A stretch of DNA of 64,000 bases from an uncultured Acidobacteriota bacterium (GTDB lineage: Bacteria; Acidobacteriota; Blastocatellia; Pyrinomonadales; Pyrinomonadaceae), in contig CAWBSB010000014.1 in the NCBI GenBank assembly GCA_963791265.1, forward strand, positions 42,837 through 106,836. The letters are read 5' to 3'. The position numbers were made by a program, and so were the translations under genes. This document shows, in pieces, positions 1-64,000 of this stretch. Positions within the stretch are counted from its first letter, which is position 1; each line of letters starts with the position of its first letter. The notes beneath the pieces are model-generated. The model saw only the letters and a program-made list of their open reading frames with translations, was not told where the DNA came from and made no database searches.

Positions 1-597
1 ACAGGCCCCTGGGAATACAGGGAGAAGAGTCTGGAAGATCAGCCGGTCGCGCACGGGCAGTTTGTTACGGTCTGGAAGAGGCAGGCGAACGGCACTTGGA
101 AAGTAGCTGTTGATCTCGGAACATCGAACCCGAAGCCGCCAGAGCCTGCGCCGGAAGCGACATCCCCGGCGGGCAATCAAGATAAGAAGAAACAGAAAGA
201 TTTGGAGACGGACGCGGAAGCCGGGCGAGTGGCGCTCGTCAAGATGGAAGATGATTTCTCGAAACACGTGGCGGCGAAAGCGACGGTTGATGCTTTTCTC
301 ACGTACCTCGCAGACGATGCGCGCCTCTTTCGGACGGGCGCTTTCCCGGCTGTCGGTAGGGAAGCGGCTCGCACGATGCTGGCGGCGAAGCCCGGCCTGC
401 TGACGTGGCAGCCGACGAAGGCGGAGGTTTCGCGTTCGGGAGATTTAGGCTACAGCTACGGCAGTTACGAATTCAAAGCCAGCGAGGGTAAAGCAGAGAG
501 TGGGAACTATCTCAGAATCTGGAAGAAGCAACCGGACGGCAAGTGGAAAGTCGTGCTCGACCTTTTGAATCCGATTCCGCCTGCGCCTGCGAGCTAA
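1..597 (+). CDS. NTF2-fold (DUF4440/SnoaL-like) protein with two tandem domains; 5' end outside window
   Basis: Frame 1 is open from nt 1 to TAA at 595-597, so the ORF-track start at 202 is internal. The same motif occurs twice: VTVWKRQANGTWKVAVDL and LRIWKKQPDGKWKVVLDL. This is typical of DUF4440-type domains. Confidence 0.6.
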   Translation, partial: TGPWEYREKSLEDQPVAHGQFVTVWKRQANGTWKVAVDLGTSNPKPPEPAPEATSPAGNQDKKKQKDLETDAEAGRVALVKMEDDFSKHVAAKATVDAFLTYLADDARLFRTGAFPAVGREAARTMLAAKPGLLTWQPTKAEVSRSGDLGYSYGSYEFKASEGKAESGNYLRIWKKQPDGKWKVVLDLLNPIPPAPAS

Positions 598-640
598 CGG
601 TCAGCAATAGAATCGAATCGCCGAGCTATGGAGAGTAGGT

Positions 641-750
641 ATTAGACAGGATTAACAAGATTGACAGGATGAAAAGAAACAGATTCAAGCTTCACTGTCC
701 TGCCTCTTCTGCTTAATCTTGAAAATCCTGTTAATCCTGTCTATTTCTTC
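641..750. repeat. GACAGGAT-family decamer-repeat palindromic element (copy 1)
   Basis: attagacaggattaacaagattgacaggat ... aatcctgttaatcctgtctatttcttc, between convergent genes. Confidence 0.85.
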
Positions 751-766
751 TTCTCTTGACCCTCAA

Positions 767-1978
767 TCACTCAATCTTGATCCCACGCGGATCGTCAATG
801 CGGCAGATGAAGCCCCAGCCGCCGAAGTAATCAGCCAGACCGAGGATGATTTCATTGCGCCCTTTTTTCAGGTCTAGATAAAGAGCGTCGTTTTCAACAT
901 CCATGATTCCCAGAAACCCTGGGTCACGGAATCGAAACGCGCTCCTTCCGGTGAACACCGGCCTCGAATTCAAAAAGACCGTCACCTCGTCGCTGTATCC
1001 GAGAGACATCCTTTTGACTTGATCGCGGTCGGAATAAATGGTGGCTCGCGCGAAGACGACTTTCCTGCCTTCGCGTTTCCCTGTCCGTTCAGAAGGATTA
1101 GAAAATAAGGGCACGGTTGCTGCGCTTCTGCGATAGCGATTGATGACTAACATGCCGGGAGGCTCAACCCCGACCGTCTCCCATTTCATCGCTTTCGTCT
1201 CCGCTGCGGAGGGTAGCGCTTCAGAGTCTTTCTGCGTCGCATCGAAGACTTCGGATAATTCCCACTTCGCCAATATCCCGGCAACCACAGGCGGTTTTTC
1301 TCTTTCAACGCGCTCGCCCACGGGAGCGACCTTGTACGTGAAATTTGAGAAGTGTCCGCCGTTCGCTCCGCCCCACAGCCCGACAGAGCCGCGACTGTGC
1401 CCGCGCTTCAAATCCTCTATCACGAGAGCAGGTTTGTCAGAATTGTTGAAGTAGACTTTCCCGCCGAGTCCTGAAATCTCTATGCGCGCGTGAACCCATT
1501 GCTCTTTGGGAATCTCGACCGCTGCGGTGAAGCCGGGGCCACTGTACAACTGCCAGGCCGCCGCGCCATTAAAGGAAGGGGTGTACTGCACGGCGTCTTC
1601 AAGTCCGCTCTTGTGCGGGCGGAAGTAAACTATCTCGTGATCGCCCGCATTCTCGAACCGGAAGACAATCCCGACGAACGACGCGAGATTCGGGGCGGCG
1701 ATGTCCACTTCGATGACACCGTTCTCGAAGACGACATCTTTCAGGGAAGCGTATCCCGATTTAAGAAACAGGCTTTTTCGACCAAGATGCTCTTCTTTTT
1801 TAGCCTTCGTGTCCGTGATCTGCCAGCGGTCAGTGTCGAAGTCGGCACTGGTTGCTTCCTGAGACGATTGCACCGCCGTTGCGCTGCGCTGCACTTCCTG
1901 CGCGTGCGCGCAGTAGTTGCCCGGAAATGTGATAGTGATGGCGACCATTAAGACGATTAATAGAAAACGGGTTTTCAT
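767..1978 (-). CDS. secreted protein, concanavalin-A-like/DUF1080-like N-terminal half (by eye)
   Basis: 403-aa ORF with a signal peptide (MKTRFLLIVLMVAITITFPGNYCAHA) and a gaggag SD upstream of the ATG. The family call rests on pattern only (VVFENGVIEVD...IVFRF...WVHARIEISG). Confidence 0.55.
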   Translation of the reverse strand: MKTRFLLIVLMVAITITFPGNYCAHAQEVQRSATAVQSSQEATSADFDTDRWQITDTKAKKEEHLGRKSLFLKSGYASLKDVVFENGVIEVDIAAPNLASFVGIVFRFENAGDHEIVYFRPHKSGLEDAVQYTPSFNGAAAWQLYSGPGFTAAVEIPKEQWVHARIEISGLGGKVYFNNSDKPALVIEDLKRGHSRGSVGLWGGANGGHFSNFTYKVAPVGERVEREKPPVVAGILAKWELSEVFDATQKDSEALPSAAETKAMKWETVGVEPPGMLVINRYRRSAATVPLFSNPSERTGKREGRKVVFARATIYSDRDQVKRMSLGYSDEVTVFLNSRPVFTGRSAFRFRDPGFLGIMDVENDALYLDLKKGRNEIILGLADYFGGWGFICRIDDPRGIKIE

Positions 1979-2092
1979 TGACGACTCCTCTACTGTGGAC
2001 TATCCAGCAAAGGAAGCCTAAACGGGGCGACCTTAATCTGTCTTGAACGTTCTTGCTCTTTTATAACGGGTAGCAGAGAAAAAGAAGAGGAG

Positions 2093-2166
2093 GAACCACG
2101 CGCGTCACACGAAGGGACACGAAAGTTTCGACCATTTAGTGTTTCTTAGTGTGACGCGCGTGGTTC
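2093..2166. terminator. 18-bp stem hairpin (gaaccacgcgcgtcacac / gtgtgacgcgcgtggttc); likely terminator of the AraC-family gene
   Basis: Perfect 18-bp inverted repeat. On the minus strand it is followed by a T-rich run (ctcctcttctttttctct). The loop contains cacgaa-type short repeats, as in the 60502-60588 element. Confidence 0.6.
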
Positions 2167-2198
2167 GTTTCGTTCTCACTTTTGATTGCCTGTCGATA

Positions 2199-3050
2199 TT
2201 AGATGTATTGACCGGGAGGAACTCCGACCAGTCGCTTGAAGTGGCGTGTCAGATGGCTCTGGTCGGCAAACCCTGTCTCGGAGGCCACCTGCGAAATCGC
2301 CCAGCCCTGCCGTAAAAGGGCTTTGGCACGTGACACACGGAGCTGTGTTTGAAATGCGTGAGGCGGCATCCCCAACTGTTCGGAGAAGACGCGGTTGAAA
2401 TGGAAGGGGCTCAAGTTCGCAATGCGCGCGAGTTTTTCCAACGAAACGTTCTCCGCATAATGCTCTGCCAGATAGTCGCGGGCGCGCATGACGGCTTGTC
2501 GCTCCAACCCGAACGAGCGCGGGCGCGCAGGCGTTTCTGCAAAGCGTGAGATCAAACCAGTGAGCAATTCCAGAAGCAACGTCTGTCTTTCAAGGCTCGA
2601 CGACGATTGCTCAAGAGCGAAGTGCAAATCAAGATACTGCCTGAGCAAGTCTTCGTCGAAGACCACCGCAGTTGGAAAGAACGGCAGACCCGCCTCTTTC
2701 CCTTGAACGTCGGTTGCGGCTCGGCGCATCAGTTCCGCATCCACGAAAAGCGTGCGGTAACTACAGCCCGCGTTATCATCATGGGCACGATTCGAGTGAA
2801 TCTCTCCGGGATGAACCATGAAGAGACTGGCGGGCGGCGTCTGCAAGGTGCGGCCTCTGTAATTGAGTTCGCTTTCGCCCATCTGAATGAGACAGAATTG
2901 ATATTCCTCGTGCCAGTGGCGGGGCACAGGGCGAGCGACGCCGAAACCTCTTCGCAATTCAAGCTCTGTGAGATCGTGCGGACGCCAGACCTCGATCAGC
3001 TCGCGTTTCTCGTTCGATTCCATTTCCTTATTTCCATGTCCCATCGCCAC
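2199..3050 (-). CDS. AraC family transcriptional regulator (cupin-like N-terminus plus AraC HTH)
   Basis: C-terminal AraC-type dual HTH (LSPFHFNRVFSEQLGMPPHAFQTQLRVSRAKALL ... GFADQSHLTRHFKRLVGVPPGQY). Confidence 0.85.
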   Translation of the reverse strand: MAMGHGNKEMESNEKRELIEVWRPHDLTELELRRGFGVARPVPRHWHEEYQFCLIQMGESELNYRGRTLQTPPASLFMVHPGEIHSNRAHDDNAGCSYRTLFVDAELMRRAATDVQGKEAGLPFFPTAVVFDEDLLRQYLDLHFALEQSSSSLERQTLLLELLTGLISRFAETPARPRSFGLERQAVMRARDYLAEHYAENVSLEKLARIANLSPFHFNRVFSEQLGMPPHAFQTQLRVSRAKALLRQGWAISQVASETGFADQSHLTRHFKRLVGVPPGQYI

Positions 3051-3076
3051 AATAATCAGACCGCTCGCATGAATCG

Positions 3077-3481
3077 CTAAGCAGTGGCCGCCTCACTACT
3101 TTCCAATCCTCGCTTAGCAGGCAGCGTGTACCAGTAGGCCCATGCCAGCAATATAAATTGAAGCGGCAATCTGACCCACAACGCCGTGGCGCTATAGTCC
3201 GGATAAAGCTCGTGATTGAGCGCCATGTTAATGTTAACAGGAAAAATCGCAATCAACAGCGCGATTAGCCCCCATGCCGCCATGCGCGTGAGCTTAGGGA
3301 TAAGCAGCAGGACTCCTAGGACTATTTCAACCACACCGCTCAAATAAACGAGCAGCAGATGCCAGGGTAAAAAGGGCGGCATAATCTTCAGGTAGAAAGC
3401 CGTATTGATAAAATGGTTGACGCCAGCCAGCACGAAGAAGACGGCAAATAGATATTTCAGGATGAGCTTGATTTTCTGCAT
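3077..3481 (-). CDS. DoxX-family small membrane protein
   Basis: 134 aa with four hydrophobic helices. The N-terminus LFAVFFVLAGVNHF is typical of DoxX-like proteins. Confidence 0.55.
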   Translation of the reverse strand: MQKIKLILKYLFAVFFVLAGVNHFINTAFYLKIMPPFLPWHLLLVYLSGVVEIVLGVLLLIPKLTRMAAWGLIALLIAIFPVNINMALNHELYPDYSATALWVRLPLQFILLAWAYWYTLPAKRGLESSEAATA

Positions 3482-3660
3482 ACACCGGCAGCTTACGCTA
3501 ACTTTCCCCTACTCCCCAACGCACACTTCCTCTAATGATACGATTTTACTCTCACAGAAGGTTCTCTGATGAAAGCGTTGCTAAGCTGAAAGCAGATGAT
3601 ACCGCACAGACTGGCGCACAAAATAGGAATGGGTAGCCACATAGCTACCCATTACTTTGG

Positions 3661-3737
3661 TGGTACACCCGGAAGGGCTCGAACCTTCGACCTTTTGATT
3701 CGAAGTCAAACGCTCTATCCAACTGAGCTACGGGTGC
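3661..3737 (-). tRNA. tRNA-Arg (anticodon TCG)
   Basis: The reverse complement folds as a 77-nt cloverleaf: GCACCCG-TA-GCTC-AGTTGGATA-GAGC-G-TTTGA-CTTCGAA-TCAAA-AGGTC-GAAGG-TTCGAGC-CCTTC-CGGGTGT-A-CCA. The anticodon loop CT-TCG-AA gives TCG. Pair 1-72 is G-U. CCA is encoded. Confidence 0.9.
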
Positions 3738-3840
3738 ATGAAAAAATCACGGAGACAGACTATAAGTCGCGCTTCCTTGAGGTGTCAAATAAGCCGGACG
3801 CAAACCATTTAGGACGCTCTTCACACTTCAAAAAGTATCC

Positions 3841-4938
3841 TCAATAGTAGGTGATGACTCTGTACTCGGCGCTATACGCTTCAGGCTCGCCCGTATCGGC
3901 GGCCTGAATCAGCCGCACTTTTTTAGTCCAGTTTCCTTTTGAATCATATTCGAAATTTGCCGACTCGATGCCGCCGAGGGTGCGTAGCAGTCTTGTCTTG
4001 TCATACCAGTGAACTTCTGTTTTCCTGGGCGAGCCGTCGGCGTTGAATACCTTCCACCCGACCTCGTTGCCCCGCTCGTCCATGAGATAAATCCTTTTCT
4101 CCTTATGAGAGCCGTCCTCGTTATACGTTTCTACTTCTCTGGTTTTCTTCACGTCGTTGTAGGTATAGACGATCTTCCCCGGCTCAGGGGCGTGCGTCGT
4201 CCGCATGTTGGGCGGCTTGTTATATTCAAACGTCTCCTGCTCGACAATCCTGTTTTTATCGTCGTAGTTATACGTGACCCTGTATCTTAAAACACCGGCT
4301 ATTGATTGAAGCCACTCTATTTTGTTGCCCTTGGCGTTATAGGTACAGGTGATCTTCCAGCTAATAGAGTCGTCTTCGTTATAAGAGGTCGCCGTTAGTA
4401 GCTGCCCGGCTTCGTCATACGTGTTGAGCAGTTTGCCTGTGCGCGTGCCGTTCCATGAATAAAATATTTCCTCAGTCCTATTTCCTTTGGCGTCATACTT
4501 GTAAAGAAACCTGCTGCCCAGCGTGCCGTCAGGTTGATAGTTGACGTATTCAAGCACCTTTCCTTTGTCGTCCAGCTTGTAATCATTCTTTTGTGAAGTG
4601 GACAGCGTTTTGTCCACGCTGCTGTTGTATGATTCGTAACTTTTGAGCCTTCCCTCCCTGTCATAAGCATAGACGACTTTGTCTAAAATAGACTCACCGC
4701 TCTGGTCATAAGAAATCTCTTCCGTCTTCTTTCCGTCTTCGTTAAAGGCAATCGTGTAGCGGCGGATGGGTTTGCCTGAAACGCTTTTGCCGTTTTTCAG
4801 CGTGTACTCGATTCTGCCGACCTCAAGGGTCTTAACCGGGCCGACGAGATCATGCTGCTTTTTATCATCCCTGCCCTGAGCGGCGGCGATTGAGAGAGCC
4901 AGAACCGTGAAGATTAAGGCAGAAAAAATCCTTCTCAT
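3841..4938 (-). CDS. secreted YD-repeat-like protein
   Basis: Signal peptide MRRIFSALIFTVLALSIAAAQG. I chose the ATG at 4938 because it has an agagg SD; the ORF-track start is 4959. The repeat pattern Y.YD..G......Y..DG recurs many times. The gene is visibly AT-richer than its neighbours. Confidence 0.6.
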   Translation of the reverse strand: MRRIFSALIFTVLALSIAAAQGRDDKKQHDLVGPVKTLEVGRIEYTLKNGKSVSGKPIRRYTIAFNEDGKKTEEISYDQSGESILDKVVYAYDREGRLKSYESYNSSVDKTLSTSQKNDYKLDDKGKVLEYVNYQPDGTLGSRFLYKYDAKGNRTEEIFYSWNGTRTGKLLNTYDEAGQLLTATSYNEDDSISWKITCTYNAKGNKIEWLQSIAGVLRYRVTYNYDDKNRIVEQETFEYNKPPNMRTTHAPEPGKIVYTYNDVKKTREVETYNEDGSHKEKRIYLMDERGNEVGWKVFNADGSPRKTEVHWYDKTRLLRTLGGIESANFEYDSKGNWTKKVRLIQAADTGEPEAYSAEYRVITYY

Positions 4939-4975
4939 ATAAACCTCTGTAGAGCTCATAACAAAACTACCGTAA

Positions 4976-5092
4976 GGAAGAAATAGACAGGATTAACAGG
5001 ATTATCAAGATTAAGAAGACAGGGCACGTCAGGGCAGCTTGAATGCTTATTCTTTCATCCTGATAATCTTGTTAATCCTGTCTAATTCCTTC
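4976..5092. repeat. GACAGGAT-family element (copy 2)
   Basis: ggaagaaatagacaggattaacaggattatcaagattaagaagacaggg ... catcctgataatcttgttaatcctgtctaattccttc. Confidence 0.92.
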
Positions 5093-5101
5093 TCTGTTTT
5101 C

Positions 5102-6052
5102 TTAGTACACGCTAAAGTTATATTCCAGTTGGATGCTTTGGGAGACGAACTTCCCGTCCTTGATGGCGGGGATAAATTTTAGCTGACGAGCCGCTTCCAT
5201 TGACTTTTCAGTCAAGCCGCGTGGCAGAGACTTTCTGGCATCTATCCCGGTAACTTTTCCCGATGAAGAAAGCACCGCTTTGAGGACCACAGTGCCGGAC
5301 ACGCGCCCCTCTCTGGCTTCTTCCGAGTATTGCGGCTCCGGCCTGTAAACGATAACTGCTTTGCGTGTGACTTCGCTGGTCGTGTAGACCGGGTCGGAAT
5401 CTTGCGCGTCGTCTATTGGGGGAGGCTTCTTTGCGTCGGGTTTAATTTCGATGGCCGGGGAATCAGTTGCTTTGTTAGTTCCGTCCGTCTTCCCAATCAT
5501 GAATGATTCGAGAAAGCGTTTGACCGAAAGATTGCTTTCGTCTCCTCCGACGACGTGGAGGATATAGACGCGGTTGCTGGTCACGTAGAAGTCCAACACT
5601 GCGTCCACGTCTCTAAATTTGACTAGATAGCGCTGGGCTGCAATTCCGTCAATGTTTAGCTCGCGGGCGGAGACTACTTTCTGCACATATGAATAACGGT
5701 TTGCGAATTCGTCTACGAATTGCTTTATGGGTTCTGAGCGGCGTGGAAAGGAATATATTAAGTAAACCACTCCATCGCTATACGCGCTATAAAGGGTTCC
5801 GCGAAAACGCTCCGCTTCGGTGCCGAGAATAAAACGCGCTGGCCTGTAGTTAATGGCTGCGGTCGGGCGCTCCGGAAGTAAAACAGTAAACGCCTCACCT
5901 TTACCTGTATATCTTTCCCATTTGCTATTGTCATTGATTGGCGGCGGGCTGCTCGACGGTTTCTCCTGTGCCGCAAGGGTGAAAGCTGAGGCGGCAAGAT
6001 AGATCAGACCTGAAAGAAACGTGATTGCGAGACGAAAGGTGAGACGCTGCAT
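5102..6052 (-). CDS. TonB-family energy transducer (TonB C-terminal domain)
   Basis: C-terminus VSGTVVLKAVLSSSGKVTGIDARKSLPRGLTEKSMEAARQLKFIPAIKDGKFV is a TonB_C pattern, preceded by the Pro/Lys-rich linker KPDAKKPPPIDD. Start chosen at MQRLTF (6052), which has a ggagaagga SD and a TM segment. Confidence 0.75.
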   Translation of the reverse strand: MQRLTFRLAITFLSGLIYLAASAFTLAAQEKPSSSPPPINDNSKWERYTGKGEAFTVLLPERPTAAINYRPARFILGTEAERFRGTLYSAYSDGVVYLIYSFPRRSEPIKQFVDEFANRYSYVQKVVSARELNIDGIAAQRYLVKFRDVDAVLDFYVTSNRVYILHVVGGDESNLSVKRFLESFMIGKTDGTNKATDSPAIEIKPDAKKPPPIDDAQDSDPVYTTSEVTRKAVIVYRPEPQYSEEAREGRVSGTVVLKAVLSSSGKVTGIDARKSLPRGLTEKSMEAARQLKFIPAIKDGKFVSQSIQLEYNFSVY

Positions 6053-6144
6053 ATCCTTCTCCTGCCTTAAAACGGTATCATGTCGAGAAAGAGCAAGACA
6101 AGTTGCTCGACACCCAAATTTGCAATCGAAGGGGAAAGTGAAAA

Positions 6145-6378
6145 ATGCCTGAATTACGCGGCGAGCAAGCGACACCTGAAATCAAAGCAGAATGGGAGAA
6201 AGCCTACGGCTTTTACAAACAAGCGCCGGGCGACCCACGCGACAAGAAGAATGATCGGACAGAGCGAATAAACTATGTCGCGCAAATGATGAGCCTGACG
6301 CACAAACAGGCGAAACGGCGGATAAGGAATTACGAGGCGTGGCAGCGCAACCTCAAGAAGGGGCTGGTCGCCTCATGA
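6145..6378 (+). CDS. hypothetical small basic protein (uncertain)
   Basis: 77-aa ORF in a gap with no competing gene. No recognisable motif. Confidence 0.25.
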   Translation: MPELRGEQATPEIKAEWEKAYGFYKQAPGDPRDKKNDRTERINYVAQMMSLTHKQAKRRIRNYEAWQRNLKKGLVAS

Positions 6379-6474
6379 GCGTTCGGTCTCTCTCTAACCC
6401 GCAGCAATCGAGCCGGATTTCCATCCTCAGCTTCGGCGCGCTGGAATTGCTGCTCGCCGCCTCGCCTTTAGCTT

Positions 6475-6921
6475 TTAGTGCCCCCCGGTCTTTGGCGTCA
6501 GGCCCGCCTGTATGTCGCGGCGGATAAAGCGCACGAGGTCGTTGATCTGCTTTTCATTAAGCCTGTCTTTGAAGGCTGGCATGCCGTCGCCGCCGTTGGC
6601 AATCTGTTTGGCAAACTCCGCGTCGGTGTGTGTCAGTCCATGTCCTTCGAGCAGGCTCGGAACTTTCAGCCGCTTGTTTTCAATCTTCACCATGCCGCCC
6701 TCACCCTTGTCCTGATGACAGGCCGTGCAGGCATTCATGTAAGTTGTTTTCGCCTCTGCCAGCTCGTCCGGCGTGGCGGTGGCGGTCGCTTTAGGCGAGG
6801 CGGCGGGCGTGGGCTGCGTGCCCCCGGTATTAGCCGTTTGATTCGTGCTCGTTGAATCACCACAAGCTATGGCAAAGAGAGCAACGGCAACGACGATGAT
6901 GGCAAGTTTGGCAAGTTTCAT
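6475..6921 (-). CDS. monoheme c-type cytochrome, lipoprotein-type signal
   Basis: CTACH heme-binding motif and a GGDGMPAF Met-ligand region. Signal with lipobox-like LFAIAC. ATG at 6921 preferred over the upstream TTG. Confidence 0.8.
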   Translation of the reverse strand: MKLAKLAIIVVAVALFAIACGDSTSTNQTANTGGTQPTPAASPKATATATPDELAEAKTTYMNACTACHQDKGEGGMVKIENKRLKVPSLLEGHGLTHTDAEFAKQIANGGDGMPAFKDRLNEKQINDLVRFIRRDIQAGLTPKTGGH

Positions 6922-7068
6922 TCGAATTCGTCCCAAAGTGGAATCAGGATTTCAGAACTAAAGTGCTACCGCAGAGCGAAGGAAGTATAGACCAGATGGG
7001 GGAAAGGAGAAAGTAGAAAGGCGGACGAGTAGCGGTTCAATTTCAAATCGAATGTGCGTCGGGGTGAG

Positions 7069-7189
7069 ATTCACCGCAGAGACGCAGAGAGTTGAAATTT
7101 CAGAGAGCAAATTTGAGATTTCAAATTCTGAATTTGAGATTGCTTTGCTCTGCGTTATCTCTGCGTCCTCTGCGTCTGCGGCGGTGAAT
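7069..7189. repeat. hairpin with about 10-nt repeat arms (attcaccgcagagacgcagagag / ctctgcgtctgcggcggtgaat)
   Basis: The outer inverted repeat is at 7069-7092 and 7168-7189. The right arm is a ctctgcgtNN array, and aatttgagatt is duplicated inside. Lies between the cytochrome c and cytochrome b genes. Confidence 0.8.
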
Positions 7190-7247
7190 AGCAACTTCAC
7201 CTGCACTCTTTTCAACCTCAATCATTGACAACGGGAGGTGAGCCTTT

Positions 7248-8789
7248 CTACTTTTTCAGCCCCGCTACCCATTCGGCGATCTCGCGCTTTTCAGCTTCCG
7301 TCAATTTGTCGCGGTACGACTTCATCGGAGGCTCGATTCCGTAGGCCAATGGATCATCGAGCAGGCCGATGATGTCTTCGACGGAGCGGCGCGGTTTCGA
7401 GGCGACGCCGAGGAGTTTGGGGAAGATCGAAGCGCCCTGACCGCGCGTGCCGTGACAGGCCGAGCAGTGTGTGATGTAAGACTCAGGCGGTGCGCCTGAG
7501 TTGTTGGTTGAAGTGCCCGGCGAAGCCTTGACCTGCGGGCTGGGCGAGGGCGAGCCGTCGGGAGTTTGCCCGCCATTGTTTGAATTGGCGTTGTTCGTCT
7601 GCGGCTCGATGCTGACAGATTCACTGGTGCGTGCGCGCAGAGGGGTAAAGGGCGACTCACGAAAAGCCTTCTCTTCCGCATCCTGCCGACGGAGTTGCGC
7701 GCGTGTCAGCGGGTTACGCGAATCATCCACGTAAGCGATAATCGTCAAGCCGATGACCAGCAGAAAGCCGAGCGAGAAGAGCACGACGCCGATGTTGCGG
7801 CGCGGGCGAGCCATCACTTTGCGAAGCGGCCTGTTGAGAAAAGGCAGCATCGCCAGCCCGAAGAAAATCAAGCCCGGAAGCGCGACCGCGATGACGCTGG
7901 CGGTGCGACCCGGCAAATACTTGAGCATCTGAAAGAGCCACAGGAATTGCGCGCCGGGGCGGGGCAGATAGCCGGGCGCTGCCGTGTCAGCCGGAGGCCC
8001 CAGGGGCGCAAAGAATTTCCAACTGAAAACCGCGAGCGCTAGAAAGACGACGCCCGCCGCAATCGCGTTGCGCAGGACCTGACGGTGCATCCACGTTTCC
8101 AGTCGCCGCTCCTCGGCTGCGCTCACCAAGCCTCTTTCACGAAAGACGAACAATCGCGCCGCCAGCACCACCAGGATGAGCGCGGGGATAATCAGCGCGT
8201 GCAGCGCGAAGAATCGCGCCAGCGTAATCGGCGTGATTTCAGAACCGCCCAGCAGCCATGCTCGCGCAGAGTCGCCGACGAGCGGAAGCCCTCCCGCGAT
8301 GCCTTCCGTGACGCGTGTACCGAAGAATGCTCGCGCGTCCCAGGGCAGCGAGTAGCCGGTCGCGCCTGCGGCGAGAATCAAGCCGAGCAGGAGCACGCTC
8401 GCCATCCATGCGACGGGGCGACGACGATAGGTCGCACGCCAGAACATCTGCGCCAGGTGAAGCACGAGCGCCAGCGTCAACCATTGTGAGCCGTAATGAT
8501 GAAGGGAACGAATCCAGGAGCCTGCGGGGACGATCTTCTCGATGTAGGCGACGGTCGTATGCGCGTTTTCCGTTGACGGAACGTAGTAGAAGCCTAGCAG
8601 GAGGCCGGTCGTGACCTGTAGCGCGAGGAGCATGACGACGATGCCTGCGGTCGTTCGCGCCCACGCTTCAAAGCCGCTGGACGGCTTGTCTATCAACGTG
8701 CGCTCGATGTCTTCGAGCGTCGTCCAGCGCGCGACCCAGCCTTCTTTCGGCTGCTCGGTCTTGGTGGGGGAATCCGCCGGTTCGTTCAT
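7248..8789 (-). CDS. cytochrome b (b6 plus subunit-IV-like) fused to a C-terminal monoheme cytochrome c domain; atypical
   Basis: Cytochrome b N-domain (QVTTGLLLGFYYVP, WIRSLHHYGSQW...LVLHLAQMF), helix D (RFFALHALIIP), a subunit-IV-like region, and a C-terminal CSACH ... PPMKSY c-type domain. Confidence 0.8.
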   Translation of the reverse strand: MNEPADSPTKTEQPKEGWVARWTTLEDIERTLIDKPSSGFEAWARTTAGIVVMLLALQVTTGLLLGFYYVPSTENAHTTVAYIEKIVPAGSWIRSLHHYGSQWLTLALVLHLAQMFWRATYRRRPVAWMASVLLLGLILAAGATGYSLPWDARAFFGTRVTEGIAGGLPLVGDSARAWLLGGSEITPITLARFFALHALIIPALILVVLAARLFVFRERGLVSAAEERRLETWMHRQVLRNAIAAGVVFLALAVFSWKFFAPLGPPADTAAPGYLPRPGAQFLWLFQMLKYLPGRTASVIAVALPGLIFFGLAMLPFLNRPLRKVMARPRRNIGVVLFSLGFLLVIGLTIIAYVDDSRNPLTRAQLRRQDAEEKAFRESPFTPLRARTSESVSIEPQTNNANSNNGGQTPDGSPSPSPQVKASPGTSTNNSGAPPESYITHCSACHGTRGQGASIFPKLLGVASKPRRSVEDIIGLLDDPLAYGIEPPMKSYRDKLTEAEKREIAEWVAGLKK

Positions 8790-9322
8790 CCGCGCACAAT
8801 TCGCTCCTCTGTGTTGTTCAGATAGCTTTGATACTTGACCTGAAGCACGCCGTCCTTTTCACGCGTCGGCAGCGGATCGAGTCCGCGACGCGAGGGGCCG
8901 CTCAACACCTCGCCATCGGCGGCGAAGTAGCTGTCATGGCAGGGGCAGAAAAACTGGCTCTCTTCCGCGCGCCAAGCGACGTTGCAGCCTTCGTGCGGGC
9001 ACATGCTCGACAAGACCTGATTATTTTTATGCGGCAGGATGTAGACGAAATGTTCTTCGAGCGTGCTGGCCCATCCCGCGTGATGCTCCGCGACGATGCT
9101 TCGCATGATCGGCTTTTCGCCCGTCAGCTCTGCCAGCGGCGCGACATCGTTCCAGTCTCCCTCTTGCAACGACTTGGCCGGGCGCAGGAAACGAAAAGCT
9201 GCGGTCACGACCGTCGCCGCCAGCCCCGCGAAGATGCCCACGGGAATCCAGACGAGAAAATCTCTACGCCCTTTATCAATCTCTTTTGTTCGCTTGGTGC
9301 GCTTGGAATCGGAATCCGGCAT
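8786..9322 (-). CDS. Rieske 2Fe-2S subunit of a cytochrome bc-type complex
   Basis: CPHEGC ... CPCHDS Rieske boxes and a Tat-like RRDFLVW motif. Start set at MPDSDSK (9322), because the upstream ORF extension runs through a repeat element. Overlaps the cytochrome b start by 4 nt. Confidence 0.85.
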   Translation of the reverse strand: MPDSDSKRTKRTKEIDKGRRDFLVWIPVGIFAGLAATVVTAAFRFLRPAKSLQEGDWNDVAPLAELTGEKPIMRSIVAEHHAGWASTLEEHFVYILPHKNNQVLSSMCPHEGCNVAWRAEESQFFCPCHDSYFAADGEVLSGPSRRGLDPLPTREKDGVLQVKYQSYLNNTEERIVRG

Positions 9323-9330
9323 GATAAGTA

Positions 9331-9411
9331 GGAGTCTGGAGTCTGGCAGTCTGGAGTCTGGAGTCAAAGACAAGCTATTGTTTTTGACTCCAGACCCCAG
9401 ACTTCAGACTC
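9331..9411. repeat. heptamer-repeat hairpin (GGAGTCT array / CAGACTC array)
   Basis: Left arm ggagtct ggagtct ggcagtct ggagtct ggagtc; right arm gactc cagaccc cagactt cagactc. Confidence 0.85.
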
Positions 9412-9534
9412 GCTAGACTTTTCTTCCTCTTCGCCTCAGAATGGCTACGACTAACGAGCGCGCATTTTATCCTATCGGGGCGAGATTATGCGACCCCGTT
9501 CCGGCGAAATCCGATTAAGAGGTCTTGAAGCACC

Positions 9535-10308
9535 ATGAGCACTACTGAAGACGAGAGCAAGAATGCAACCTACGGTTCGTTGCGTCTTGCTCCAACCGCA
9601 GACGATACCATCGAACCGAAATCAAGGCTTCCAAGACAGTTCGTCAGCTTCACTTTTCACCGCATGCGCCCCGAATGGCGCTTGCTCGACGATAGCGTCA
9701 AGGAGCAAGCCAGGCAGGAATTCATTAATGCGCTCGCAGAGTTTCGCCGCGAATTGTTGATTCATACCTATTCGCTCGTGGGACTCAGAACGAACGCCGA
9801 GTTGATGATCTGGCGCATCGGCTACCAGCTTGAGCCGATTCAGGAGATGACGGCGCGTGTCAATCGCACGCAATTGGGAAAGTATATGGAGACGACGCAA
9901 TCCTTTCTTTCGATGACCAAGCGCTCGATATACATAGACAAGGACAATCCTGAGCACGTCGAAGACCGCCTGCATATCGTTCCGGGGAAATCCAAGTATC
10001 TCTTCGTCTACCCGTTCGTGAAAACGCGCGAGTGGTACGCGAAGCCTTCGGACGCGCGACAGGAGATGATGGACGAGCACATCCGCATCGGCTCGAAGTA
10101 TCGCTCGGTCCGGCTGCACACGACCTACTCCTTCGGCTTAGACGATCAGGAGTTCGTCGTCGCCTTTGAGACAGACGAACCATCGGACTTTTTAGACCTT
10201 GTGCAGGAACTACGCGAGACGAAGGCTAGCTCCTTCACGCTGCGCGACACGCCTATGTTCACGTGTCGCCAGCGGACGCTCGCGGAATGCCTGGAAGCAC
10301 TTGGTTAG
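9535..10308 (+). CDS. chlorite dismutase family protein (HemQ/coproheme decarboxylase-like)
   Basis: 257 aa. Size and pattern (YLFVYPFVKTREWY, HTTYSFGLDDQEFVVAFETD) match the Cld/HemQ family. Cld and HemQ cannot be separated by eye. Confidence 0.65.
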   Translation: MSTTEDESKNATYGSLRLAPTADDTIEPKSRLPRQFVSFTFHRMRPEWRLLDDSVKEQARQEFINALAEFRRELLIHTYSLVGLRTNAELMIWRIGYQLEPIQEMTARVNRTQLGKYMETTQSFLSMTKRSIYIDKDNPEHVEDRLHIVPGKSKYLFVYPFVKTREWYAKPSDARQEMMDEHIRIGSKYRSVRLHTTYSFGLDDQEFVVAFETDEPSDFLDLVQELRETKASSFTLRDTPMFTCRQRTLAECLEALG

Positions 10309-10357
10309 AATCAAGGAATAGAGAAAGATTAGAAACGCGAGGCGCGGAGAAGCATCT

Positions 10358-13165
10358 ATGAAGAGCCGGAATCTTTGTCGTTGTTTCTCCGCGTCGTTCT
10401 ATCTTCGCCTCTCGCTGGCATTGATGCTTCTCTCTTTGCCGCTCGTCGCGCAAGTCTCTCCGCCTCTAAGCTCTGATAAACCCGCTCCGCCAGCTCGCTT
10501 TGAATATCTCTGGTATGAAGCGGAGAACATGCGCGGCCTCTCAACGACCGAGCGTCAAGAGCCTGTGATTAACGCCTCATGGATGAATCCATCGCGCGCG
10601 CAATCGCCGGGGTGGGGAATCAACGGGCCGGGCGTTTCCGCCGAATGGTCGCAGGGCGGCGAGAGCGAGTGGAACTCTGCTGCGGCGAGCGCAGATGAAA
10701 CGAAGGCCACGCTCTATCAGGATGTAGAAGTCCCGCGCGCCGGACAGTATAAAGTCTGGGTGCGTTATGCAGATTGGGCGAGCCGCACGGAAAATTTCAC
10801 AGTGCGCGTTACACAGGACGGGCGCGAAGTCTTCCGGCATGAGTTCGGCGCGCGGGACATCCTAGACCCTCACGACGAAGTGAGCATGTACTGGAAGTGG
10901 GCTTTTGCCTGGGACGCTGCAACGGCCACGCTCTCGAAAGGCACGGCGCGCGTCTCGATTGAGATTGAGAAAATCGCAGAAGCGCGACGACACGTTGACT
11001 GCTTTGTTCTGACCAATGATCCCGGCTACGTGCCGCAAGGCAGAAGCAAGCCGGACTTCGCGGCGATGCGTTACCTGCGCGAATGGTCAAGGGAGCGCAC
11101 GCCGCTCGCGCCGCTCGTCGAGCCGTCGTCCAACGTGGATGTCCCAGCCTTGTGGCGTCGCTCTCCCCTCGCCGGACGCGATTTCCTGATGCCCTGGAAC
11201 ATCTCCAAAAAGTTCTGGGAGCTTTACGACAAGACGCCGCCGGAAGAGCGCCCGCTCTATCCTTTCCATGCCGAGCCTATCGAAGAGTTCGTCAAAATCT
11301 ACAAGGGCGCGAAAGACGTTCCCATCTTCGGCTCCAGGCTCGTCGTGCCTGTCATCTACATCAACGATCTGCCGGAACTTTTGAAAGAGGGCAGCCCGTT
11401 CGTTCGCTACCTGCGCGAGACAAAGCAGCCCTTCGCGGTGCTGATTAACTACGGAGCGCTGCGTTGGACGGAGGCCGACCCGGCGGCCCAGGCGCAGGCT
11501 GCTTGGAAATTGTTGACGACTGATTTGCGCGAACAGTTTCTCGGCTGGGTTTCCGGCGAAAGCGTTGGATATGTCTGGGGAGAGTCCGCGACCGAGTTGA
11601 AGATAACGCCGCAGATGTCGCGGCGCGAGTTGCTAGAAGCGCATCGCATCTTTTACACGCGTGCGCTCGAACGTAAATGGGTCAGTACGTTTCACACGCC
11701 GGGGGCGGGCGCGATGTGGGACAAGCTCATCCCGGCGCAAGCGACCTCAAGCACAGCTTACGCGCACGCGCTCGGCGAATGGGGCACGCGCTTAATCGGA
11801 GTAGAAACTGCCGCCGTCCAGCCCAACTTTGCGATGCGGACGGCGTTTACGCGCGGCGCAGCCCGTCAATACGGCGGCAACTTTCTCTATTACCACGCCC
11901 CGAACTTCGGCGACACCGCGACGACCTTCACACAGGCGCAGAACTTCGCCGGGCCGAACAATTTCTTTCACTCGCGGTATGGCGCGACGATGGGGCCATC
12001 GCTCTCGTGGTATCGCAAGAGCTACTATTTTTATTACATGGCGGGAGCATCGGCTATCTACTTGGAGCAGGGGTACGACCAGTTTTTCAAGCCCGGCCCC
12101 GGCGAGCATCCCTTTCAACTGAATCCACTGGGACGCATCACAGACGAGTTCATGCGCTTTGTGGAAAAGCATCCTGATCGCGGCACACCCTATACGCCCA
12201 TCGCCATGCTGCTCGACCCGGCGCACGGCTGGGACATGACGGATTACCCGCACTGGCCATACGGTGTCTCGCAAATTGATAAATCCGATCACGCGCTCAG
12301 AGAGCTTTTCAGCACGATTTATTATCCAGCGTCCGTCACGGAGGGCGAACCCGCAACGGGAGACAGGCAGGCATACGTTGCTTCCGTCTTCGGCGACATC
12401 TTCGATGTGCTGGTCGCCTCAGAGACGCGCAAAGATGCGATTGACGCTTATCGCGCGGTGGTCGTCGGCGGGCGCGTCGAATGGAGTCCCGCGTGGAGTA
12501 AGCGTCTTGAGGATTATGTTCGAAGGGGCGGCGTGCTGGTCGTCAACGCGGCGCAGGCGAAAGGGCTTTCAGCCGAATTGCTCGGCGTTCGCCTCACCGG
12601 AGAGAAAGCGGAAGCGGACGAGGCGAGTTGTCTTTCGCCCGGTGAAGCGGGGACGGATTTGCGCGGACAAGTCTTTCGCTACGAGCGCGTGGAGGCGCGC
12701 AAGGGAACTGAAGTTTTAATCAAGTCGCAGACTGGTGATCCGCTCGTGACCATTAACAAGGTCGGGCGCGGAAAAGTCGTGTTCGTAGCGCTGCCCGATC
12801 TGCTCGGCGAAGACGAGCGCCTGACGCCATTTGTCGCTCACCTGCTCGCGCATCTCTGCGCTGACGCCACACCAGTCCAGGTGCGTGGCGAGGTGCAATA
12901 TCTAGTCAATCGCACGGAGCGCGGCTGGGTCGTGACGCTCATCAACAACAAGGGCGTCTTGAAGCCTCAACAGGGACTGGCGCAAATTGATCGTAGCCAG
13001 AGCGTCGAAGTGAGCTTGAGCCTCAGAGGCAAGGGAATTGCGGAGGCGCGCGAATGGACTGAGGACAAACGCCTGGACATCACACGCGACAGCGGGCAGA
13101 CGAGCGTCAAGCTCAACCTCGCGCCGGGCGGTGTGGCCATCGTTGAAGTGGCAGAGGGGCGTTAA
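10358..13165 (+). CDS. large secreted hypothetical protein (CBM-like N-terminal module)
   Basis: 935-aa ORF with a signal-like N-terminus. An N-terminal roughly 200 aa beta-sandwich-like segment (YEAENMRG...YKVWVRYADW...HVDCFVLTND). The rest is unassigned. Confidence 0.6.
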   Translation: MKSRNLCRCFSASFYLRLSLALMLLSLPLVAQVSPPLSSDKPAPPARFEYLWYEAENMRGLSTTERQEPVINASWMNPSRAQSPGWGINGPGVSAEWSQGGESEWNSAAASADETKATLYQDVEVPRAGQYKVWVRYADWASRTENFTVRVTQDGREVFRHEFGARDILDPHDEVSMYWKWAFAWDAATATLSKGTARVSIEIEKIAEARRHVDCFVLTNDPGYVPQGRSKPDFAAMRYLREWSRERTPLAPLVEPSSNVDVPALWRRSPLAGRDFLMPWNISKKFWELYDKTPPEERPLYPFHAEPIEEFVKIYKGAKDVPIFGSRLVVPVIYINDLPELLKEGSPFVRYLRETKQPFAVLINYGALRWTEADPAAQAQAAWKLLTTDLREQFLGWVSGESVGYVWGESATELKITPQMSRRELLEAHRIFYTRALERKWVSTFHTPGAGAMWDKLIPAQATSSTAYAHALGEWGTRLIGVETAAVQPNFAMRTAFTRGAARQYGGNFLYYHAPNFGDTATTFTQAQNFAGPNNFFHSRYGATMGPSLSWYRKSYYFYYMAGASAIYLEQGYDQFFKPGPGEHPFQLNPLGRITDEFMRFVEKHPDRGTPYTPIAMLLDPAHGWDMTDYPHWPYGVSQIDKSDHALRELFSTIYYPASVTEGEPATGDRQAYVASVFGDIFDVLVASETRKDAIDAYRAVVVGGRVEWSPAWSKRLEDYVRRGGVLVVNAAQAKGLSAELLGVRLTGEKAEADEASCLSPGEAGTDLRGQVFRYERVEARKGTEVLIKSQTGDPLVTINKVGRGKVVFVALPDLLGEDERLTPFVAHLLAHLCADATPVQVRGEVQYLVNRTERGWVVTLINNKGVLKPQQGLAQIDRSQSVEVSLSLRGKGIAEAREWTEDKRLDITRDSGQTSVKLNLAPGGVAIVEVAEGR

Positions 13166-13173
13166 GACCTCAG

Positions 13174-13338
13174 GCGGCTCTGCCGCTTGGGTGTGTGGAA
13201 AGGCTTTGCCTTTCCGTTGAGTGATCTTTATTTTGGTAAGGCTGCGCCTTACCCTTATGAGGCGTAGCCTCATAAAGACCAAATAGAACGGTCGACGGAA
13301 AGCCACAGGCTTTCCGCACAACACGGCGGCAAAGCCGC
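13174..13338. repeat. nested-palindrome element, variant (gcggc/ggaaaggc/gtaaggc/ttatgaggc hairpins)
   Basis: Mirror-ordered small hairpins: gcggctctgccgc, ggaaaggctttgcctttcc, gtaaggctgcgccttac, ttatgaggcgtagcctcataa, ggaaagccacaggctttcc, gcggcaaagccgc. Confidence 0.8.
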
Positions 13339-13442
13339 AAAAGCAATCATCGGTTTCACCTTCTAAGCGAAGAGATGCGACGTGCGCCGCCCTGTGATAT
13401 TCTCCGTCGCGTTTTTCGTTGAGCCGTCAGTTTTTAATAGGG

Positions 13443-13721
13443 ATGATGAAAGTTGCGCGAAAATTTCTGATAAGCGGACAAGTGCAGCGCGTCGGCTATC
13501 GCTTCTTCGCGCAACGCGCCGCAGCCCGCCATCAGGTTCTGGGATACGTGCGAAATCTACCGGATGGCCGAGTCGAAGCGTGGGTCGAAGGCGTGCCCGA
13601 GAGCGTTGAAGCCTTCAAACATGATCTGGCGACCGGCCCGCCCTTCTCTGAAGTCGAAAACATCGAAGAGATCAACGTTGAGCCGACCGGCCACTACTCT
13701 CTCTTTAGGATAGAAAGGTAA
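13443..13721 (+). CDS. acyP: acylphosphatase
   Basis: GQVQRVGYRFFAQRAAARHQVLGYVRNLPDGRVEAWVEG is the acylphosphatase signature. About 92 aa from the ATG at 13443. Confidence 0.85.
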   Translation: MMKVARKFLISGQVQRVGYRFFAQRAAARHQVLGYVRNLPDGRVEAWVEGVPESVEAFKHDLATGPPFSEVENIEEINVEPTGHYSLFRIER

Positions 13722-13723
13722 AG

Positions 13724-13796
13724 CAGTGGTCGGTGGTCAGTGGTCAGTTAAAAAACTGATTCTTACTGACCACTGACAACCGGCCACTGGCCACTG
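13724..13796. repeat. heptamer-repeat hairpin, family B (CAGTGGT / ACCACTG)
   Basis: cagtggt cggtggt cagtggt cagttaaaa ... ctgaccactgacaaccggccactggccactg. It fills the gap from the acyP stop (13719-21) to the apt ATG (13800). Confidence 0.9.
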
Positions 13797-13799
13797 ATT

Positions 13800-14321
13800 A
13801 TGGATAATCTCAAATCGCTAATCCGTGAAGTGCCGGATTTCCCGAAGCCCGGCATTAATTTCTATGACATTACGACGCTGCTCAAGCACCCGGAAGGCTT
13901 GCGGGGCACGGTGGATGCGCTCGCCGCGCAGTTTGAAGGCGAGAAGGTTGACACCGTCATCGGTGTCGAAGCGCGCGGCTTCATCTTCGCTCCGGCGCTC
14001 GCTTACCACCTGAACGCAGGGTTCGTGCCCGTGCGTAAGCCGCGCAAGCTGCCTGCCGAATGTGTCTCCGTCTCTTATGATCTTGAGTACGGGCAGGATA
14101 CTTTGGAGATTCACCGCGACGCCGTAGGCCAGGGGCATCGCGTCATCATCGCCGACGATTTGCTGGCGACGGGCGGAACAGCTAAGGCGGTCGTTGATCT
14201 GGTCGAAGGATTGGGCGGCGTGGTGGCCGGTCTGGTCTTCGTCGTCGAACTTGAATTCCTCCCCGGACGCCAAAAGCTGGAAGGCTACGACGTGCGCTCG
14301 CTGATTAAATATCAGTCTTGA
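13800..14321 (+). CDS. apt: adenine phosphoribosyltransferase
   Basis: [12 protein letters not shown] plus the PRPP motif [16 protein letters not shown]. Confidence 0.92.
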
Positions 14322-14366
14322 GCTGTGCTAAACTTTCCACAGCTTTCATTTTCCGCTGTTTCATGT

Positions 14367-14443
14367 GCTCCCGTAGCTCAGGTGCATAGAGCGACCGCCT
14401 CCTAAGCGGTAGGCCGTTGGTTGGAGTCCAACCGGGAGCACCA
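14367..14443 (+). tRNA. tRNA-Arg (anticodon CCT)
   Basis: 77-nt cloverleaf: GCTCCCG-TA-GCTC-AGGTGCATA-GAGC-G-ACCGC-CTCCTAA-GCGGT-AGGCC-GTTGG-TTGGAGT-CCAAC-CGGGAGC-A-CCA. Confidence 0.9.
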
Positions 14444-14574
14444 TCAAATTTAAGAGTCATGTCCACACGGCGAGTTGCATAGATGGCGCGCGGAGGTTAT
14501 GCTATCAGCAATTGGCGAAAGGTGAATCTTTTCGCCGCGACTGGTTGCTGGGGTGAGGACAGTGACCAGCATTA

Positions 14575-14620
14575 GAACAGGCGCGCGGCCCCAAAAGCTG
14601 CTGCGCCTGTTCGCTTTTTA
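14575..14620 (+). terminator. Rho-independent-type terminator
   Basis: 10-bp GC-rich stem gaacaggcgc / gcgcctgttc followed by gcttttta. Confidence 0.6.
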
Positions 14621-14820
14621 GCACGCGTCTTTTAGAAATGGGGGGTTGGCCTACGGAGCAAGCACCGCACGGAGCCTCTGGTGGCTTAAGTGTCACGTCA
14701 ACGAGTCGTGGGGGTTCGGGAGGCACGGGAATGCGATTGCAAACGCGCGGAGTTGTTAACGAAGATGAGATGGCAGGGAAAAAGGCTCCGAGCTAATTAA
14801 CTAGCAGCCTTTTGAAAACG

Positions 14821-15069
14821 TAGAAGCTGATTAAAAAAAGTCCCGTCAGGGACGACGTGACAATAGCCCAGCCATTTATGGCTGGGATAAAGTTAGAGAG
14901 TAAAACTTGAGTCCCGTAGGGACGATTGAACAAGAGCGAGTCTCTCTTCAGCCGTCCCTACGGGACTCAGATTTTATTTCCTTGTTCTATTCCCAGCGAT
15001 AAATCGCTGGGCTATTATCAATTGTCCCTGACGGGACAGAGAGCCTATAACATTGCAAACAGTTTCTTC
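14821..15069. repeat. nested-palindrome element, main family (copy 1, inverted relative to copies 3/5)
   Basis: tagaagctgatt terminus; gtcccgtcagggac; cccagccatttatggctggg; central gagtcccgtagggacg...cgtccctacgggactc; cccagcgataaatcgctggg; gtccctgacgggac. Confidence 0.9.
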
Positions 15070-15124
15070 GGGATTTCTTCTTTAACAAAGACGAGGCAAG
15101 CAACGTTGCTCTCAACCTATTGCG

Positions 15125-17635
15125 CTACGCAGCCAGAATGCTTCCTTCCTCGATGAAGCTGTCGAGCGCGGGCATCACGATCTGGTAGATATGGCCATCT
15201 GCCAGTAGCTTTGAAGCGCCCTCGACGTTGAGCGGCCTGGAGAAATAGTAGCCCTGCCCGTATTCACATTCCAGCATGGCGAGCTGCGAGAGTTGATCCG
15301 TTGTTTCCACGCCTTCCGCCACGACATCCATCTTCAGGCTGCGAGCCAGCATCAGGATAGTGCGGACGATCTCTGCGTTCTCGTTGTTGTCGCTCATGCG
15401 GCTGACAAACGAACGGTCAATCTTCAACGTGGAGATCGGGAAGCGGTGCAGGTAGCTCAGGGATGAATAGCCCGTGCCGAAATCGTCAATGCTCAATTCG
15501 ATGCCGAGCGCGCGTAGCTGCTCAAGCATCTCGATGGCCGAATCAATGTTCTCCATCACCATGCTTTCCGTAATCTCCAGCTTCAGGCTGTGAGGCTCGA
15601 CGCAGGTCTCTCTGAGCACCTGTCGAATCTGCTCTATCAGGTTCACGTTGATGAACTGTTTGGTCGACAGGTTGACGCTGATCTGAAGCGGCGGATACTG
15701 CGGATACTCCTCCTGCCACAGGTGAATCTGGCGGCAAGCTGCTTCCAGTACCCAGTGGCCGATGGGGATAATCAACCCGGTCTCTTCGGCAATCGGGATG
15801 AACTCGTCCGGGGGAACGAAACCGCGCTCCGGGTGCTGCCAGCGAATGAGAGCCTCGAAGCCGCTGATGGTGCCCGACTCAAGCGCGACAATCGGCTGGT
15901 AGTGGAGAATAAATTCTTTGCGTTCGATGGCGCGGCGCAGGTCTGCTTCCATTTGCAGGAGATTCATCGCGCGGGCGTGCATCGTCTTATCAAAGACTTC
16001 GTGCCGGGCTTTGCCTAGCATCTTGGCGCGATACATCGCCGTGTCGGCGTCGCGCAAGACCTCTTCAGGACGATCATAGCCGGTGCTGCTCAAGGCTATG
16101 CCGATGCTGACGGTGGCGAAGACTTCGTGGCCGTTGAGATTGAAGGGCAGTGCCAGAGCTTTTTGCAGCCGGTCGGCTACGTCTATCGATTCCGTCACAC
16201 TCATCAGGTCTTCGAGCAGGACTGTGAACTCGTCTCCGCCGAGCCGCGCGACCGTGTCGCCGGGGCGCAGGCAGATTTCCAGACGACGTGCGATTCCGAC
16301 CAGCAACTGATCCCCAACCATGTGACCCAGGCTGTCGTTGATAACCTTGAAGCGGTCGAGGTCAAGGAAGAGAACCGCGAAGAGACGATCCTCGCGCCGC
16401 TTGCCGCGCTCGACCGAAAGCTTCAGGTGATCCATGAAGAGGGCGCGATTGGGCAGACCTGTCAGCCCATCATGAAAGGCTTCGTGAAGCAGGCGTTCTT
16501 CGGCACGCTTACGGTCGGTGATGTCCTGAATCTGGAAAATAAGATTGATGGAATTGGTCTGTGAATCACGAATCACCGTGACGCTCAGCAAAGCCCAGAC
16601 GGTGTGCCCTTTCTTGTGCTTGTAGCGCAGCTCCATCTGGTAGGTCGAAGCCTTCTCTTCCAGGAGCTTCCCGACCTGCGACATCATGTCGCCGAGATCG
16701 TCCTCATGCGTGACGGATTGAAAATCGGTCGCCAGCAACTCCTCTTCGGAATAGCCGATCATCTCGCACAGAGAGCGGTTGACTTTAACCCATCTCCCAT
16801 CCGTTGCTACGAGCGCCATCCCGGCTGCGTGGTCGAACGCGCTGCGGAAACGCTCTTCGCTTTCACGTAGCGCCGCGACGTGGCGTTCAGCCTGTTCAGC
16901 TTGCGTGGCAGATGCTTCAACGTTTTTGAGATAGGTGCAGTAGGTTAAATAAACGATGGCGATGATGGGCGTCGTCGCCAGGAAAGCGTAGAAGCCGACC
17001 GCATCAATCAGCTTGGAGATAATGCCTGCGGCGGAAGCTCCTGCGAAATAGGTGAGCGAAGTCCAGAGGAAGCTCTTGCGCCACGTCATCCAGATCGGCA
17101 AATTGTTCTTCAGCGCGACGACTATCGCCACTGTCCCGGAGTTGCTGATGTACTGGACGAGCGCCAGCATACAGATGGCGATGATGTAAGGGGCGGAGTA
17201 GTCGCCGCGCAAAGCTGCGATAGACCCGAAGCAGAGGCGCAAAGCCCAGACGGAAAGGAACGTCGAGAAGGCTGTCGCCGCCATGTTGAAGGTAGTCGTG
17301 AGCGGCTTCTTATTAAGACGGAGCGATGAACAGAGAGCCTCTACTGCCGAGAGCATAATCGCCAGTTCGCCACTGATGAGGAGGAGCGTGAGGAAGATGA
17401 AGGTGTCGGAGACGGAGATGTGTTCCTTAACACTCGGAATCCGAATAGTGATGCGCGAGCCGATGCAGAGCGTGATGATTGTCAGGAAGAGAAAGCGAAT
17501 GTCTACCGAAGCAATGGAGACATTAAACCCGGAGAAGAAAAAGGCCGCCGAGCCAAGGACGATAATCGCCCACATAAATTGTTTGGCGTACTGCTGTCTG
17601 CTCAAGGTTGTTTCCAATCCCTGCGAGGATTGCAT
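15125..17635 (-). CDS. membrane-anchored PAS-GGDEF-EAL protein (c-di-GMP turnover)
   Basis: Multi-TM N-terminus, a PAS segment, an intact GGDEF (RLGGDEFTVLL) with an RPGD I-site-like motif upstream, and an intact EAL (FEALIRW ... DDFGTGYSSL). Confidence 0.9.
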   Translation of the reverse strand: MQSSQGLETTLSRQQYAKQFMWAIIVLGSAAFFFSGFNVSIASVDIRFLFLTIITLCIGSRITIRIPSVKEHISVSDTFIFLTLLLISGELAIMLSAVEALCSSLRLNKKPLTTTFNMAATAFSTFLSVWALRLCFGSIAALRGDYSAPYIIAICMLALVQYISNSGTVAIVVALKNNLPIWMTWRKSFLWTSLTYFAGASAAGIISKLIDAVGFYAFLATTPIIAIVYLTYCTYLKNVEASATQAEQAERHVAALRESEERFRSAFDHAAGMALVATDGRWVKVNRSLCEMIGYSEEELLATDFQSVTHEDDLGDMMSQVGKLLEEKASTYQMELRYKHKKGHTVWALLSVTVIRDSQTNSINLIFQIQDITDRKRAEERLLHEAFHDGLTGLPNRALFMDHLKLSVERGKRREDRLFAVLFLDLDRFKVINDSLGHMVGDQLLVGIARRLEICLRPGDTVARLGGDEFTVLLEDLMSVTESIDVADRLQKALALPFNLNGHEVFATVSIGIALSSTGYDRPEEVLRDADTAMYRAKMLGKARHEVFDKTMHARAMNLLQMEADLRRAIERKEFILHYQPIVALESGTISGFEALIRWQHPERGFVPPDEFIPIAEETGLIIPIGHWVLEAACRQIHLWQEEYPQYPPLQISVNLSTKQFINVNLIEQIRQVLRETCVEPHSLKLEITESMVMENIDSAIEMLEQLRALGIELSIDDFGTGYSSLSYLHRFPISTLKIDRSFVSRMSDNNENAEIVRTILMLARSLKMDVVAEGVETTDQLSQLAMLECEYGQGYYFSRPLNVEGASKLLADGHIYQIVMPALDSFIEEGSILAA

Positions 17636-17821
17636 ATTTATATCCCGGTATCGCTTGTCGGAGTGATTTGTGAGTGGGCGTGCCGGTCAGAAGTGCGACC
17701 TGCAACGCAGACAGATTGCAAGCACTATGCCTGAAAGGATGCAAGTTTATTAAGTCAAGCTATTTCTATGTTTAGTCTCTGAAGGGGAGCTTTGAGCATC
17801 AGTCAGGAGAGGGGAAATCGG

Positions 17822-18346
17822 TCAGCTTGAGCAATCAAGGTCACTCAAATTGATTGACGACCATTCATTTTGCGCGATAGTTGTAGCTTTGCCTCGGAAC
17901 GAGCTGAGTGACGTTCCGTTGAGCAAAAGGGTTCTGTCAGGCAAAGCCCCTTCCGCGCTGTTTGAGTCGCCGTGCGCGCTGTAGAAGTGATTGTTCACAC
18001 TGTATAAGTGCCCGTTCGCAGTGTAAAAGTCATTGTTCACGCTGTAAAAGTTCCCGTTCGCGCTGTAGAAGTCGTCGTTCACGCTGTAGAAGTCGCTGTT
18101 GACGGTGTAGAAGTTCCCGTTGACTGTGTAGAAGTGGTCGTTGACGCTGAATAAGTGAGCGTTCGCGTTGTAAAAGTGAGCGGTGCGACTGTCTGAACAG
18201 GCTGTAACTCTGTCTAAGCGGTTGTTTTGCTTGCACTTATGGGGATAAGGGTGGAATTGCGGGGAAATTAGCAGGGATGAACAGGATAAAAAGCTAAGAA
18301 AGCGGTAGTGTCCTAATTTGAAATTGGAGACTCGTAAGTATGACAC
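17822..18346 (-). CDS. hypothetical heptad-repeat protein ((V/A)N.(H/D/N)FY(S/T) x10); coding status uncertain
   Basis: Only this frame is open across the 21-bp tandem array. Repeat-to-repeat changes include synonymous third positions (ttc/ttt, gtc/gtg, agc/agt), while Asn, Phe and Tyr are conserved. GTG start 5 nt after the XRE stop. No SD, no signal peptide, no internal Met. Confidence 0.45.
   Translation of the reverse strand: MSYLRVSNFKLGHYRFLSFLSCSSLLISPQFHPYPHKCKQNNRLDRVTACSDSRTAHFYNANAHLFSVNDHFYTVNGNFYTVNSDFYSVNDDFYSANGNFYSVNNDFYTANGHLYSVNNHFYSAHGDSNSAEGALPDRTLLLNGTSLSSFRGKATTIAQNEWSSINLSDLDCSS
17978..18187. repeat. tandem array, 10 x 21 bp (consensus about GCTGTAGAAGTNNNNGTTSAC on the + strand)
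   Basis: Units counted at 17978, 17999, 18020 ... 18167, with an exact 21-nt period. Confidence 0.95.
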
Positions 18347-18351
18347 GCCAT

Positions 18352-18627
18352 TTAACGGCGAGAGCGTTTCGACAATCTAGCTGGCAAGTCTAACTCATCA
18401 TCAATCAACACATCTGTACTGACATTCACCAAGCGCGCATATCTCAAAAGAACCGGAAGGGGCGGCTCGCCCGTCCCAAGCTCATAAGCAGAGATGGAAG
18501 TTCGTGACAACCTGTCACCAAGTTCTAGCCTGTGGAGCATCTCATTTTGAGAAAGTCCAAGCGCAAGACGAACCTGTAAAAGTTTCTCTGGTAGCCGCTC
18601 TGATTTGAGACGGGGTAGGCGTGCCAT
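18352..18627 (-). CDS. XRE-family HTH transcriptional regulator (paralog 1)
   Basis: LLQVRLALGLSQNEMLHRL...SISAYELG is a Cro/C1-type HTH. The conserved tail is DVLIDDELDLP. Confidence 0.8.
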   Translation of the reverse strand: MARLPRLKSERLPEKLLQVRLALGLSQNEMLHRLELGDRLSRTSISAYELGTGEPPLPVLLRYARLVNVSTDVLIDDELDLPARLSKRSRR

Positions 18628-19002
18628 CAGAAGTTATCTCCTGATAGCTTGCCCTTAGCCAGAAATGTGGCTACAATCTGCCCGCTCAAATCATCTGCCG
18701 TGAGAATGAGCCTTTCATCTCGCACGGCGATGCTCATTACTTCAATTTGAGGTGTGAGCGACGCATTAGCCGTTGCTTAGTTTTCAAAGACAGAGCGCGT
18801 GGAATATACCACGCTTTTCCTTACACCCTATGACCTCATATCGCTAACAGTTCACTATCAGGGGAACGTGATGGGTGCACGTCCCCTGTGGTCGCACGCC
18901 TGCTATCGTGGAAGAAGTAGGTTGTGCGCCGCAAGGTCGCCGTTTTCCAGTCGCACGCCCGTGCGAAACGGCGGCCTTGCTTTATCTTCTATGCCACCTG
19001 TG

Positions 19003-19228
19003 CTTAGAAGCTGTTTGAAAAGTCTCAGAAAGCCCCGCAGGGGCGAAATGTGAGAGCCTGTGGCAACGCCACAGGGAAAGATTCCAGTTTATTCATCAAG
19101 CCCTGAAGGGGCGGAATAAGGGTGACATCAATATTGCTGCCCTTCAGGGCTTCATCAGGTTGTCTATGTCTAGACCCAGTGGGCTATCACATCGTCGCCC
19201 CTTCGGGGCTTTTCAAACAACTTCTAAG
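19003..19228. repeat. nested-palindrome element, variant (gccccgcaggggc / cctgtggcaacgccacagg / aagccctgaaggggcgg)
   Basis: Termini cttagaagctgtttgaaaag and cttttcaaacaacttctaag. Same hairpin order as the main family, with different stem sequences. Confidence 0.85.
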
Positions 19229-19477
19229 AAGCAGTTTGAAAAGTGCCAGCTTCTCTCTGTCCCGTCAGGGACAATTGAAAATAGCCCAGCCATTCATGGC
19301 TGGGAATAGATTCGGTATATAAGAACTGAGTCCCGTAGGGACGGCTGAAATGAGCGCGGCTCTTGGTTCAGCCGTCCCTACGGGACTCAATCATTTTAGC
19401 GGCGCTGTTTCCCAGCCATCAATGGCTGGGCTATTGTCACGTCGTCCCTAACGGGACTTTTTCAATCAGCTTCTAAG
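19221..19477. repeat. nested-palindrome element, main family (copy 3), abutting the previous element
   Basis: Shares cttctaagaag with the right end of the neighbouring element. Contains gtcccgtcagggac, cccagccattcatggctggg, gagtcccgtagggacggctgaa...ttcagccgtccctacgggactc, cccagccatcaatggctggg, gtccctaacgggac and a ttcaatcagcttctaag terminus. Confidence 0.9.
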
Positions 19478-19620
19478 AAAGCAGCGAATGCTTCTTGTCT
19501 TTATCCTGTCTATCCTGTCCATCCCTGCTCGAATCCGGCTGAGTAACCACTCACGGCTTAGATTCTTCCTGAACCAGTAGATACGCGCTCTCGCCTGAGA
19601 ACCCTGCCTGATCTCGAAAG

Positions 19621-19890
19621 TCACTTCCGGCGGGCGGGTAGTTTCGTGGGCAGATCAAGCTCGTCGTCAATCAAAACATCTACAATAACACCCGCAACGC
19701 GAGCATAACGCAGAAGAACCATCAGCGTTGGCTCGGATTTGTCTAACTCATAATCCGAGATTCTTGTATAAAGAATCTCATCCTCAACGTCTAACTGCCT
19801 GTGCATCTCGGTTTGAGAAAGACCGAGAGCCAATCGAATCTGTAACAGTTTTTCCGCAAGGCGTTTTGGCCGCTGGCGCGCGTGTCCCAT
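19621..19890 (-). CDS. XRE-family HTH transcriptional regulator (paralog 2)
   Basis: About 60% identical by eye to the 18352-18627 product. It has the same LLQ(V/I)RLALGLSQ.EM and LLRYAR...DVLIDDELDLP blocks. Confidence 0.8.
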   Translation of the reverse strand: MGHARQRPKRLAEKLLQIRLALGLSQTEMHRQLDVEDEILYTRISDYELDKSEPTLMVLLRYARVAGVIVDVLIDDELDLPTKLPARRK

Positions 19891-19972
19891 CAGGCGCTAC
19901 CTCCTGACAGTATGCCACCTGTGCTTAGAACTTCGGCTTCAATTCCAACTCATACATACTCGGCTTAGCTCA

Positions 19973-21709
19973 TTAATTCATCCGGGCGACCATCGGAGGA
20001 TTTTTCTTGTTGATTAGGATGTAGAGCCTTTTGGCCAGTTCAGGGTTCATCGTCTGAAGAACTTTGTATTGATCCATCGCGGCCTTTTTGTTCCCGCTCT
20101 GGAAATAGGCGAAGCCGAGATTGAAGTAAGCTCCGGCGTAATCGCTTTTCAGGTTGATCGCCTGTTTGTGCGCCGCGATAGCCTCGTTCCAGCGTTGGAG
20201 GCTGCCGTAAGCATAGCCTAGATTGTTGTGCGCTTCAGCCCAGTCTGACCTGATGAGGGTCGCCTGTTTGAATGCCTCGACGCTTTCAGGGAATTTGGCG
20301 AGCTTGCTGTAGGCGATGCCTAGATTGAATTGCGCCGCCGGGTAATCCGATTGGATGCTCACGGCTCGTTTGAGCGCGGTGGTGGCTTCGTTGAAGTTGC
20401 CAGTGTTGTTGTAAGCCCAGCCGAGATTGGTGTAAGCCCCGGCATCGTTGGGCTGGTAGCGAATCGCCTGCTTGAAAGCGTCTATCGCTTCCGTCCAGCG
20501 ACGCGACTTGCCGAGCGCGAACCCAAGATTATCGTAAGCGTCGTCCATGTCCGGTTTCAGCGCGAGCGCCTTCTTGTAAGCATCTATAGCGTCGCTGTAG
20601 CGCGTTAGCTTGTTGCTGACGAAGCCCAGATTGCTGTAGGTGTCGGCGTCCGCCTGCTTGAGCAGAATGGCCTGCTTGTAAGCGTCTGCGGCGTCGGAGA
20701 ATTTATTCAGGCGGCGATAGGCGTCGCCGATGTTGCTGTAAACGTCCTGATAGCCGGGCTTCATCTTGACGGCCTGCCTGTAAGCGGCGATTGATTCTTC
20801 GTAACGACCGGCGTTATAGAGAGCCGCGCCTGCGCTGTAGTGCGCCTCTGCATAGTTCGGATTCAAGGTGGCGGCCTGCCTGTAGGCGGCAACGGCAGCG
20901 TCGTATTGTTCGAGACGATCCTGAGCCTGACCGAGATAGTTGAAGGCTTCCCAGTCTCTGGTGTCGTAGCGAGTGGCCTGCGTGAGCGAGGCGACCGCCT
21001 CCTGATACCTGCCCGCCCTGAAATAGATGTCGCCCATGTTGTAATGCGCGGAAGCAACGTCCGGCTTGAGCCGAACTGTCTCTCGATAAGCAGCCAGCGC
21101 TTCCTCGTCGCGCTTCAGATTGAAGAGCGAATCGCCCAGACCGTTGTAGGCTTCGCCCCAGTTGGGCTTGTAGCGAACCGCCTGTTTGTAGGCATCTGCG
21201 GCTTCCGTGAATTTGTTCAGATTAAAGTAGGCGTCGCCCAGATTGTTGTGCGCCTCTGCAAAGCCCGGTTTCAGGCGAATGGCTTGTCTGTAAGAATCAA
21301 CGGCTTTCTCAAACTGCCCCTTGTCAAAAAAATCATCGCCCTGATCGTTGAAGGTCTCGGCGGTGGCTGTGGGTTGCGGCGGCCTCGGACGAGGAGTCGT
21401 CTTCTTGAGTCCGCCTCCGCCGCGCGTAGAGCCTTTAACCGGGCGATTGCTTGCCTGATATTGAACCGGCCCCGGCGTGGGTGTGGGCGTGGGCTTGGCC
21501 GGGCGTTTGTTGTGTTGACGATTGACGCGTGGAATCGCCAGCACGCCGACCGCGCCGCCCGAAATGTCTGTCGCCAGATTAGCTCCGCCGGAGATGTCCT
21601 GCGCCAGCAGAAGTGTCCCGCTATTCAGCGAAGCGATGACGAGCAGAACGATTGAGCGCAACGCAGGCTTGGCGCTCCGCGCACGATTGTGTAGGGGTTT
21701 GAAATACAT
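19973..21709 (-). CDS. secreted TPR-repeat protein
   Basis: About 14 consecutive 34-aa TPR units (A..Y..A..L.P..A.A..NLG.AY), a signal-like N-terminus and a PTPTPTPGP linker. ATG at 21709 preferred over the upstream TTG. Confidence 0.85.
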   Translation of the reverse strand: MYFKPLHNRARSAKPALRSIVLLVIASLNSGTLLLAQDISGGANLATDISGGAVGVLAIPRVNRQHNKRPAKPTPTPTPGPVQYQASNRPVKGSTRGGGGLKKTTPRPRPPQPTATAETFNDQGDDFFDKGQFEKAVDSYRQAIRLKPGFAEAHNNLGDAYFNLNKFTEAADAYKQAVRYKPNWGEAYNGLGDSLFNLKRDEEALAAYRETVRLKPDVASAHYNMGDIYFRAGRYQEAVASLTQATRYDTRDWEAFNYLGQAQDRLEQYDAAVAAYRQAATLNPNYAEAHYSAGAALYNAGRYEESIAAYRQAVKMKPGYQDVYSNIGDAYRRLNKFSDAADAYKQAILLKQADADTYSNLGFVSNKLTRYSDAIDAYKKALALKPDMDDAYDNLGFALGKSRRWTEAIDAFKQAIRYQPNDAGAYTNLGWAYNNTGNFNEATTALKRAVSIQSDYPAAQFNLGIAYSKLAKFPESVEAFKQATLIRSDWAEAHNNLGYAYGSLQRWNEAIAAHKQAINLKSDYAGAYFNLGFAYFQSGNKKAAMDQYKVLQTMNPELAKRLYILINKKNPPMVARMN

Positions 21710-22016
21710 CTTAAACTCCAGCTCCGAATCTCGGTTCAAACATGCCGATTTGAAGTAATGGTGTGGATGAAGGGTTGCCGCGCGTGATCGAAAATCAGGA
21801 GCCGAAACATTTCCGGGCTCTTCTGATTCTCGATCATGCGCTCACCTTTCCAGGCCACTCGCGCCCATGGTTTGACGCGCCCACAGATTTTCAGCCAGCG
21901 AGTATCGCAGAATCAGGCTGGCGATGGAAGACACTCTTTGCAGACGGAGGTCTCCCTGATGGTTTGCGCCGCCGTCGGAGAGTGAGTTTCTTTTGCCGCA
22001 AGTGTGGGGAATCTTC

Positions 22017-22081
22017 CGCTCGTTGCAGAATGAATAGCTTAAATCATTTGCATTGACTTCGCGTTGTGGCAGGCATATAAG
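22017..22081 (+). promoter_or_regulatory. sigma70-like promoter (TTGACT-17-TATAAG) with upstream motif CGCTCGTTGCAGAATGAATA
   Basis: -35 at 22053-58 and -10 at 22076-81. The motif at 22017-36 is repeated at 24228-47. The partial palindrome gcagaatga-N10-tcatttgc lies between the motif and the -35. Confidence 0.5.
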
Positions 22082-22143
22082 CGGTCTTGCGTAAAGTTAT
22101 CGCTACCTTCAAACCTCATTAGCATTTTCAAAGGAGAACACCG

Positions 22144-23937
22144 ATGAATCCTCAACTCAAGACTTCTACGGTTATTGCTAAGACAGCACTCCTCCTGCCC
22201 TTCGTCTGCGTTGTCCTATTTTTCTTGGTCAAGACTGTGTTAATGGCGGGCTTTGCTCAATCACCTGAATCCATCACACAAGAAAGGACTCTCAAACTCA
22301 AGACTTTCAAAGACATTCCCGTAGTTATTCATAAAGTAAGAAATCTCAAGTCGGGTACATGGCATAAGGATTTGGAAATTGAGGTTAAGAATGTTTCAGA
22401 CAAGCCGATCTACTTCATGCTTGCTTACCTTGTATTCCCAGATGACCCAGTTCCTCCGGGTGGGGAGTCAGGAATTCCTCTAATGTATGGGGATCCTAAA
22501 AAAAACGGAAACATTGCTAAGTACGCAAATCCTGAAGATGAGCACCTAGAACCTGGTAAAACTTATGTGTTTACTGTTCCCGAGCTGTTCAAGAAAGGCT
22601 TGAAGGCTAAGCATGAAAAATTTCGTGAGCGAACGAAAAACCTCGTGTTCAAGTTTGCTATCATTAATTTCGGTGACAAGACTGGATTTGAGGCGGGTCA
22701 GAGCCTAGACCTCAGGAACAAGGGAAGTGCGCGCTCTCTTCATAAAGAGAAAATATCCAAAGATGTAAAGTTGAGTCATTCAACTTCTACCTCCACCCCG
22801 GTACAAGACGACTGCGGTGGAGGTAATTGTTTTAGGTGGTTTGTTGATCCTGCGCCAATTTCCACATCATGCGCTTGTTCTTTGACTATTCGTGCAATCG
22901 TATCTTCTGATCGACCATGTAAACGTCTGATGCTGGAATTTTTTGATTGTGAGGGAGACGGTAATTTAGAGTGCCACAACGACGCTATTGATGACGAGGG
23001 TTCAGCCTCGTGCCCCGGCGCAACTCCAACTCCCGAACCAACCGCTACCACGACACCCACCCCGCCGCCAACGTTGGAGTGCGACCCGGATACAAAAATT
23101 AATCCGAGTTGCAACTTCTGCGTCGAAGATGTCTTCGGCCAGCCCACCTGGTCGTGCAATCAATGCCCGCAGGGCGTGCCTGCGAACTTTTTACAATACG
23201 CGCCTCCCGGCTGCCCCGAGAACATGCAGGACGTGGGGAATTACTGCTGTGCCTGCCCTCAACAGTTGAGTTGCGACGAAGGCTACTGGGACAAGACTAG
23301 CTGCAAGTGTGTCTGCAATGAAGGTGCTCAACAAAACTGTATGAATGTAGACAATGGCTACTGGGATGCCTCAAGATGCCATTGCGTCATCCCCGGCTCT
23401 CCCATCGTCCTGGACACTTCCGGCAACGGTATCAGTCTCACCTCTGCGGCTAACGGCGTCCTCTTTGACCTCGACAGCAACAACCAGCGAGAAAAGCTGG
23501 CGTGGACAACAAATGGTTCTGACGACGCCTGGCTCGCCCTTGACCGCGACGGCAACGGCCAGATAGACAATGGCAAGGAACTATTCGGCAATTTTACCCC
23601 CCAGCCTCAATCAGCCACGCCCAACGGATTTCTGGCCTTAGCCGAATACGACAGACAGGCCAACGGCGGAAATGGTGACGGCGTGATTAATAAGAAAGAT
23701 GCCATCTTCACCTCTTTGCGCCTGTGGCGAGACACTAATCATAACGGCCTCTCGGAAGCAGGGGAGTTGCAGACCTTGCCGGAATTGGGAGTGGCGAAAC
23801 TAGAACTCGACTATAAAGAGTCGAAGCGAGTTGACCAGTATGGCAATCGGTTCAAGTATCGAGCGAAGGTCAAAGACAAGCATGACGCTCAGGTGGGACG
23901 CTGGGCTTGGGACGTGTTTCTGGTTTCTGCGCCGTGA
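22144..23937 (+). CDS. secreted modular protein: AT-rich N-domain, TP-rich linker, Cys-rich module, C-terminal Ca-binding-loop (EF-hand/dockerin-like) domain
   Basis: aaaggag SD and a signal/TM segment. Linker [17 protein letters not shown]. More than 20 Cys in about 130 aa. Loops [26 protein letters not shown] and [12 protein letters not shown]. Confidence 0.7.
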
Positions 23938-24227
23938 TGCGTTCCCTTCCTGACTTCGATCATAAGGAGAGGACAAAGATAGGCCACTGGAATGACACGA
24001 AGCCACGCGACATTACAGGCTCTTTCGCTTGGCTTTGTCTTATTCTAGAGCGATTTGCAAATGAATGTCAGGCGTTGAATCAAACTGTAGGGGCAGGGAC
24101 CAGCCCTGCCCCTACAATGATGCCCGCGCCTTTCGTTCAATCGAAAACCACTCTAGTGGATCACCCGCTTCCTTCTTTTTATCCAGCCTTGACTGCCCCG
24201 CACCATGCTCCGAATCGTTGATTTCCA

Positions 24228-24276
24228 CGCTCGTTGCAGAATGTATATTGACTCGCCGCCCGATTTGGCATAGAAG
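24228..24276 (+). promoter_or_regulatory. sigma70-like promoter (TTGACT-17-TAGAAG) with upstream motif CGCTCGTTGCAGAATGTATA
   Basis: -35 at 24248-53 and -10 at 24271-76. The motif at 24228-47 matches 22017-36 at 19 of 20 positions. Confidence 0.5.
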
Positions 24277-24348
24277 AGGATGCGGTTTCCGAACAAGAGA
24301 GACGCAGTTGATTTGAACCGCGCCACAGTTCGTTCAAAGGAGAGACAG

Positions 24349-24972
24349 ATGAAACGTTGCCCTAATTGCCAGCGAACATACCCTGATGACTCGCCGGGCT
24401 TCTGCGTCAACGACGGAACACAACTCGTCAACGAAGAAGCCCCGGCCTTCGATCCGCAGAAAACTATCCTCGCGTCCGCGCCGCCGCCGCCCCAGGCACC
24501 GCCCCAATATTCCAATCCTGCGCCGCCCCTGGCTAACCAGCCGCCGCCCCCGCCGCCGCAACCCGCTTGGCCACCACCGCCGCCGCATCAGCAGCAGCAA
24601 CAAGCCCAAAACTGGGGCGGTGGCTATTACCAGCAGCCGGGGCAGCCTTACGGTGCGCCGTATGCGCCGCCCGTTGGGAAGGGCAACAAACTGAGTCTGG
24701 CAGCTCTGGTCATCGGTTGCATCAGCGGCTTTCTGGGATTTCTTCTGTTTGCAGGCTATCAAGGCTGGATGAGAATTTTTACCAGAGACACGGCCTATAT
24801 TGCGATTATCACTGCCGTCATCACAGGCGCTGCGGCTCTGGTTCTGGGAGCCATCGCGCTCATCTCTGCGCGCCAACGCAGCAAAGCGCTGGCCGTCATC
24901 GGGATGGTCTTGAGTGCTGCCAGCATAGCGTTCTACATCTATCTGGAAACGGAATATGGCATCCTCTTCTAG
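24349..24972 (+). CDS. zinc-ribbon / PQ-rich / C-terminal multi-TM (DUF4190-like) protein, paralog 1
   Basis: Starts MKRCPNCQRTYPDDSPGFCVNDGTQL, after an aaaggagag SD. Pro/Gln/Tyr/Gly low-complexity linker and 3 predicted TM helices. Confidence 0.8.
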   Translation: MKRCPNCQRTYPDDSPGFCVNDGTQLVNEEAPAFDPQKTILASAPPPPQAPPQYSNPAPPLANQPPPPPPQPAWPPPPPHQQQQQAQNWGGGYYQQPGQPYGAPYAPPVGKGNKLSLAALVIGCISGFLGFLLFAGYQGWMRIFTRDTAYIAIITAVITGAAALVLGAIALISARQRSKALAVIGMVLSAASIAFYIYLETEYGILF

Positions 24973-25053
24973 TTGAAGTTTCTTCGGAAGCCGCGAGCCG
25001 CTTCGGTCAGCAGCGGCAATACAGTATGGCTGAGTAAAGAAAGTGAGAGACGA

Positions 25054-25752
25054 ATGAAACGCTGCCCCTCTTGCCGTCAAACTTACCCGGACGACGCGCC
25101 GGATTATTGCTCGAACGACGGCATGCGCCTGGTGGATGAAGAGTCTGCTTCCTTTGACCCGGACAAAACTGTGATGGCTTCCGGGCTGCGCGGAGGCTCG
25201 CCCCTCGCTGCGCCGCCACCACAACCGCCGCCAGCGCCGCCGCAACCGCCCCCGCCACCGCAGCAGCAGCAGTATCAAGCTCCGAACGCGCCACCGGAGA
25301 TGAACTCCCCCGGACAGTGGCCGCCGCCGCCGTCGGGCGAGCTGCCCCCGCAACAATGGCAAGCGCCCGGCAATCAACCTGCTCAAGCGGGATGGCCACA
25401 GCCGTCGCCCGCTCCAAACTGGGGAGGCGCTCCGTATCAACAGCCTGCCGCAAACGCGCCCTACGCTGCGCCCTACGCGCCAGCACCGCCGCAGGGAGGC
25501 AGAAGCAGGGCCTTAGCCATCGCTGCGCTGGCGACGGGAGCGTGCGCCGCCACGATCATGGCAATGCTGATCGCACGCAGTCTTGATATTGTTTTTACCT
25601 CGCTGCTGGTTCTAGCCATTCTGGGCGTCGGGCTTGGCGTTGTTTCTCTGATCCTCTCATTGCAAAAGCCGACGCGCTTCGCGGGCGTTCCGCTGGCGAT
25701 TGCCGGGTTTGCGCTGGGCACTGCTGCGCTCGTTTACTACTTCACCTTCTAG
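25054..25752 (+). CDS. zinc-ribbon / PQ-rich / multi-TM protein, paralog 2
   Basis: MKRCPSCRQTYPDDAPDYCSNDGMRL. Same architecture as paralog 1. Confidence 0.8.
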   Translation: MKRCPSCRQTYPDDAPDYCSNDGMRLVDEESASFDPDKTVMASGLRGGSPLAAPPPQPPPAPPQPPPPPQQQQYQAPNAPPEMNSPGQWPPPPSGELPPQQWQAPGNQPAQAGWPQPSPAPNWGGAPYQQPAANAPYAAPYAPAPPQGGRSRALAIAALATGACAATIMAMLIARSLDIVFTSLLVLAILGVGLGVVSLILSLQKPTRFAGVPLAIAGFALGTAALVYYFTF

Positions 25753-25811
25753 CGCCGGGATCAGCAGCCTGAAAAGCGAGATGTGCCGCAAAATTTTTAC
25801 AGGAGAAACCA

Positions 25812-26366
25812 ATGAAACGTTGTCCCAGTTGTCAACAAACTTTCCCGGATAACGCCCCGGACTTGTGTCCCTACGACGGAACGGCGATGACGATTGATAC
25901 GTCACAGCCGCCGTATTATGCGGGCGGCCAGCCACCTTACGGGATGCCGGGCGGCGCACCGCCGTGGGGGCCTCCGCCGCCGGAAGGCTACTATCAACAG
26001 CCCGGCCAGTATCCGCCTTATCCGCCGCCTTACGGTGGCCCGTATGCGCCGAGAGCCGGGGGGAGCGGCCTCTCAAAAGCGGCCTTGTTTACGGGCATTG
26101 GCGCTCTCGGCGGGTTCATCATTGCGGTTATCTTTGCCGTGATAGCCATCAACAGCCGCAGCCGTGACCTCTTGCCGGTCGTCGGCATCTTCGCGCTGCT
26201 GGCGCTGCTGGCGGGATTGACTGCCGTCGTTCTCGGAATCGTCACCCTCTCAATGGCGAACAGAAATCCTATGATGAACAAAGTTCACGGCATCCTCGGA
26301 ATAATATTTGGCGCGATTCCCATCATCCTCTGGTTTCTCGGACTCGCCAGGGGAAGACGCTTCTGA
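25812..26366 (+). CDS. zinc-ribbon / PQ-rich / multi-TM protein, paralog 3
   Basis: MKRCPSCQQTFPDNAPDLCPYDGTAM, with a caggag SD. Same architecture as paralog 1. Confidence 0.8.
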   Translation: MKRCPSCQQTFPDNAPDLCPYDGTAMTIDTSQPPYYAGGQPPYGMPGGAPPWGPPPPEGYYQQPGQYPPYPPPYGGPYAPRAGGSGLSKAALFTGIGALGGFIIAVIFAVIAINSRSRDLLPVVGIFALLALLAGLTAVVLGIVTLSMANRNPMMNKVHGILGIIFGAIPIILWFLGLARGRRF

Positions 26367-26410
26367 GAATCCGCAAACGGATGTGAGGCTGTAATCAAAG
26401 GAAGATTTTT

Positions 26411-26989
26411 ATGAAAACCTGTCCTTCATGCCAGCAGGTTTACCCGAATGACGGCCCGGACTATTGCACGAACGACGGGACGCCTCTGGGGAGTTCTGCT
26501 TCGGAATATGGCTCCGGTTCGTCGGGCTACGCCTGGCAGACGCCAAGCGACCAAACCCAGCAGCCGCCGCCTCAGAATTGGCAACCACCGCCGCCAAACT
26601 GGGGCTACGGGCAGCCGGGTCAGTATGCTCCTCCCGGACAATACGCTCCCTACGGCTACCAGATGCCCTATCCACAGGCGACGGGCGGCGGGGGACTCGC
26701 AACGGCGGCACTGTTCACGGGGATCGGGACAATGGCCGCCCTGGTTCTGGGCATCATGATCATGATGATAGCGGCAGGCTCTTTCAATATAGGCATGTAT
26801 CAGTTCGGCGCGATTCTCGTTTTCCTCTCGTTGATCTCAGGCATCACGGCGCTGATTCTGGGAATCGTGACGATCTCGATGTCGAACCGAAATCCTTCAA
26901 TCAGCAAAGCAAAAGGCATCGTCGGCATGTGCCTCGGAGCTATTCCGCTCTTGCTGATGATCATCGGATTGATTGCGAGGGCGAGTTAG
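26411..26989 (+). CDS. zinc-ribbon / PQ-rich / multi-TM protein, paralog 4
   Basis: MKTCPSCQQVYPNDGPDYCTNDGTPL. The C-terminal TM block (SMSNRNP...KGIVGM.LGAIPLLL) is closest to paralog 3. Confidence 0.8.
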   Translation: MKTCPSCQQVYPNDGPDYCTNDGTPLGSSASEYGSGSSGYAWQTPSDQTQQPPPQNWQPPPPNWGYGQPGQYAPPGQYAPYGYQMPYPQATGGGGLATAALFTGIGTMAALVLGIMIMMIAAGSFNIGMYQFGAILVFLSLISGITALILGIVTISMSNRNPSISKAKGIVGMCLGAIPLLLMIIGLIARAS

Positions 26990-27007
26990 AGCGCCGAACA
27001 AAGCAGA

Positions 27008-27125
27008 GAAGAAATAGACAGGATTAACAGGATTATCAAGATTAAGAAGACAGGGCATGTCAGGGCAGCTTGAATGCTTAATTCTTTCATCCTGATAATC
27101 TTGTTAATCCTGTCTATATTTCTTC
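27008..27125. repeat. GACAGGAT-family element (copy 3), near-identical to copy 2
   Basis: By eye it differs from 4976-5092 at only three small positions: c/t in ggcaYgtc, a 1-nt indel in gctta(a)ttc, and the last arm bases. Confidence 0.92.
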
Positions 27126-27545
27126 TCGGTTTTTAATTTTCGGCGAGAAACGAACAATCGTTGCGCCCCAGCTTCCGGCTTCGGGTGGAGCATCCGTCCA
27201 GTCTTCAACGAAAGATGTCTGCGCCAACACGCTGCGTACCAGCTCGCGCTGCACGCCTTTGCCCTTACCGTGAATAATCCGCACGCTCCTGTAACCCGCC
27301 GCGTGAGCCTCAGCCAGATACTCTATGACGACGCGCTTCACGTCGCGCGGCGCGATGGTGTGAAGGTCAAAGACATCAAGAATCTCCAGCCGGATGGGTT
27401 CGGGGAAGGGATTGAAAGGATCAATCTCCTCTTCATCCTCCATCCCGCCGAAATCCTCTGACTTGCTGAAATTATTCCGCTCTGTTCCGTGATGAGCACG
27501 GGACAGCTTAACTTTCCATCTTTTTAACCATTGAAGGAATCGCAT
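27114..27545 (-). CDS. Smr (MutS2-related small nuclease) domain protein
   Basis: LDVFDLHTIAPRDV...GYRSVRIIHGKGKGVQRELV is an Smr pattern. The stop codon lies inside the 27008-27125 repeat arm. Confidence 0.75.
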   Translation of the reverse strand: MRFLQWLKRWKVKLSRAHHGTERNNFSKSEDFGGMEDEEEIDPFNPFPEPIRLEILDVFDLHTIAPRDVKRVVIEYLAEAHAAGYRSVRIIHGKGKGVQRELVRSVLAQTSFVEDWTDAPPEAGSWGATIVRFSPKIKNREEI

Positions 27546-27567
27546 CTCAGCTTATAGCCACGCAATC

Positions 27568-27789
27568 GTCTTTGACCCTGAAAGGGTCACATACAATAGC
27601 CGGGGGCAGAGCGTAGCGTCGCCCCCGGTACTCCATGGAAAATGATTCCCGACCCTGAAGGGGTCGCATATTCAACATTGGATATACGACCCCTTCAGGG
27701 TCGAAATCTTTGCTCCTGCTGTTTCCGGGGGCGACGCGCGCACGCGCTTGCCCCCGGCTATTATATATGACCCTTTCAGGGTCAAAGAC
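27568..27789. repeat. nested-palindrome element, variant (gaccctgaaagggtc / ccgggggc...gcccccgg / cgaccctgaaggggtcg)
   Basis: Terminal gtctttgaccc...gggtcaaagac. Keeps the acaatagcc / ggctattat linkers of the main family, but the stems are different sequences. Confidence 0.85.
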
Positions 27790-28003
27790 ATTGTGGTCAC
27801 AGGCTGCTTATCTTGACACCTGCGCTCGCGCGCTTGTACACTCGCGCTCTTTCAAGCAGCAAGACAATTTTACACTGAACTGTTGAGCGCGCGTCGGACA
27901 GCGCGCAGGCTTGCGCTCTTCGCGTTGCATCCCAAAACGCGGCAAGTTTTCAGTTTGCAATCAAAGACCGGGCTATTTCCTAACTCAGAAAGGAATCATC
28001 AAC

Positions 28004-28939
28004 ATGGGCAAGCGAAACAAGATTACTGTAGTTGGCGCGGGCAACGTCGGCGCGACCGCCGCGCACTGGTTGGCGAGCAAGGAACTCGGCGATGTCGTGC
28101 TGGTTGACATCGTCGAAGGTATGCCACAGGGCAAGGCTCTAGACCTGGCGCAGGCCGCCCCCATCGAAGGCTTTGACGCGCGACTCGTCGGCTCGACCAG
28201 CGACTACTCGCTGACGGCGAACTCCGATGTCGTCATCATCACTTCGGGGCTGGCGCGAAAGCCCGGCATGAGCCGCGACGACCTGTTGAAGACTAACGCC
28301 GGTATTGTTTCGAGCGTCGTTGACGAAGTGGTGAAATACTCACCCGACTCGATTTTGATTATCGTCTCGAATCCGCTCGACGCCATGTGTCAGGTGGCAT
28401 ACAAACGCTCAGGCTTTCCCAAGCATCGCGTTCTCGGTATGGCGGGCGTGCTCGATTCGGCGCGCATGCGCTGCTTCCTTGCCGAAGCTCTCGATGTGTC
28501 AGTTGAGAACGTGACGGCATTCGTGCTTGGTGGGCACGGCGACACGATGGTTCCTTTGACGCGCTATTCCACCTGCGCCGGAATCCCTGTCACAGAACTG
28601 CTGCCGAAAGAACAACTGGACGCGATTGTGAAGCGCACAGCCGGTGGCGGAGCAGAAATCGTCGCGCTCCTCAAAACCGGGTCAGCTTACTACGCACCGT
28701 CTGCGGCAGCCGTCGAGATGACTGAAAGCATTCTCAAGGACAAGAAAAAGATTCTGCCCTGCGCCGCCTATCTCGAAGGCGAGTACGGCATCAACGGCCT
28801 CTACGTCGGCGTGCCCTGCAAACTCGGCGCACGCGGCCTCGAACAGATCATCGAGATTAACCTGCTGGCCGAAGAGCGCATCGCCCTGCAAAAGAGCGCG
28901 GCGGCGGTTCAGGAACTCATTGACGTGCTGGGAATCTGA
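28004..28939 (+). CDS. mdh: malate dehydrogenase (LDH-like family)
   Basis: [18 protein letters not shown] Rossmann motif and the IVSNPLDAM and GGHGDTMVP motifs. aaaggaa SD before the ATG at 28004. Confidence 0.92.
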
Positions 28940-28941
28940 AG

Positions 28942-29030
28942 AAGGAAAAATTAAAAAGGTAAAAGGCAACAGCCCCGGAGGAGAACAGCCCCTTCGGGGC
29001 TGTTGCCTTTTACCATTCTACTTTTTCCTT
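28942..29030. terminator. long hairpin between convergent genes (bidirectional terminator candidate)
   Basis: aaggaaaaattaaaaaggtaaaaggcaacagcccc pairs with ggggctgttgccttttaccattctactttttcctt. A/T runs flank it on both sides. Confidence 0.7.
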
Positions 29031-29035
29031 GACTG

Positions 29036-30685
29036 TTACTTGACCGATAGGGCGGGGAGCATCTTGCTAATAACGCGCTGTAGTTCGTCGCGCATGATGG
29101 GCTTGACGAGGAAGCGGTCGCAACCGGCAGTCTCTGCGGCTTGACGTTCATTGTCCGTGTCGTGGCCGGTTAAGACGATGATCGGAATGCCGCGCAGGTG
29201 CTCCATCTCTTTTATCGCCGCGATCAGTTCGCCGCCGTTCATCTCCGGCATTGACCAATCGGTGAGCAGCAGATCAATTGACCTTGCTTTGAGAATCTCA
29301 AGAGCTTCAAATGCGTTAGCGGCGGTCTCGACCTGGTAGCCCATGCGCGCGACCAGTTTTTTCAGGAGCAGCAGGAGTTCCGGCGCGTCGTCAACAATCA
29401 GGATGCGCTGCATCTCTGACGGGGACACCTGCTGGCTCGCAGGCAGCACGAGAGAATAGACTGTGCCACGCCCGCGCTGGCTGCGAACCGCGACGTTGCC
29501 GCCATGTGCGGCAGCAATGCGCTTGGCGATTGCCAAGCCTATGCCATTAAAGCCTGCGCTGCGATTATCGGAAGCCTGCCAGAAGGCGTCGAAGACGAAC
29601 GGAACTTCTTCGGGCGGAATCCCCTGGCTCGAATCACTGATGCTGACGATGATGAAACGCTTTCCTTCATCGCCGATACGCGTTCCCATGATCGCTTGCG
29701 CTTCGATCTGGACAGCGCCCCCGTCGGGGGTGGCAGCCAGCGCTGTCGTCAGCAGATGACAAAGAGCGCGTCGCGTTTGCCGCCCGTCTACGCAGAGCGA
29801 AAGATCGCGCGCCATCACGTTGATGTTCAATTCAACGCCGCGTAGAGCCGCTTCGCCCCTTAGGGGTTCAGCCACTTCTTCCAGCAAGCCTTCCGCGCTC
29901 ACTTCTTCCAGCGTGAGCTTCAGCGGCTGCTCGTGCTGGCGCGCAATCTCCAGATGATCGTCAAGGAGATGGCGCATCCGGTCGCCGTTCTCGATGGCAT
30001 TGTTCAAGAGTTGGCGGTCTTCCAGATCAAAAGGCTCGCGCGCCTGTAACTTGCTTTCAAGAAGCTCCAGCAGTCCCAGCACGCTCGTCAGCGGCAGGCG
30101 TATGTCGCGCACTAAGGTATTAACAAACCCGCTCTTTAGACGATCCACCTCGCGCAGGCTATCGTTCGTCACCTCAAGGCGAGCGCGCAGCAGAATCACC
30201 TGCGAGGCAGCAGCCACAACGTCCGCGAGCCACATCAATCTCTCGGTATCATCTTTCGTAAAGGCCCCCGCCTCGACGCTCGCAAAGCAGAGCAACCCGA
30301 AACAGTTTCCACCCATCGAGAGCGGCAGAGCGAGCGCAGACTTCGCTTCCTGCCCCAGCTCGCTCACGCTGCTCTGGCGCAACTCGCTTTCCTCAATCAC
30401 CCTGCAAGAGCCTTCGCCAAGCATCTGCGCGAGCATCGTCTCAGCTCGATTAAAGCAGTCATCCGCAAGCGCACTCTCTTCATCGCGTGACGCACGCCAG
30501 ACACGAATCCCTTGCCCGTCAGATTCCGGCAGCACCAGGCTGCAATAATCAAACGCAAGCAGTTGTGAAACGGCTTCTCCGGCCAGCGCCTGAACAAGAA
30601 GCTGTGGATGTCGGGCACGATTGATGCTTGAAGTGACACGCGCGCGAGACACGTCAATCCGCACACTTGACTCGTCTGTGGGCAT
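29036..30685 (-). CDS. GAF / HisKA-like / HATPase-like / REC hybrid protein with degenerate kinase motifs
   Basis: The H-box position reads FVNTLVRDIRLPLTSV, with Arg where SHELRTPL has His. N-box-like LLTTALAAT, G1-like DSSQGI and G2 NGIGLAIAKRI. C-terminal REC (ILIVDD...LLLTDWSMPEMNG...KP). Confidence 0.75.
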   Translation of the reverse strand: MPTDESSVRIDVSRARVTSSINRARHPQLLVQALAGEAVSQLLAFDYCSLVLPESDGQGIRVWRASRDEESALADDCFNRAETMLAQMLGEGSCRVIEESELRQSSVSELGQEAKSALALPLSMGGNCFGLLCFASVEAGAFTKDDTERLMWLADVVAAASQVILLRARLEVTNDSLREVDRLKSGFVNTLVRDIRLPLTSVLGLLELLESKLQAREPFDLEDRQLLNNAIENGDRMRHLLDDHLEIARQHEQPLKLTLEEVSAEGLLEEVAEPLRGEAALRGVELNINVMARDLSLCVDGRQTRRALCHLLTTALAATPDGGAVQIEAQAIMGTRIGDEGKRFIIVSISDSSQGIPPEEVPFVFDAFWQASDNRSAGFNGIGLAIAKRIAAAHGGNVAVRSQRGRGTVYSLVLPASQQVSPSEMQRILIVDDAPELLLLLKKLVARMGYQVETAANAFEALEILKARSIDLLLTDWSMPEMNGGELIAAIKEMEHLRGIPIIVLTGHDTDNERQAAETAGCDRFLVKPIMRDELQRVISKMLPALSVK

Positions 30686-30872
30686 ATTTAGTTGTCTTGG
30701 ACTCCTCGTGGAGAGATTTTTCGGGAAGAGATGAAAAGCGTTGACGGCAGTTTCTGGGCTGCCTTCAACGAAGTTTATACAAGTTGGCCTATGATGGCAA
30801 GAGAAAATCTCAGGAAAACAGCCGGGCGGGGATAGTCAAGGCTAATGGAGCAAGCAGAACTTGCCAGCGGTC

Positions 30873-32429
30873 TCAGACGACGTAAATCAATATCGCCAGC
30901 GCGAGGCCGAAAACGACCAGCGCCGTCTTGTACAAATAGATGAAGGCTTTTTGTCTTCGCGCGACGATTTCCGCCATCGCGTCGTAGAGGGAGAGCGCGG
31001 CTTTCTCTTTCTCTTCGGCGGCGACAGCGTGGGCGCGACGCGCCAGCCTGACCCTGTAAGTCTCGCCGCCGCAGTAGCCGCAGATTGCGACCAGATCGCC
31101 CGCCGCGTAAGAGATGCCGCCTCCGCACAGGTGGCAGTTTGTCACCTCAGCCTCGCCAACTTTTTCCCCGACAACCGGAATCAACGGCAGGCGTTTGCGC
31201 GTTCCCGCCAGATAAGAGGCGTAAGCCCAGAGCGCCACAGCCAGGCTGAGACCGCCGAGCACGGCGAACAAGCCTAGAAAGGCCGTGGAAGTTTTGATAG
31301 CGAAAAGGCTATCGCCGAGCTTGCTGAACGTGCCGAGGGCGGTCGCCGCCAGCAGGAAGAAGGGCAGCAGCCACAACGTCCAGCGGATAGGCCAGATCGT
31401 GAAGAGGTTCGCGCGACGCCACGCAATGACCGCTCTCTCCATGCGCTCAGACACTTTGGCGCGCAGGCGGACGGTTGCGGCGTAGTCTTCGGGGACGGGG
31501 ATGGACGTGTCGCAGCGCGGGCATTGCATCGCATCGGGTTTGAGCGGCACGCCCGCACCGCATTGTTCGCACTTGAGCGGGGCGAGGTGCGGCAGTTCGT
31601 CGCCGCTCTTGACGGCGTTGCGGGTCGCGTGTGGCCGCGTCAGTTTCTTGCCCAGGTATCCGACCAGAAAGCTGAAGACGATCAGGAAGGGCAGAATCCA
31701 TCCTTCCAGCCGCGCGACCTTGTAGCCGAAATATTGCAGCTTCTGTCTGGACGACAGAGGCGTGCCCGTTTCAATCAGGGCTTTGGCGGCCAGCCCGCGA
31801 AGCTCACGCGCGGCGATGTCGAGCGGGGTCTCTCCATCGTTGTTTTTAGTCGCGAGGTTTGCGCCTCGCGCGGCGAGCGCCCTGATTGTCTCCGCATCGC
31901 CGATTCTGGCGGCTTCTTCCAGCGGCGTCGTGCCGTCAATGTCGCGGGCGTTAACGTCTGCGCCCCGCTCAAGAAGCCCGTTGACGACACGCGCCGATTG
32001 AGCCTGGCGCTCATAAGCTACGGTATTGAATCCTTTTCTGATGACGACTAAGAGCGGCGTCCTGCCATCATCATTGGCTAGATTAGGGTCTGCGCCTTTA
32101 TCAAGCAGCATTGTCGCCAGCGCATATTTTTCCTCCGCCACGGCCACGAAGAGAGCTGTTTGGTCGAATTCGTCGCGGGCGTTGAGGTCTACGCCTGCCG
32201 CCAGATAAAGCTCGACAATCTTTTGGCGGCCATCGCCCGCCGCGTCTATGAAATCCGCGATTGTTTCGCGGCTCGTTTCGTCTGTGCTGAGGTCGAAGGA
32301 TTGTTTAAGGCTCTTTAATTCCGCTTGGGCCTCTTCCGCCGTTTGCGCGCAGACGCAGGCACTGAAGGCCATCAGAAGTATTGGCAGTAGGAGGAAGCGC
32401 GGTAATTTCGGCACGCAGACGACTCGCAC
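30873..32429 (-). CDS. ankyrin-repeat protein with signal peptide, TM segments and two CxxC...CxxC zinc-ribbon-like motifs
   Basis: Ankyrin units (DGRTPLLVVI..G, DGTTPLEEAARIGD, DGETPLDIAA). CEQCGAGVPLKPDAMQCPRC and CHLCGGGISYAAGDLVAICGYCGG. Several hydrophobic helices. Confidence 0.7.
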   Translation of the reverse strand: MRVVCVPKLPRFLLLPILLMAFSACVCAQTAEEAQAELKSLKQSFDLSTDETSRETIADFIDAAGDGRQKIVELYLAAGVDLNARDEFDQTALFVAVAEEKYALATMLLDKGADPNLANDDGRTPLLVVIRKGFNTVAYERQAQSARVVNGLLERGADVNARDIDGTTPLEEAARIGDAETIRALAARGANLATKNNDGETPLDIAARELRGLAAKALIETGTPLSSRQKLQYFGYKVARLEGWILPFLIVFSFLVGYLGKKLTRPHATRNAVKSGDELPHLAPLKCEQCGAGVPLKPDAMQCPRCDTSIPVPEDYAATVRLRAKVSERMERAVIAWRRANLFTIWPIRWTLWLLPFFLLAATALGTFSKLGDSLFAIKTSTAFLGLFAVLGGLSLAVALWAYASYLAGTRKRLPLIPVVGEKVGEAEVTNCHLCGGGISYAAGDLVAICGYCGGETYRVRLARRAHAVAAEEKEKAALSLYDAMAEIVARRQKAFIYLYKTALVVFGLALAILIYVV

Positions 32430-32450
32430 TTTCGCCGGGGAAAGTTAAGA

Positions 32451-32618
32451 AGAAGTAGACAGGATTAACAGGATTAGCAGGATTAAGAAAACCAGATAAG
32501 TTAAATGAAGCCCGTGCATCAATCCGCCGCCGTAGCGGCAACGCTGCACACTATTCATTTAGCCTGATGCTTCTTCCCTTGACCCTGTGCATCTTGTTAA
32601 TCTCGGTCTATTGCTTCT
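32451..32618. repeat. GACAGGAT-family element (copy 4, larger diverged loop)
   Basis: agaagtagacaggattaacaggattagcaggattaagaaa ... catcttgttaatctcggtctattgcttct. Confidence 0.8.
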
Positions 32619-32708
32619 CGGTTTTATTAGAGATTCCAGTTAAAGCGTCGCCCCTTGTACTCGATCTTGAAAGGTGTGTTTGTTGTTCTCCCGCTTTTGA
32701 CCTGGGGG

Positions 32709-33473
32709 CTATCCCCTCAGCCAGCCGAACAGTCCGTGAACGACCGTCTCGCGGTTCTCTTCGTAGATGGCTTTCGTCAAGGGAAGGGACATCGGGCAGA
32801 CGCGGACGCAGTTCTGTGCGTTGCCGCAGTTGGTGATGCCGTCATCGCCCATGATGCCTTCCAGGCGCTCGTCGCGCGTGATCTTGCCGGTCGGGTGCAT
32901 GTTGAAGAGTCTGACTTGCGCGATGGCTTGCGGGCCGATGTAGTTGTCGCCGTCGTATTGCGGGCAGGCTTCAAGACAGCAGCCGCAAGTCATGCAGCGC
33001 GAGTAAGCATAGCGCTCGGCCACATCTTCCTGAGACATCTTCGGGCCTGGGCCTAGATCGTAAGAGCCGTCAATTTCTATCCAGGCGTGAACGCGCTTGA
33101 GGTGATCGAACATCTGCGAGCGATCAACGATGAGGTCGCGCACGTTCGGAAACTTGGACATCGGCTCAAGCGTGATGGGTTGATCCAGTTGGTCAACGAG
33201 CGCGGAGCAAGATTGTCTGACCTTCCCGTTGATGACCATCGTGCAAATGCCGCAGACCTGTTCCAGACAGTTCATGTTCCAGACGGGCGGTGTGGTGCGC
33301 TTGCCGTCGCGCGTGACGGGATTCTTTTGAATCTCCATCAGGCAGGAGATGATGTTGAGGTTCGGGCGATAGGGAAGCTCAAACTCTTCCCAGTATTGCT
33401 CGGCGTCCGGGTTCTGGCGTCTGCGAATGCGTATGACGACTCTTTGTGTTCCGTTATTAGTTTGTGCGCTCAT
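32709..33473 (-). CDS. sdhB: succinate dehydrogenase/fumarate reductase iron-sulfur subunit
   Basis: Cys clusters CGICTMVINGK, CMTCGCCLEACP and CGNAQNCVRVCP. Confidence 0.92.
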   Translation of the reverse strand: MSAQTNNGTQRVVIRIRRRQNPDAEQYWEEFELPYRPNLNIISCLMEIQKNPVTRDGKRTTPPVWNMNCLEQVCGICTMVINGKVRQSCSALVDQLDQPITLEPMSKFPNVRDLIVDRSQMFDHLKRVHAWIEIDGSYDLGPGPKMSQEDVAERYAYSRCMTCGCCLEACPQYDGDNYIGPQAIAQVRLFNMHPTGKITRDERLEGIMGDDGITNCGNAQNCVRVCPMSLPLTKAIYEENRETVVHGLFGWLRG

Positions 33474-34050
33474 CGGTTTCCGTTTCCGTTACCTTGTCAT
33501 AAACAGCGCTCAGATTGAGCGTGCATTCAATAGATGGCAAAGAGAGCGAGCTTTCCCTGCCGATAGCAGCCGTGTACTTCCATGTCGCATCGGATTGCCT
33601 GATGTACTGCTCAACGACTGGCTTGTGTTGGGAAATCAAGATGTATTCCTGCAAAGATTTTAACTGCTGGTAAGCCTGAAACTTTTTGCCTCTGTCAAAA
33701 GCTTCTGTGCTTTCCGAGAGAACTTCGATGATCAAGATTGGATTGAGAAGGACATCCGTGCGTTCGTCGTGAAACTGCGGCTCACCGCAAATAACGGATA
33801 CATCAGGATAAAAGAACTTGCGCGAATCCGGCATACGCACCTTGATGTCACTTGGCAGCGCGCTGCAAGGGCGTCCCCTGAGTTGTTGCCCAAGTTCGAT
33901 AATTACGTTTGCGACAATCTTATTGTGATTCAGGCTTGCGCCTGACATAGCGTACACCATGCCGTTGAAGTATTCGCTCTTGTAATCGGCTTGCCGTTCC
34001 AGAGCCAGATACTCTTCCGGTGATAGATAGATGTTCGCTTGCGTTGACAT
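33457..34050 (-). CDS. Uma2-family (DUF820) putative endonuclease
   Basis: LSPEEYLALERQADYKSEYFNGMVYAMSGASLNHNKIV...PDVSVICG...IIEVLSEST is the Uma2 pattern. AT-richer than the flanks. Overlaps the sdhB start by 17 nt. Confidence 0.75.
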   Translation of the reverse strand: MSTQANIYLSPEEYLALERQADYKSEYFNGMVYAMSGASLNHNKIVANVIIELGQQLRGRPCSALPSDIKVRMPDSRKFFYPDVSVICGEPQFHDERTDVLLNPILIIEVLSESTEAFDRGKKFQAYQQLKSLQEYILISQHKPVVEQYIRQSDATWKYTAAIGRESSLSLPSIECTLNLSAVYDKVTETETDERTN

Positions 34051-34100
34051 AAAGCGTAAACCAGCCTGACGGAATAATCCGTCGTCAGTTCACCACGCGC

Positions 34101-36122
34101 TCAGACCTCGTCGGATTTACCACCTGCGTCCTCGATTGATTTGCCTTGCTCTTTCCTCGACGCGTCGTCGTTCACAGGATCGTTGACCTTCTCTTTGTCC
34201 TGCGCCCAGACGACCGCGCCGCTCAGGTTTTCCGGCTTCTGTTCTTCTCCGCCCAGTGGAACTTGCTTTGCACCATCTTTCGGCGGGAGTCCCGAAGCGG
34301 TCGAAGCCGCAGTAGTGACAGCGGCCTTGCCCGTCTCCTGCTTGCCTTTGCTGTAATCGCGCTTGCGCGGTTTGATGAGCGAAGTTTCAACGGCCTCGTA
34401 AGAAAGCACAGGGCCTTCGCCCGAATATTCCGCGATCGTAGTCTTGAGGAAGTTCTCATCATCGCGGTTCGGAAAGTCCGGCTTGTAGTGAGCGCCGCGC
34501 GATTCGTTGCGATTGAGCGCACCCAGCGTGATGACGCGCGCCAGTTCCAGCATGTTCTTCAGGTGACGCGCGTGCGGCAGAGCCATCGTCGCCCACAGGT
34601 TCGAGTCGTTGATGGAAATGTGCCGGTAGCGATCCAGCAATTCGAGGAGTTTCGCGTCCGTCGCCTGCAATTTGTCGTTGTAGCGCACGACCGTCACGTT
34701 GTCCGTCATCCACTTGCCCATCTCTTCGTGCAGGATGTACTGGTTCTCCGTGCCCGATTGCTTGATGAGCGCGTCGTTAATCTCTTCCTGGCGCTTTAGC
34801 TCCTGTTCGTAAATGCGCGACCCGTCAGCGCCGTTGCGCTCAACCCCTTTCGCGTACTCGATGGCAGCGGGCGCGGCGACGAAACCGCCAAAGACGCAAC
34901 TGACAAGAGAGTTTGCGCCGAGACGATTGGCGCCGTGAATCGAGTAGTCGCATTCGCCTGCTGCCAGCAGTCCCGGAATGTTCGTGCGCTGGTCGAAGTC
35001 AACCCACAGGCCGCCCATTGAATAATGCACGCCCGGAAAGATTCGCATCGGCACATGGCGCGGGTCGTCGCCGACGAACATCTCATAAATCTCAAGGATC
35101 GCGCCGAGTTTGCGGTCGAGCGTTTCAGCCGGGATGTGCGAGAGATCGAGATAGACTTGATTCTCACCACCAATGCCCATGCCGTCCAGACAGACCTGAA
35201 AGATTTCTCGCGTGGCGATGTCGCGCGGAACGAGGTTGCCGTAAGCAGGATATTTCTCTTCGAGAAAGTACCAACGCTCATCTTCGGGAATTGAAGAGGG
35301 ATTGCGCGTATCATTCGGCTGTCGCGGAACCCAGACGCGACCGCCTTCGCCGCGCGCCGATTCAGACATCAAGCGCAACTTGTCTTCGCCGGGGATAGAA
35401 GTCGGGTGAACCTGTATGAACTCGCCGTTGGCATATTTCGCGCCTTGCTGGTAGCAGGCTGAAACGGCGCTGCCCGTACAGACCATCGAGTTGGTTGACT
35501 TGCCGAAGATGAGTCCCGGCCCACCCGTCGCCATAATCACTGCATCGGCTTTGAAGGCTTTGAGTTCAAGCGTCTGCAAGTTCATCGCGACAAGGCCGCG
35601 ACAGACCCCGTGATCGTCCATGATGAGCGACATCATCTCCCAGCCTTCGTACTTCTGAACCTGACCTTCGGCTTCGCGGCGTCTCACCTGCTCGTCGAGC
35701 GCATAGAGAAGTTGTTGCCCGGTGGAAGCTCCCGCAAAGGCTGTGCGGTGATGCTTCGTTCCGCCGAAGCGACGAAAGTCGAGCAAACCTTCTTTGGTGC
35801 GCGAGAAGGGAACGCCCATGCGGTCGAAGAGGTAGATGATGGCAGGAGCCATCTCGCACATGGCTTTGGCTGGCGGCTGGTTCGCCAGAAAGTCGCCGCC
35901 GTAAACCGTGTCGTCAAAATGCTCCCAGGTCGAATCGCCCTCGCCCTTGGTGTTGACCGCGCCGTTGATGCCGCCCTGAGCGCAGACAGAGTGTGAGCGT
36001 TTGACCGGGACGACCGAGAAGAGGTCAACCGAGTGTCCGCCTTCGGCGATCTTCATGGCCGCCGCCAACCCCGCGAGGCCGCCGCCGACGACTGCTATCT
36101 TGATTCCGTTGCTTGCTGCCAT
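34101..36122 (-). CDS. sdhA: succinate dehydrogenase/fumarate reductase flavoprotein subunit with a low-complexity C-terminal tail
   Basis: IAVVGGGLAGLAAA FAD motif, SHSVCAQGGING, and HPTSIPG...RGEGG. Start at MAASNG (36122), 1 nt after the sdhC stop. Confidence 0.92.
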   Translation of the reverse strand: MAASNGIKIAVVGGGLAGLAAAMKIAEGGHSVDLFSVVPVKRSHSVCAQGGINGAVNTKGEGDSTWEHFDDTVYGGDFLANQPPAKAMCEMAPAIIYLFDRMGVPFSRTKEGLLDFRRFGGTKHHRTAFAGASTGQQLLYALDEQVRRREAEGQVQKYEGWEMMSLIMDDHGVCRGLVAMNLQTLELKAFKADAVIMATGGPGLIFGKSTNSMVCTGSAVSACYQQGAKYANGEFIQVHPTSIPGEDKLRLMSESARGEGGRVWVPRQPNDTRNPSSIPEDERWYFLEEKYPAYGNLVPRDIATREIFQVCLDGMGIGGENQVYLDLSHIPAETLDRKLGAILEIYEMFVGDDPRHVPMRIFPGVHYSMGGLWVDFDQRTNIPGLLAAGECDYSIHGANRLGANSLVSCVFGGFVAAPAAIEYAKGVERNGADGSRIYEQELKRQEEINDALIKQSGTENQYILHEEMGKWMTDNVTVVRYNDKLQATDAKLLELLDRYRHISINDSNLWATMALPHARHLKNMLELARVITLGALNRNESRGAHYKPDFPNRDDENFLKTTIAEYSGEGPVLSYEAVETSLIKPRKRDYSKGKQETGKAAVTTAASTASGLPPKDGAKQVPLGGEEQKPENLSGAVVWAQDKEKVNDPVNDDASRKEQGKSIEDAGGKSDEV

Positions 36123-36123
36123 A

Positions 36124-36813
36124 TCAGTAAAAGAGACCTCCCCACAAGCCGCCCGGATGCACAAAAGCCGTCAAGGCGTTAATCGCCACCGCCAATAGCG
36201 CCACGCCGAAAGCTATACAGGCATAGCCGGTCAGACGTTGCGCGCGCGCGCCAATCGTAATACCCCAGTCAACGAGAAAGAGCCAGATGCCGTTGGCGAA
36301 GTGCCAGACGGTAGACGTGATTCCGATGACGTAGATGGTAAATATCCAGGTCTTACTAAACTCGCCCTTGACGATAGAGAATGCCTCGCGAGGATTATGC
36401 GCGACAGAGTGGCCGTAAGTTTCCAGTCCCGGAATGATGCCGAAGCGCATATTCAGCACGTGAAAGGCGATGAAGAAGAAGAGAATCACGCCCGTCATGC
36501 GTTGAATCGTGTAGAACCAGTTGCGCGGGTACGGGTATGCCAGATTGTTGGGACGCGCTTCCCACGTAATGACTAAGCCGTAGACTGCGTGATAGATCAG
36601 CGGAATGAAGATGAAGGTGATTTCGACGAGCAGGATATAGGGAATGCCTTGCAGCCACGCGACCGCTTCGTTGAAGTCGCTAACGCCCGTGTTCGGGTTG
36701 ACCGCCTTCGAGTTGGTATAAAAATGCTCCAGCAGAAATGCGCCGAGCGGCACAATACCTGAAAGCTGGTGCAGCTTGCGCAAGATGAAAGTCCTGCTCA
36801 AACGGATAGCCAC
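36124..36813 (-). CDS. sdhC: succinate dehydrogenase cytochrome b subunit (type-B, 5-TM, b558 family)
   Basis: RKLHQLSGIVPLGAFLLEHF resembles the B. subtilis-type SdhC N-terminus. Five TM helices with conserved His. GTG at 36813 chosen for its gaaggag SD 8 nt upstream; the ORF-track start is 36867. Confidence 0.75.
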   Translation of the reverse strand: MAIRLSRTFILRKLHQLSGIVPLGAFLLEHFYTNSKAVNPNTGVSDFNEAVAWLQGIPYILLVEITFIFIPLIYHAVYGLVITWEARPNNLAYPYPRNWFYTIQRMTGVILFFFIAFHVLNMRFGIIPGLETYGHSVAHNPREAFSIVKGEFSKTWIFTIYVIGITSTVWHFANGIWLFLVDWGITIGARAQRLTGYACIAFGVALLAVAINALTAFVHPGGLWGGLFY

Positions 36814-37061
36814 AGAAAACACTCCTTCGCCCGAAGGCTCTTCAAACGAGCACTGAGAAAGCTTCAACGAGGCGGGATGATTTAAGATTGCGCCGAACGC
36901 CGGAAATTATATGACTTGGCGGACGACCCGTGCAACCACATACCGCCTCCTCTTTCGACATGTATCCTCCCGCCTCTCCTTGGCACCATCAATGATAGCC
37001 GCCCATTCATATAAGGTAAAATGAAAAATCTTGCGCTTCTTGTTCAGAAATACTTATAATT

Positions 37062-37150
37062 CAGTGGTCAGTGGTCAGTAGTCGGTGGTCAGTTAAAAGC
37101 AAAACGCTTTTGTTCTTAACTGACCACTGACCACTGACCACTGACCACTG
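37062..37150. repeat. heptamer-repeat hairpin, family B
   Basis: cagtggt cagtggt cagtagt cggtggt cagttaaaag ... cttaac tgaccac tgaccac tgaccac tgaccac tg. The LysR ATG follows 4 nt later. Confidence 0.9.
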
Positions 37151-37154
37151 ATTC

Positions 37155-38045
37155 ATGCAGATTGAGACGCTCAAAATCTTTTGTGATCTGGTCGAGACGC
37201 AGAGTTTCTCGCAGGCGGCGGAGCGGAATTTCGTGACGCAGTCGGCGGTCAGCCAGCAGGTGCGCGGGCTGGAAGAGAAGTTCAAGCGTCGCCTGTTGGA
37301 GCGCGTGCGCGGGCGGCGCGAGGTGCGCGTGACGGATGCCGGACGGAGTTTTTACGAAGAGAGCCGGAGCGTATTGGCCGCTTATGGTGGCTTGCAGGAG
37401 CGCATGCGTAGCCTCGATGGAGCGGTGAGCGGGACGGTGCGTGTGGCGACGGTTTACAGCATCGGCCTGCACGAGTTGCCGCCCGTCGTGCGTCGCTTCA
37501 TGGCGCTTTATCCGGCAGCGAAGATTGATCTCGAATACAGCCGCACGACGCGCATCGTGCGTGATGTGTTGAGCGGCGCGATTGAGCTTGGCATCGTCGC
37601 TTACCCGGAAAAGCGTCGTGGATTGACCATCACGCCTCTGCCCGGCGACCGTCTCGTTCTCATCTGTCCGCCATCGCATCCTCTGGCGGCGCGAAAGAAA
37701 GTTAAAGCCGCAGAACTCGGCGGGCAGGACTTCGTGCATTTTGAGCGCGACATCCCGACGCGCCGCGCGACGGATCGCATCTTCAAGGCGCATGGTGTGG
37801 CGGTTCATCGCGTCGCAGAGTTTGATAACATCGAGACGATCAAGCGCGCCGTCGAGGTCGGCTTCGGGCTAGGGATAGTTCCGCGCCCAAGCGTCCTGGA
37901 TGAGCAAAGGAGCGGTCAACTGGCGGTCGTCGCACTGGCCGAACCCGAATGGACGCGCACCGTCGGCATCATCCACAGAAGCGACCGCACGCTCGGCATC
38001 GCCGCGCGGAAGTTTATCGAATTGCTGAAGAGCAGTGATAAGTGA
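37155..38045 (+). CDS. LysR family transcriptional regulator
   Basis: N-terminal HTH (FCDLVETQSFSQAAERNFVTQSAVSQQVRGLE) plus a LysR substrate-binding-like C-terminus. Confidence 0.88.
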   Translation: MQIETLKIFCDLVETQSFSQAAERNFVTQSAVSQQVRGLEEKFKRRLLERVRGRREVRVTDAGRSFYEESRSVLAAYGGLQERMRSLDGAVSGTVRVATVYSIGLHELPPVVRRFMALYPAAKIDLEYSRTTRIVRDVLSGAIELGIVAYPEKRRGLTITPLPGDRLVLICPPSHPLAARKKVKAAELGGQDFVHFERDIPTRRATDRIFKAHGVAVHRVAEFDNIETIKRAVEVGFGLGIVPRPSVLDEQRSGQLAVVALAEPEWTRTVGIIHRSDRTLGIAARKFIELLKSSDK

Positions 38046-38117
38046 TGGGTGATAGGTGATAAGAAAGAACGGTTGTTTTCTCTTATTACCTATCACCTAT
38101 CACTTATCACCCATCAC
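38035..38117. repeat. heptamer-repeat hairpin, family A (GTGATRG / CYATCAC)
   Basis: gtgataa gtgatgg gtgatag gtgataa gaaa ... cttatta cctatca cctatca cttatca cccatcac. The LysR stop TGA (38043-45) lies inside the left arm. Confidence 0.9.
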
Positions 38118-38124
38118 TGTCTTT

Positions 38125-39546
38125 ATGGAGTTAACAAAATTGTCGGCCAGGACACTCGCTGCGATGATGCGTGGGCGAGAGGTTTCTCCTGTGGAAGTCG
38201 TCGAGGCTTACTTGCGCCGGATTGAGCAGTTGAATCCGCAGCTTAATGCTGTTGTGACGATTGCGCCGGATGCAATCGAGTGGGCGCGGGAGGCCGAAGA
38301 CGCGATTATGCGTGGACGTGAGATTGGGATGCTGCACGGCGTTCCCCTCACCATCAAGGATACGATTGAAACCAAAGGATTGAGGACAACGAGCGGGTCG
38401 CTGCTTCGTGCGGCGCATGTTCCCGAGACGGATGCCACGGCGGTGACGCGCTTGAAGGCTGCGGGCGCGATTATTCTTGGTAAGACTAATGTGCCGGAGA
38501 TGGCGATTCCTTATGAGTGCGATAACCTCGTCTTTGGCAGGACGAATAATCCTCACGACTTGATGAGAACTCCGGGCGGGTCGAGCGGCGGCTGTGCGGC
38601 GGCCATCAGCGCGTGCCTCACACCCGCTGGGCTGGGCAGCAACCTTTCGGGTTCGATTCGTGTGCCCGCGCACTTTTGCGGCATCGTCGGGTTGAAGCCG
38701 ACGATTGGGCGCGTGCCTTCAGCGGGACATTTTCCGCCAGCCATGGGGGCGCTCTCGCTCGGCGCAGTCGTCGGCCCGATGGCACGCTACGTCGAAGACC
38801 TCTCTTTGCTCTTGAATGTTCTGATGGGAGTGAGCGCGGCTGACTCTGCTTCCGCGCGGGTGGAGGAATCATTGGAAGAGGCGTTGATGAAGATGCGCGG
38901 CTGGCGCGTCGCATCATATGTGAACGAGATCGGCGGCGCGGTGACGGATGAGACGCGGCAGGCGATTCACGCGGCGATGCGTGTGCTGGAAGAGGCTGGG
39001 TTCGTCCGCTGTGAAGAAGAGCCGCCCGGTCTGGAACAGGCGGGCGCTTTATGGCCTCGGTTGTTCTCGCGTGCGTCCATGATTCAATTGCGCGACGTTT
39101 ACAGCGGGAAGGAAGAGAAAGCCGGGGCGGTTGTTCGTGCCGTGCTCGCTGCCGCAGACAAACAGCCTTCGCCCGCGCTTGATGAGTCTGCCAGCGCGTG
39201 GACTGAGCGAGACCGTCTACGCCTCAATCTCTTGAAATGGATGGAGAGAACTCCTCTCATCATCGCGCCTGTCGGGGCAGTTGCGGCGTTCGAGCATGGC
39301 GCGCGCCGCGTTAAAGTGGGCGCGGAGATGTTAAGCGTCTTCCGCGCCTTCGATTATTCGCGCGCCTTCAACGTTCTCGGTTTACCTGCCGTCACTGTTC
39401 CGGCGGGACGCTCTCTTGAAGGCTTGCCCATCGGCGTTCAGATTATCGGCAGACCGTTTGAGGAAGAAGCCGTCCTCGCCGCAGCTTCCGTCCTCGAAGC
39501 AGCGCTCGGCGGGTGGATGCGACCGCCAAACGCGATGATGGCGTGA
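38125..39546 (+). CDS. amidase-signature family amidase
   Basis: GGSSGG motif (TPGGSSGGCAAAI) and a Ser-cisSer-Lys-type context. Start at MELTKL (38125), since the ORF-track extension crosses the repeat. Confidence 0.85.
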   Translation: MELTKLSARTLAAMMRGREVSPVEVVEAYLRRIEQLNPQLNAVVTIAPDAIEWAREAEDAIMRGREIGMLHGVPLTIKDTIETKGLRTTSGSLLRAAHVPETDATAVTRLKAAGAIILGKTNVPEMAIPYECDNLVFGRTNNPHDLMRTPGGSSGGCAAAISACLTPAGLGSNLSGSIRVPAHFCGIVGLKPTIGRVPSAGHFPPAMGALSLGAVVGPMARYVEDLSLLLNVLMGVSAADSASARVEESLEEALMKMRGWRVASYVNEIGGAVTDETRQAIHAAMRVLEEAGFVRCEEEPPGLEQAGALWPRLFSRASMIQLRDVYSGKEEKAGAVVRAVLAAADKQPSPALDESASAWTERDRLRLNLLKWMERTPLIIAPVGAVAAFEHGARRVKVGAEMLSVFRAFDYSRAFNVLGLPAVTVPAGRSLEGLPIGVQIIGRPFEEEAVLAAASVLEAALGGWMRPPNAMMA

Positions 39547-39550
39547 CGGA

Positions 39551-39660
39551 GAAGAATTTAGACAGGATTTACAGGATATACAGGATTAAAAAGAGATAAG
39601 AATCAGTGCTACGCTTTTCTCTTCATGTTCATCTTGTTAATCCTGTCTAAATTCTCTTCC
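39551..39660. repeat. GACAGGAT-family element (copy 5)
   Basis: gaagaatttagacaggatttacaggatatacaggattaaaaag ... catcttgttaatcctgtctaaattctcttcc. Confidence 0.85.
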
Positions 39661-39770
39661 GTTACGCCCTTTATTCCTCGTCAACGAATCCGTTATAGTT
39701 AGCGCACAACAGCAGCAATGAGCATTCGGGCGCGTGCCCATCAGTTTCAGCTACTTCAGCGGAGGTCTCA

Positions 39771-40793
39771 ATGTTTGAATACTTCGTCCCCTTTCTTTTC
39801 GTTATCCTCGGCATCTTTCTCTTAACCGTCGCCGCCAAGACCATCAAGATCGTGCCGCAGGCGACAGTGATGTTGATTGAACGTCTCGGACGCTTTGATC
39901 GCGTGGCGGCCAGTGGCCTCAACGTCATCATGCCGTTTCTGGACAGGCCGCGCGCCGTTTACTGGTCGGGCGTGCGTCCTGGCCTGGCCTCGATAGATTT
40001 GCGCGAGCAGTTTATAGACCTGCCGCCGCAACCCGTTATCACGCGCGATAACGTGACGATTCACGTTGACTCGGTCGTCTACTGGCAAATCACCGATCCC
40101 ATCAAAGCCGTCTATGAAGTCAGAGACCTGCTCGGCGGCATCGTCCAGTTGACGATTACGGGCATGCGCGCCGTGATGGGCGATATGGATTTGGATCACA
40201 CGCTTTCGCAGCGCGACCAAATCAACACCAAGCTGCGCCTGATTCTGGATGAAGCGACGGACAAGTGGGGCGTGAAGGTGACGCGCGTGGATGTGAAGAA
40301 CATCAACCCGCCCGAAGATGTGCGAATCACGATGGAGAAGCAGATGACGGCAGAGCGCACACGCCGCGCGCTTGTCCTGCAAGCCGAAGGTGACAGGCAG
40401 GCCGCGATTACTCGTGCCGAAGGCGAGAAGCAGGCGGCCATCACGCGCGCCGAAGGCGAGAAGGAATCCGCCATCCTGCAAGCAGACGGCGCGGCCCAGG
40501 CACGCCTGCGCGCCGCCGCCGCCGAATCCGAAGCCATCGCGCGCATCTCGCAGGCGATGGAAGGCCACGGCAACCCGGCACAGTATCTCATCACGCAGCG
40601 CTACATCGAATCTTTGCGCGACATGACGCGCGGCAACAACTCGAAAGTTATTTTTATGCCGGTCGAAACATCGAGCATGCTCGCCAGCATCGGCGCAATC
40701 AAAGAGATGCTTGCAGAGACCGGTGAGAAACGTACATCGGATGATGATAAACAGCCGCAGCCGCCACCTCGCCCGCGACAGTTGCCGACCTGA
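39771..40793 (+). CDS. SPFH/band-7 (stomatin-like) membrane protein
   Basis: N-terminal TM, an SPFH core (VPQATVMLIERLGRF...TRDNVTIHVDSVVYWQITDP), a coiled AEG(D/E)(R/K)QAAITRAEGEK repeat and a Pro-rich tail. Confidence 0.88.
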   Translation: MFEYFVPFLFVILGIFLLTVAAKTIKIVPQATVMLIERLGRFDRVAASGLNVIMPFLDRPRAVYWSGVRPGLASIDLREQFIDLPPQPVITRDNVTIHVDSVVYWQITDPIKAVYEVRDLLGGIVQLTITGMRAVMGDMDLDHTLSQRDQINTKLRLILDEATDKWGVKVTRVDVKNINPPEDVRITMEKQMTAERTRRALVLQAEGDRQAAITRAEGEKQAAITRAEGEKESAILQADGAAQARLRAAAAESEAIARISQAMEGHGNPAQYLITQRYIESLRDMTRGNNSKVIFMPVETSSMLASIGAIKEMLAETGEKRTSDDDKQPQPPPRPRQLPT

Positions 40794-40948
40794 AGCCAGA
40801 CATAACAGCACATTCTCTGCGGTGAAGATTAATTAGAATGATAAGCGACGCCTGATATAAACCGCGCGGCTTTGCAAATCTTAGTAGAACTGTTCGTCAC
40901 TCCACCTGGGCAACTGACTGCCAACAACTGAAGGAGAACTTCTAGTTA

Positions 40949-41506
40949 ATGCGAAAAACTCTAGCCGTAACTCTACTGCTCCTCGCAGTCTCATCTTCCA
41001 CTCTGACACAGGCAACGGGCAGGAGCTTCAACAATATTCAGCCCGGGACCGCCAGCGTCGAAGTAGCGGCTGTCAAAGAGGCGACGCCACTTCAGAAAAC
41101 CCGGGAAATTAAAGTCTATCTGATAGCTGTCGGTGATGATGGCTATCAGGGAAACAGAATCGGTTGTGGCGATAGCGTCGTTGCTGTAAGACGGACAGTC
41201 AACAAAAGCGCTACGCCTCTAAAAGCTGCCCTTGAAGAACTGCTGGCTATGCCCCAAAAGTTTGAGAGGGATCCGACCAAGGGGGATTTGGGCAATTACG
41301 TGTTCGGTCCTGAGCTAAAGCTGAGCAGTGTTTCGATTAGTAAGGGGACGGCGACTATTCGTTTTTCGGGTCAAATATCTGTGGCAGGTGTTTGTGATGA
41401 ACCGCGCATTACAGAGCAGATTAAAGCGACTGCAAAGCAGTTTCCCACTGTCAAAAGGGTCAAGGTGTTCGTCGGCAAACGCACATTGAAAGATGCAATC
41501 AGTTAG
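40949..41506 (+). CDS. secreted GerMN-like domain protein
   Basis: Signal peptide. VKVYLIAVGDD...PLKAALEELL...KRVKVFVG resembles GerMN/LpqB-type domains by eye. gaaggag SD. Confidence 0.5.
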   Translation: MRKTLAVTLLLLAVSSSTLTQATGRSFNNIQPGTASVEVAAVKEATPLQKTREIKVYLIAVGDDGYQGNRIGCGDSVVAVRRTVNKSATPLKAALEELLAMPQKFERDPTKGDLGNYVFGPELKLSSVSISKGTATIRFSGQISVAGVCDEPRITEQIKATAKQFPTVKRVKVFVGKRTLKDAIS

Positions 41507-41586
41507 AAACCTTCATGGCAGGATAGTGATATTGAAGAACCGGGGTTGAGTGTAGCGACTCGACCCTGCCTCACTTGCTCACTCAC

Positions 41587-42156
41587 TTACTCACTCACCT
41601 CTGACTTGAACCTGTGCCGCGAAATCTCCGTATAGCTTGATCCTCCCGCCCCCAACTCGCTCCGCATGACGACGAGACTTGTGACGGCGAACTCCATCGC
41701 TGCAAAACCTGTCTCCTGATGCACGCTCGCCAGCCTGCGTGCGCCTTGCGGGGCGCGAACGCGCGCGAGGGTGAGATGTGGATGAAAAGGGCGCTCTTCG
41801 CGCGCGAAGCCTGCGCTCTCACATTCTTCTTCAAGACGGCTTTGAAGACGGGCGAGCGCGCCTGACGAGTCGTCTATGCCGAGCCAGAGGATGCGTGGGT
41901 TGCCGCGTGGCGGAAACGCGCCCGCGCCGGAGAGGGCAAGGATGAAAGGAGGCGTGTTCCGCGTTGCACTTGATGCCACGCCGGATAACGCCTCGGCGCG
42001 ATCTTGTGCAATCTCGCCTAAAAATTTCAACGTAATGTGAAGTTTCTCCGTTCGCTCCCAACTTGCACGAACCTCCGGCACTACAGAGCGCAAACGCGCG
42101 ATATGCTCTACGGCGCGGGCGCGCACTTCGGCAGGCAATTCGATAGCGCAGAACAC
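41587..42156 (-). CDS. thpR: RNA 2',3'-cyclic phosphodiesterase (2H family, ThpR/LigT)
   Basis: Two H-x-T/S-x motifs (HITLKF and HPHLTLAR). GTG at 42156 gives the canonical (M)FCAIELP start. The longer ORF-track N-terminus runs through a repeat hairpin. Confidence 0.8.
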   Translation of the reverse strand: MFCAIELPAEVRARAVEHIARLRSVVPEVRASWERTEKLHITLKFLGEIAQDRAEALSGVASSATRNTPPFILALSGAGAFPPRGNPRILWLGIDDSSGALARLQSRLEEECESAGFAREERPFHPHLTLARVRAPQGARRLASVHQETGFAAMEFAVTSLVVMRSELGAGGSSYTEISRHRFKSEVSE

Positions 42157-42177
42157 GCGTAGAGGTGGACGAGGGCG

Positions 42178-42316
42178 GAAGGATGAGGGATGAACAGCAG
42201 GAGTCAGCACACAGGAGACAGGAGACAGAGTAGAACCAAAAGCGGTTTCCGCCTCTTCATTCTGACTCCTGACTCCTGAATTCTGGATTCTGTTTTTCTT
42301 CATCCCTCATCCCTTC
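42178..42316. repeat. heptamer-repeat hairpin (GGATGAG outer, AGGAGAC/CTGACTC inner)
   Basis: Outer stem gaaggatgagggatgaa / ttcatccctcatcccttc. Inner caggagtcag...aggagac aggagac versus ctgactc ctgactc ctg. Confidence 0.85.
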
Positions 42317-42327
42317 GCTCTCCTCCC

Positions 42328-44757
42328 TTATTTTCCCGGCTCAAGCACGAGCGTTGCTCTGGTTGCGCTCATGACCGCCGCTTTGTTGAAGGGAAAGGCG
42401 CGCGGCGTAGTGTTGCGCCAGTCTTCGAGTTGATCTTTCCAGTAGGGACTGGAGGGTAAACCGGACTCGCCGAGCGTGATGCCGTGTTGCGTTCTGTCCC
42501 AGTCGCCGGGGTCGGCGATGAAGCGCATGGAAACGTTTCTGCCAACGTTGACGGTGCCGCCGCTGCCGTTTTGTGGAAACGGAGGGATAGCAAACTGCTG
42601 GCCGATGAGCGGCACAGCGGCCAGTGGATGAGGGAAACGCACCTGCGCGTTCTGTCCCCATGTCCATTTCGATTCATCTTCTCCGAACCGTTTTGCCAGC
42701 GTCTCTCGCCCCGACCGTTCGCAGGCGCGCAGCATCTCCGCGTAGTCTTTGAACTCTTTGGGCAGCCACTCAGTCGGCCTCTCTGTGATGATGCGGTCAA
42801 TGAGCGTGTCGCGATTAGGCCAGGTGTAGCTCTTCGCCAGTTCAGCGCCGAGCGCCGCAGTGAAGATACGGCTGCTGAATTCGGCACGCATCACGGCTGC
42901 CAGCAAGGCCGGGCGCGAATCCGCGTTCATGCGGCCATCCCAAGCCTCAAGAAGCTGAATGGTCTCGCGCAACTTGCCGTCGCTCGCACTGGTCGCCTGT
43001 CCGCGCGCGAGCTTGACGAACTCGCGCGCGAAGGTTGCCATAGAAATCGAATGAGTGTCGCCCTGAATGGCGCGGAAATCTTCGATTGTCAGTTTGGACT
43101 TGGCTTGCAGGAGATCAAGGATGCGCCGCGCGCGATAGGGCGCAGGCCAGAGGTGCGTGAGAAAGTATGGATAGTCGCGCCCGACGATGCGCTGGTTGGC
43201 TGTGACGATAATCCCTGACGGTGGATCGAAAAGATGCGGCAGCTTGTCGTAGGGAATAAAGCCTGTCCATTCACCTGCATCAGTTGCACCATCGTAAGGA
43301 ACGTTGCCATCGCCGCTCTTTCTGATGGGCACGCGCCCCGCCGCGTAATAGCCTATGTGACCGTCCACGTCCGCATAGACCATATTCTGCATCGGCCCCG
43401 TATAGCTGCTGAGAGCCGCGACATACTCCTTCCAGTTGCGCGCACGATTGAGCGTCTGAAAGCCTGCGGCGTCATTCAGTTTCGGATCGAGCGCCGTCCA
43501 GCGCAGCGCATATCGTTTACCGTTCTTCTCAAGAACAATCGGCCCATGCCGCGTGACCGTGACATCGAACGGCACAAGCTCGGTTGATGAATCGAGAAAG
43601 CCCTTGCGGACTTTAATCTCTTCACGGCGCACCACAGCTTCGCGCCAGCCCGCAGGCGTCATGTATTTGCCTGGGTTCTCCTTGTCGAAGGTTTCGGCAT
43701 AAAGGTCTTGCACGTCAGGGCCAACGTTGGTAAAGCCCCACGCGATGTGCTCGTTGTGGCCGATGACGATGCCCGGCAAGCCGGGCGAAGTGACACCCGC
43801 GACGCGCAAACCGGGCGCGCTCAGGTGCATCATGTACCAGATGGAAGGCGCAGAAGCGCCGAGGTGCGGGTCATTGGCGAGCAAGGGTTTGCCGGAAGCT
43901 GTGCGCTTGCCTGAGACGACCCAGTTATTGCTCGCCGCGCGGTCTTCGGCGAAGAGTCCGAGTCGCTCGAATGAACGCGCCATGTTGTTTTCAATCTGCG
44001 CGAGCGTTTGAAGAGTTTCGAGACGGTTCAAGGACTCAGGCCGGGGCGCTAAGGCCGCAGCTTTCCTGCGCGCATTGTCTGTGCCGACGACCAGCACGTC
44101 GAGCGGGGAAGTTTCGATGAGCAGCGCCTCGCGTTTATCGGCTGGAAGCAGGGGCAGCCCTTCCTGCATGGCGATGTCGGTCGGCCAGCTCGTGTTGAGA
44201 GCTTCGCCGAAATTTTTGATGATGAGCAGCGAATCTGCCGGAGTCCAGGGGCGCGGCTTGAATTGAAGAATACGAAACTCCGGCGGCCATGATTTTTCAT
44301 CGAGCGATGAGACGAAGGCGTTGACGCCTTGCGCGTAAGATTCAAGTTGTGCGCGAGCCTGTGGCGGGGCTTGCGCTATTTCGGCCTCGACGACTTGAGC
44401 AAAACCATAAGTGCGATGGCGCTTGTCTTCCTCAAGCGCGTCGCGCCCCAGAATCTCAGCCAACTCGCCGCGCGCAAAGCGTCGCCCCAGTTCCATCTGC
44501 CACAAACGATCACTCGCCGTGACATAGCCCTGCGCGAAATAGAGATCCGCTTCGTTGGCGGCTTCGATGTAAGGAATGCCGCGCTCGTCGCGCCGGACGG
44601 TGACGCTGGCGCGCAGCCCCGCGAGTTTCAACGTCTGTGTGGCTGTTTGTGCGGCAGCAGGCGCTGCTTGTTGCGCGGAAGCGCGAGCAAGCGGCAGAAA
44701 TGTTAGAGACAGGGAAAGCGTCAGAAGCAGCGTGAGAACTACAAGTGGTTTTTTCAT
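42328..44757 (-). CDS. penicillin acylase family Ntn-hydrolase (possible acyl-homoserine-lactone/penicillin amidase)
   Basis: Signal peptide. The SNNWVVSGKRTASGKPLLANDPHL motif carries the nucleophile Ser of the beta subunit. 809 aa. Confidence 0.85.
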   Translation of the reverse strand: MKKPLVVLTLLLTLSLSLTFLPLARASAQQAAPAAAQTATQTLKLAGLRASVTVRRDERGIPYIEAANEADLYFAQGYVTASDRLWQMELGRRFARGELAEILGRDALEEDKRHRTYGFAQVVEAEIAQAPPQARAQLESYAQGVNAFVSSLDEKSWPPEFRILQFKPRPWTPADSLLIIKNFGEALNTSWPTDIAMQEGLPLLPADKREALLIETSPLDVLVVGTDNARRKAAALAPRPESLNRLETLQTLAQIENNMARSFERLGLFAEDRAASNNWVVSGKRTASGKPLLANDPHLGASAPSIWYMMHLSAPGLRVAGVTSPGLPGIVIGHNEHIAWGFTNVGPDVQDLYAETFDKENPGKYMTPAGWREAVVRREEIKVRKGFLDSSTELVPFDVTVTRHGPIVLEKNGKRYALRWTALDPKLNDAAGFQTLNRARNWKEYVAALSSYTGPMQNMVYADVDGHIGYYAAGRVPIRKSGDGNVPYDGATDAGEWTGFIPYDKLPHLFDPPSGIIVTANQRIVGRDYPYFLTHLWPAPYRARRILDLLQAKSKLTIEDFRAIQGDTHSISMATFAREFVKLARGQATSASDGKLRETIQLLEAWDGRMNADSRPALLAAVMRAEFSSRIFTAALGAELAKSYTWPNRDTLIDRIITERPTEWLPKEFKDYAEMLRACERSGRETLAKRFGEDESKWTWGQNAQVRFPHPLAAVPLIGQQFAIPPFPQNGSGGTVNVGRNVSMRFIADPGDWDRTQHGITLGESGLPSSPYWKDQLEDWRNTTPRAFPFNKAAVMSATRATLVLEPGK

Positions 44758-44785
44758 AATAGAGTTTCAATGGGATAGGGATCAG

Positions 44786-44940
44786 GGACCACAGATGAAC
44801 GCTGATGGACACGGATGAAAAAAAAGAATTCATCACCAAGGCACAAAGCCACTAAGAAAATTAAGCAGTCTCCCTTTTGTGTCTTCGTGTCTTTGTGGTT
44901 AATTTCCGTATCTGCGTTTATCTGCGTCCATCTGCGGTCC
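44786..44940. repeat. decamer-repeat hairpin with an inner second hairpin
   Basis: ggaccacagatg aacgctgatg gacacggatg pairs with catccgta-type units (ccgtatctgcg tttatctgcg tccatctgcg gtcc). Inner accaaggcacaaagccac / gtgtctttgtggtt. Confidence 0.85.
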
Positions 44941-44952
44941 GTAACTTTTGCT

Positions 44953-46371
44953 TTAATGCGACGGGTCTATCACGATCATGCGCGGCTCGGTCATCTCTTC
45001 CATCGCGTAGCGCACGCCTTCGCGTCCCGCGCCCGATAGCTTTACGCCGCCGTAAGGCATATTGTCAACGCGGAAGGCCGGAGCATCATTAATCATCACG
45101 CCGCCGAAGTCGAGCGCCTCACCGGCCAGAAACGCGTGGCGCATGTCGCGCGTGAAAACGCCCGCCTGAAGTCCGTAGCGCGTGTTGTTGGCTTCCGTCA
45201 ATGCCGCATTGAAATCATCGAAAGTCTGAATCGTGGCGATGGGGGCGAAAACTTCTTCCGAGCAAACGCGCATCTCGCTATGCACGTCTGTCAGCACAGT
45301 TGCTTCGAGCAAAGCGCCGCGCCTCTGGCCGCCGCAGAGCAGACGCGCGCCAGCGCCGACGGCTTCGTTAATCCAGCTTTCGGCACGGCGTGCGGCCTCC
45401 TCGTTAATCATCACGGAAAGCTCCGTCGCTTCATCCATCGGATCGCCCGTCCGCAAACCTCTGGCTCGCTCGATGAAGCGTCGAGTCCATTCATCCGCGA
45501 TTCGTTCGTGCAGCAAGATGCGTTGAGCAGAGATGCAGACCTGCCCTGCGTAATTGAACGCAGCCATCGTCGAGCGCTCGATTGAGTATGCGACATCTGC
45601 CGTTTCGTCAACGATGACGGGCGCGTTGCCGCCGAGTTCGAGCGTGACCATTTTACGCGCGGCGCGCTCGCGTAGTTTCCATCCGACCTCCGCGCTTCCC
45701 GTGAAAGAGATCATTTGAACGCGCTCATCCATGAGCAGCAAATCAATTTCGGGAATCTCTATCGGGACAACTTGCAGAGCAGCTTTCGGAAGACCACTTT
45801 CGAGAAACGCTTCGCCCAGCATGAGCGCGGTGAGCGGCGTGCGCGGGCTGGGCTTGACGATAATCGCGTTGCGCGAGGCGAGCGCAGGCGCTACCTTGTG
45901 CGCGACCAGATTGAGCGGAAAGTTGAAAGGCGTGATGCCGAAAATCACGCCGCGCGGGATTCTTTCCATCCAGCCGATGCGTCCACGCCCGATTGTTTGC
46001 GTGTCAATCGGCACAGTCTCGCCCGTGAAGCGGCGCGCTTCTTCCGACGCAAAGGTAAAGGTCGAGACGGCGCGGTCTGTCTCGCCGCGCGCCGCCGTGA
46101 TCGGCTTGCCCGCTTCCGTTGCTATCGTGCGCGCGAAATCCTCGCGGTGAGATTTGATGTAATCCGCGATGCGGCGCAACGCTTCGGCAACTTCATAGCG
46201 CGGAAGCGCGCGCATCTCTGCGGCGGCTGAAGAAGCTGTGGCAATTGCTTCTTCAACTTCACCCCGCGAAGCATAAGAAACGCGTGCTATTACTTCGCCC
46301 GTATAAGGCGAGCGCACTTCTTGCAGACTGCCCGACGTGCGCCACTCACCGCCGGTGAGAAAAGGTTTCAT
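44953..46371 (-). CDS. NAD(P)-dependent aldehyde dehydrogenase family protein
   Basis: ELGGNAP and the catalytic FNYAGQVCISAQR motif. ATG at 46371 (MKPFLTGGEW). Confidence 0.88.
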   Translation of the reverse strand: MKPFLTGGEWRTSGSLQEVRSPYTGEVIARVSYASRGEVEEAIATASSAAAEMRALPRYEVAEALRRIADYIKSHREDFARTIATEAGKPITAARGETDRAVSTFTFASEEARRFTGETVPIDTQTIGRGRIGWMERIPRGVIFGITPFNFPLNLVAHKVAPALASRNAIIVKPSPRTPLTALMLGEAFLESGLPKAALQVVPIEIPEIDLLLMDERVQMISFTGSAEVGWKLRERAARKMVTLELGGNAPVIVDETADVAYSIERSTMAAFNYAGQVCISAQRILLHERIADEWTRRFIERARGLRTGDPMDEATELSVMINEEAARRAESWINEAVGAGARLLCGGQRRGALLEATVLTDVHSEMRVCSEEVFAPIATIQTFDDFNAALTEANNTRYGLQAGVFTRDMRHAFLAGEALDFGGVMINDAPAFRVDNMPYGGVKLSGAGREGVRYAMEEMTEPRMIVIDPSH

Positions 46372-46381
46372 AATTGATGAT

Positions 46382-46531
46382 GTAGGACAGGCATTCCTGC
46401 CTGTCAAGCGTGCGCCAGCACGCTGATAGTTTTCGCTGACAGAGTATTTAGTTTTCGCTGACAGAGTATTCGCGCTGACGCGCTCAATGACAGGCAGGAA
46501 TGCCTGTCCTACGACAGACAGGAATGTCTGT
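46382..46531. promoter_or_regulatory. divergent-promoter region with three copies of a 19-20-bp palindrome GACAGGCANNNNTGCCTGTC and a 22-bp tandem duplication
   Basis: gacaggcattcctgcctgtc (46386-405), gacaggcaggaatgcctgtc (46489-508) and the degenerate gacagacaggaatgtctgt (46513-31). tagttttcgctgacagagtatt occurs twice (46427-48 and 46449-70). Confidence 0.6.
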
Positions 46532-46627
46532 TATACAGGCGCTCGTTGACGTTGCGTCATCTGTGCCGCTACAATCCGCGCCGTAGTTTCATTTTCCGAA
46601 AAGACCGCTTCAGTCATTATCAAGCTC

Positions 46628-47494
46628 ATGCGAATGTCACATGCCAGAGGTGCGCTGCTTCTTTTGTTGCTCTTTGCATGGAGCGCGAGCGCGCAGCAGC
46701 GCCCGCTGCTGACGGAAGACGTGGACATCATTCCGCCGGGCACGCTCAGAATCGAGGCAGGCATTGATTTCGTGCAGAACGCGAAGTTTCCGCTGTCGGG
46801 TTTGACGGGCGATTTGACGCGCGTCGGCGTCATCGGCATCAACGTCGGACTCTCGCCAAACGTCGAGTTTCAGATTGACGGCGTGGTGCAGAATGTCTTG
46901 AGCGTCAACTCCATAACGGTGCCGTCGCCGATTCCGCTCGAACTCGGAGCAAGCTCGGGTTCGACCAACGACACGGGCGATTTCACGCTTTCGACCAAGA
47001 TCAAGCTCCGCAATGAGACGCGTCATGGCCCCAGTTTGGGCTTCCGCTTCGGCGTGCAACTTCCCAACTCGAACGAGGCGCGCGGCGTCGGCCTCAATCA
47101 GATTAATGCTTACGGCACGGTGCTCATCGGTAAAAAGTTTGGACGCGACGGGCGCGTCAACACGTTCGGCAATCTGGGTCTGGGAATCCTGACCGCGCCG
47201 CTCGAACGCTTCACGCAGAACGATGTCCTGCTCTACGGCATTGCCAGCATCATTCGCATTAATAAACACATCAGCTTCGCTGGCGAGATCAACGGGCGTG
47301 CCAGCACGCGCAGAGGCACCGCGCCGCTCGGCACAGAGTCCCTCTCAGAAGCGCGTCTGGGCATGCAGATTAAGGCCGCCGGGCTGCGCTTCGATTTCGC
47401 AGGCATCGCCGGTCTAACAGATTTCAGCCCCCGCTCAGGCGTCACCTTCGGCGTCACTTACGACACGCCCGTCGTTTTCGCCCCAGTGAAATAG
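46628..47494 (+). CDS. putative outer-membrane beta-barrel protein
   Basis: Signal peptide (LLLLLLFAWSASAQQ), alternating beta-strand pattern and a C-terminal aromatic-rich end (GVTFGVTYDTPVVFAPVK). Confidence 0.55.
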   Translation: MRMSHARGALLLLLLFAWSASAQQRPLLTEDVDIIPPGTLRIEAGIDFVQNAKFPLSGLTGDLTRVGVIGINVGLSPNVEFQIDGVVQNVLSVNSITVPSPIPLELGASSGSTNDTGDFTLSTKIKLRNETRHGPSLGFRFGVQLPNSNEARGVGLNQINAYGTVLIGKKFGRDGRVNTFGNLGLGILTAPLERFTQNDVLLYGIASIIRINKHISFAGEINGRASTRRGTAPLGTESLSEARLGMQIKAAGLRFDFAGIAGLTDFSPRSGVTFGVTYDTPVVFAPVK

Positions 47495-47498
47495 AGCA

Positions 47499-47568
47499 GT
47501 GATAGGTGATAGGTGATGGATGATAAGAGAAGGCGTTTTCCTATCACCTATCACTTATCACCTATCAC
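47499..47568. repeat. heptamer-repeat hairpin, family A
   Basis: gtgatag gtgatag gtgatgg atgataa gagaa ... cctatca cctatca cttatca cctatcac. Fills the interval from the stop (47492-94) to the ATG (47576). Confidence 0.9.
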
Positions 47569-47575
47569 TTGAATT

Positions 47576-48259
47576 ATGTTTGACTGGCTGCATTCCGCTC
47601 TTTACTGGCTAAATCAAACGTTCGGCGCTGTCGTTCAGTGGCTCGAACAGTTTGTTATCGGCGTGCCGATTTACGTTGCCGGGCCTTCGATGGTGATTAT
47701 CGGCGCGCTCGATTCTTCGCTGCTCTCGCTTCCCGAAATCAACGACTATCTGGTGGTGATGAGGTGCGCCAACGCGCCCTACGAGGTCTTTTACTTTCCG
47801 CTGTTCGCTGCCGCAGGGTCTGTGCTTGGGTGTCTGTTGCTTTACACGATCATCAGGCGCGGCGGGCAGGCGGTGCTGCGTAAGCGTTTTCGCGCCGAAC
47901 ATCTTGAGCGGGTCGAGCGAACCTACGCCCGCTTCGGCTTTCTGGCGCTGGCTGTTCCGGCACTTCTGCCGCCGCCGATGCCTTTCAAAATCTTTGTGGC
48001 GACCGCGGGCGCGCTCGAATACCCGCGCTGGCGATTCATCATCACCATCATGATCGCGCGTTCGCTCAGGTATTACATCGAAGGAACGCTCGCGGTTTTT
48101 TACGGGAAAACGGTGCTGGATTTTATCAAGAACTACGGCTTCATTATCTTAGCCATCGTCATCGGCGTTTGTCTCGTCGGTCTCATTACCTATTTAATTC
48201 TCCAGCGCAGGCAGAAGAACGTCGTGAGCGACACTGCTTCGGAAACAATGTTGGATTAG
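47576..48259 (+). CDS. DedA/YqaA (VTT-domain) family membrane protein, paralog 1
   Basis: Multi-TM. The LPPPMPFKIFVATAG motif is shared with the next gene. Confidence 0.7.
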   Translation: MFDWLHSALYWLNQTFGAVVQWLEQFVIGVPIYVAGPSMVIIGALDSSLLSLPEINDYLVVMRCANAPYEVFYFPLFAAAGSVLGCLLLYTIIRRGGQAVLRKRFRAEHLERVERTYARFGFLALAVPALLPPPMPFKIFVATAGALEYPRWRFIITIMIARSLRYYIEGTLAVFYGKTVLDFIKNYGFIILAIVIGVCLVGLITYLILQRRQKNVVSDTASETMLD

Positions 48260-48294
48260 TCTATTTCGTCGGCGGAAGGAATTGATAATTAGTT

Positions 48295-48906
48295 TTGAAT
48301 TGGCTCTGGGACAAGATTATAAACGGTCTGACGCACGTCAAAGATTTTTTACTCGCTTATGGCCCGTTCGGGTTGTTCGCCATCGCGCTGCTGGATTCGG
48401 CCTTGATTCCTTTGCCCGGCGGGGCCGATGTCGTGATGATTCTGCTGACGATTCAGCATCCTTCGTGGATGGTGATCTACGCGGCGGCAGCCACCTTGGG
48501 TTCGGTCGCCGGGTGCGTGATTCTCTATTACATTTCCCGCAAAGCCGGACGCCGTGCCCTCGAACGCTTTTCCGAAAGTAAGCAGGCGCGCGTCAAAGGT
48601 TTGATTGATCGTTACGATGTGCTCTCGGTTCTCGTCGCCTCAATTCTGCCTCCGCCCTTTCCCTTCAAGTTGTTTGTTATTAGCAGCGGCGTCTTCGGGC
48701 TAAACATTGTGCGCTTCGCCATCGCCATCGCGGTTGGGCGTGCCGTTCGTTTCCTCCTGGAAGGTTATCTGGCGGTGCACTACGGCGATCAAGCGGACGT
48801 TTTATTCAAACTCTATTTCCCCTGGATTGGCCTGGGGCTGGCCTTACTCATTATTCTGATTTTTGTCGGGCGGAAATTGTGGCGTAAAAGGGCAAAGGCA
48901 GTATGA
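48295..48906 (+). CDS. DedA/YqaA (VTT-domain) family membrane protein, paralog 2
   Basis: TTG start. LPPPFPFKLFVISSG and GRAVRFLLEGYLAVHYG parallel paralog 1. Confidence 0.7.
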   Translation: MNWLWDKIINGLTHVKDFLLAYGPFGLFAIALLDSALIPLPGGADVVMILLTIQHPSWMVIYAAAATLGSVAGCVILYYISRKAGRRALERFSESKQARVKGLIDRYDVLSVLVASILPPPFPFKLFVISSGVFGLNIVRFAIAIAVGRAVRFLLEGYLAVHYGDQADVLFKLYFPWIGLGLALLIILIFVGRKLWRKRAKAV

Positions 48907-48907
48907 A

Positions 48908-48982
48908 GTGATAGGTGATGGGTGATACGTGATAAGACAGAACGCGTTTTTCTCTTATCACCTATCACCTATTACCTATCAC
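48908..48982. repeat. heptamer-repeat hairpin, family A (between convergent genes)
   Basis: gtgatag gtgatgg gtgatac gtgataa gacag ... cttatca cctatca cctatta cctatcac. Confidence 0.9.
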
Positions 48983-48986
48983 TTCT

Positions 48987-49811
48987 TTAACAATCGCCGT
49001 TCGGGTTGAAGCTGAAGAGGCGCGCTCCGGCCACATCGCGGACGCCGTGCTGGTTGAGACGGTCGAGCATTCGCAGGAAGATTTCGGCGGTGGCGAGCGC
49101 GTCGTCTGCCGCGCGATGACGGTTGAGAATCTGGATTTCAAAATGCTCCGCGACCGTATGCAGCCTGTAATTGAGCAGCCCCGGAAAGATGCGGCGCGAG
49201 AGCTTGACCGTGCAGAGGTGCGTGTTAATCATCCTTCGTCCGGGAAAGACGCGCGAAATCTCGTGATTCAAAAAGCGCACGTCGAAGGGCGAGTTGTGCG
49301 CGACCAGCACCGATTCATCGGCGAAGTCGAGCCAGTCATGCGCCACGTCCGCGAAGATGGGCGCGTCTTTGACCATCTCGTTCGTGATTCCTGTGAGTTG
49401 AACGATGAAGGGTGGAATGATTGTTTCCGGGTTGACCAGCGTCTGGAACTCGGCGACGATACGTCCCCGGCTGACGCGATAAGCTCCAATCTCCGTGACG
49501 CGACCGGGCGGCGTCTTCGCTCCCGTCGTTTCAACGTCAACGACTACGAAGTCCGTCTCAAAGAGTTGGCGTGCTTCGACGTTTTCACAATCGAGTTCGA
49601 TGATTGAATTTTCTCGAAGCTGTAGACGATGATCGTCCTTGATGAGATCGGCGACGAGCAGGGCCGCAAACTCTGCTTCAAGATCGGGAAGTTTGAGCAC
49701 GAGGTCGGCGATGTCTGCGGCAGGAGCACGCCCGCCGCACACGCGCAGCATCTCGATAGTCTCCTGCACGAGAACGGAATTGGAAACCAGATTGCGCCGC
49801 TGCAAAAGCAT
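48987..49811 (-). CDS. DnaQ-like 3'-5' exonuclease domain protein
   Basis: DEDD exo motifs (FVVVDVETTGAK, VAHNSPFDVRFL, HRAADDALAT). ATG at 49811 chosen because the longer ORF would overlap pyrE. Confidence 0.8.
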   Translation of the reverse strand: MLLQRRNLVSNSVLVQETIEMLRVCGGRAPAADIADLVLKLPDLEAEFAALLVADLIKDDHRLQLRENSIIELDCENVEARQLFETDFVVVDVETTGAKTPPGRVTEIGAYRVSRGRIVAEFQTLVNPETIIPPFIVQLTGITNEMVKDAPIFADVAHDWLDFADESVLVAHNSPFDVRFLNHEISRVFPGRRMINTHLCTVKLSRRIFPGLLNYRLHTVAEHFEIQILNRHRAADDALATAEIFLRMLDRLNQHGVRDVAGARLFSFNPNGDC

Positions 49812-49863
49812 CGCGTGACATTGTAGCGCGCACCGTGCAAGTTTTGGAAATGAGGTAACGATT

Positions 49864-50436
49864 TTGCGAGCCGAAGAAGTCATCGAAAGATTCAGGCGAA
49901 CGGGCGCGTTGCTCGAAGGCCACTTTGTTTTGTCGAGCGGATTGCACAGCACAAACTATTTGCAGTGCGCGCTGCTGCTGCAACATCCGGCGGAAGCCAC
50001 GCGGTTCGGCAGCGCCCTTGCCGAACAATTCCGCGATGAAAGAATCGAGACAGTCGCCGCGCCCGCGATTGGTGGATTGATAATTGGCTACGAAGTCGCA
50101 CGCTCGCTCGGCGCGCGATTCATCTGGACCGAGCGCGACGCTGGCCAGATGACACTGCGTCGCGGCTTCACCGTCCGCTCAGGCGAGAGCGTGCTTGTCG
50201 TCGAAGATGTCATCACTACGGGAGGCTCTACGCGCGAGACGGTCGAAACACTACGCAATGCCGGTGCACGAGTCGTCGGCGCGGCTTCCATCATTGATCG
50301 TTCTTCGGGGCGCGCGGATGTCGGCGTCCCGCGCGTCGCCCTCGCCACTCTGGATGTGCCTGCGGTCGCCCCCGCCGCCTGCGAAGCCTGCGCGCGCGGC
50401 GAAGAGGCCATCAAACCGGGAAGCAGGAAGCCGTGA
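49864..50436 (+). CDS. pyrE: orotate phosphoribosyltransferase
   Basis: LLEGHFVLSSGLHS and the PRPP motif VLVVEDVITTGGSTRET. TTG start. Confidence 0.9.
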   Translation: MRAEEVIERFRRTGALLEGHFVLSSGLHSTNYLQCALLLQHPAEATRFGSALAEQFRDERIETVAAPAIGGLIIGYEVARSLGARFIWTERDAGQMTLRRGFTVRSGESVLVVEDVITTGGSTRETVETLRNAGARVVGAASIIDRSSGRADVGVPRVALATLDVPAVAPAACEACARGEEAIKPGSRKP

Positions 50437-50505
50437 TGGGTGATGGGTGATAGGTGATAAGAGAAACGCTTTTACCTATCACCTATCACCTATCACCTAT
50501 TACCT
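50433..50505. repeat. heptamer-repeat hairpin, family A
   Basis: gtgatgg gtgatgg gtgatag gtgataa gagaaac ... cctatca cctatca cctatca cctatta cct. The pyrE TGA (50434-36) lies inside the left arm. The truA ATG (50506) is the next base after the right arm. Confidence 0.92.
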
Positions 50506-51264
50506 ATGAATTATAAGTTGACGCTTCAGTACGACGGCACGGATTTTCATGGCTGGCAGGTGCAGGGTGCGGAGCGCACGGTGCAGGGCGAGTTGGCGCG
50601 TGTGCTGACGCTGCTTGAGGGAAGCGCGGTTGTGGTGCATGGGTCGGGGCGGACGGATGCGGGCGTTCATGCAGAGGGGCAGGTGGCGAGCGTGCAGCTT
50701 AATCGTGAGTTCGCGCCCGATAAGCTGCTGAGCGCGATTAACGGAAATCTGCCGCGCGATGTGCGCGTCATAGAGGCTGCGATAGTTCCCGATGATTTTC
50801 ATGCTCGTTATTCGGCGCGTGGAAAATCTTACGTCTATAGAATCTTCAATGCGCCCGTCATGTCGCCCTTCTGGAGTCGTTATGCGTTGCACGAAGCGCG
50901 GCGGCTGGACATCGAACGCATGCGAAAGGCCGCACGGCTCTTTCTGGGCGAGCATGATTGGACTGCCTTTTCTGCGGCGCAGTCGGACACAAAGACGCGC
51001 GTCAGAACTATCACCGGCCTTGAAGTGACGGAGTTGATGGACGAACGAGGGCGCGGGCGGCTCATTGAAATCAGGCCAAGCGCCGACGGATTCCTGCGCT
51101 ACATGGTGCGCTCCATCGCGGGCACGCTGCTCAGCATCGGTCGCGGGGAAATGAAAGAGGAACTCATCACGCGCGCGATAAACACCCGCGACCGCTCGCT
51201 CGTCGGCGCGACCGCCCCCGCACACGGCCTGACACTGGTCAGCGTAGATTACGAAGAGCAGTGA
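50506..51264 (+). CDS. truA: tRNA pseudouridine(38-40) synthase
   Basis: LQYDGTDFHGWQVQ and GSGRTDAGVHA (catalytic Asp). Confidence 0.92.
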   Translation: MNYKLTLQYDGTDFHGWQVQGAERTVQGELARVLTLLEGSAVVVHGSGRTDAGVHAEGQVASVQLNREFAPDKLLSAINGNLPRDVRVIEAAIVPDDFHARYSARGKSYVYRIFNAPVMSPFWSRYALHEARRLDIERMRKAARLFLGEHDWTAFSAAQSDTKTRVRTITGLEVTELMDERGRGRLIEIRPSADGFLRYMVRSIAGTLLSIGRGEMKEELITRAINTRDRSLVGATAPAHGLTLVSVDYEEQ

Positions 51265-51296
51265 TAGGTGATGGGTGATAGGTGATAAGAGAAAAC
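51261..51296. repeat. family A heptamer array, left arm, separated from its partner by an inserted element
   Basis: gtgatag gtgatgg gtgatag gtgataa gagaaaac. The truA TGA (51262-64) lies inside it. Confidence 0.85.
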
Positions 51297-51520
51297 AGTT
51301 CTTTCTGTCCCGTCAGGGACATTTGATGATAGCCCAGCCATTCATGGCTGGGTAACAGAACGGTAGAGATGATTAAGTCCCGTAGGGACGACCGAAGGGA
51401 AGCGAGCCTCTGTTCAGTCGTCCCTACGGGATTCAACCTATAAAACCACGTTTGATTCCCAGCAATAAATTGCTGGGCTATTGTCAGCCGTCCCTGACGG
51501 GACTTTTCGATCAGCTTCTA
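51297..51520. repeat. nested-palindrome element, main family (copy 5), inserted inside a family A hairpin
   Basis: gtcccgtcagggac, cccagccattcatggctggg, aagtcccgtagggacg...cgtccctacgggatt, cccagcaataaattgctggg, gtccctgacgggac and a tcgatcagcttcta terminus. Confidence 0.9.
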
Positions 51521-51522
51521 AA

Positions 51523-51599
51523 TGGTAGGTAATGAGAGAAACGCTCGTTCCTATCACCCATCACTTATCACCTATCACCTATCACCCATCACCCATCAC
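51523..51599. repeat. family A hairpin remainder (degenerate left arm plus long right arm)
   Basis: tggtaggtaatgagagaaacgctcgtt then cctatca cccatca cttatca cctatca cctatca cccatca cccatcac. Confidence 0.85.
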
Positions 51600-51685
51600 T
51601 GCTTTTCCGTTTGCGTTGCAGCGTATGCGGAGATTAAGATTCAGCGGCTGACGTTAAAGTAAATCAGAGACGTGGAAGAATTGCG

Positions 51686-52477
51686 ATGCTCGCGGATTTC
51701 GCAACAGTTATAAAGAAGGGAACGCGCGACGAGACGTTGCTGGCGAGCATCGTCTGGGATCGTCTGCCGCGTCATGTGGCTGTCATCATGGACGGCAACG
51801 GGCGCTGGGCGGCGCTTCGCGGGCAGCCTCGCATCGCAGGCCATCGAGCGGGCGTTGAAGCCGTTCGCGCCACAGTTGATACAGGCGCGCGCCTTGGCCT
51901 TCAGGCGCTCACGCTCTACGCTTTCTCGACAGAGAATTGGAAGCGCCCGCGTCTTGAAGTTGACGCTTTGATGCGTATGCTGAGGCGTTACATTCGCCTC
52001 GAAATAGACGAGATTGACCGGCAGAACATACGCTTTCAGGCCATCGGGCGTACCGACTCGCTCGCGGTAAACGTGCGACGCGAAATTGATAGAGCGACCG
52101 AGCGAACATCCGGTAATACCGGCATGGTCTTGAGCGTCGCTTTGAATTACGGCGGGCGGGCAGAGATTGTTGACGCCGTGCGCGCCGCCATGCAGCGCCT
52201 CCTGGCCGAAGGGAAAAGCGCAGACGAGTTGACGGAGGAGAGCATTGAGCGTGAGCTTTATACACGCGGCTTGCCGGAGCTTGATCTATTAGTTCGCACC
52301 AGCGGCGAGATGCGTCTCTCAAACTTCCTGCTCTGGCAAACAGCCTACAGCGAGATTTATGTGACCGAAACTCTCTGGCCGGATTTTCGCCGCACACAAC
52401 TCCTTGAAGCCATCCTTGATTTCCAGCGGCGCGACCGTCGCTTTGGCGGCCTCAAGCTGGTAGCAAATGCGAAATGA
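51686..52477 (+). CDS. uppS: di-trans,poly-cis-undecaprenyl-diphosphate synthase (isoprenyl transferase)
   Basis: HVAVIMDGNGRWA, FSTENWKRP and RTSGEMRLSNFLLWQ. Confidence 0.92.
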   Translation: MLADFATVIKKGTRDETLLASIVWDRLPRHVAVIMDGNGRWAALRGQPRIAGHRAGVEAVRATVDTGARLGLQALTLYAFSTENWKRPRLEVDALMRMLRRYIRLEIDEIDRQNIRFQAIGRTDSLAVNVRREIDRATERTSGNTGMVLSVALNYGGRAEIVDAVRAAMQRLLAEGKSADELTEESIERELYTRGLPELDLLVRTSGEMRLSNFLLWQTAYSEIYVTETLWPDFRRTQLLEAILDFQRRDRRFGGLKLVANAK

Positions 52478-52484
52478 ATAAGGA

Positions 52485-52562
52485 GTGATAGGTGATGGGT
52501 GATAGGTGATAAGAGAAACGCTTTTTCTTATCACCTACCACCTATCACCTATCACCTATCAC
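52485..52562. repeat. heptamer-repeat hairpin, family A
   Basis: gtgatag gtgatgg gtgatag gtgataa gagaaac ... cttatca cctacca cctatca cctatca cctatcac. Lies between the uppS stop (52475-77) and the cdsA ATG (52567). Confidence 0.92.
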
Positions 52563-52566
52563 TCGA

Positions 52567-53385
52567 ATGTCTCGAATCATCACCGCGCTCATCGTCCTTC
52601 CGGTTCTCATCGCTTCAATCTTGATTTCATGGCTCGCGCCTTTGTTTGTGGCGCTGGCGCTCTCGGCGATGGTGCTGGGGCTATACGAGTTCTGGCTGCT
52701 GGCGAAGCGGCGTGGGATTAAGCCGGATGTGGTCGTCGGGTTTGCGGGTGCGGCGGCGCTGTTTACAATCTTCTATTTCGACAGGCCGTCGGAAGCACCT
52801 TTCTTGTTATTACTCATCCTGCCCGCGTTGACGATTGCTGCTCTGGCGGCGGCGATGCTGCGCGGCGCTCCCTTCGACAATATGATTGCGTCGGTGGGGG
52901 CGACCGTGCTGGGCGTGATGTACGTCGCCTTTCTCGGCGGTCATCTCATCGCCGTGCGAATGGGTTTTACGCAACAGCGCGCGGCGCACATGCTGGGTTT
53001 TTTCTTCCTCGTCATCATGGGGTCTGACACGGGAGCTTATTACACTGGCCGCGCCTTTGGTCGGCACAAGCTCGCGCCTAAGATAAGTCCGGGGAAGACG
53101 TGGGAGGGCGCAGTCGGAGGCATGCTAGCGAGTTTGTTGATGGGAGGAATCGCGCACTACTGGTTCTTCCCCGAATTGCCATTAAAGCTGGCGCTTCCGC
53201 TCGCGGCGCTGATGAATATTCTGGGCGTGCTCGGAGATTTAACGGAAAGCGCACTAAAACGTGGTGCGGGCGCGAAAGATGCGGCGCAGATTCTCCCCGG
53301 ACACGGCGGCCTGCTCGACCGCCTCGATAGCTTGCTCTTCAACGCACCCGTCCTCTACTATTTTGGACGACTGTATTTTGGATAA
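52567..53385 (+). CDS. cdsA: phosphatidate cytidylyltransferase
   Basis: SDTGAYYTGRAFGRHKLAPKISPGKTWEG signature. Multi-TM. Confidence 0.92.
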   Translation: MSRIITALIVLPVLIASILISWLAPLFVALALSAMVLGLYEFWLLAKRRGIKPDVVVGFAGAAALFTIFYFDRPSEAPFLLLLILPALTIAALAAAMLRGAPFDNMIASVGATVLGVMYVAFLGGHLIAVRMGFTQQRAAHMLGFFFLVIMGSDTGAYYTGRAFGRHKLAPKISPGKTWEGAVGGMLASLLMGGIAHYWFFPELPLKLALPLAALMNILGVLGDLTESALKRGAGAKDAAQILPGHGGLLDRLDSLLFNAPVLYYFGRLYFG

Positions 53386-53483
53386 GTGGTCAGTTAAAAG
53401 AAAAACTTTTATTGTCTCGGAGTCTAATTCCAGCACCGCCGAGCGCCACCGGTTCTTAACTGACCACTGACCACCGACCACTG
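53386..53483. repeat. heptamer-repeat hairpin, family B (short left arm, larger loop)
   Basis: gtggtcagttaaaag ... cttaac tgaccac tgaccac cgaccac tg. The cdsA TAA (53383-85) abuts it, and the dxr ATG (53487) follows 3 nt later. Confidence 0.85.
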
Positions 53484-53486
53484 ATT

Positions 53487-54680
53487 ATGAAAGGTATCGC
53501 CATACTCGGCTCGACCGGCTCAATCGGGCGCAACACTTTGCGCGTGGTTGAGTCTTTTGGCGAAGGAGAGTTTCGCGTCGTCGCGCTGGGCGCAGGGCGC
53601 AACGTAGGATTGTTGGCCGAGCAGGTGGCGCGGCATCTTCCTGAGCTTGTCTCTGTTGAGACGGAAGAGTACGCGCGGCAGCTTCGCACCAAATTGTTCG
53701 AGCGTGATGTGGATTTGCCGCGCATCGTCGTCGGTGAAGAGGGGTTGGTTGAAATCGCCACGCACGCCGAGGCCGAGATAATCGTCAGCGCAACTGTCGG
53801 CGCAGTTGGGTTCGTCCCGACCTTGCGTGCGCTCGAAGCGGGGAAGCGTGTGGCGCTCGCCAACAAAGAGACGCTCGTGATGGCGGGTGAGTTGATGACG
53901 CGCGTTGCTGCCAGGTCAGGCGCAGAGATTCTGCCGGTTGATTCCGAGCACAACGCGCTGCACCAGTGTTTGAAGGGCGAGAAGCGCGAGGATGTGCGCC
54001 GTCTGGTGCTGACGGCATCGGGCGGGCCGTTTCGCACGAAGAGCGCAGGCGAGATGGAGACGGCGACCGTCAGCGAGGCGATGCGTCATCCGACGTGGCA
54101 GATGGGCGCGAAGATCACGATTGATTCGGCGACGCTGATGAACAAGGGATTTGAAGTTATCGAAGCCCGCTGGCTCTTCGGCTTCGGGGCGGACGAGATA
54201 GACATCCTCGTTCATCCTGAGTCGGTTGTTCATTCGATGATCGAGCTGGTTGACGGCTCTGTTATCGCGCAGATGGGCGTCACGGACATGCGCCACGCGA
54301 TTCAGTACGCGCTGACCTATCCGGCGCGTTATCCTTGCGGACTGCCGCCGCTCGATTTAACACAGCTCTCGACGCTCCATTTTGAAGCGCCCGACATGGA
54401 GCGTTTCCCCTGCATCGCGCTTGCTTACCGCGCATTGCGCGAGGGCGGGACGCTTGCCGCCGCGATGAATGCCGCGAACGAAGAGGCCGTCCATGCTTTT
54501 CTAAACGAGCGGATTTCCCTGACGGATATTCCGCGCGTCATCGAAGAAGTGATGGACGGGCACAAGACGGAACCCGTTGAAAATCTGGAAGTCGTGCTTG
54601 AGACTGACGGCGCTGCGCGGCTGGCGGCGGCGGCAGTAATCGAACGCCTCGCGCGGACGACGAATGTGGCAGCAGGATAG
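53487..54680 (+). CDS. dxr: 1-deoxy-D-xylulose 5-phosphate reductoisomerase
   Basis: ILGSTGSIGRNTL, LANKETLV, DSEHNA and HPTWQMG. Confidence 0.93.
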   Translation: MKGIAILGSTGSIGRNTLRVVESFGEGEFRVVALGAGRNVGLLAEQVARHLPELVSVETEEYARQLRTKLFERDVDLPRIVVGEEGLVEIATHAEAEIIVSATVGAVGFVPTLRALEAGKRVALANKETLVMAGELMTRVAARSGAEILPVDSEHNALHQCLKGEKREDVRRLVLTASGGPFRTKSAGEMETATVSEAMRHPTWQMGAKITIDSATLMNKGFEVIEARWLFGFGADEIDILVHPESVVHSMIELVDGSVIAQMGVTDMRHAIQYALTYPARYPCGLPPLDLTQLSTLHFEAPDMERFPCIALAYRALREGGTLAAAMNAANEEAVHAFLNERISLTDIPRVIEEVMDGHKTEPVENLEVVLETDGAARLAAAAVIERLARTTNVAAG

Positions 54681-54713
54681 AAATGCAAAATGAAAAATGA
54701 AAAATGCAAAATT
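54681..54713. repeat. heptamer tandem array AAATGMA x4-5
   Basis: aaatgca aaatgaa aaatgaa aaatgca aaattg, directly after the dxr stop. Confidence 0.85.
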
Positions 54714-54770
54714 GTGGCGGAGAACCATATTTGATTAACCTTAGTTCGGCATCAAAAGAATGGCCTCCAC

Positions 54771-54912
54771 CAGCCCCGGAGGGGCGACAGAAATTCAAGA
54801 TACGTTGTAACGCATATTGGACTTCTGTCGCCCCTTCGGGGCTCGATAATGATGTTTGTGCTGTGACCCCGGGCTAGCGCCCGGGGCTACAGTCTGCCGC
54901 CCCTGACGGGGC
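54771..54912. repeat. nested-palindrome element, partial variant (centre plus right arm)
   Basis: cagccccggaggggcgacagaa ... ttctgtcgccccttcggggct, ccccgggctagcgcccgggg and gcccctgacggggc. Confidence 0.75.
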
Positions 54913-54974
54913 TATTGCCTTTTGCCTTTTTACTTTTTACTTGTTCCCTTTTGCCTTGTTCGCCTTTGCCTTGT
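54913..54974. repeat. T-rich heptamer tandem array (TTTGCCT / TTTTACT)
   Basis: attgcct tttgcct ttttact ttttact tgttccc ttttgcc ttgttcg cctttgc cttg. Resembles the right arm of the 28942-29030 hairpin. Confidence 0.8.
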
Positions 54975-55056
54975 AAACTTGAAGACAACCGCGCACGAGA
55001 ATCATGGCTCTAAGCTCGGGGTTATGTATCGCAGTTAATTTGAGAGGCTTTTATTT

Positions 55057-56538
55057 ATGACGGACGATAACAAGACGGCCAAACCGAAGCTACCATTATC
55101 GCGCATCGTCGTTCCGGCGCTCGTCGCGCTGGCAGTCATTTTCTGGTACAAGGGTTATATTGATGTAAAAAGTATCCTTGCCTTCATTTTCATCCTGGGC
55201 GCGGCGGTCGTCATCCACGAGTTTGGCCATTTTATCGTCGCTAAGATGCTGAAGATTCGCGTCGAGACGTTCTCCGTAGGCTTCGGCCCGCGCATCTGGG
55301 GACGAAAATGGGGCACAACCGATTATCGGCTGTCGGCAGTTCCGCTCGGCGGCTACGTCAAACTCGGCGGCGATGAATCGAACGCCCCCATCGAAGGCGA
55401 GGGCGCGTCAGACATTCCCGAAAAAGAGCAGTTTAATTTGCGCCCGCGCTGGCAGAAGTTTCTGGTCGCGGTGGCTGGGCCGGTGATGAATATTCTAACG
55501 GCGCTGGCCATTCCTTTCATCGGCGGGTTGATGTATGGCGTGCCTGTTCCTCCGGCTCCGGTTGTCAAAGAGATCAGACAGGGCGGCGCGGCTGAGGCGG
55601 CAGGGCTGCGTGTCGGTGATCGCATCGTCGTCTTCAACGGCTATGAGCATCCGAAATGGGATCGCATCAGGGGCGACGTTCTGCTGTCGCCGGAAAGACC
55701 GCTGCCTGTAGTCGTGGAGCGCGAAGGGCAGCGCGTCAATCTCACGCTGACGCCCGCGAAAAGGGTGGAAAGCGGAGAGATTATGGGCGACATGGGCTTC
55801 GATCCGGATTACGGTGATCTGCCAATCATCGTTGCTGGCGTGACGCAGGATTCGCCCGCCGCAAAATCAGGCTTGCAGCGGGGTGATCACCTCATCAGTA
55901 TCGGCGGCGAGGCCGTGAGCAGCAGCCAGCAGATAGTAAATTACATCAAGGCGCATCCGACAGAGCCAATTCAGTTCGTGATTGAGCGCGGAGGGCAGCG
56001 CAAAGAAGTGACCGCGACGGGACGCATGGCGGGCGGAAGACTGGGTCTCTCGCCGGATGAAGAGTTGCCGCGCGAACACGTCGGTACACTTGCGACCGCT
56101 CGTTACGCATTGGATTTCAATCTTGAAATCCTGCGTCTTACGGGCAAGGCTCTGGGGCAACTCTTTAGCGGAGAACGCTCCGCGCGCAATACTGTTTCGG
56201 GGCCGCTTGGGATTTATGAAGCAGCCTCGAACGCCGTTAACGAAGCGGGCTGGGATGGACTCTTCGCCATGCTGGGATTCCTGAGCTTGAGTCTGGGCGT
56301 TTTCAATTTGCTGCCAATCCCTGTGCTTGACGGTGGCGCAATCTTCCTGCTGCTCGTCGAGGCTGTCATGGCTCTGGGCGGGTGGAAATTGTCCATGCGC
56401 GTGCGCGAGCGAATCCAGCAGGTCGGCTTCGTCATGCTGCTTCTCTTGATGGGATTCGTCATCACCAACGATTTGCTCAAAAAAGTCTCGCGCAGCCAGG
56501 AAGAGACGAAGCCTCCGGCGGCGACGCAACAGAAATAA
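55057..56538 (+). CDS. rseP: RIP site-2 metalloprotease
   Basis: HEFGH zinc motif in TM1, two PDZ-like segments, and NLLPIPVLDGG. Confidence 0.92.
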   Translation: MTDDNKTAKPKLPLSRIVVPALVALAVIFWYKGYIDVKSILAFIFILGAAVVIHEFGHFIVAKMLKIRVETFSVGFGPRIWGRKWGTTDYRLSAVPLGGYVKLGGDESNAPIEGEGASDIPEKEQFNLRPRWQKFLVAVAGPVMNILTALAIPFIGGLMYGVPVPPAPVVKEIRQGGAAEAAGLRVGDRIVVFNGYEHPKWDRIRGDVLLSPERPLPVVVEREGQRVNLTLTPAKRVESGEIMGDMGFDPDYGDLPIIVAGVTQDSPAAKSGLQRGDHLISIGGEAVSSSQQIVNYIKAHPTEPIQFVIERGGQRKEVTATGRMAGGRLGLSPDEELPREHVGTLATARYALDFNLEILRLTGKALGQLFSGERSARNTVSGPLGIYEAASNAVNEAGWDGLFAMLGFLSLSLGVFNLLPIPVLDGGAIFLLLVEAVMALGGWKLSMRVRERIQQVGFVMLLLLMGFVITNDLLKKVSRSQEETKPPAATQQK

Positions 56539-56605
56539 GTTACGGGTTACGAGTTTCGAGTTGCGGATTAAGCAGACTCGTAACCCGTAACTCGAAACTC
56601 GAAAC
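56539..56605. repeat. heptamer-repeat hairpin (GTTACGR / CGTAACY, with GTTTCGA / TCGAAAC)
   Basis: gttacgg gttacga gtttcga gttgcgg ... actcgta acccgta actcgaa actcgaa ac. Starts on the base after the rseP TAA. Confidence 0.9.
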
Positions 56606-56618
56606 TAAAGGCAGTTGA

Positions 56619-57722
56619 ATGCGGAAAACCAGAGCAGTAAAAGTTAAAGACATACAGATCGGCGGCGGCGCTCCGGTCGTCGTTCAGTCAATGACGAAGA
56701 CCGATACGGTTGACGTTAATGCTACGGTCGCGCAGATTGAAGAGATGATGCGCGCGGGCTGCGAAGTCGTGCGTGTGGCCGTGCCGGACAAAGATGCGGC
56801 AATTGCGCTCAAAGAGATCAGGAAGCGCGTGCCTGATGTGCCGCTCGTCGCAGATATTCACTTTCATTACAAGCTGGCCTTGATGGCGCTCGACGCAGGC
56901 GTTGATAAGCTGCGGCTGAATCCGGGCAACATCGGCGCGCACGAGCGCGTGCGTGAGGTGGTGCGCGCCGCCCAAGCTCAAAATGTTCCGATTCGCATTG
57001 GCGTCAACGGCGGCTCGCTCGAAAAAGACCTCTTGAAAAAATATGGCACGGCGACCCCCGAAGCGATGGTTGAATCCGCCCTGCGCCACATACAAATCCT
57101 GGAAGACCTCAGCTTCAACGACATCATCGTTTCCTTAAAAGCCTCGGACGTGCATCGCACCGTCGGCGCTTACCGCCTGCTTGCCGAGCAGGTTGATTAT
57201 CCTTTGCACCTGGGTGTGACGGAGGCGGGCACGGCGTTTGGTGGAACGATTAAATCGGCGATGGGACTTGGCATTCTGCTTTACGAAGGCATCGGCGACA
57301 CGATCCGCGTGTCTCTGGCCGCAGAGCCGCAGGAAGAGGTGCGAGTCGCGTGGGAGATTCTCAAATCGCTCGAACTCAGAAAGCGCGGGGTGACGGTTGT
57401 CGCCTGCCCGACGTGCGGGCGGCTCGACGTTGATAACTTCGTCGAGATCGTCACCGAGATTGAACGCAGGCTCGCGCACGTCGAAGAGCCGCTGCATCTT
57501 TCAATCATGGGCTGCGCCGTCAACGGCCCCGGCGAAGCGCACGACTCAGACCTCGGCGTCACGTTCGGTCGCAACGTCGGCATGATCTACAAGAACGGCG
57601 TGCCGATGCGGAAAGTCGCGGGCGAGGACATCGTCGAAGCATTTGTTAAAGAGACGGAGAAGCTGCTCGAAGAGGGCAACTATAAAGAGAAGGCCGAAAC
57701 CGAACTCGTGGCGATTAAGTAA
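56619..57722 (+). CDS. ispG: 4-hydroxy-3-methylbut-2-en-1-yl diphosphate synthase
   Basis: VQSMTKTDT, ADIHFHYKLA, and the 4Fe-4S Cys residues CPTCGR and GCAVNGPGE. Confidence 0.93.
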   Translation: MRKTRAVKVKDIQIGGGAPVVVQSMTKTDTVDVNATVAQIEEMMRAGCEVVRVAVPDKDAAIALKEIRKRVPDVPLVADIHFHYKLALMALDAGVDKLRLNPGNIGAHERVREVVRAAQAQNVPIRIGVNGGSLEKDLLKKYGTATPEAMVESALRHIQILEDLSFNDIIVSLKASDVHRTVGAYRLLAEQVDYPLHLGVTEAGTAFGGTIKSAMGLGILLYEGIGDTIRVSLAAEPQEEVRVAWEILKSLELRKRGVTVVACPTCGRLDVDNFVEIVTEIERRLAHVEEPLHLSIMGCAVNGPGEAHDSDLGVTFGRNVGMIYKNGVPMRKVAGEDIVEAFVKETEKLLEEGNYKEKAETELVAIK

Positions 57723-57734
57723 ATAATTCCGCGT

Positions 57735-57957
57735 GTAAGTTTTTAAGCCCCGTTAGGGGCGCGTGATAATAGCCCAGCAATTTATTGCTGGGAAACAGAT
57801 TGGTAAAAATGATTGAGTCCCGTAGGGACGGCTGAATCAAGAGGCTCTTCTCTTCAGCCGTCCCTACGGGACTCAATATTTGTTCTCTGGTTTTATCCCC
57901 AGCGATAAATCGCTGGGCTATTATCAATCGTCCCTGACGGGACTTCTTGAGCTTAAT
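57735..57957. repeat. nested-palindrome element, main family (copy 7)
   Basis: gccccgttaggggc (left) versus gtccctgacgggac (right). Also cccagcaatttattgctggg, gagtcccgtagggacggctgaa...ttcagccgtccctacgggactc and cccagcgataaatcgctggg. Confidence 0.9.
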
Positions 57958-58014
57958 AAACTTGAATACGGGCTAAATGTGTAGTTGAAGCCTATATTCA
58001 CTCGCAATCACAGG

Positions 58015-58043
58015 TTGACTCTGCAACTGCGCGGTGATATTAA
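58015..58043 (+). promoter_or_regulatory. sigma70-like promoter TTGACT-17-TATTAA
   Basis: -35 at 58015-20 and -10 at 58038-43, about 200 nt upstream of the 58246 start. Confidence 0.45.
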
Positions 58044-58245
58044 CTCCGCACCGCCAGAAGGGAAACGGGACTTTAGGCTTCCAATCCCTCCTGCCAGCGA
58101 TCATTCGTCGAATTTCTTTCCCTCGCGTCAAAGCCTCGCTCGATGTCAACTCCTCGCCGCGTAAAGTCAGACACGATGCTCTTCCCGGTTGCGCGCAAAG
58201 CTCGCGGATAGTTTTCCGAAGAGAGATGAGAAAGAGGTGATTGAC

Positions 58246-59868
58246 GTGAGAACGAAATCCCGAAACGTGGTAGCCAGCGTGAGCTCGATTCTACTTCTCC
58301 TTTTCGCCAGCCCGCTTCAAATCTGCTTCCAGGCAAAAGCGCAGGCGCAGCAGCAGAATGCGCCGCAGCCTGTCAGCCTGAAAGTCAATACCAAAAATAT
58401 CGGCGGCGCTTTTGAACTGACCGCCGAGACGCTCCTCTACGGCGATGTGAAGGTCTACCTGCCGGATGACATGGCGGCAGGCGATACGATTTCAGGGACG
58501 GTCGTCGCCGAGCCGAAGGGCAACACCGAAGAAGAGCGAGCTAAGAATCAGGACACTCTGGAAGGATTGGTGGTGGAGATAGGCGATCAGAAAGTTGACG
58601 CGTCGAAGGGGGCTTTTAAGTGGGTTGTCCCTAATGCTCCAATAAAACTTATCAGGATCATAGAAGTCGCGTCCGGCAGGGAATTAGCGAAAACGCCAGT
58701 TTCCTTGATTACGCCGATGATAAAACCTCCTACTTCTCAAACTTCCCAGACGAACAAATTTCAGCTTCCGGCCATCGGACAGCAGGGACGCGCTGTTGAG
58801 ATTCCAGGGCCTTTCGACGGAGATTTTTCCAACACCACGCTTAATTGGAAAAGCGCGACCCAGAATGCGGAGAGCGCCGAAGGCGGATTCAGATTGCTCG
58901 CAGAGTCTCCGCGCAAGGGAGTTTTCAGAAGCCCCACTAACGTCACCGGACAGGTTGAGATAAACCTCAAGGAAGGCAGCGCCGAGACGAAAGGCACGTA
59001 TCGAAGCGTCGGTGTGAGCTTGAGCGCGCCGAAGACGAATCTACTCAAGGGCGAGCGCACGACCGTGACCGTCATGGTGGTCGGACTCGAAGGAATCAAA
59101 CAAACCATTCCGCTGCTGCTTATCACGCAGGGCGTCGTCCAGATGGATGGCGGCAACAGTCAATTCATCCCAATCCCAGCATCGGGCGTGACACCGGCTG
59201 GGATTTTCACGATGACGCGAACGCTGACGGGTCAACAGTCCGGAGGTTTTTCCGTGACGGCGACAATCGTCGTTAAGCCTTTGGAGACCTGTTTGCAGGA
59301 TGATAAAAACGGAGGAACTTTTCTTTTTAACTCTGCCGCCGGGGATTACATCTTCACGCAGCCCAATGGTGCGACCATAGATGGCAAAGGCACGCTGGCA
59401 AAGAAAGGCTGCATCCTGACATTGACGGACAACCGGCTTGACCGCAGGGTGATGGGCAGGCTCGATTCATGCGAAAACAAAGGCAACGCGACCATTGAGC
59501 TTGATTCGCCGAAAGCGAAGTTTAATGTCACGGACAAGAATACGACGGACAACACCTGCGCTACGTGCGCTGAAAGGTTCAGCCGCTTGAGTCGGCAGGC
59601 GGCAGTCCGCGCCAGCGAGATATTTAATCAGGATTACTTCGTTGTGCTTCTCGTTGTAGATCATCTCGTCAACGAGGTCGCGGGCAATGAGAATGCCGAA
59701 GCCGCCGGGACGCATGCCCTGTTCCTCGCGCACGCGCGCGTGCTGCAAGGGGTCGCTTTCAGGGTTGAGAAAAGCCGCTATCGCTCCTTCGTCACGGTAC
59801 AGCGATTCGATGGTGAAGCCTTCGCCGGGGTCTTTGATGCGATAGAGAATGATGCGGGGCGAGCGTAA
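58246..59868 (+). CDS. secreted hypothetical protein (3' end uncertain)
   Basis: GTG at 58246 after a gaaagagg SD. Signal peptide (VASVSSILLLLFASPLQICFQAKAQA). The last roughly 100 codons are antisense to a conserved domain of the convergent gene. Confidence 0.55.
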   Translation: MRTKSRNVVASVSSILLLLFASPLQICFQAKAQAQQQNAPQPVSLKVNTKNIGGAFELTAETLLYGDVKVYLPDDMAAGDTISGTVVAEPKGNTEEERAKNQDTLEGLVVEIGDQKVDASKGAFKWVVPNAPIKLIRIIEVASGRELAKTPVSLITPMIKPPTSQTSQTNKFQLPAIGQQGRAVEIPGPFDGDFSNTTLNWKSATQNAESAEGGFRLLAESPRKGVFRSPTNVTGQVEINLKEGSAETKGTYRSVGVSLSAPKTNLLKGERTTVTVMVVGLEGIKQTIPLLLITQGVVQMDGGNSQFIPIPASGVTPAGIFTMTRTLTGQQSGGFSVTATIVVKPLETCLQDDKNGGTFLFNSAAGDYIFTQPNGATIDGKGTLAKKGCILTLTDNRLDRRVMGRLDSCENKGNATIELDSPKAKFNVTDKNTTDNTCATCAERFSRLSRQAAVRASEIFNQDYFVVLLVVDHLVNEVAGNENAEAAGTHALFLAHARVLQGVAFRVEKSRYRSFVTVQRFDGEAFAGVFDAIENDAGRA

Positions 59869-60461
59869 ATAGCCGACTTCGACAAACCGTGTAGGGTCAG
59901 ACTTGCCGCCGTGCTCGATGGCGTTGCGGAGCATCTCGCGGAAAGCGTAGGTGACGGTCTCGCGCGTGACCTGTGGTAAATCGGTTTTCAGTTGCGTCAT
60001 CAATCGTTCGAGCGGGTCAATCGCCGCGAGGTCACAGGGCACACGCAGCTCTATCCATTCAGGGCGCGCGGAGAGAACCTCTATCTGGATGTCGCGCGGA
60101 GCGAGGTCGAAGACAGCCTTGACGGCTGAGAGCAATTCGGGCAAATCAAACGGCTTGATAAGAAAGTCGGACGCATGATCGCGCAGGGCGCTGACGGCGG
60201 TGTCCGGCGCAGAGAGAGCCGTCATCACGATCACGCGCATATCATTATTCGAGTCTCGCAGGCGCGAGAGCATTTCCAGACCGTCCATCTTCGGCAGCAT
60301 CACGTCGAGCAGCATCAGATCAATCTTCTCTTTCTCGATTATCTCCAGCCCTCGAAGGCATCCAGAGCCTTGCGCACCTCATAGCCTTCACGCTTGAGCG
60401 CGAAACTGACCAGATCGTGCAAGTCCGGATCATCATCCACCACCAGAATCGTTTTCCCCAT
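59467..60461 (-). pseudogene. REC plus HATPase-like (RsbW/SpoIIAB-type) response regulator, interrupted by a 1-nt frameshift
   Basis: The frame from the ATG at 60461 gives MGKTILVVDDDPDLHDLVSFALKREGYEVRKALDAFEG, then a stop at 60339-41. The REC continues in the +2 frame as LEIIEKEKIDLMLLDVMLPKMDG...MTA...KPF. The break is at a GGG run (plus-strand ccc, 60349-51). Confidence 0.75.
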
Positions 60462-60501
60462 GATCGTTATTATATTGAGTTGCAGTAAAAGTTGAGGGCG
60501 A

Positions 60502-60588
60502 AACGAACCACGAAGTTACACGAAGAGACCCGAAGTAAGAGACGAAGCAGTTTTCTGTGTTATTTCGTGTGACGCGACGTGGCTCGTT
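60502..60588. repeat. decamer-repeat hairpin (NNACACGAAG array)
   Basis: aaccacgaag ttacacgaag agacccgaag taagagacgaag ... ttcgtgtgacgcgacgtggctcgtt. Related to the 2093-2166 hairpin. Confidence 0.8.
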
Positions 60589-60601
60589 AACACCTTCCTG
60601 A

Positions 60602-60868
60602 TTACATGACTTGCTGCACCTTGACAGTCACATTGTCGGGCAGGATGGTCACGTGCGTGTATTTTCTGAGTGCTTTCGCCTTGAAACGGACTTCTACCTT
60701 CTGAAGTACCTGGGGAACTTTGCCGGTCGGCTTGGTAATCGTCAGTTTGAGCAGGAGGATGGCCGGGTTGATTCCCTGCGGCACTGCCTTCGTGAGCTTA
60801 ACTTTGTAACCGGGCGTCGGGAAGACGCATGAGCCAACGACGTTAATGGTTGACGGCCCCGGCGGCAT
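60602..60868 (-). CDS. hypothetical small protein
   Basis: 88-aa ORF with a weak agga SD. An overlapping upstream ORF encodes a Lys-rich N-terminus in another frame. Confidence 0.4.
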   Translation of the reverse strand: MPPGPSTINVVGSCVFPTPGYKVKLTKAVPQGINPAILLLKLTITKPTGKVPQVLQKVEVRFKAKALRKYTHVTILPDNVTVKVQQVM

Positions 60869-61159
60869 ACTATCCTGCCACGCCTTCCAGTTTGAGCAGA
60901 ATTTCTTGATGGGGGAAAAGTTTTACTAGTGCCGCCGCTTTTCTTGGAAGCCTTCTTCGTTGAAGCTTTCTTGGTCGAAGCCTTTTTGGTTGAACCCTTC
61001 TTCTTAGTTGCTACCATGCGTTTTTGTCTCCTTAAGATCTAAGCGTTAGTGGGTCGAGAGGGGCTGAACGTGCGTCAGACGTTCGTCAGCCGAAGAAGCA
61101 AAACGGGTAAAGCGCGAGTACACTATTCCGGTTGAACTTGATTGTCAATAATTAACCTC

Positions 61160-61843
61160 TTAGCCGCTGGTTATTCCGAAAGCTCTCAAGGGAAACGTGC
61201 CCATGCCTTTAACTTTGACGGGCACAGCGAAAAACTTGAAGCCCGTCTCCGGCAGCGCGCTGAGATTGCAGAGATGCTCGACAATGGGGATGCCCGCCTT
61301 TAAGAGAATTGAGTGGACGGGGCGGGTAGTGTCCCGAATATCGTCAATGTTCAGCGAATCAATCCCGACGAGTTTCGCCCCATTGCTTGCGAGAAACTGT
61401 GCCGCATCCTGCGTTAAAAAAGGATGACCGACGAAATACTGCTCGGTTCCCCAGTAAGCATCCCAGCCCGTCTGAACCAGCACCGCCTTATCTCTGACAT
61501 CAACGTTCTGAAACACGGAAGCATCTATCGCTTGTCTGCCTGAATCACCCGCTCGAATGACGATGCCATCGAGGTTGGCGACCGCAGACAACGATAGTTG
61601 CGACAAATCTGCTCCATCGGCATATCTATGAAACGGCGAATCTAGATATGTCCCGGTGTTCGCCACCATCTCGATCTTCCCGATCTGAAATTCCGTCCCT
61701 TCCGAATAGTGCTGGCGCGATTCTTCACGGCTCAGATAGTCGCAGATAACGGGCGCGGGCAAACCCTTATAAGTAATCATCCCATGCTCTACCGCGTGAC
61801 TGACATCAACCATGCGCGAAGTATCTTGAGAGCTTTGATTCAT
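61160..61843 (-). CDS. cyclase family protein (kynurenine formamidase-like fold)
   Basis: GTYLDSPFH, VLVQTGWD and GIDSLNID motifs typical of the 'putative cyclase' family. Confidence 0.75.
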   Translation of the reverse strand: MNQSSQDTSRMVDVSHAVEHGMITYKGLPAPVICDYLSREESRQHYSEGTEFQIGKIEMVANTGTYLDSPFHRYADGADLSQLSLSAVANLDGIVIRAGDSGRQAIDASVFQNVDVRDKAVLVQTGWDAYWGTEQYFVGHPFLTQDAAQFLASNGAKLVGIDSLNIDDIRDTTRPVHSILLKAGIPIVEHLCNLSALPETGFKFFAVPVKVKGMGTFPLRAFGITSG

Positions 61844-61864
61844 ATTCGAGGGAAGAGAGGTATT

Positions 61865-62905
61865 TTAGACTTCGGCCATCGTGAGAAACAGAGCGTCGGT
61901 CGCAATCTTGCGATTGATATTTACGTCCAGCCCGCGACGATGTTGCTCAATTTGCGAGAGCCAGCGCGCAGGGCGGCGGCTATCAAGACCTGAAACTATT
62001 TTTGCGAGTTGAGCGCGCAGGTCCTGATTGACTACCTGTTCAGCGGGCGCGCCGAGCGAGAGAACCCACACGTCGTGGATGAGCGTTGCCAGCAGATCAA
62101 GACGCGGCTCGTATTCATCCTTGCGCTTCGCATCGTTCATCTCTTCGGATGCTCGCAGCAAACGCGCCCGATCATGGTTGAGCGCGAGCGCGCTCACCAC
62201 ATCCAGCATCGCTTCGCGTTGATTGCGATAGCTTTCAAGGTTGGTCACGAGAGCGCGCCCGATGCTGCCGCGCGCGACCGTTGCGAGCAGCCGCGCATCT
62301 GCCGGAGAAACCTGCTTGCCCTTGAGTAGATGCGCTTCGATCTCCGAGGGCGCGAGCGGCGAGAAACGAATTATCTGGCAGCGCGAGCGAATCGTCGGCA
62401 AAAGCTGCGCGGGGCGCGAGGTTATCAGAATGAGATGTGAAGTCGCGGGCGGCTCTTCGAGAGTTTTCAAAAAAGCGTTTGAAGAAGCCTCGTTGAGCCT
62501 GTGCGCTTCTTCGATAATGAAGATGCGCGCCTTTCCTTCAAAGGGGCGAAAATTCGCCTCCTGCTCGATTTCGCGCATCAAGGGGATTCTCAGAACCCGA
62601 TTGTAGGGACGCGCCAGAGCAACATCCGGGTGATCGCTCCGGACGAGCTTCTCTCTGTTTTCCTCATCGTCGGAATATTCAGGAAACTTCGATTGTCGAA
62701 ATGCGAACGCATGACGAGCAGCGATCGCACGCTTCCACTCCCTTCGGCGACGGCAGTTCAAAGCCTTCGCCAACTCAAGCGCGAACAGTTTCTTGCCGAC
62801 GCCATCATCGCCCGCGAACAACAGCGACCCCGGCACGCGCCCATCTTTGAGCATCCGCCGCAAAATATCTTTGACACGCTGATTGCCTGTGAGATGGTCG
62901 AACAT
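61865..62905 (-). CDS. holB: DNA polymerase III subunit delta'
   Basis: LLFAGDDGVGKKLFALELAKALNC, IFIIEEAHRLN, and NAFLKTLEEPP...LILIT. Confidence 0.88.
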   Translation of the reverse strand: MFDHLTGNQRVKDILRRMLKDGRVPGSLLFAGDDGVGKKLFALELAKALNCRRRREWKRAIAARHAFAFRQSKFPEYSDDEENREKLVRSDHPDVALARPYNRVLRIPLMREIEQEANFRPFEGKARIFIIEEAHRLNEASSNAFLKTLEEPPATSHLILITSRPAQLLPTIRSRCQIIRFSPLAPSEIEAHLLKGKQVSPADARLLATVARGSIGRALVTNLESYRNQREAMLDVVSALALNHDRARLLRASEEMNDAKRKDEYEPRLDLLATLIHDVWVLSLGAPAEQVVNQDLRAQLAKIVSGLDSRRPARWLSQIEQHRRGLDVNINRKIATDALFLTMAEV

Positions 62906-62907
62906 AA

Positions 62908-63005
62908 GAGTCAGGAGTCAGGAGTCGAGAGTCAGAAGTCAAATGGTCAAAAGCATTTCTTGTCTTTTGACTTCAGACTCCTGACTTCTGATTCCTGGAT
63001 TCCAG
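62908..63005. repeat. heptamer-repeat hairpin (GAGTCAG / CTGACTY)
   Basis: gagtcag gagtcag gagtcga gagtcag aagtcaa atggtca ... cttttga cttcaga ctcctga cttctga ttcctgg attcc. Confidence 0.9.
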
Positions 63006-63025
63006 AAAAGGTATCACGACTTCCA

Positions 63026-63625
63026 TCACACGGTCGTGGGTTTCGTTGATTGAGCCGCTGGCGCTGATGACGCGGACGCGTTCAGGCTCATCCGCGGCGA
63101 GTTTAAGTAGGCGTCGCGGACGCGTGTATGAAAGGCTGCGTCTTCGGCGTCGAGCCGGTCTGTTTGATTGTCTGTCTCCGTGCGCCGACTCGTGCGCGCG
63201 AGGCATTCCGCGACCGGCAGATCGAAGATGAGCGTCAAGTCCGGCTTGAGACCGCCCGTCGCAAGCGAGATGACTTCTGCGATCATTTCGGTCGTGAAGT
63301 TGCGGCCTGCGCCCTGATAGGCGGCGGTCGCGTCAGCGTAACGATCAGAGAGCACGATGCTGCCGGATTCGGTTGCCGGGCGAAGCAGGGTGCGGACGTG
63401 TTGCGCGCGGTCGGCGGCGAAAAGCAGCAGTTCCGCGAGCGGGTCAACTTCCATCTGCGGGTCGAGCAGAACGTTGCGAATGCCCTGGCCGAGAGGCGTG
63501 CCGCCAGGCTCGCGCGTCGAGACGACCTCGTGCCCGCGCATGCGCAATTCGCTGGCGAGAAGGCGTAGCTGCGTAGATTTCCCGCACCCGTCAATGCCTT
63601 CGAAAGTGATAAAAGCGCCGCCCAA
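63026..63625 (-). CDS. tmk: thymidylate kinase
   Basis: ITFEGIDGCGKSTQ P-loop and the DRY motif (LSDRYADATAAYQG). TTG start. Confidence 0.9.
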   Translation of the reverse strand: MGGAFITFEGIDGCGKSTQLRLLASELRMRGHEVVSTREPGGTPLGQGIRNVLLDPQMEVDPLAELLLFAADRAQHVRTLLRPATESGSIVLSDRYADATAAYQGAGRNFTTEMIAEVISLATGGLKPDLTLIFDLPVAECLARTSRRTETDNQTDRLDAEDAAFHTRVRDAYLNSPRMSLNASASSAPAAQSTKPTTV

Positions 63626-63667
63626 TGGATTCTTTATTTCCTGTTAGATCGTGGGAATTGAAGAGCG

Positions 63668-63973
63668 TCAGGACCCGGAAGATTCCGCATTGTCGGAGGC
63701 CGCTTCGCTTTGCGTGCCGCTCGCGGCCTGTGGCGGGCGCTGTAGATCGCCGGTCGCGCGCCGCGTGTGCGAGATGGTCGAGATGGCGTGTTTGAAGATC
63801 AACTGCTCCTGCGAATTCGTCTCCAGCAGCACCGAAAACTTGTCAAAGCTTCTGATGCGCCCGGTCAATTTCGCGCCGTGCAGCAAATAGATTGTCACCG
63901 TGCTCCGCTCACGGCGCGCTGTATTGAGAAAAGCGTCCTGAATATTCTGGGGAGTAGCCTTTGAGTCCACCAC
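63668..63973 (-). CDS. hfq: RNA chaperone Hfq
   Basis: [40 protein letters not shown]...[10 protein letters not shown] covers the Sm1/Sm2 motifs. GTG start. Confidence 0.9.
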
Positions 63974-64000
63974 TATCTCCGGTTAAGCGAAAGTAATAAA

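Follow-up and report, generated by a model that had tools for sequence, protein, structure and literature searches.

Eight nested palindromes, all of them intergenic, were identified in the 64-kb stretch of DNA analyzed here (the window), and two of them abut at positions 19003 to 19479. The first-pass annotation of this DNA had suggested either a MITE/REP-like family or a structured RNA, and the presence of a Y1 transposase gene inside the same nested palindrome in related genomes supports the former. We consider it highly probable that the elements are non-autonomous REPIN/MITE-like DNA, i.e., internally deleted copies of a small REPtron-like unit. On this reading, the family is derived from such a REPtron-like Y1 unit and was presumably moved by it.

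The layout of the elements, read inward, comprises an outer inverted repeat, hairpin 1, an AATAG linker, hairpin 2, and a long central hairpin, followed by the mirror image of this order. Each arm (hairpin 2, GGCTATT, and hairpin 1) matches the Rfam family RF01687 ("Acido-Lenti-1 RNA"), and a covariance model of the arm (R1), the building of which had been proposed earlier, detected 177 arms in 100 loci. In the window, R1 found nine strong arms and weak matches for the variants at 19003 and 27568, and no arms were found elsewhere than in the elements described below, none of which is assigned to a strand.

In both elements at 19003 to 19479, hairpin 1 is 5 bp and hairpin 2 is 8 bp long, and the arms of the central hairpin are small palindromes themselves; the inner inverted repeats of this region are 31, 32, 24, 18, and 14 nt in length. 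Element B1 (19003 to 19228) is a variant with 20-nt outer arms (19003 to 19022 and 19209 to 19228; 95% complementary) consisting of CTTAGAAGCTGTTTGAAAAG and its complement. It contains hairpin 1 at 19032 to 19044 (gccccgcaggggc), hairpin 2 at 19057 to 19075 (cctgtggc..gccacagg), a central hairpin at 19095 to 19155, and a decayed right arm at 19175 to 19209. The R1 matches of B1 are weak, and RF01687 matches it at 19031 to 19075 on the minus strand (36.2 bits) and at 19175 to 19210 (22.9 bits). Element B2 (19222 to 19479) belongs to the main family and has an outer repeat at about 19222 to 19243 and 19458 to 19479, of which the arms 19222 to 19242 and 19459 to 19479 (21 nt) are 86% complementary. 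Its left arm (19259 to 19304) consists of hairpin 1 at 19259 to 19272, the AATAG linker, and hairpin 2 at 19285 to 19304, and it is followed by the central hairpin (19328 to 19388) and the right arm (19411 to 19457); the two arms score 71.2 and 59.0 bits with R1. The ends of B1 and B2 have TTCTAAG in common, and this overlap produces the junction cttctaagaag that had been noted before.

Three other elements (A, D, and F) belong to the main family. Element A (14821 to 15069) has an outer repeat at 14821 to 14839 and 15052 to 15069, a left arm at 14840 to 14886, a central hairpin at 14909 to 14969, and a right arm at 14992 to 15037; its arms score 61.9 and 71.6 bits with R1, both being absent from the R1 seed alignment, and the element is 83% identical over 251 nt to one in another Acidobacteriota genome (L015). 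Element D (51292 to 51521) lies in the loop of a heptamer-repeat hairpin with arms at 51261 to 51287 and 51550 to 51599. It has its left arm at 51307 to 51352, its central hairpin at about 51375 to 51435, its right arm at 51458 to 51503, and its right outer repeat at 51504 to 51521, and it scores 42.8 bits with Rfam (above the gathering score) and 66.9 and 70.5 bits with R1. Element F (57736 to 57966) starts 13 nt downstream of the ispG stop codon and has a distinct outer repeat (taagtttttaa and ttaataaactt). Its central hairpin is at 57815 to 57874, and, as had been claimed, hairpin 1 is of the gcccc type in the left arm (57747 to 57792) and of the gtccc type in the right arm (57898 to 57943); the arms exceed the Rfam gathering score, at 43.3 and 38.2 bits. 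Element E (54772 to 54912) is partial, with a central hairpin at 54772 to 54843 (agccccggaggggcgacagaa ... ttctgtcgccccttcggggct) and a right arm at 54867 to 54912 (Rfam, 38.9 bits, above the gathering score; R1, 53.3 bits), the left arm being absent.

The remaining two elements are more distant. Element C (27567 to 27789), which is situated between divergent gene starts, is a divergent variant with the standard layout. Its hairpin 1 (gaccctgaaagggtc) lies at 27574 to 27588 and the right hairpin 1 at 27769 to 27783, hairpin 2 is ggggc..gcccc with a long loop, and the central hairpin has sub-hairpins of the gaccc type. Aligned as an inverted repeat, its halves show 81% identity over 238 nt, and identity of the element to L028:5734-5980 is 70 to 71%. 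Element G (13174 to 13339) begins 9 nt past a stop codon and represents a sister family, in which hairpin 1 is gcggc-N3-gccgc and hairpin 2 is ggaaagSc-N3-gSctttcc; it was undetected in the R1 search, and partial homologues with the same layout are present at L121:5170-5320 and L128:4155-4320. The first-pass annotation had described a single layout shared by all eight elements, each of which was found where it had been placed. Element G keeps the nested order but has the linker GCAC instead of AATAGCC and belongs to a second family, which relatives also carry, element E is only a central hairpin with a right arm, and the right hairpin 2 of B1 is decayed. Element C does keep the layout and the AATAGCC linker but is divergent, with weak R1 scores (E of ~0.006 for each arm).

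These motifs are far more frequent in the window than expected by chance. Hairpin 2 with the linker (CCCAGC-N8-GCTGGGCTATT, with up to 3 mismatches) has 9 matches versus 0.15 expected, the outer repeat AGAAGCTGTTTGAAAA has 10 versus 0.48 expected, and GTCCCKNNNGGGAC has 14 versus 1.6 expected. The predicted single-strand folds likewise exceed chance, at -84.6 kcal/mol (z = -14.9) for 19222 to 19479 and -76.3 kcal/mol (z = -14.3) for 57735 to 57960. Several elements begin 9 to 33 nt past a stop codon, and three are located within the conserved truA-uppS-cdsA-dxr-rseP-ispG cluster. An outer repeat of ~20 bp flanks four window copies and also several from other Acidobacteriota. It is lineage specific, as Phycisphaerae copies have GTTACCCACATYTTTG and many copies lack an outer repeat altogether.

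An exact-pattern scan of one genome per species revealed the layout in at least 116 loci across four phyla; the matches listed include about 50 from Acidobacteriota, 43 from Planctomycetota, 17 from Verrucomicrobiota, and 3 from Sumerlaeota. A strict scan yielded 49 complete elements, all with identical module order; the window accounts for four. Convergent (-/+) pairs account for 90 of the 150 best R1 arms, and 39 of these pairs are spaced 81 to 125 nt apart. Hairpin 1 together with the next six bases (GTCCC-GTA-GGGAC-GRYTGA, here designated unit U) recurs as the central half-hairpin, so that the module order within each half of an element is U, AATAG, hairpin 2, spacer, U. Viewed on the complement of the Rfam strand, hairpin 2 is preceded by ATAG in ~90% of the arms and GTAG in the rest; ATAG resembles the canonical GT[AG]G tag of REPs but is not identical to it. 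None of the 116 pattern-selected loci listed showed synteny with the window, and the arm pattern was absent from the viral contigs scanned. The window copies are 81 to 86% identical to each other and 76 to 86% identical to copies in other phyla, and since they are no closer to each other than to those, there is no sign of recent bursts. The copies are old, and the similarity between them is explained by constraint, not by recent copying.

The variation among the arms follows the pairing. Hairpin 2 variants with C..G, G..C, and A..T at paired positions are present in the window, as the first-pass annotation had reported. Among 137 distinct arms collected with a pattern that placed no constraint on the two inner stem pairs of hairpin 2, these pairs were each Watson-Crick in 97% of the arms, with three to four pair types; the loop was T[GA]AA in 87%, and the free 3' half of hairpin 1 was fully paired in 124. 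In the R1 alignment, 99.3% of the cells pair, and both sides have changed at 8 of the 13 pairs. The covariation expected earlier was borne out, with 177 cells changed on both sides, whereas shuffles gave 45.7 ± 4.7 and slid controls no more than 8. G-U pairs occupy 3 of 1,913 cells, and the pairing signal looks DNA-like rather than RNA-like. The mismatches in the Rfam orientation are few in number, with G.T in 6 cases and A.C in 13. The two arms carry different hairpin 2 alleles, each self-complementary, in 23 of the 49 complete elements. It is therefore the local hairpins, and not the long palindrome, that are maintained, in agreement with the suggestion made from the small hairpins of element F. 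These alignments indicate that selection acts on the hairpin structures themselves. The paired changes could alternatively arise through hairpin-templated correction of quasi-palindromes; either way, they imply that the hairpins extrude in vivo.

The complete unit found in related genomes consists of hairpin 1, (A/G)TAG, hairpin 2, a spacer, U, the Y1 gene, U', hairpin 2', CTATT, and hairpin 1'. In three loci chosen by their DNA (L020, L031, and L112), the arms are ~560 to 580 nt apart, and the central loop contains an ORF of 150 to 161 amino acids that matches Pfam Y1_Tnp (PF01797) with E values of 1e-26 to 3e-21. Searches with tblastn identified a Y1 gene adjoining the arms in L019, L057, and L064, and gene-bearing units constitute 6 of the 116 arm-selected loci listed. 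In a reverse test, six homologues from long contigs were picked by protein similarity alone (P0120, P0091, P0006, P0110, P0070, and P0101), and all six genes lie between inverted arms and U halves whose distances are fixed, with no two sharing a gene neighborhood; each of these proteins occurs on one to four contigs. Altogether, the Y1 gene is flanked by inverted hairpins in nine independent related loci (L020, L031, L112, L197, L199, L201/L202, L203, L204/L205, and L206), and in L204 and L201 several tandem arms lie on either side, in a REPtron-like manner. The window itself holds 8 elements with 13 arms, and tblastn detected no Y1 gene in it. Thus, a search for an IS200/IS605-type TnpA or RAYT gene, which had been recommended, did lead to an IS200-like Y1 gene in related loci but to none in the window. 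Where the unit has the gene, the window copies have a loop of 15 to 20 nt, and U and U' therefore form the long central hairpin.

The Y1 proteins are IS200-like by sequence and are not canonical RAYTs. A profile search retrieved at least 8,000 homologues, many of which are named RayT by JGI and IS200/IS605 by NCBI. The aligned proteins (150 to 161 amino acids) contain EDHVH, WQEGY, and YIENQAEHH, with invariant H55, H57, Y115, and Q119, and the catalytic residues are thus intact. With the NCBIfam IS200 model NF033573 (cutoff, 55), scores of 67.7 and 56.5 bits pass and one of 50.9 bits falls below, whereas REP_Tyr_transpos (NF047646) gave 22 to 25 bits against a cutoff of 80, which leaves the proteins outside the class 2 clade. 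The tyrosine motif also differs, being YIENQAEHH here versus YIxxNP in class 2 (Table 1 of PMC6006769). The best solved relatives are the TnpA proteins of ISDra2 and IS608 (E of ~1e-9), and no RAYT structure was found at an E value of ≤0.01. Subclass 1.2 of Quentin et al. (2018; PMC6006769) is characterized by the motifs DH[IV]H, WQ, and Y---Q--HH, a length of ~148 amino acids, and low copy number, and it is entered there as "REP: no", with mainly cyanobacterial and Bacteroidetes members. Compared by motifs, our proteins match this subclass.

The arms of the window match RF01687 on the minus strand for left arms and on the plus strand for right arms; four of them score 38.2 to 43.3 bits, above the gathering threshold of 37, and five more score below it, at 31 to 36 bits. 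Other Rfam matches on the window hairpins (miRNA models and others) fell far short of threshold and were set aside. Weinberg et al. (2010; PMC2864571) reported the motif from Acidobacteria and Lentisphaerae, in some cases close to group II introns, and graded it as a probable RNA; the seed alignment of RF01687 also includes Planctomycetes and Geobacter. The two-hairpin motif, the GGCUA linker, and the phyla are the same as here. However, Rfam describes a 46-nt sRNA of unknown function, whereas here the motif is one arm of a palindromic DNA element of ~200 bp and also an arm of the transposase-bearing unit. Because each arm of the transposase-linked unit is that motif, Acido-Lenti-1 probably represents the DNA end of a transposon and not a gene for an RNA. 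Our literature search retrieved no paper connecting Acido-Lenti-1 with a transposase.

The presence or absence of the elements in relatives, the comparison of which had been suggested, was analyzed around ispG, the product of which has no exact database match and is closest to Pyrinomonadaceae/Blastocatellia proteins (the top one 96% identical), a result that assigns the window to this group. The 34 ispG-syntenic loci from relatives contain one R1 arm in total. The three elements of the truA-ispG cluster are missing in L207, L117, and L209 (94%, 96%, and 90% IspG identity, respectively), and the spacers of L207 are 140, 116, and 22 nt long compared with 421, 376, and about 1,745 nt in the window. 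The orthologous truA-uppS spacer of L207 and L209 is without element D, and in the truA-uppS and dxr-rseP spacers of L209 the heptamer-repeat hairpins are intact where the window has insertions. At the position of element F, L117 has a plain terminator and L207 a 22-nt spacer. Elsewhere in the L209 genome, at L197, there are both a Y1 unit and a gene-less element. No exact empty-site junction was found, the relatives being 70 to 82% identical in DNA and the junctions not alignable base by base. The element ends beyond hairpin 1 vary between lineages. From these comparisons, the elements appear to have been gained and lost over time. Inspection of the insertion sites for target duplications, as had been proposed, revealed no consistent duplication or target sequence at the window copies. 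Element D (51292 to 51521) is flanked by an imperfect direct repeat of ~18 nt, which is unexpected under HUH transposition.

A possible mechanism is suggested by analogy with the TnpA of IS608 and ISDra2 and with the TnpA-REP of E. coli. The small hairpins would extrude from single-stranded DNA, for example at the replication fork, and a Y1/HUH transposase encoded elsewhere in the genome could recognize them by their tags, putatively RTAG on one strand, 5' of hairpin 2, and TCAR on the other, 5' of the U hairpin. By cutting and rejoining single-stranded DNA, the enzyme would move or copy the element with no target duplication, and intergenic hairpin or terminator regions may be the preferred insertion sites. 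The stems could then drift while remaining paired, with tags and loops fixed, which would produce the compensatory changes. Because hairpin 1 with a T-run after it forms the end of many copies, these may act as terminators in either direction as a secondary effect.

Three other explanations were weighed. The arms could be genes or processed parts of a functional small RNA (Acido-Lenti-1), with the palindrome as a by-product. The Rfam scores of four arms above the gathering score, the strong covariation, the conservation of the motif across phyla, its published grading as a probable RNA (PMC2864571), and the position of elements in transcribed-looking spacers of the uppS-cdsA-dxr-rseP-ispG cluster are as expected of such an RNA. 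However, the motif is present on both strands of every complete element, a DNA transposase gene lies between the arms in nine loci, G-U pairs are scarce (3 of 1,913), and the few mismatches, read in the RNA orientation, are not richer in G.T than in A.C. Moreover, single arms have no associated promoter or terminator, and copies are missing at the orthologous sites of relatives. The RNA alternative of the first-pass annotation is thus disfavored, and we regard a functional small RNA as very unlikely. It is even less probable that the elements are classical MITEs moved by a DDE transposase reading the outer terminal inverted repeat, (C)TTAGAAGCTGTTTGAAAAG. This would account for the ~20-bp outer repeat around four window copies and several other Acidobacteriota copies and for the overlap of the 19003 and 19222 elements in TTCTAAG, and the TTAG...CTAA ends could conceal a TA or TTA duplication, but the conserved core is the set of hairpins. 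The outer repeat is lineage specific, with the 57736 copy having its own and many copies none, no consistent target duplication was found, and the only gene found inside full-length units is Y1, with no linked DDE gene.

The elements might also be structural sites maintained by the host, such as bidirectional terminators, mRNA stabilizers, or nucleoid-protein sites, which are immobile today, the Y1 being domesticated or unrelated. All copies are intergenic, several lying 9 to 33 nt past a stop codon, hairpin 1 with a T-run fits the terminator pattern at 14853, 19444, 51490, and 54899, an ordinary terminator occupies the position of element F in L117, and the copies are old (81 to 86% identity). 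Nevertheless, a terminator scan gave overall totals no higher than expected from shuffles, divergent gene starts flank element C, close relatives have empty orthologous spacers, and the RTAG/TCAR tags and the enclosed transposase are left unexplained. Host maintenance therefore fits a secondary role and not the origin of the elements, and as the full explanation we consider it improbable. A REPIN/MITE-like origin from a Y1 unit remains the preferred reading.

Among known systems, the REP/REPIN-RAYT system or REPtron (Nunvar 2010; Bertels and Rainey 2011, PMC3116915; Ton-Hoang 2012; Quentin 2018, PMC6006769) is similar in its short tagged hairpins, in the inverted doublets that fold into a long hairpin, and in its many intergenic copies. 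Also shared are a Y1/HUH gene between inverted hairpins (at times more than one on each side), hairpin alleles that occur as homodimers and heterodimers, and the absence of target duplication. In contrast to that system, the transposase here is IS200-like class 1, with subclass 1.2 motifs, instead of class 2 TnpA-REP, the tag is mostly ATAG and not GT[AG]G, and each half contains two hairpin types and three hairpins (U, hairpin 2, and U) instead of one REP. REPINs are usually lineage specific, but the arm sequence here hardly differs across four phyla. The likeness to IS200/IS605 elements resides in the ~150-amino-acid Y1 transposase and the hairpins beside the gene ends. However, the ends here are inverted complements and not same-strand left-end and right-end hairpins, tnpB is absent, and gene-less copies far outnumber gene-bearing ones (6 of 116 among the matches listed). 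The family appears to work like REP/RAYT but falls outside canonical RAYTs by sequence, and its proteins have IS200-type motifs, yet its ends depart from the IS200 architecture.

It is somewhat more probable than its converse that subclass 1.2 Y1 proteins are the engines of a multi-phylum REPIN-like system in Acidobacteriota, Planctomycetota, Verrucomicrobiota, Sumerlaeota, and probably Lentisphaerae, with a near-invariant two-hairpin recognition module, and that Acido-Lenti-1 represents its single-stranded DNA transposon ends. If this is true, the arms being more conserved than the protein (~60 to 65% identity) would mean an unusually rigid cross-phylum protein-DNA code. It would offer a likely identity for an Rfam "sRNA" family left as an orphan since 2010 and a DNA substrate for a Y1 subclass reported without any. 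REPIN/RAYT-type biology would be extended to soil and aquatic phyla, in which it is barely described, and the family, with its short arms and a protein of 150 amino acids, could serve as a test case for hairpin recognition by HUH enzymes when stems vary and tags are fixed. Elements that fill core-operon spacers may also confuse searches for noncoding RNAs and terminators, as well as genome assembly, in Acidobacteriota and PVC genomes.

Imperfect palindromes of 100 to 250 bp in transcribed intergenic spacers are also known as ERIC/IRU, Correia/NEMIS, and YPAL, and these sometimes affect RNA stability or termination; Correia elements have TA duplications. We know of no nested tagged mini-hairpins and no associated Y1 transposase in these families. 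The TIRYTs and TIRtrons (PMC3733652) also resemble the family described here, as they comprise Y1 genes in Acidobacteria and other phyla with inverted-repeat flanks that can form repeat families. TIRYTs, mostly of subclass 2.1 according to Quentin (2018), differ in their length of ~238 amino acids, C-terminal HTH domains, and GGGG[AT][CG]A[CG] repeats, none of which are seen here. In PVC genomes, the arms may overlap the GTAG-REP families of Di Nocera et al. (2013).

Most intergenic spacers of the window contain a hairpin in which each arm consists of three to seven tandem copies of a 7-nt or 9-nt unit. Such repeat-armed hairpins were located at positions 9331 to 9411, 13724 to 13797, 37061 to 37151, 38034 to 38117, 42198 to 42292, 47499 to 47568, 48908 to 48982, 50433 to 50507, 52485 to 52562, 56538 to 56606, and 62908 to 62997, and sites of the 9-mer repeat were located at 713 to 740, 4987 to 5019, 19502 to 19524, 27018 to 27050, 32459 to 32486, and 39562 to 39587. 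The 9-nt unit is ACAGGATTA, and the 7-nt unit varies by locus (GGTGATA, CAGTGGT, GAGTCAG, AGTTACG, and others). Despite the differing units, the hairpin loops are alike between loci (TAAGAGAAACGCTTTT). Repeat-armed hairpins built from other units were also identified in relatives, namely, in the ispG-syntenic loci L117 and L209 and in the flanks of L033, L102, L110, and L116. The 7-nt repeats recall the STRR heptamers of cyanobacteria but differ from them in being laid out as hairpins. These structures may be native terminators and, in addition, favoured landing sites.

A heptamer hairpin of the GGTGATA type carries the nested-hairpin element of the truA/uppS spacer (element D; 51292 to 51521) in its loop. 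The element has on either side one copy of an imperfect, ~18-nt direct repeat, TAGGTGATAAGAGAAAAC (51273 to 51296) and TAGGTAATGAGAGAAAC (51522 to 51542), a duplication that would not be expected from an HUH transposase. The element that follows the ispG stop codon (element F; 57736 to 57966) is separated from a convergent response-regulator gene by ~1.5 kb (57967 to 59466). This stretch, an indel adjoining the element, has no counterpart in L207 or L117, ispG-syntenic relatives with spacers of 22 nt and about 157 nt, respectively. An ORF in the region beyond element F (58189 to 59868; 559 aa) had no Pfam match.

In the spacer at 28919 to 29033, which follows the malate/lactate dehydrogenase gene, a hairpin (ggtaaaaggcaac / gttgccttttacc) encloses one solo hairpin, AGCCCCTTCGGGGCT, resembling U (the half of the main family's central hairpin), and half of another; this is possibly a decayed element. 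A second nested-palindrome family (window, 13174 to 13339; L121, 5170 to 5320; L128, 4155 to 4320) shares the design of the main family, with different hairpins (GCGGC-N3-GCCGC and GGAAAGSC-N3-GSCTTTCC) and the linker GCAC, and occurs in relatives from which the main family is absent.

In other genomes, a Y1 transposase unit with its arms was found between the genes for the glutamate synthase large and small subunits (L199, 9862 to 10546), showing that the unit can occupy an operon-like gene pair. Some Y1 genes have tandemly multiplied arms around them, with three to five per side and a period of about 70 to 76 nt (L201, 9675 to 10695; L204, 4620 to 5770), similar to the tandem arrays of Lentisphaera araneosa in the Acido-Lenti-1 seed.

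About 10 tandem 21-nt repeats, for which periods of 42 and 63 also score, were identified at window positions 17970 to 18179. They lie within a minus-strand ORF (17822 to 18346; 174 aa) that had no Pfam match; its product is a repeat protein, encoded just upstream of the abutting palindromes at 19003 to 19479.

Follow-up and report, generated by a model that had tools for sequence, protein, structure and literature searches.

The question raised by this locus is what the two long hairpins are that flank the gene of a LysR regulator (37155-38045), each with arms made of tandem heptanucleotides. The window, that is, the whole 64-kb stretch of DNA that was analyzed, was scanned for such elements. 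The two focal ones are the following.

37061-37151, unstranded: CAGTGGT-family heptamer-array palindrome (tandem-repeat and palindrome scan, folding).
38034-38117, unstranded: GTGATRG-family heptamer-array palindrome (repeat scan, folding).

The first lies in a divergent intergenic region and ends 3 nt short of the LysR ATG (37155). It consists of a 5' arm of about 4.7 CAGTGGT units, an A-rich/T-rich apex with a CGC loop (CAGTTAAAAGCAAAA-CGC-TTTTGTTCTTAACTG), and a 3' arm of 4.7 ACTGACC units. The second consists of about 4.3 GTGATRG units, an apex, and about 4.9 CYATCAC units. Its 5' terminus GAAGAGCAGTGATAAGTGA forms the end of the LysR reading frame, from the final codons to the TGA stop (38043-38045), and the ATG of a likely amidase (38125) is found 7 nt past the stem. 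As RNA, the two elements have folding energies of -70.6 and -54.3 kcal/mol, equalled in neither case by any of 200 shuffles. With z-scores of -14.6 and -11.5, respectively, the bracketing of the LysR gene by a CAGTGGT and a GTGATRG hairpin was confirmed.

The window contains 14 heptamer-array palindromes and about 10 elements with 9-10-nt units. The total of about 24 loci agrees with the more than 20 loci with periodic arms of the original prediction, of which the family counts also hold: six loci for GTGATRG, three for CAGTGGT, three for GGAGTCT/GAGTCAG/GGATGAG and one for GTTACGR. The predicted AAATGMA and TTTGCCT arrays are present as one degenerate pair. The 14 heptamer loci in the 64 kb are all intergenic or touch gene ends only. 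Folding z-scores range from -5.7 to -14.6, with 0/200 shuffles as stable. Besides the focal pair, they are:

9331-9411, unstranded: GGAGTCT-unit palindrome in the spacer between a Rieske-protein gene (-) and a chlorite-dismutase-family gene (+).
13724-13797, unstranded: CAGTGGT-family palindrome between an acylphosphatase stop (13721) and a phosphoribosyltransferase ATG (13800), its 3' end reading ..CCACTGATT directly before the ATG.
42180-42320, unstranded: nested composite palindrome, with outer GGATGAG/CTCATCC arms around inner CAGGAGW/WCTCCTG arms.
47498-47570, unstranded: GTGATRG-family copy, located between a stop at 47494 and an ATG at 47576.
48905-48985, unstranded: GTGATRG-family copy between convergent genes, VTT/DedA-like (+) and RNase T-like (-).
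50433-50507, unstranded: GTGATRG-family copy, with the upstream phosphoribosyltransferase terminating within the 5' arm.
51261-51599, unstranded: GTGATRG-family copy split at the apex, with arms at 51261-51287 and 51550-51599.
52483-52564, unstranded: GTGATRG-family copy filling the spacer from the uppS stop (52477) to the cdsA ATG (52567).
53385-53484, unstranded: CAGTGGT-family element with a truncated 5' arm (arms 53385-53397 and 53459-53484, loop of 58 nt).
54681-54972, unstranded: degenerate pair of an AAATGMA array (54681-54712) and a TTTGCCT-like array (54915-54972).
56538-56606, unstranded: GTTACGR palindrome beginning at the rseP stop (TAA followed by GTTACG..).
62908-62997, unstranded: GAGTCAG palindrome immediately upstream of a DNA polymerase III delta'-like gene (-; ATG 62905).

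The gene truA is touched by two GTGATRG copies: its ATG (50506) overlaps the final 3'-arm unit of the element at 50433-50507, and its stop is supplied by GAAGAGCAGTGA, the 5' terminus of the apex-split copy. The apex of the latter is interrupted by an inserted block (roughly 51296-51540), within which a palindromic element of about 200 nt (51307-51505), carrying an Acido-Lenti-1 hairpin, is nested. Likewise, about 200 nt of other palindromic elements separate the two arms of the degenerate pair, and other elements are inserted into hairpin apexes at several sites. The 3' arm of the truncated element runs ..CCACTGATT into the ATG of dxr, a reading of the CAGTGGT family found at three loci. Orthologous elements with the same apex as this one are present in the related loci L085, L146 and L152, and the GTTACGR palindrome is orthologous to the AGTTCAA/GTCCAAA/GTTTCAA hairpins of relatives. 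An exact TAACTGA is present only once, at the CAGTGGT-family apex. A survey of the window for partner genes found no obvious candidate and noted only a gene of the Uma2 family.

The elements with longer units are:

643-743, unstranded: GACAGGAT element, MITE-like, of about 100 nt, with terminal inverted repeats of three 9-nt units (ACAGGATTA).
4980-5088, 27014-27117 and 39540-39668: further copies of the GACAGGAT element, with half copies at 32459-32486 and 19502-19524.
7069-7185, unstranded: inverted arrays of 8-10-nt units (GCAGAGAN / CTCTGCGTN) with an internal palindrome between them.
44786-44940, unstranded: inverted degenerate arrays of about 10 nt (..CGCAGATR.. / ATCTGCGTNN), about 90 nt apart.
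60502-60590, unstranded: NNACACGAAG arrays of about 10 nt; the complementary arm is shorter.

The relationship proposed between the last of these and the hairpin at 2093-2166 is borne out, as both belong to one family with common termini (GAACCACG..CGTGGYTC). The inverted arrays of about 10 nt, thought to share the heptamer design, are real, but these 9-10-nt families resemble conventional MITE-type elements in which the terminal inverted repeats are periodic, whereas a period of 7 is the rule across the lineage. Elements were found in roughly 24 of about 55-60 spacers, so that "most" intergenic regions had to be amended to "many".

Stable hairpins at gene ends, some with 3-4 T behind them (e.g. 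..CACTGCTTTTCC and ..GTCTTTATG) and one lying between convergent genes, could be Rho-independent terminators or attenuators between genes. However, neither focal hairpin was called terminator-like. The stems of 21-44 bp are not GC-rich and have no run of at least 5 T behind them; the T-rich tract lies within the apex instead. Most copies also lie within a conserved operon of co-directional essential genes, where the next start codon follows after 1-10 nt. A terminator function is thus highly improbable. A known curated RNA family was rejected too, since the search of Rfam 15 at the gathering threshold matched only two tRNAs and four Acido-Lenti-1 motifs, none of them on a heptamer hairpin.

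The extent of the phenomenon was examined in 1.9 Mb comprising the window and 160 related loci. The closest relatives of the window are Pyrinomonadaceae/Blastocatellia metagenome-assembled genomes (MAGs), with best amino-acid identities of 85% among genome contigs and 90% among metagenome contigs. Together with the Acido-Lenti-1 motifs, they uphold the view that the host is not a cyanobacterium. No same-species genome was found in the searches of genome and metagenome contigs, and close pairs among the relatives were therefore used for polymorphism; an exact-protein look-up of the Dxr of the window gave no record. With strict arrays defined by at least three copies, there are 125 arrays at period 7, versus 4, 7, 5, 4 and 3 at periods 5, 6, 8, 9 and 12, and a Markov control yielded none for periods of 6 and more. 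Of the 125 heptamer arrays, 102 (82%) have an inverted partner no more than 150 nt away. Period 7 also accounts for 128 of the 145 hairpins with periodic arms, and for 81/83 of those at syntenic junctions. The constant design that had been proposed (direct array, short apex, complementary array) holds over the 66 distinct units of the 128 period-7 hairpins, in elements that typically measure 72-104 bp.

The hairpins are therefore not confined to the window, and heptamer-array palindromes are shown to characterize the Pyrinomonadaceae clade as a whole. Assemblers may in principle go wrong at tandem repeats and palindromes, and some of the 7-nt copy-number differences seen among MAGs could be errors of this kind. 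Against chance, or an artefact of assembly or consensus, stand the z-scores, the empty Markov control, and the presence of the same architecture in more than 60 independent assemblies, some of them chromosome-level (OY969701.1 for L031; L036 is on a 5-Mb contig), which leave this explanation a negligible probability.

The elements are placed with precision. The median gap is 2 nt from the stop codon to the stem, with 25 of 75 hairpins overlapping the end of the coding sequence, and 10 nt from the stem to the start codon. Junctions without a hairpin in relatives, referred to as empty, read TAATG, ATGA or GTGA. This shows that the elements fill nearly exactly a stop-to-start spacer where empty relatives have overlapping or abutting codons. 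No Shine-Dalgarno sequence precedes the hairpin-preceded genes of the window, while a strong one is found for 13 of 46 genes overall. A two-copy proto-array, AAGCAGT-AAGCAGT, is present at an otherwise empty junction in L029, suggesting the in-situ birth of new families.

Such placement is what would be expected if the hairpins were selected by the host as intercistronic RNA structures, either to stabilize or process transcripts (REP-like 3' protection, RNase III), or to juxtapose stop and start for re-initiation without a Shine-Dalgarno sequence. The stem is flanked at its base by the stop on one side and the start on the other, and hairpins recur at several junctions of the essential operon across dozens of species. 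Similar heptamer arrays are also found right next to start codons in Beggiatoaceae, cyanobacteria and Nostoc. Heptamer arrays would then be merely the easiest route to build and resize a long stem. However, no junction has a strong hairpin (score of at least 13) in more than about half of the species, and many species have a simple overlapping stop/start. Copies between convergent genes and large apex insertions are also difficult to reconcile with this proposal.

Arrays without a partner have C>G in 14 cases and G>C in 9, which is not significant. Their assignment to a separate, sense-strand-specific class was rejected, as they resemble half-elements beside the expected gene end. The idea that arrays give stops in three frames does not hold in general: among the 66 units, 47 contain a stop triplet in one arm or the other, where about 40 would be expected; several major families (CAGTGGT, GGAGTCT, AGTTCAA) have no stop in the 5' arm, and the 3' arms have only a modest excess of TGA.

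The history of the elements was read from close pairs. L001 and L082, 99.8% identical over 9.3 kb, have a sole indel, which is one CTGAAAA unit in a 3' arm. L104 and L152 are 93.7% identical and their sole indel of more than 1 nt is 14 nt long, i.e. two units. A single CAGTGGG unit distinguishes L152 from L146. Whole units are thus gained and lost in the arms through slippage, and the anticipated change of copy number between relatives is observed.

Complete elements are also copied. In the six GTGATRG copies of the window, the unit variants follow one order, [TAG][TGG][TAG][TAA], and the apex AAGAGAAA-CGC-TTTTTCTT and the terminus AGAGCAGTGAT are shared as well. In two unrelated genes, those of LysR and TruA, the final codons and the stop are taken from this terminus. 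The common variant order, apex and termini led to the rejection of an independent in-situ origin for each copy in the families of the window. Units with at most one mismatch are shared by 21.6% of within-locus pairs versus 6.0% of between-locus pairs. In L104, one junction is occupied by the CAGTGGG+CAGTTAAAA family, while at that junction L146, 91% identical to L104, carries CAGTTTT. These observations show that complete elements are copied among the intergenic sites of one genome, and this swapping of families between such close genomes also tells against host-selected RNA hairpins. The predicted generation by slippage and palindrome formation is therefore partly retained: slippage was seen directly, but the families of the window are dispersed repeats, each copied from one master. 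No transposase or RAYT-like gene was found among the open reading frames of the window, nor a transposase in the 20-kb loci examined. No consistent target-site duplication was found at the six GTGATRG or three CAGTGGT copies, although GAGC adjoins three left ends. Gene conversion is thus indistinguishable from transposition as the copying route.

At a given junction, descent can be followed, although the units found there vary from one species to another. Same-junction pairs from different genomes share units in 12.5% of cases (29% at the rseP-ispG junction) versus a background of 4.6%. Upon alignment of 14 orthologous rseP-ispG hairpins, 15 of 19 pairs stay paired through two-sided changes, and identical changes are repeated at the same position of successive units. 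An element can therefore persist at a junction across species while the unit changes in every copy of both arms, which amounts to concerted evolution. That a hairpin persists at rseP-ispG between species whose RseP proteins are no more than 55-75% identical might just as well be due to selection for a function, and the survival of pairing through changes on both sides speaks for host-selected RNA hairpins.

The mismatches in the stems are informative in this respect. Selected RNA helices normally have an excess of G·U. Here, G·T/T·G mismatches number 33 and A·C/C·A 30, and allowing G·T pairs helps the sense-strand hairpins no more than allowing A·C. Such strand symmetry points to maintenance at the DNA level rather than selection of the sense RNA. 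On this ground, sense-strand selection at the RNA level was rejected, and the host-selected RNA hairpin is considered unlikely overall.

Some features are not strand-symmetric. G exceeds C in the 5' arm of 99 hairpins versus 22, and the apex is A-rich first and T-rich next. NTG triplets occur in 12 units in the 3' arm versus 30 in the 5' arm. This polarity, which puts the G-poor 3' arm beside the start codon, is in favor of the RNA-hairpin proposal. Among the cyclic trinucleotides of the 5'-arm units, CAG (22 versus 6.6 expected), AGT (31 versus 11.8) and TCA (18 versus 5.7) are enriched. In the 14 orthologous rseP-ispG hairpins, GT is invariant at fixed unit positions while the other five positions vary. 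With this TCAGT core, and with apex motifs shared between families, the unit sequences can no longer be called wholly unrelated between families. Three regularities emerge: a unit period of 7, arms that are G-rich on the 5' side and G-poor on the 3' side, and the enriched TCAGT/ACTGA core. Arm polarity, the A-then-T apex, the TCAGT core and the invariant GT are not predicted by a purely DNA-level, strand-symmetric process.

The core and the invariant GT could signify periodic binding sites, in which a protein would read TCAGT/ACTGA or GT every 7 nt, the sites being regulatory, architectural, or those of a mobilizing enzyme. The protein HutP reads UAG-N4-UAG-N4-UAG. In IMG/VR, (CAGTGGT)3 was found in 58 stretches and (TAACTGA)3 in 107, compared with 5 and 16 for composition-matched control heptamers, of which two were scanned. 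TAACTGA arrays are present in distant phyla (PMC4679880), and the authors of a study on Nostoc likewise postulate a heptamer-binding partner (bioRxiv 10.1101/2022.06.06.494920). Yet about half of the 66 units lack AGT and 14 lack GT (e.g. GGGATGA, GATTTTT, AGGAGGC), no candidate protein gene is present in the window, and the enrichment of the core could stem from family descent or from seeding by local CAGTGA stop/start overlaps. Periodic binding sites are accordingly distinctly unlikely.

A bolder proposal, and a very unlikely one, is that the hairpins, together with the (NNACTGA)n arrays at start codons in several phyla, are a translational device that sets the stop beside the start. The G-poor, UGA-bearing 3' arm would hand terminating ribosomes across the base of the stem to a start without a Shine-Dalgarno sequence, as a bacterial counterpart of ribosome shunting or termination-reinitiation. 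Slippage of units would tune the length of the stem, and a putative factor might read the 7-nt period.

The explanation that is preferred, with somewhat better than even confidence, is that the hairpins are small, non-coding, palindromic dispersed repeats with arms of 7-nt arrays, lineage-specific relatives of REP/MITE and STRR-type repeats. The complementarity of the arms would be maintained at the DNA level, likely by fold-back or template-switch copying of one arm from the other, and by replacement with fresh copies. Quasipalindrome correction by template switching is known from E. coli. Selection on sense-strand RNA looks unlikely, and the elements would be essentially selfish or neutral. 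Operon junctions presumably tolerate them, as a self-complementary insert would fold out of the way within the mRNA, so that stop and start are reunited and translational coupling survives. The polarity, with a G-rich, C-poor 5' arm and a G-poor 3' arm by the start, may result from purifying selection on the sequence that is tolerated in a junction both transcribed and translated. Insertions of other elements in the apex are to be expected of sites that tolerate junk.

The palindromic heptamer form would be a clade-wide feature, of high density, within Acidobacteriota, a major soil phylum to which the phenomenon is extended. More than 100 syntenic genomes with filled and empty junctions provide a comparative system with single-unit resolution, which exposes slippage, arm-to-arm correction, intragenomic copying and the concerted evolution of palindromes. 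The three regularities, with an ACTGA core shared with the TAACTGA repeats of other phyla, bear on why heptamer repeats are over-represented in bacteria and on whether they act in translation initiation. In practice, the elements alter the C-termini of proteins, gene callers are likely confused by spurious GTG/TTG starts in the arms (e.g. 38056), and short-read assemblies are likely broken by the elements.

A literature search returned no publication on such repeats in Pyrinomonadaceae or Blastocatellia. The design is nevertheless not without precedent: inverted heptamer arrays are published for Xanthomonas (PMC4692102) and start-abutting arrays for other bacteria (PMC4679880), and those of the window are a variant of a known phenomenon. 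Heptamers are an over-represented class of long simple sequence repeats, for which polymerase slippage was suggested (Mazel 1990 and Mrazek 2007, as cited in PMC4692102 and PMC4679880). In Xanthomonas, there are about 70-75 inverted pairs of GGGAATC arrays per genome, capable of forming stem-loops (Rehm et al. 2015, PMC4692102). Their position between the same genes is conserved from species to species, and so is their type (single or inverted), while length and sequence vary. Intergenic tandem heptamers in convergent pairs are common to both systems. However, Xanthomonas has essentially one G-rich, G-quadruplex-forming unit, whereas here there are 66 or more, most without G-tracts of three or more, and several families per genome. 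In this other phylum, the inverted form is the rule, the apex is conserved, whole elements are copied, and the spacer is filled from stop to start.

In Beggiatoaceae, cyanobacteria and Bacteroidetes, TAACTGA arrays adjoin start codons (MacGregor 2015, PMC4679880); 169 sets are direct versus one inverted, and the commonest class ends 1 nt upstream of the start. TTTTGAA/TTCAAAA heptamers are found near start codons in Nostoc 7120 (bioRxiv 10.1101/2022.06.06.494920). As in these systems, the arrays described here are directly upstream of the start, usually with no Shine-Dalgarno sequence in between, and 3' arms are often NNACTGA, e.g. CCACTGA ending in ..ACTGATT directly before ATG. In contrast to the single favored, direct TAACTGA unit, many units are used here and the array is one arm of a hairpin.

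The STRR (short tandemly repeated repetitive) sequences of heterocystous cyanobacteria also have 7-nt units, repeated head-to-tail at least three times and dispersed through intergenic DNA. The STRR units CCCCAGT and CAACAGT contain the CAGT core, and another unit is TTGGTCA. The unit of the window nearest to the STRR set is GTGGTCA, identical to TTGGTCA at 6/7 positions. STRR are direct arrays, and according to the account in PMC4692102 few paired repeats in Nostoc could form inverted repeats, whereas in the acidobacteriotal host palindromes with an apex act as dispersed copies.

Like REP/BIME/REPIN and MITEs, the elements are short, abundant families of intergenic palindromes, often in operons or at gene ends, with nested insertions and with copies that differ among close relatives. 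They differ from REP/REPIN, imperfect palindromes of 20-40 bp tagged by GTAG or CGTC at one end, in their termini, which are AGTGAT.. and CAGTGG.. without such a tag, and in their stems of 21-44 bp compared with roughly 10-15 bp in REP; elements of 72-104 bp have stems of 21-31 bp. Their arms are internally periodic, and, unlike in REP/MITE, several unrelated-looking families share one architecture.

The LysR-type regulator gene (37155-38045) lies between two heptamer-array hairpins, as the original prediction had it:

37061-37151: heptamer hairpin 1, (CAGTGGT)n, CAGTTAAAAGCAAAA, CGC, TTTTGTTCTTAACTG, (ACTGACC)n
38034-38117: heptamer hairpin 2, (GTGATRG)n, apex, (CYATCAC)n

Both fold as single strands into almost unbroken stems, with energies of -70.6 kcal/mol for the first (-22 in dinucleotide-preserving shuffles; z = -14.6) and -54.3 kcal/mol for the second (-19 in such shuffles; z = -11.5). 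The LysR ATG is found 3 nt beyond the end of the first hairpin. The 5' arm of the second contains the final LysR codons and the TGA stop, and 7 nt past its 3' arm stands an in-frame ATG (38125) that is the likely start of the downstream amidase gene. The mechanical ORF list places GTG or TTG starts within hairpin arms (38056; 8786-9373), with the amidase, for example, starting at GTG 38056 instead of the likely ATG 38125. Gene callers will be misled by heptamer arrays, which can also extend or alter protein termini.

The remaining predicted loci were recovered with Tandem Repeats Finder and our own hairpin scan, which gave 14 heptamer-array palindromes and about 10 palindromes with 9-10-nt units in the window. 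Five additional heptamer hairpins that were tested had z from -5.7 to -13.9. All relatives of the window Dxr and CdsA come from MAGs of Pyrinomonadaceae/Blastocatellia (Acidobacteriota) and from contigs of soil metagenomes, with best amino acid identities of 85% among genome contigs and 90% among metagenome contigs. More than 100 of the 160 related loci fetched show synteny with the gene cluster at 46.6-57.7 kb (a hypothetical gene, two VTT/DedA, RNase T-like, phosphoribosyltransferase, truA, uppS, cdsA, dxr, rseP and ispG). The window and loci together (1.9 Mb) contain 125 strict tandem arrays (at least three copies) of period 7, against 4, 7, 5, 4 and 3 of periods 5, 6, 8, 9 and 12, and a Markov control for the 1.9 Mb had 0 arrays with a period of at least 6. 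A reverse-complement array is present within 150 nt of 102 of these 125. Among 325 strong hairpins, the arm period is 7 in 128, 9 in 11, 8 in 3, 10 in 2 and 4 in 1, and 66 distinct units occur in the period-7 hairpins. A typical element measures 72-104 nt, with a stem of 21-31 bp and an apex of 17-58 nt. Confinement to the window and an assembly artefact had both been raised as ways in which the original prediction could fail. As many independent assemblies, chromosome-level ones included, share the architecture, it is not limited to the window, and the probability of an artefact is practically nil.

A strong hairpin is present in 8% to 53% of genomes, depending on which of seven syntenic junctions is considered, and 81 of the 83 periodic-arm hairpins at these junctions have period 7. 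Across 75 non-redundant heptamer hairpins, a median of 2 nt separates the upstream stop codon from the stem, which overlaps the coding end in 25 of them, and a median of 10 nt lies between the stem and the next start codon. At the same syntenic junctions, stop and start often overlap or abut in genomes that lack the hairpin (TAATG, ATGA, GTGA). No Shine-Dalgarno sequence precedes the window genes that follow a hairpin; a strong one was found for 13 of 46 window genes. The elements are therefore located within otherwise tightly coupled junctions.

Array slippage is visible in close relatives. Between loci L001 and L082 (99.8% identity over 9.3 kb) there are 14 substitutions and a single indel, the gain or loss of one CTGAAAA unit in a 3' arm. 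Loci L104 and L152 (93.7% identity) differ by two indels, of 1 nt and of 14 nt, the latter being two units, and L152 differs from locus L146 by one CAGTGGG unit. These two 99.8% identical genomes also differ in a 152-nt block of uppS (L082 4338-4489) that is missing from the L001 MAG at 8775/8776, through deletion or an error in assembly. In locus L029, the otherwise "empty" g49990/g50506 junction reads AAGCAGT-AAGCAGT-GAAC: the ancestral CAGTGA stop/start overlap has been duplicated into two heptamer copies, possibly a snapshot of array birth.

The copying of entire elements within one genome is also visible. In all six GTGATRG copies in the window, the variant order is TAG, TGG, TAG, TAA, the apex AAGAGAAA-CGC-TTTTTCTT and the terminus AGAGCAGTGAT; the element provides the C-terminus and stop of both LysR and TruA (...GAAGAGCAGTGA). 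All three CAGTGGT copies carry the apex CAGTTAAAAG and end with ..CCACTGATT immediately 5' of ATG. Units are shared (at most one mismatch) by 21.6% of hairpin pairs within one locus versus 6.0% between loci. In the 91% identical genomes of L104 and L146, one junction is occupied by the CAGTGGG and CAGTTTT families, respectively; at a second junction, the L104 lineage carries the CAGTGGG+CAGTTAAAA family, on the evidence of its close relative L152.

Vertical inheritance with concerted change is likewise visible. When hairpins at one junction are compared between genomes, 12.5% of pairs have units in common versus a background of 4.6%, and this proportion reaches 29% between rseP and ispG. In an alignment of the rseP/ispG hairpins from 14 species, pairing is kept despite changes on both sides in 15 of 19 pairs, a given substitution repeats at the matching position of successive units, and GT is unchanging at set unit positions. 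Families recognizable by their apex (CAGTTAAAA, GTGATAAGA) turn up in several species. Arrays serving as periodic binding sites for a protein are regarded as quite improbable. The generating mechanism originally proposed is supported in part: slippage with a palindrome-keeping process remains the best reading, but each element is a dispersed copy, not something made in place.

Selection by the host for RNA hairpins on the sense strand should yield more G·U than A·C oppositions. In 75 hairpins between co-directional genes, G·T/T·G and A·C/C·A oppositions numbered 33 and 30, and counting G·T as a pair improved the sense-strand hairpin scores no more than counting A·C. Sense-strand selection was rejected on this parity, and host-selected RNA hairpins are judged unlikely; the same data fit a palindrome that is maintained as DNA. 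Transcription terminators are a most improbable explanation, as the hairpins are not terminator-like. The hairpins match no Rfam family, and no transposase gene is encoded within the 64-kb window. DNA-level maintenance could proceed by arm-to-arm templating through a quasipalindrome template switch, a mechanism established in E. coli, or fresh copies could replace old elements. We propose, with moderate confidence, that the elements are palindromic heptamer-array repeats, either selfish or neutral, which are kept up at the DNA level and which coupled junctions tolerate. Their form would reflect selection on what can be accommodated in a junction that is both transcribed and translated.

This simple model leaves the period of 7, the arm polarity and the core unaccounted for. 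For the period, the sole published idea, as relayed in later papers, is a polymerase-slippage footprint (Mrazek 2007, via PMC4679880, PMC4692102). In the 5' arm, G exceeds C in 99 hairpins and C exceeds G in 22; the apex is A-rich, then T-rich, and the arm beside the start codon is G-poor with few NTG triplets. Since a palindrome is identical on either strand, the polarity is a true 5'-to-3' rule. The units are enriched in the core TCAGT (ACTGA in the 3' arm). IMG/VR viral contigs (loci L175-L232, L254-L333) have 58 stretches with (CAGTGGT)3 and 107 with (TAACTGA)3, whereas two control heptamers of matched composition occur in 5 and 16. Many of the CAGTGGT matches, whose contigs have 32-69% G+C, likewise belong to inverted arrays. 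In several contigs (CAGTGGT)n is paired with (ACTGATT)n, giving two G·T wobbles per unit, and a few matches are in giant-virus-like contigs of 32% G+C. With two controls only, the connection across phyla counts as a lead and not as a result: the core would link the window elements to TAACTGA repeats, which end 1 nt 5' of start codons in Beggiatoaceae, cyanobacteria and Bacteroidetes (PMC4679880), and to the heptamer repeats close to start codons in Nostoc (bioRxiv 10.1101/2022.06.06.494920).

The apexes of heptamer hairpins recurrently host other elements or a second heptamer family, which suggests that insertion there is favoured or tolerated, or that growth of the palindromes starts in their middle. 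These and other repeats of the window are:

51261-51599: nested insertion in the apex, a ~200-nt palindrome with Acido-Lenti-1
54681-54972: apex containing ~200 nt of other palindromic elements
42180-42320: two-family nested hairpin, of the same kind as junction hairpins in loci L003, L009 and L108
14840-15037, 19280-19435, 51307-51505, 57764-57926: second repeat family, ~160-200-nt palindromes nested three levels deep
19098-19152, 27650-27703, 28942-29030, 54772-54843: small GC-rich palindromes with CCCTGAAGGG-type cores

The second repeat family consists of outer GTCCCGTCAGGGAC, middle TAGCCCAGC..GCTGGG hairpins and inner GAGTCCCGTAGGGACGGCTGAA. Four Rfam matches to the Acido-Lenti-1 motif (RF01687) occur in the window. 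Three are middle hairpins of this family (51458-51504, 57898-57944 and 57746-57792(-)), so that the "sRNA" motif here belongs to a dispersed palindromic element; the fourth (54867-54913) is outside the second-family palindromes, within the 54681-54972 pair. The small GC-rich palindromes, with CCCTGAAGGG / CCCCGGAGG..CCTTCGGGG cores, form a REP-like family apart from the heptamer elements. A 131-nt palindrome (46382-46512) with perfect 25-bp outer stems encloses an exact 22-nt tandem duplication (46427-46470). A 21-nt coding tandem repeat (7 amino acids; 17970-18179), also scored with periods 42 and 63, is part of ORF 17822-18346 (-), which has no Pfam match. A Uma2-family gene (PF05685, putative restriction endonuclease; 33457-34050 (-)) is wedged between those of the succinate dehydrogenase iron-sulfur (32709-33473) and flavoprotein (34101-36164) subunits. 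The Uma2 family is greatly expanded in cyanobacteria, which carry heptamer repeats too.

No paper was found on such elements in Acidobacteriota. The phenomenon is robust, shows striking regularities and offers a rich comparative system; it is of a known kind, and any function of the heptamer hairpins is putative. The architecture is not unprecedented: convergent heptamer pairs have been published in Xanthomonas, where 70-75 convergent pairs of GGGAATC arrays per genome are capable of forming stem-loops and keep their position with variable length between species (PMC4692102). These inverted arrays are the nearest published case. Cyanobacterial STRRs and TAACTGA repeats are chiefly direct arrays (PMC4679880, PMC4692102), whereas the window elements are chiefly palindromic. 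The latter also differ from REP/REPIN, whose GTAG/CGTC tag they do not contain, and no consistent target-site duplication, as expected of MITEs, was seen at the six GTGATRG or three CAGTGGT copies. What is new relative to the known cases is that the arrays are mostly palindromic, that many families exist with several per genome, that elements are copied whole, and that they fill the stop-to-start spacer.

Follow-up and report, generated by a model that had tools for sequence, protein, structure and literature searches.

Palindromic short-tandem-repeat elements resembling STRRs in the tight gene junctions of a soil acidobacterium

The window, that is, the whole 64,000-nucleotide stretch of Pyrinomonadaceae DNA analysed here, carries the gene run pyrE-truA-uppS-cdsA-dxr-rseP-ispG. 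Hairpins with repeat-built arms lie in about 20 of its approximately 49 intergenic gaps, tandem, convergent and divergent alike (Table 1). A preliminary description had proposed that at several junctions one such hairpin fills the gap from stop to start, forming a reusable cassette in which the terminating ribosome must melt a stem that occludes the next start. The coordinates behind this proposal were correct for both the stops (pyrE TGA 50434-36, truA TGA 51262-64, LysR TGA 38043-45, cdsA TAA 53383-85) and the starts (truA 50506, cdsA 52567, dxr 53487, apt 13800, amidase 38125, DedA 47576, LysR 37155), and the gene identities were confirmed by Pfam and by gene calls on syntenic contigs. The truA start is canonical, the MN(Y/F)K N-terminus of TruA aligning from residue 1 in 82 of 84 loci (the remaining two are contigs cut off); the LysR and amidase starts fit their domains, with residue 4 the first of the HTH and residue 24 the first of the amidase domain. 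The geometry is also real: seven junctions have their stop within 0-8 nt of the stem's 5′ base and their ATG within 0-7 nt of its 3′ base. One hairpin per gap, from stop to start, does not describe truA-uppS, where the element abuts the stop only.

Table 1. Repeat-armed hairpins and associated features of the window.
Location	Coordinates	Repeat type	Remarks
Convergent gap	631..755	Nonamer family
Minus-strand tandem gap	4975..5093	Nonamer family	Fills the gap
Divergent gap	9331..9411	GGAGTCT units	Ends 8 nt upstream of minus-strand Rieske ATG (9322-9320)
acyP-apt	13722..13797	Family B
Convergent gap	27005..27126	Nonamer family
Minus-strand tandem gap	32447..32621 (approximate bounds)	Nonamer family	Long loop
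Divergent gap before LysR	37056..37151	Family B	-70.6 kcal/mol, z -15; no upstream ORF; 3 nt after promoter-like TTGCGC-N18-TATAAT; ends 3 nt before LysR ATG
LysR-amidase	38033..38119	Family A	LysR ORF enters array and ends at TGA 38043-45; amidase ATG 5 nt past arm
Amidase-next gene	39540..39668	Nonamer (ACAGGATTA)	Overlaps amidase stop; next start 102 nt on, with GGAGG SD
Beside minus-strand gene 42328-44757	42192..42298	CAGGAGW units	Adjoins the stop of that gene
Minus-strand tandem gap	44784..44941 (approximate bounds)	Decamer (TATCTGCGTC)	Fills the gap
omp-dedA1	47498..47569	Family A	Ortholog kept in relatives down to ~60% identity
dedA2/RNase T-like, convergent	48905..48985	Family A	Exact stop-to-stop fill: dedA2 TGA 48904-06, RNase T-like stop 48987-89
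pyrE-truA	50433..50505	Family A	(GTGATRG)4 / apex AAGAGAAACGCTTTT / (ACCTATC)4.7; -46 kcal/mol, z -9.7; pyrE TGA inside first unit; truA ATG after 0 nt
truA-uppS	51261..51600	Family A	4 left and 7 right units; truA TGA within CAGTGA clamp; apex broken by nested element; then 85-nt conserved spacer and uppS
Apex of truA-uppS hairpin	51307..51503	Nested composite palindromic element	~200 nt; one sub-hairpin matches Rfam Acido-Lenti-1
uppS-cdsA	52483..52564	Family A	Stop 7 nt upstream; ATG 2 nt past stem; -54.9 kcal/mol, z -13.9
cdsA-dxr	53386..53484	Family B (GGTCAGT/ACTGACC)	Short left arm, loop insertion; weak
dxr-rseP	54681..54972	AAATGMA / TTGCCTT	Begins directly past dxr stop; nested GC-rich hairpins; 84-nt conserved spacer before rseP
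rseP-ispG	56538..56606	GTTACGG/GTTTCGA units	Followed by AAAGG, 9 nt and ATG
Between two minus-strand genes	62908..62997	GAGTCAG units	Ends 2 nt before holB ATG (62905)

The arms consist of tandem heptamers, also recognised by TRF, with 39 matches to GGTGATRGGTGATR observed against 0.02 expected. The original proposal that these are reusable modules built from repeats holds, the Family A copies having the apex AAGAGAAACGCTTTT in common. Seven of the eight hairpins folded gave z-scores of -8.6 to -15 and are very stable (-43 to -71 kcal/mol); the cdsA-dxr hairpin owes its weakness (-27 kcal/mol, z -2.6) to a left arm of only about 1.3 units. The elements have a common layout. On the 5′ side, an A-rich flank and a CAGTG clamp lead into an arm of heptamers, mostly RGTNNNN, that is rich in G and poor in C; the apex is of purine/pyrimidine type, for example AAGAGAAA-CGC-TTTCTCTT; on the 3′ side, the complementary arm, poor in G, is closed by a CACTG clamp and a T-rich flank. 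In a survey of 615 kb containing 70 period-7 hairpins, the RGT/ACY core occurs in 55 of 70 units, the A-rich 5′ flank in 30 of the 70 hairpins (background 5%) and the T-rich 3′ flank in 18 (background 7%); among 102 periodic hairpins, G exceeds C in the 5′ arm in 79 and the reverse holds in 15. When 31 hairpins were folded as sense and antisense RNA, the sense strand was the more stable in 16 and the antisense strand in 15 (p=0.44). Likewise, mismatches that would form G·U pairs in 83 tandem-junction hairpins numbered 69 in the sense and 55 in the antisense strand (p=0.24). This lack of a sense-strand bias points to palindromy being upheld at the DNA level.

Comparison of orthologous intergenic regions, a check suggested in the preliminary description, showed hairpins at nearly all junctions of close relatives, with units turning over, and junctions without an element in more distant ones. 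In four syntenic genomes whose TruA is 86-100% identical to that of the window, a heptamer hairpin is present at all orthologous junctions but one, a 20-nt remnant at cdsA-dxr in L081. The repeat unit is often different; those at pyrE-truA read GGTGATR, GGTCAGT, GGTGATA and GTACTGA. At omp-dedA1, the GTGACRA units and the apex are unchanged, and the stop-start gap is filled, down to about 60% identity. The elements belong to a Pyrinomonadaceae-wide, high-copy, fast-evolving class of palindromic short-tandem-repeat DNA elements, STRR-like and lodged in tight gene junctions. Junctions in relatives also reveal the state without an element. At 10 of 59 pyrE-truA junctions the stop overlaps the start, either by 4 nt (ATGA/GTGA) or by 1 nt, and one junction has an 11-nt gap; element-free gaps measure 0, 3, 8, 19 and 22 nt at rseP-ispG and 7 and 20 nt at cdsA-dxr, and the dedA2/RNase T gap is at most 7 nt in most distant relatives, where the element is absent. 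Since the genes overlap or lie 0-22 nt apart in element-free relatives, the hairpins made the gaps that they fill, and coupling predates the hairpin. Past the conserved KPGSRK, the left arm encodes the PyrE tails TVTSDE*, TVFSS* and TVSSKQ*. L082 has the native truA TAA; the window and L081 have GAA in its place, so that their ORF extends to the TGA of the clamp.

These data bear on the proposed cassette. We consider it improbable that the elements are dedicated to translational coupling, the stem bringing stop and next start together and sequestering the leader until the terminating ribosome opens it and the same or a nearby ribosome initiates at the SD-less start. The stop-stem-start geometry, conserved at omp-dedA1 across deep relatives, is consistent with such a role, and a perfect hairpin would keep stop and start close in space, as in the coupled ATGA overlap ancestral to pyrE-truA. 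The seven starts do lack an SD (anti-SD duplex -1.7 or weaker, versus about -5.6 to -10 for genes with a clear SD), and the segment from -15 to -1 is the sole region more paired than in other genes (predicted unpaired 0.32 vs 0.45). However, the stem is not predicted to occlude the next start: the AUG falls just outside it, and the modelled unpaired probability from -3 to +12 is 0.49 as against 0.48 in other genes. SD sequences are also absent from many genes without a hairpin, and dxr of L081, with only a 20-nt gap upstream, still has none. Identical elements occupy the convergent dedA2/RNase T gap in all four close genomes, stand directly before the LysR and Rieske starts in divergent gaps without an upstream ORF, and in long gaps lie at the stop, distant from the next start. 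The absence of G·U bias, the overlapping or abutting genes of element-free relatives, and the relatives whose pyrE-truA junction holds direct repeats only, without inverted arm (L092, L094, L097, L124), all argue against coupling as the raison d'être of the elements. The coupling cassette is therefore too narrow a reading, and the geometry would mainly be a by-product of the settling site rather than clear evidence of a translation device. Nor is a modular, repeat-built device without precedent, as had been thought: in cyanobacteria, hairpins of 7-bp repeats (STRR) separate hupS from hupL and have been proposed to couple translation or stabilise the transcript (PMC2670836), and in Beggiatoaceae heptamer arrays adjoin SD-less start codons (PMC4679880). 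The Pyrinomonadaceae elements are likewise 7-base-repeat hairpins in tight gene junctions, and any function of the present family is putative.

Somewhat less improbable, yet still unlikely, is that the hairpins are selected as RNA punctuation: bidirectional intrinsic terminators or attenuators, 3′-end protectors and/or RNase III processing sites. In that role they would set the expression ratios of neighbours and divide polycistronic transcripts into stable pieces, cleavage also freeing the downstream leader. With about 25-35 bp of almost perfect pairing, the stems look like substrates of RNase III, and structure is retained while sequence turns over. In long gaps (truA-uppS, dxr-rseP, amidase and the next gene) the hairpin directly follows the stop and precedes a conserved spacer that probably holds a promoter or 5′UTR; convergent junctions have hairpins too, and the enrichment of A-rich flanks on the 5′ side and T-rich flanks on the 3′ side (in relatives, for example, CACTTTTTT, CACTGCTTTTTC and CACTGTTTTT) is the signature of bidirectional terminators. 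Against this, only 26% of hairpins have at least 5 T within 8 nt after the stem, and a simple terminator scan called none of them. Essential genes with no promoter of their own (truA, cdsA, dxr) would suffer from a strong terminator 0-7 nt ahead of them unless it were leaky, distant relatives cope with overlapping or abutting genes free of hairpins, and the LysR and Rieske hairpins lie in 5′UTRs, not at 3′ ends.

The heptamer array itself might be the functional unit, although we regard this as very improbable. In this reading a cold-shock protein, S1 or another single-stranded-RNA-binding protein covering about 7 nt would attach to a leader poor in G, (NNNNACY)n, and drive SD-independent initiation, the complementary 5′ arm acting as a regulatory anti-sequence. 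SD-independent initiation of this kind was proposed for TAACTGA repeats (PMC4679880); the RGT/ACY core recurs in TAACTGA and in Nostoc repeats (PMC2408588, Table 3). In L094, L097, L119 and L124, direct G-poor arrays without inverted arm stop 0-5 nt short of the truA ATG, and the start-proximal arm is the longer in all 10 non-tied cases of the window. Over 48 junction hairpins from all loci, however, the arm asymmetry is not significant (21 vs 12, p=0.16). Arrays also occur at convergent junctions and distant from any start, both strands of a palindrome carry the same arms, making polarity explicable otherwise (stop-rich 5′ arm, start-free 3′ arm), and no binding protein was identified.

We favour, with a probability of about 55%, the view that STRR-like palindromes arise in or insert into junctions and persist by slippage and DNA-level correction, the exact fit being a by-product of tolerated insertion. 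STRR heptamer hairpins (PMC2670836) and Nostoc repeats such as ccactgactactgac (PMC2408588) offer precedents. The elements would settle in ancestrally overlapping or few-base junctions of any gene orientation and be maintained by repeat slippage inside each arm and correction between arms. The upstream ORF would run into the arm up to its first stop, the C-poor arms being rich in TGA, TAG and TAA and hence supplying stops. The essential start codon would be retained at the opposite edge, where the G-poor 3′ arm could form neither start codons nor SD-like runs. Translation of downstream genes would continue, since the AUG and first codons lie outside the stem and the organism often initiates without an SD; in tandem junctions, ribosomes finishing the upstream gene probably assist. 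By analogy with REP or STRR elements, the most likely RNA role would be that of bidirectional terminator, attenuator or 3′-end protector.

Some observations run counter to this favoured origin. Strong pairing has been retained over the long term in the same places, as at omp-dedA1, a pattern that looks like selection for structure rather than neutral persistence; nor would a purely selfish model predict the constraints on sequence seen in the RGT core and the arm polarity. A possible link to the downstream gene, hinted at by the arm lengths in the window, would also count against it. As to mobility, neither a target-site duplication nor a transposase or other mobilising mechanism was identified, and the (R)TGA found to either side of the pyrE-truA element is only suggestive. 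Renewal may proceed through new hairpins emerging at the apex. Nested or apex insertions are found within the truA-uppS hairpin (51307-51503), in the loop of 53386-53484, at uppS-cdsA of L082 and at pyrE-truA of L084, where outer units of GTGATGA enclose inner units of GTACTGA.

The junction between pyrE and truA reads ...AAGCC GTGATGG GTGATGG GTGATAG GTGATAA GAGAAACGCTTTT ACCTATC ACCTATC ACCTATC ACCTATT ACCT ATG, the last triplet being the truA initiation codon. Paired period-7 arrays with 3.6-7.1 copies per arm were detected by TRF at each site of this kind, and the window contains 39 occurrences of the motif GGTGATRGGTGATR, where shuffling predicts 0.02. RNA folding predicted energies of -43 to -71 kcal/mol (z -8.6 to -15) for seven of the eight hairpins tested; the exception is the cdsA-dxr hairpin, whose short left arm of about 1.3 units makes it weak (-27 kcal/mol, z -2.6). 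A preliminary description had placed such hairpins between stop and start codons along pyrE-truA-uppS-cdsA-dxr and at acyP-apt, LysR-amidase and OMP-DedA. All of its stop and start coordinates agree with the ORF table and the sequence, and the region 50300-53600 reads as it described. Pfam searches of the window genes returned acylphosphatase, two phosphoribosyltransferases (apt and pyrE), LysR, amidase and DedA/VTT, and the called genes of syntenic contigs from relatives (PseudoU_synth_1, Prenyltransf, CTP_transf_1 and DXP_reductoisom) confirmed the window gene identities. The start codons are also correct: of 84 related loci, 82 align with TruA from its first residue (MN[Y/F]K) and the remaining two lie on contigs that are cut off, and the HTH domain of LysR begins at residue 4. 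The seven starts found directly 3' of hairpins (truA, cdsA, dxr, apt, amidase, DedA and LysR) indeed lack an SD, as had been claimed, since their anti-SD duplexes are -1.7 kcal/mol or weaker, compared with about -5.6 to -10 for genes preceded by AGGAG, GGAGG or AAGGA. An SD is absent also from many window genes that have no hairpin.

Hairpins armed with short tandem repeats occupy roughly 20 of the approximately 49 intergenic gaps of the window. These copies, about 20 per 64 kb, lie exclusively in gaps or overlap terminal codons, are carried by relatives too, and can be sorted into families by their arm unit (Table). The stop-hairpin-start geometry noted initially is real, and at tight junctions the distance from the last base of the 3' array to the ATG is -2 to 14 nt; however, the elements are not confined to such places. 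They are also found in convergent and divergent gaps and, in long co-directional gaps (truA-uppS, dxr-rseP, amidase-next gene), at the stop, followed by a spacer of 84-102 nt that is kept in relatives at truA-uppS and dxr-rseP.

Table. Positions and repeat units of hairpins and composite elements in the window, with the units found at two orthologous junctions of three close relatives (syntenic contigs L081, L082 and L084).
Feature	Window position	Unit	Remarks
Family A		GGTGATR	six copies; common apex AAGAGAAACGCTTTT
Family B		GGTCAGT	three copies
Nonamer family		ACAGGATTA	five copies
Other units		GGAGTCT, GAGTCAG, CAGGAGW, GTTACGG/GTTTCGA, AAATGMA, a decamer	one copy each
pyrE-truA hairpin	50433-50505	GGTGATR	L081 GGTCAGT; L082 GGTGATA; L084 GTGATGA outside, GTACTGA inside
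dxr-rseP hairpin		AAATGMA	L081 TCGTAAA; L082 GTCCAAA; L084 AAATGTA
Hairpin	48905-48985		convergent stop-to-stop gap, filled exactly
Hairpins	631-755; 27005-27126		convergent gaps
Hairpin	37056-37151		divergent gap; starts 3 nt after TTGCGC-N18-TATAAT, ends 3 nt before LysR ATG
Hairpin	9331-9411		divergent gap; ends 8 nt before true ATG (9322) of minus-strand Rieske gene
Composite GC-rich element	51307-51503; 19276-19439; 57745-57945; 14884-14993; also 54772-54913		
Acido-Lenti-1 (RF01687) matches	51458-51504; 54867-54913; 57746-57792 (minus strand); 57898-57944		sub-hairpins of the composite element

This distribution bears on the proposal that each hairpin is part of a reusable cassette selected for translational coupling, in which the ribosome terminating upstream melts the stem in front of the next start. 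The elements are modular and their geometry is real, but the convergent and divergent copies show that they are not restricted to co-directional ORFs; the proposal is partly supported, a dedicated coupling device is not, and we regard the selected cassette as quite unlikely. Folding predictions gave an unpaired probability of 0.49 for positions -3 to +12 of hairpin-adjacent genes and 0.48 for other genes, the start codon not being buried; for positions -15 to -1 the values were 0.32 and 0.45 (p=0.08), this region alone being predicted as more paired. Intercistronic hairpins that process transcripts or couple translation are known from the RNase III sites of the T7 early region and the split ribosome-binding sites of T4 genes 38 and 25. 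Like these, the window elements form a stable intercistronic stem whose bases carry the end of the upstream gene and the initiation region of the downstream one. The phage hairpins, however, are unique, sense-strand-specific and experimentally shown, whereas the present elements are DNA-symmetric repeats, free of strand bias and known from sequence alone. A general role of the hairpin in bridging a split SD, in the manner of the T4 genes, was rejected. Purine-rich runs lie just 5' of the stem at pyrE-truA (AGGAAG), uppS-cdsA (TAAGGAG), acyP-apt (AAAGG) and the Rieske gene (GAGGAAG) and are absent at LysR, dedA1, dxr and ispG; moreover, AGGAAG is coding sequence for the conserved KPGSRK of PyrE, and TAAGGAG belongs to the stem and is missing in L084. 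The start-proximal arm, a conceivable "landing pad", is the longer one within the window, a difference that was not significant across 48 junctions.

A role as terminator, processing site or stability punctuation would account for hairpins at stops, though we consider it doubtful that the hairpins were selected for it. Between pyrE and dxr, the only promoter-like site recovered by a consensus scan was a weak one (9/12) within the coding region of dxr (53755-53782). A T-run is absent after many window hairpins, and a consensus terminator scan, uninformative for such long loops, called none of them. Pooling the window with its relatives (615 kb) yielded 224 hairpins whose arms measure 16 nt or more, 102 of them periodic and 70 of period 7. 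Sense RNA was the more stable fold in 16, and antisense RNA in 15, of the 31 hairpins with a defined sense strand (p=0.44), and mismatches showed no bias among 83 distinct tandem-junction hairpins (69 sense versus 55 antisense G·U, p=0.24). Selection on the sense-strand RNA was rejected on these two tests, and the lack of bias suggests that complementarity is maintained on DNA or on both strands.

The pooled hairpins share a common architecture. An outer clamp, (A)GCAGTG...CACTGC, encloses arms of about 25-35 nt of tandem repeats. Of the 102 periodic hairpins, 79 have a G-rich, C-poor 5' arm and 15 show the reverse polarity. The 5'-arm unit contains RGT in 55 of the 70 period-7 hairpins of the window and the relatives' loci (L081-L164), and AGT in 45; their flanks are A-rich on the 5' side in 30/70 (5% background) and T-rich on the 3' side in 18/70 (7% background). 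All three reading frames are closed in 28/102 5' arms, as opposed to 8/102 3' arms. The polarity may reflect what a gene junction tolerates: the C-poor 5' arm would be rich in stop codons, the G-poor 3' arm would be unable to hold ATG, GTG, TTG or SD-like runs, and the A-5'/T-3' flanks would provide a U-tract on either transcript, so that only the orientation with the G-rich 5' arm would be harmless. As for upkeep, plausible mechanisms are slippage inside each arm and correction of one arm from the other by template switching. At one relative's locus, L089, each arm is homogeneous and the two arms differ by one base per unit, a divergence expected if homogenisation within arms is the faster process. 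Further elements, new hairpins among them, recur at the apex, as at 51307-51503, in the loop of 53386-53484, at uppS-cdsA of L082 and as the inner units of pyrE-truA in L084. This suggests a centre-out renewal of units, which would explain how units turn over at a fixed position.

To follow the junctions in other genomes, we relied on TruA homologues, which assign the window to the Pyrinomonadaceae (Acidobacteriota, Blastocatellia); the best UppS relatives are likewise from Pyrinomonadaceae/Blastocatellia. No exact match to the UppS of the window is on record, and the nearest UppS among GTDB species representatives shares only 64% identity, with no hairpins of this kind in its vicinity. Syntenic contigs L081, L082 and L084 encode TruA proteins 92%, 91% and 86% identical to that of the window, and a scan of metagenome contigs provided 80 further TruA loci (63-79% identity), with junctions anchored by tblastn. 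A heptamer hairpin is present at every orthologous junction of the three syntenic contigs, the convergent dedA2/RNase T junction included, with the sole exception of cdsA-dxr in L081. At the same junction, the repeat unit is often different from one of these four genomes to another (Table). The exceptional L081 gap (12604-12623) consists of only 20 nt, GTGGTCAGTGGCCAGTGATT, comprising approximately 2.5 units of the left-arm type and no inverted arm; this is either a deletion remnant or a "seed" of the hairpin found in the other three genomes. The L081 dxr gene is still without an SD despite the absence of the hairpin.

The junctions of more distant relatives proved informative about the origin of the gaps. 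Of 59 pyrE-truA junctions, ten have overlapping stop and start codons (ATGA/GTGA, or 1 nt) and one has an 11-nt gap; the remainder contain fillers of 36-480 nt, which are heptamer hairpins built from many different units, direct G-poor arrays lacking an inverted arm (L094, L097, L119, L124/138) or unrelated GC-rich palindromes. Other element-free junctions include rseP-ispG (gaps of 0, 3, 8, 19 and 22 nt) and cdsA-dxr (7 and 20 nt), and in most of the distant relatives the convergent dedA2/RNase T genes, with no element between them, apparently overlap or lie at most 7 nt apart. Since element-free relatives have overlapping or minimal junctions, the elements appear to have created the gaps that they fill. 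Coding sequence ends have been affected as well. Past the conserved KPGSRK, the PyrE reading frame often continues into the left arm and ends at the first stop there (TVTSDE*, TVFSS*, TVSSKQ*). The native TAA of truA, kept in L082 (10745-10765), is GAA in the window (51253-51264) and in L081, where the ORF runs through three extra codons (E-E-Q) to a TGA within the CAGTGA clamp, so that the repeat provides a back-up stop. A possible target-site duplication, (R)TGA, flanks the pyrE-truA element on both sides but also equals the old stop/start overlap, and no consistent duplication was seen at the other junctions. Insertion of a palindrome into a minimal junction with both genes kept functional accounts for a stop inside one arm and a start at the edge of the other. 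We favour, with a probability of about 0.55, the interpretation that STRR-like palindromic repeat elements have colonised minimal gene junctions and that the tidy geometry is a by-product of tolerated insertion sites. On this interpretation the elements, once transcribed, are probably leaky bidirectional terminators or 3'-end protectors; downstream translation would persist, with the AUG outside the stem and SD-less initiation common in the host, and at tandem junctions terminating ribosomes probably help it. One element is older: the omp-dedA1 hairpin retains its GTGACAA/GTGACGA units and its apex AAGTTAGAATG in relatives down to approximately 60% identity, in each of which it occupies the interval from stop to start. 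This deep conservation, together with the RGT constraint, keeps functional readings alive.

STRR heptamer repeats have been known in cyanobacteria since 1990, and to our knowledge no function or origin has been accepted for them to date. The classic units CCCCAGT, TTGGTCA and CAACAGT share an RGT/ACY core. STRR sequences are "usually made up of 7 bp repeats" and form hairpins, including one between hupS and hupL, for which roles in transcript stability, translational coupling or termination have been proposed (Devine et al. 2009, PMC2670836). The window elements resemble them in their 7-bp tandem arms, their numerous dispersed intergenic copies and the inverted arrays that form hairpins between co-transcribed genes, as well as in the RGT/ACY core and even in the unit itself (ccactgactactgac in Nostoc 7120, PMC2408588; ACTGACC in the window). 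They differ in that the host is a member of the Pyrinomonadaceae (Acidobacteriota) and not a (heterocystous) cyanobacterium, and in that the inverted form with conserved clamp and apex is the rule; furthermore, we found no documentation for STRRs of the occupation of ancestrally overlapping junctions or of unit turnover at a fixed position. TAACTGA heptamer arrays of marine Beggiatoaceae, cyanobacteria and Bacteroidetes lie no more than a few nt from start codons, at which SD sequences are seldom seen, and are almost all direct, with one inverted set in 170 (MacGregor 2015, PMC4679880). Here, too, an ACT-containing unit, a scattered phylogenetic distribution and a forward heptamer array ending a few nt from an SD-less start are found, but the window arrays are paired with their complement, use many different units instead of one, and are also located at stops and in convergent gaps. 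With REP/BIME/REPIN and MITE-like elements (Correia, ERIC) the hairpins share high-copy intergenic palindromes, often just after stops or between convergent genes, suggested roles as terminators or mRNA stabilisers, use as insertion targets by other elements, and selfish behaviour. They lack the GTAG/CGTC head of REP/REPIN and have arms of tandem repeats instead of unique sequence; each element is palindromic throughout, and no clear target-site duplication was seen. Rfam has no family for the heptamer hairpins, its sole non-tRNA matches (Acido-Lenti-1) falling on nested GC-rich hairpins.

Given the reports of Devine and MacGregor, the coupling idea is not new in kind, and the initial impression that such a cassette was undescribed has to be abandoned: hairpin-forming STRRs (PMC2670836) and start-proximal TAACTGA arrays (PMC4679880) preceded it. 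Our literature search found no description of such elements in Acidobacteria, of a clamp-arm-apex architecture with fixed polarity, of unit turnover at orthologous positions or of a series leading from ATGA overlap to hairpin-filled gap, and nothing relevant on repeats of Pyrinomonadaceae or Blastocatellia. The RGT core is present as ACT within TAACTGA, and it recurs in ttgtcag and ccactgac, two repeats of Nostoc (PMC4679880; PMC2408588). Its presence in both cyanobacterial STRR units and TAACTGA repeats hints at a mutational or binding constraint across phyla. A binding constraint would suit a protein-binding heptamer code that drives SD-independent initiation, which we hold to be highly improbable. 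A broader variant is unlikely as well: the hairpins would be a selected expression device based on a cross-phylum "RGTN4 / N4ACY" code common to cyanobacterial STRRs and Beggiatoaceae TAACTGA repeats; the stem, with stop and SD-less start as its bases, would be opened by the terminating ribosome or by a factor that binds single strands over a footprint of 7 nt, and the ancestral ATGA overlap would have been replaced by a tunable coupling/attenuation module whose repeat number varies through slippage.

STRR-like elements thus exist at high density in a phylum unrelated to cyanobacteria, with a clear common clamp, polarity, RGT core and apex. The orthologous series from ATGA gene overlap to genes separated by a hairpin of -50 kcal/mol is a concrete comparative system for asking how palindromic arrays originate and renew themselves, and how essential genes are translated with a very stable hairpin 0-7 nt before an SD-less start. 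For annotation, the repeats explain repeat-supplied stop codons, variable C-terminal tails and start codons without ribosome-binding sites in these genomes.

Several other features were observed. A second repeat family consists of composites, about 200 nt long, of nested GC-rich hairpins (GTCCCGTCAGGGAC, ATAGCCCAGC...GCTGGG, GAGTCCCGTAGGGACGGCTGAA), one copy of which sits at the apex of the truA-uppS heptamer hairpin. As the Acido-Lenti-1 matches lie within composite copies, at least these four Rfam 'sRNA' copies look like parts of MITE-like repeats. A large nested palindrome at 27568-27789, with inner hairpins and 41-nt arms that are 95% complementary, is another MITE-like family; this divergent gap folds to -216 kcal/mol. 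Decamer-armed hairpins built on CACGAA / TTCGTG units were found at window 2093-2166 and, in relatives, at L082 20302-20366 and L128 3518-3673. The dedA1-dedA2 gap measures 35-36 nt in three genomes (window 48260-48294) and 263 nt in L082 (7509-7771), the excess being an inserted palindromic element of GCAGAGGACGC type that has related repeats at window 7075-7176, so that another hairpin family shows presence/absence polymorphism here. In most of the distant relatives (L094, L124, L131, L144 and some 15 more loci), automated stop-finding gave an apparent tail-to-tail overlap of about 18 nt between the convergent dedA2 and RNase T-like genes. Tandem repeats of 21, 42 and 63 nt (17970-18179) lie inside a 2.3-kb stretch (17636-19972) left uncalled by a crude gene finder, probably a gene for a repeat-containing protein that it missed. 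Finally, a perfect 22-nt direct repeat (TAGTTTTCGCTGACAGAGTATT x2; 46427-46470 and 46546-46575), which may be a regulator-binding site, precedes by about 80 nt the best promoter-like site of the region (TTGACG-18-TACAAT), ahead of the unannotated 'omp' gene.
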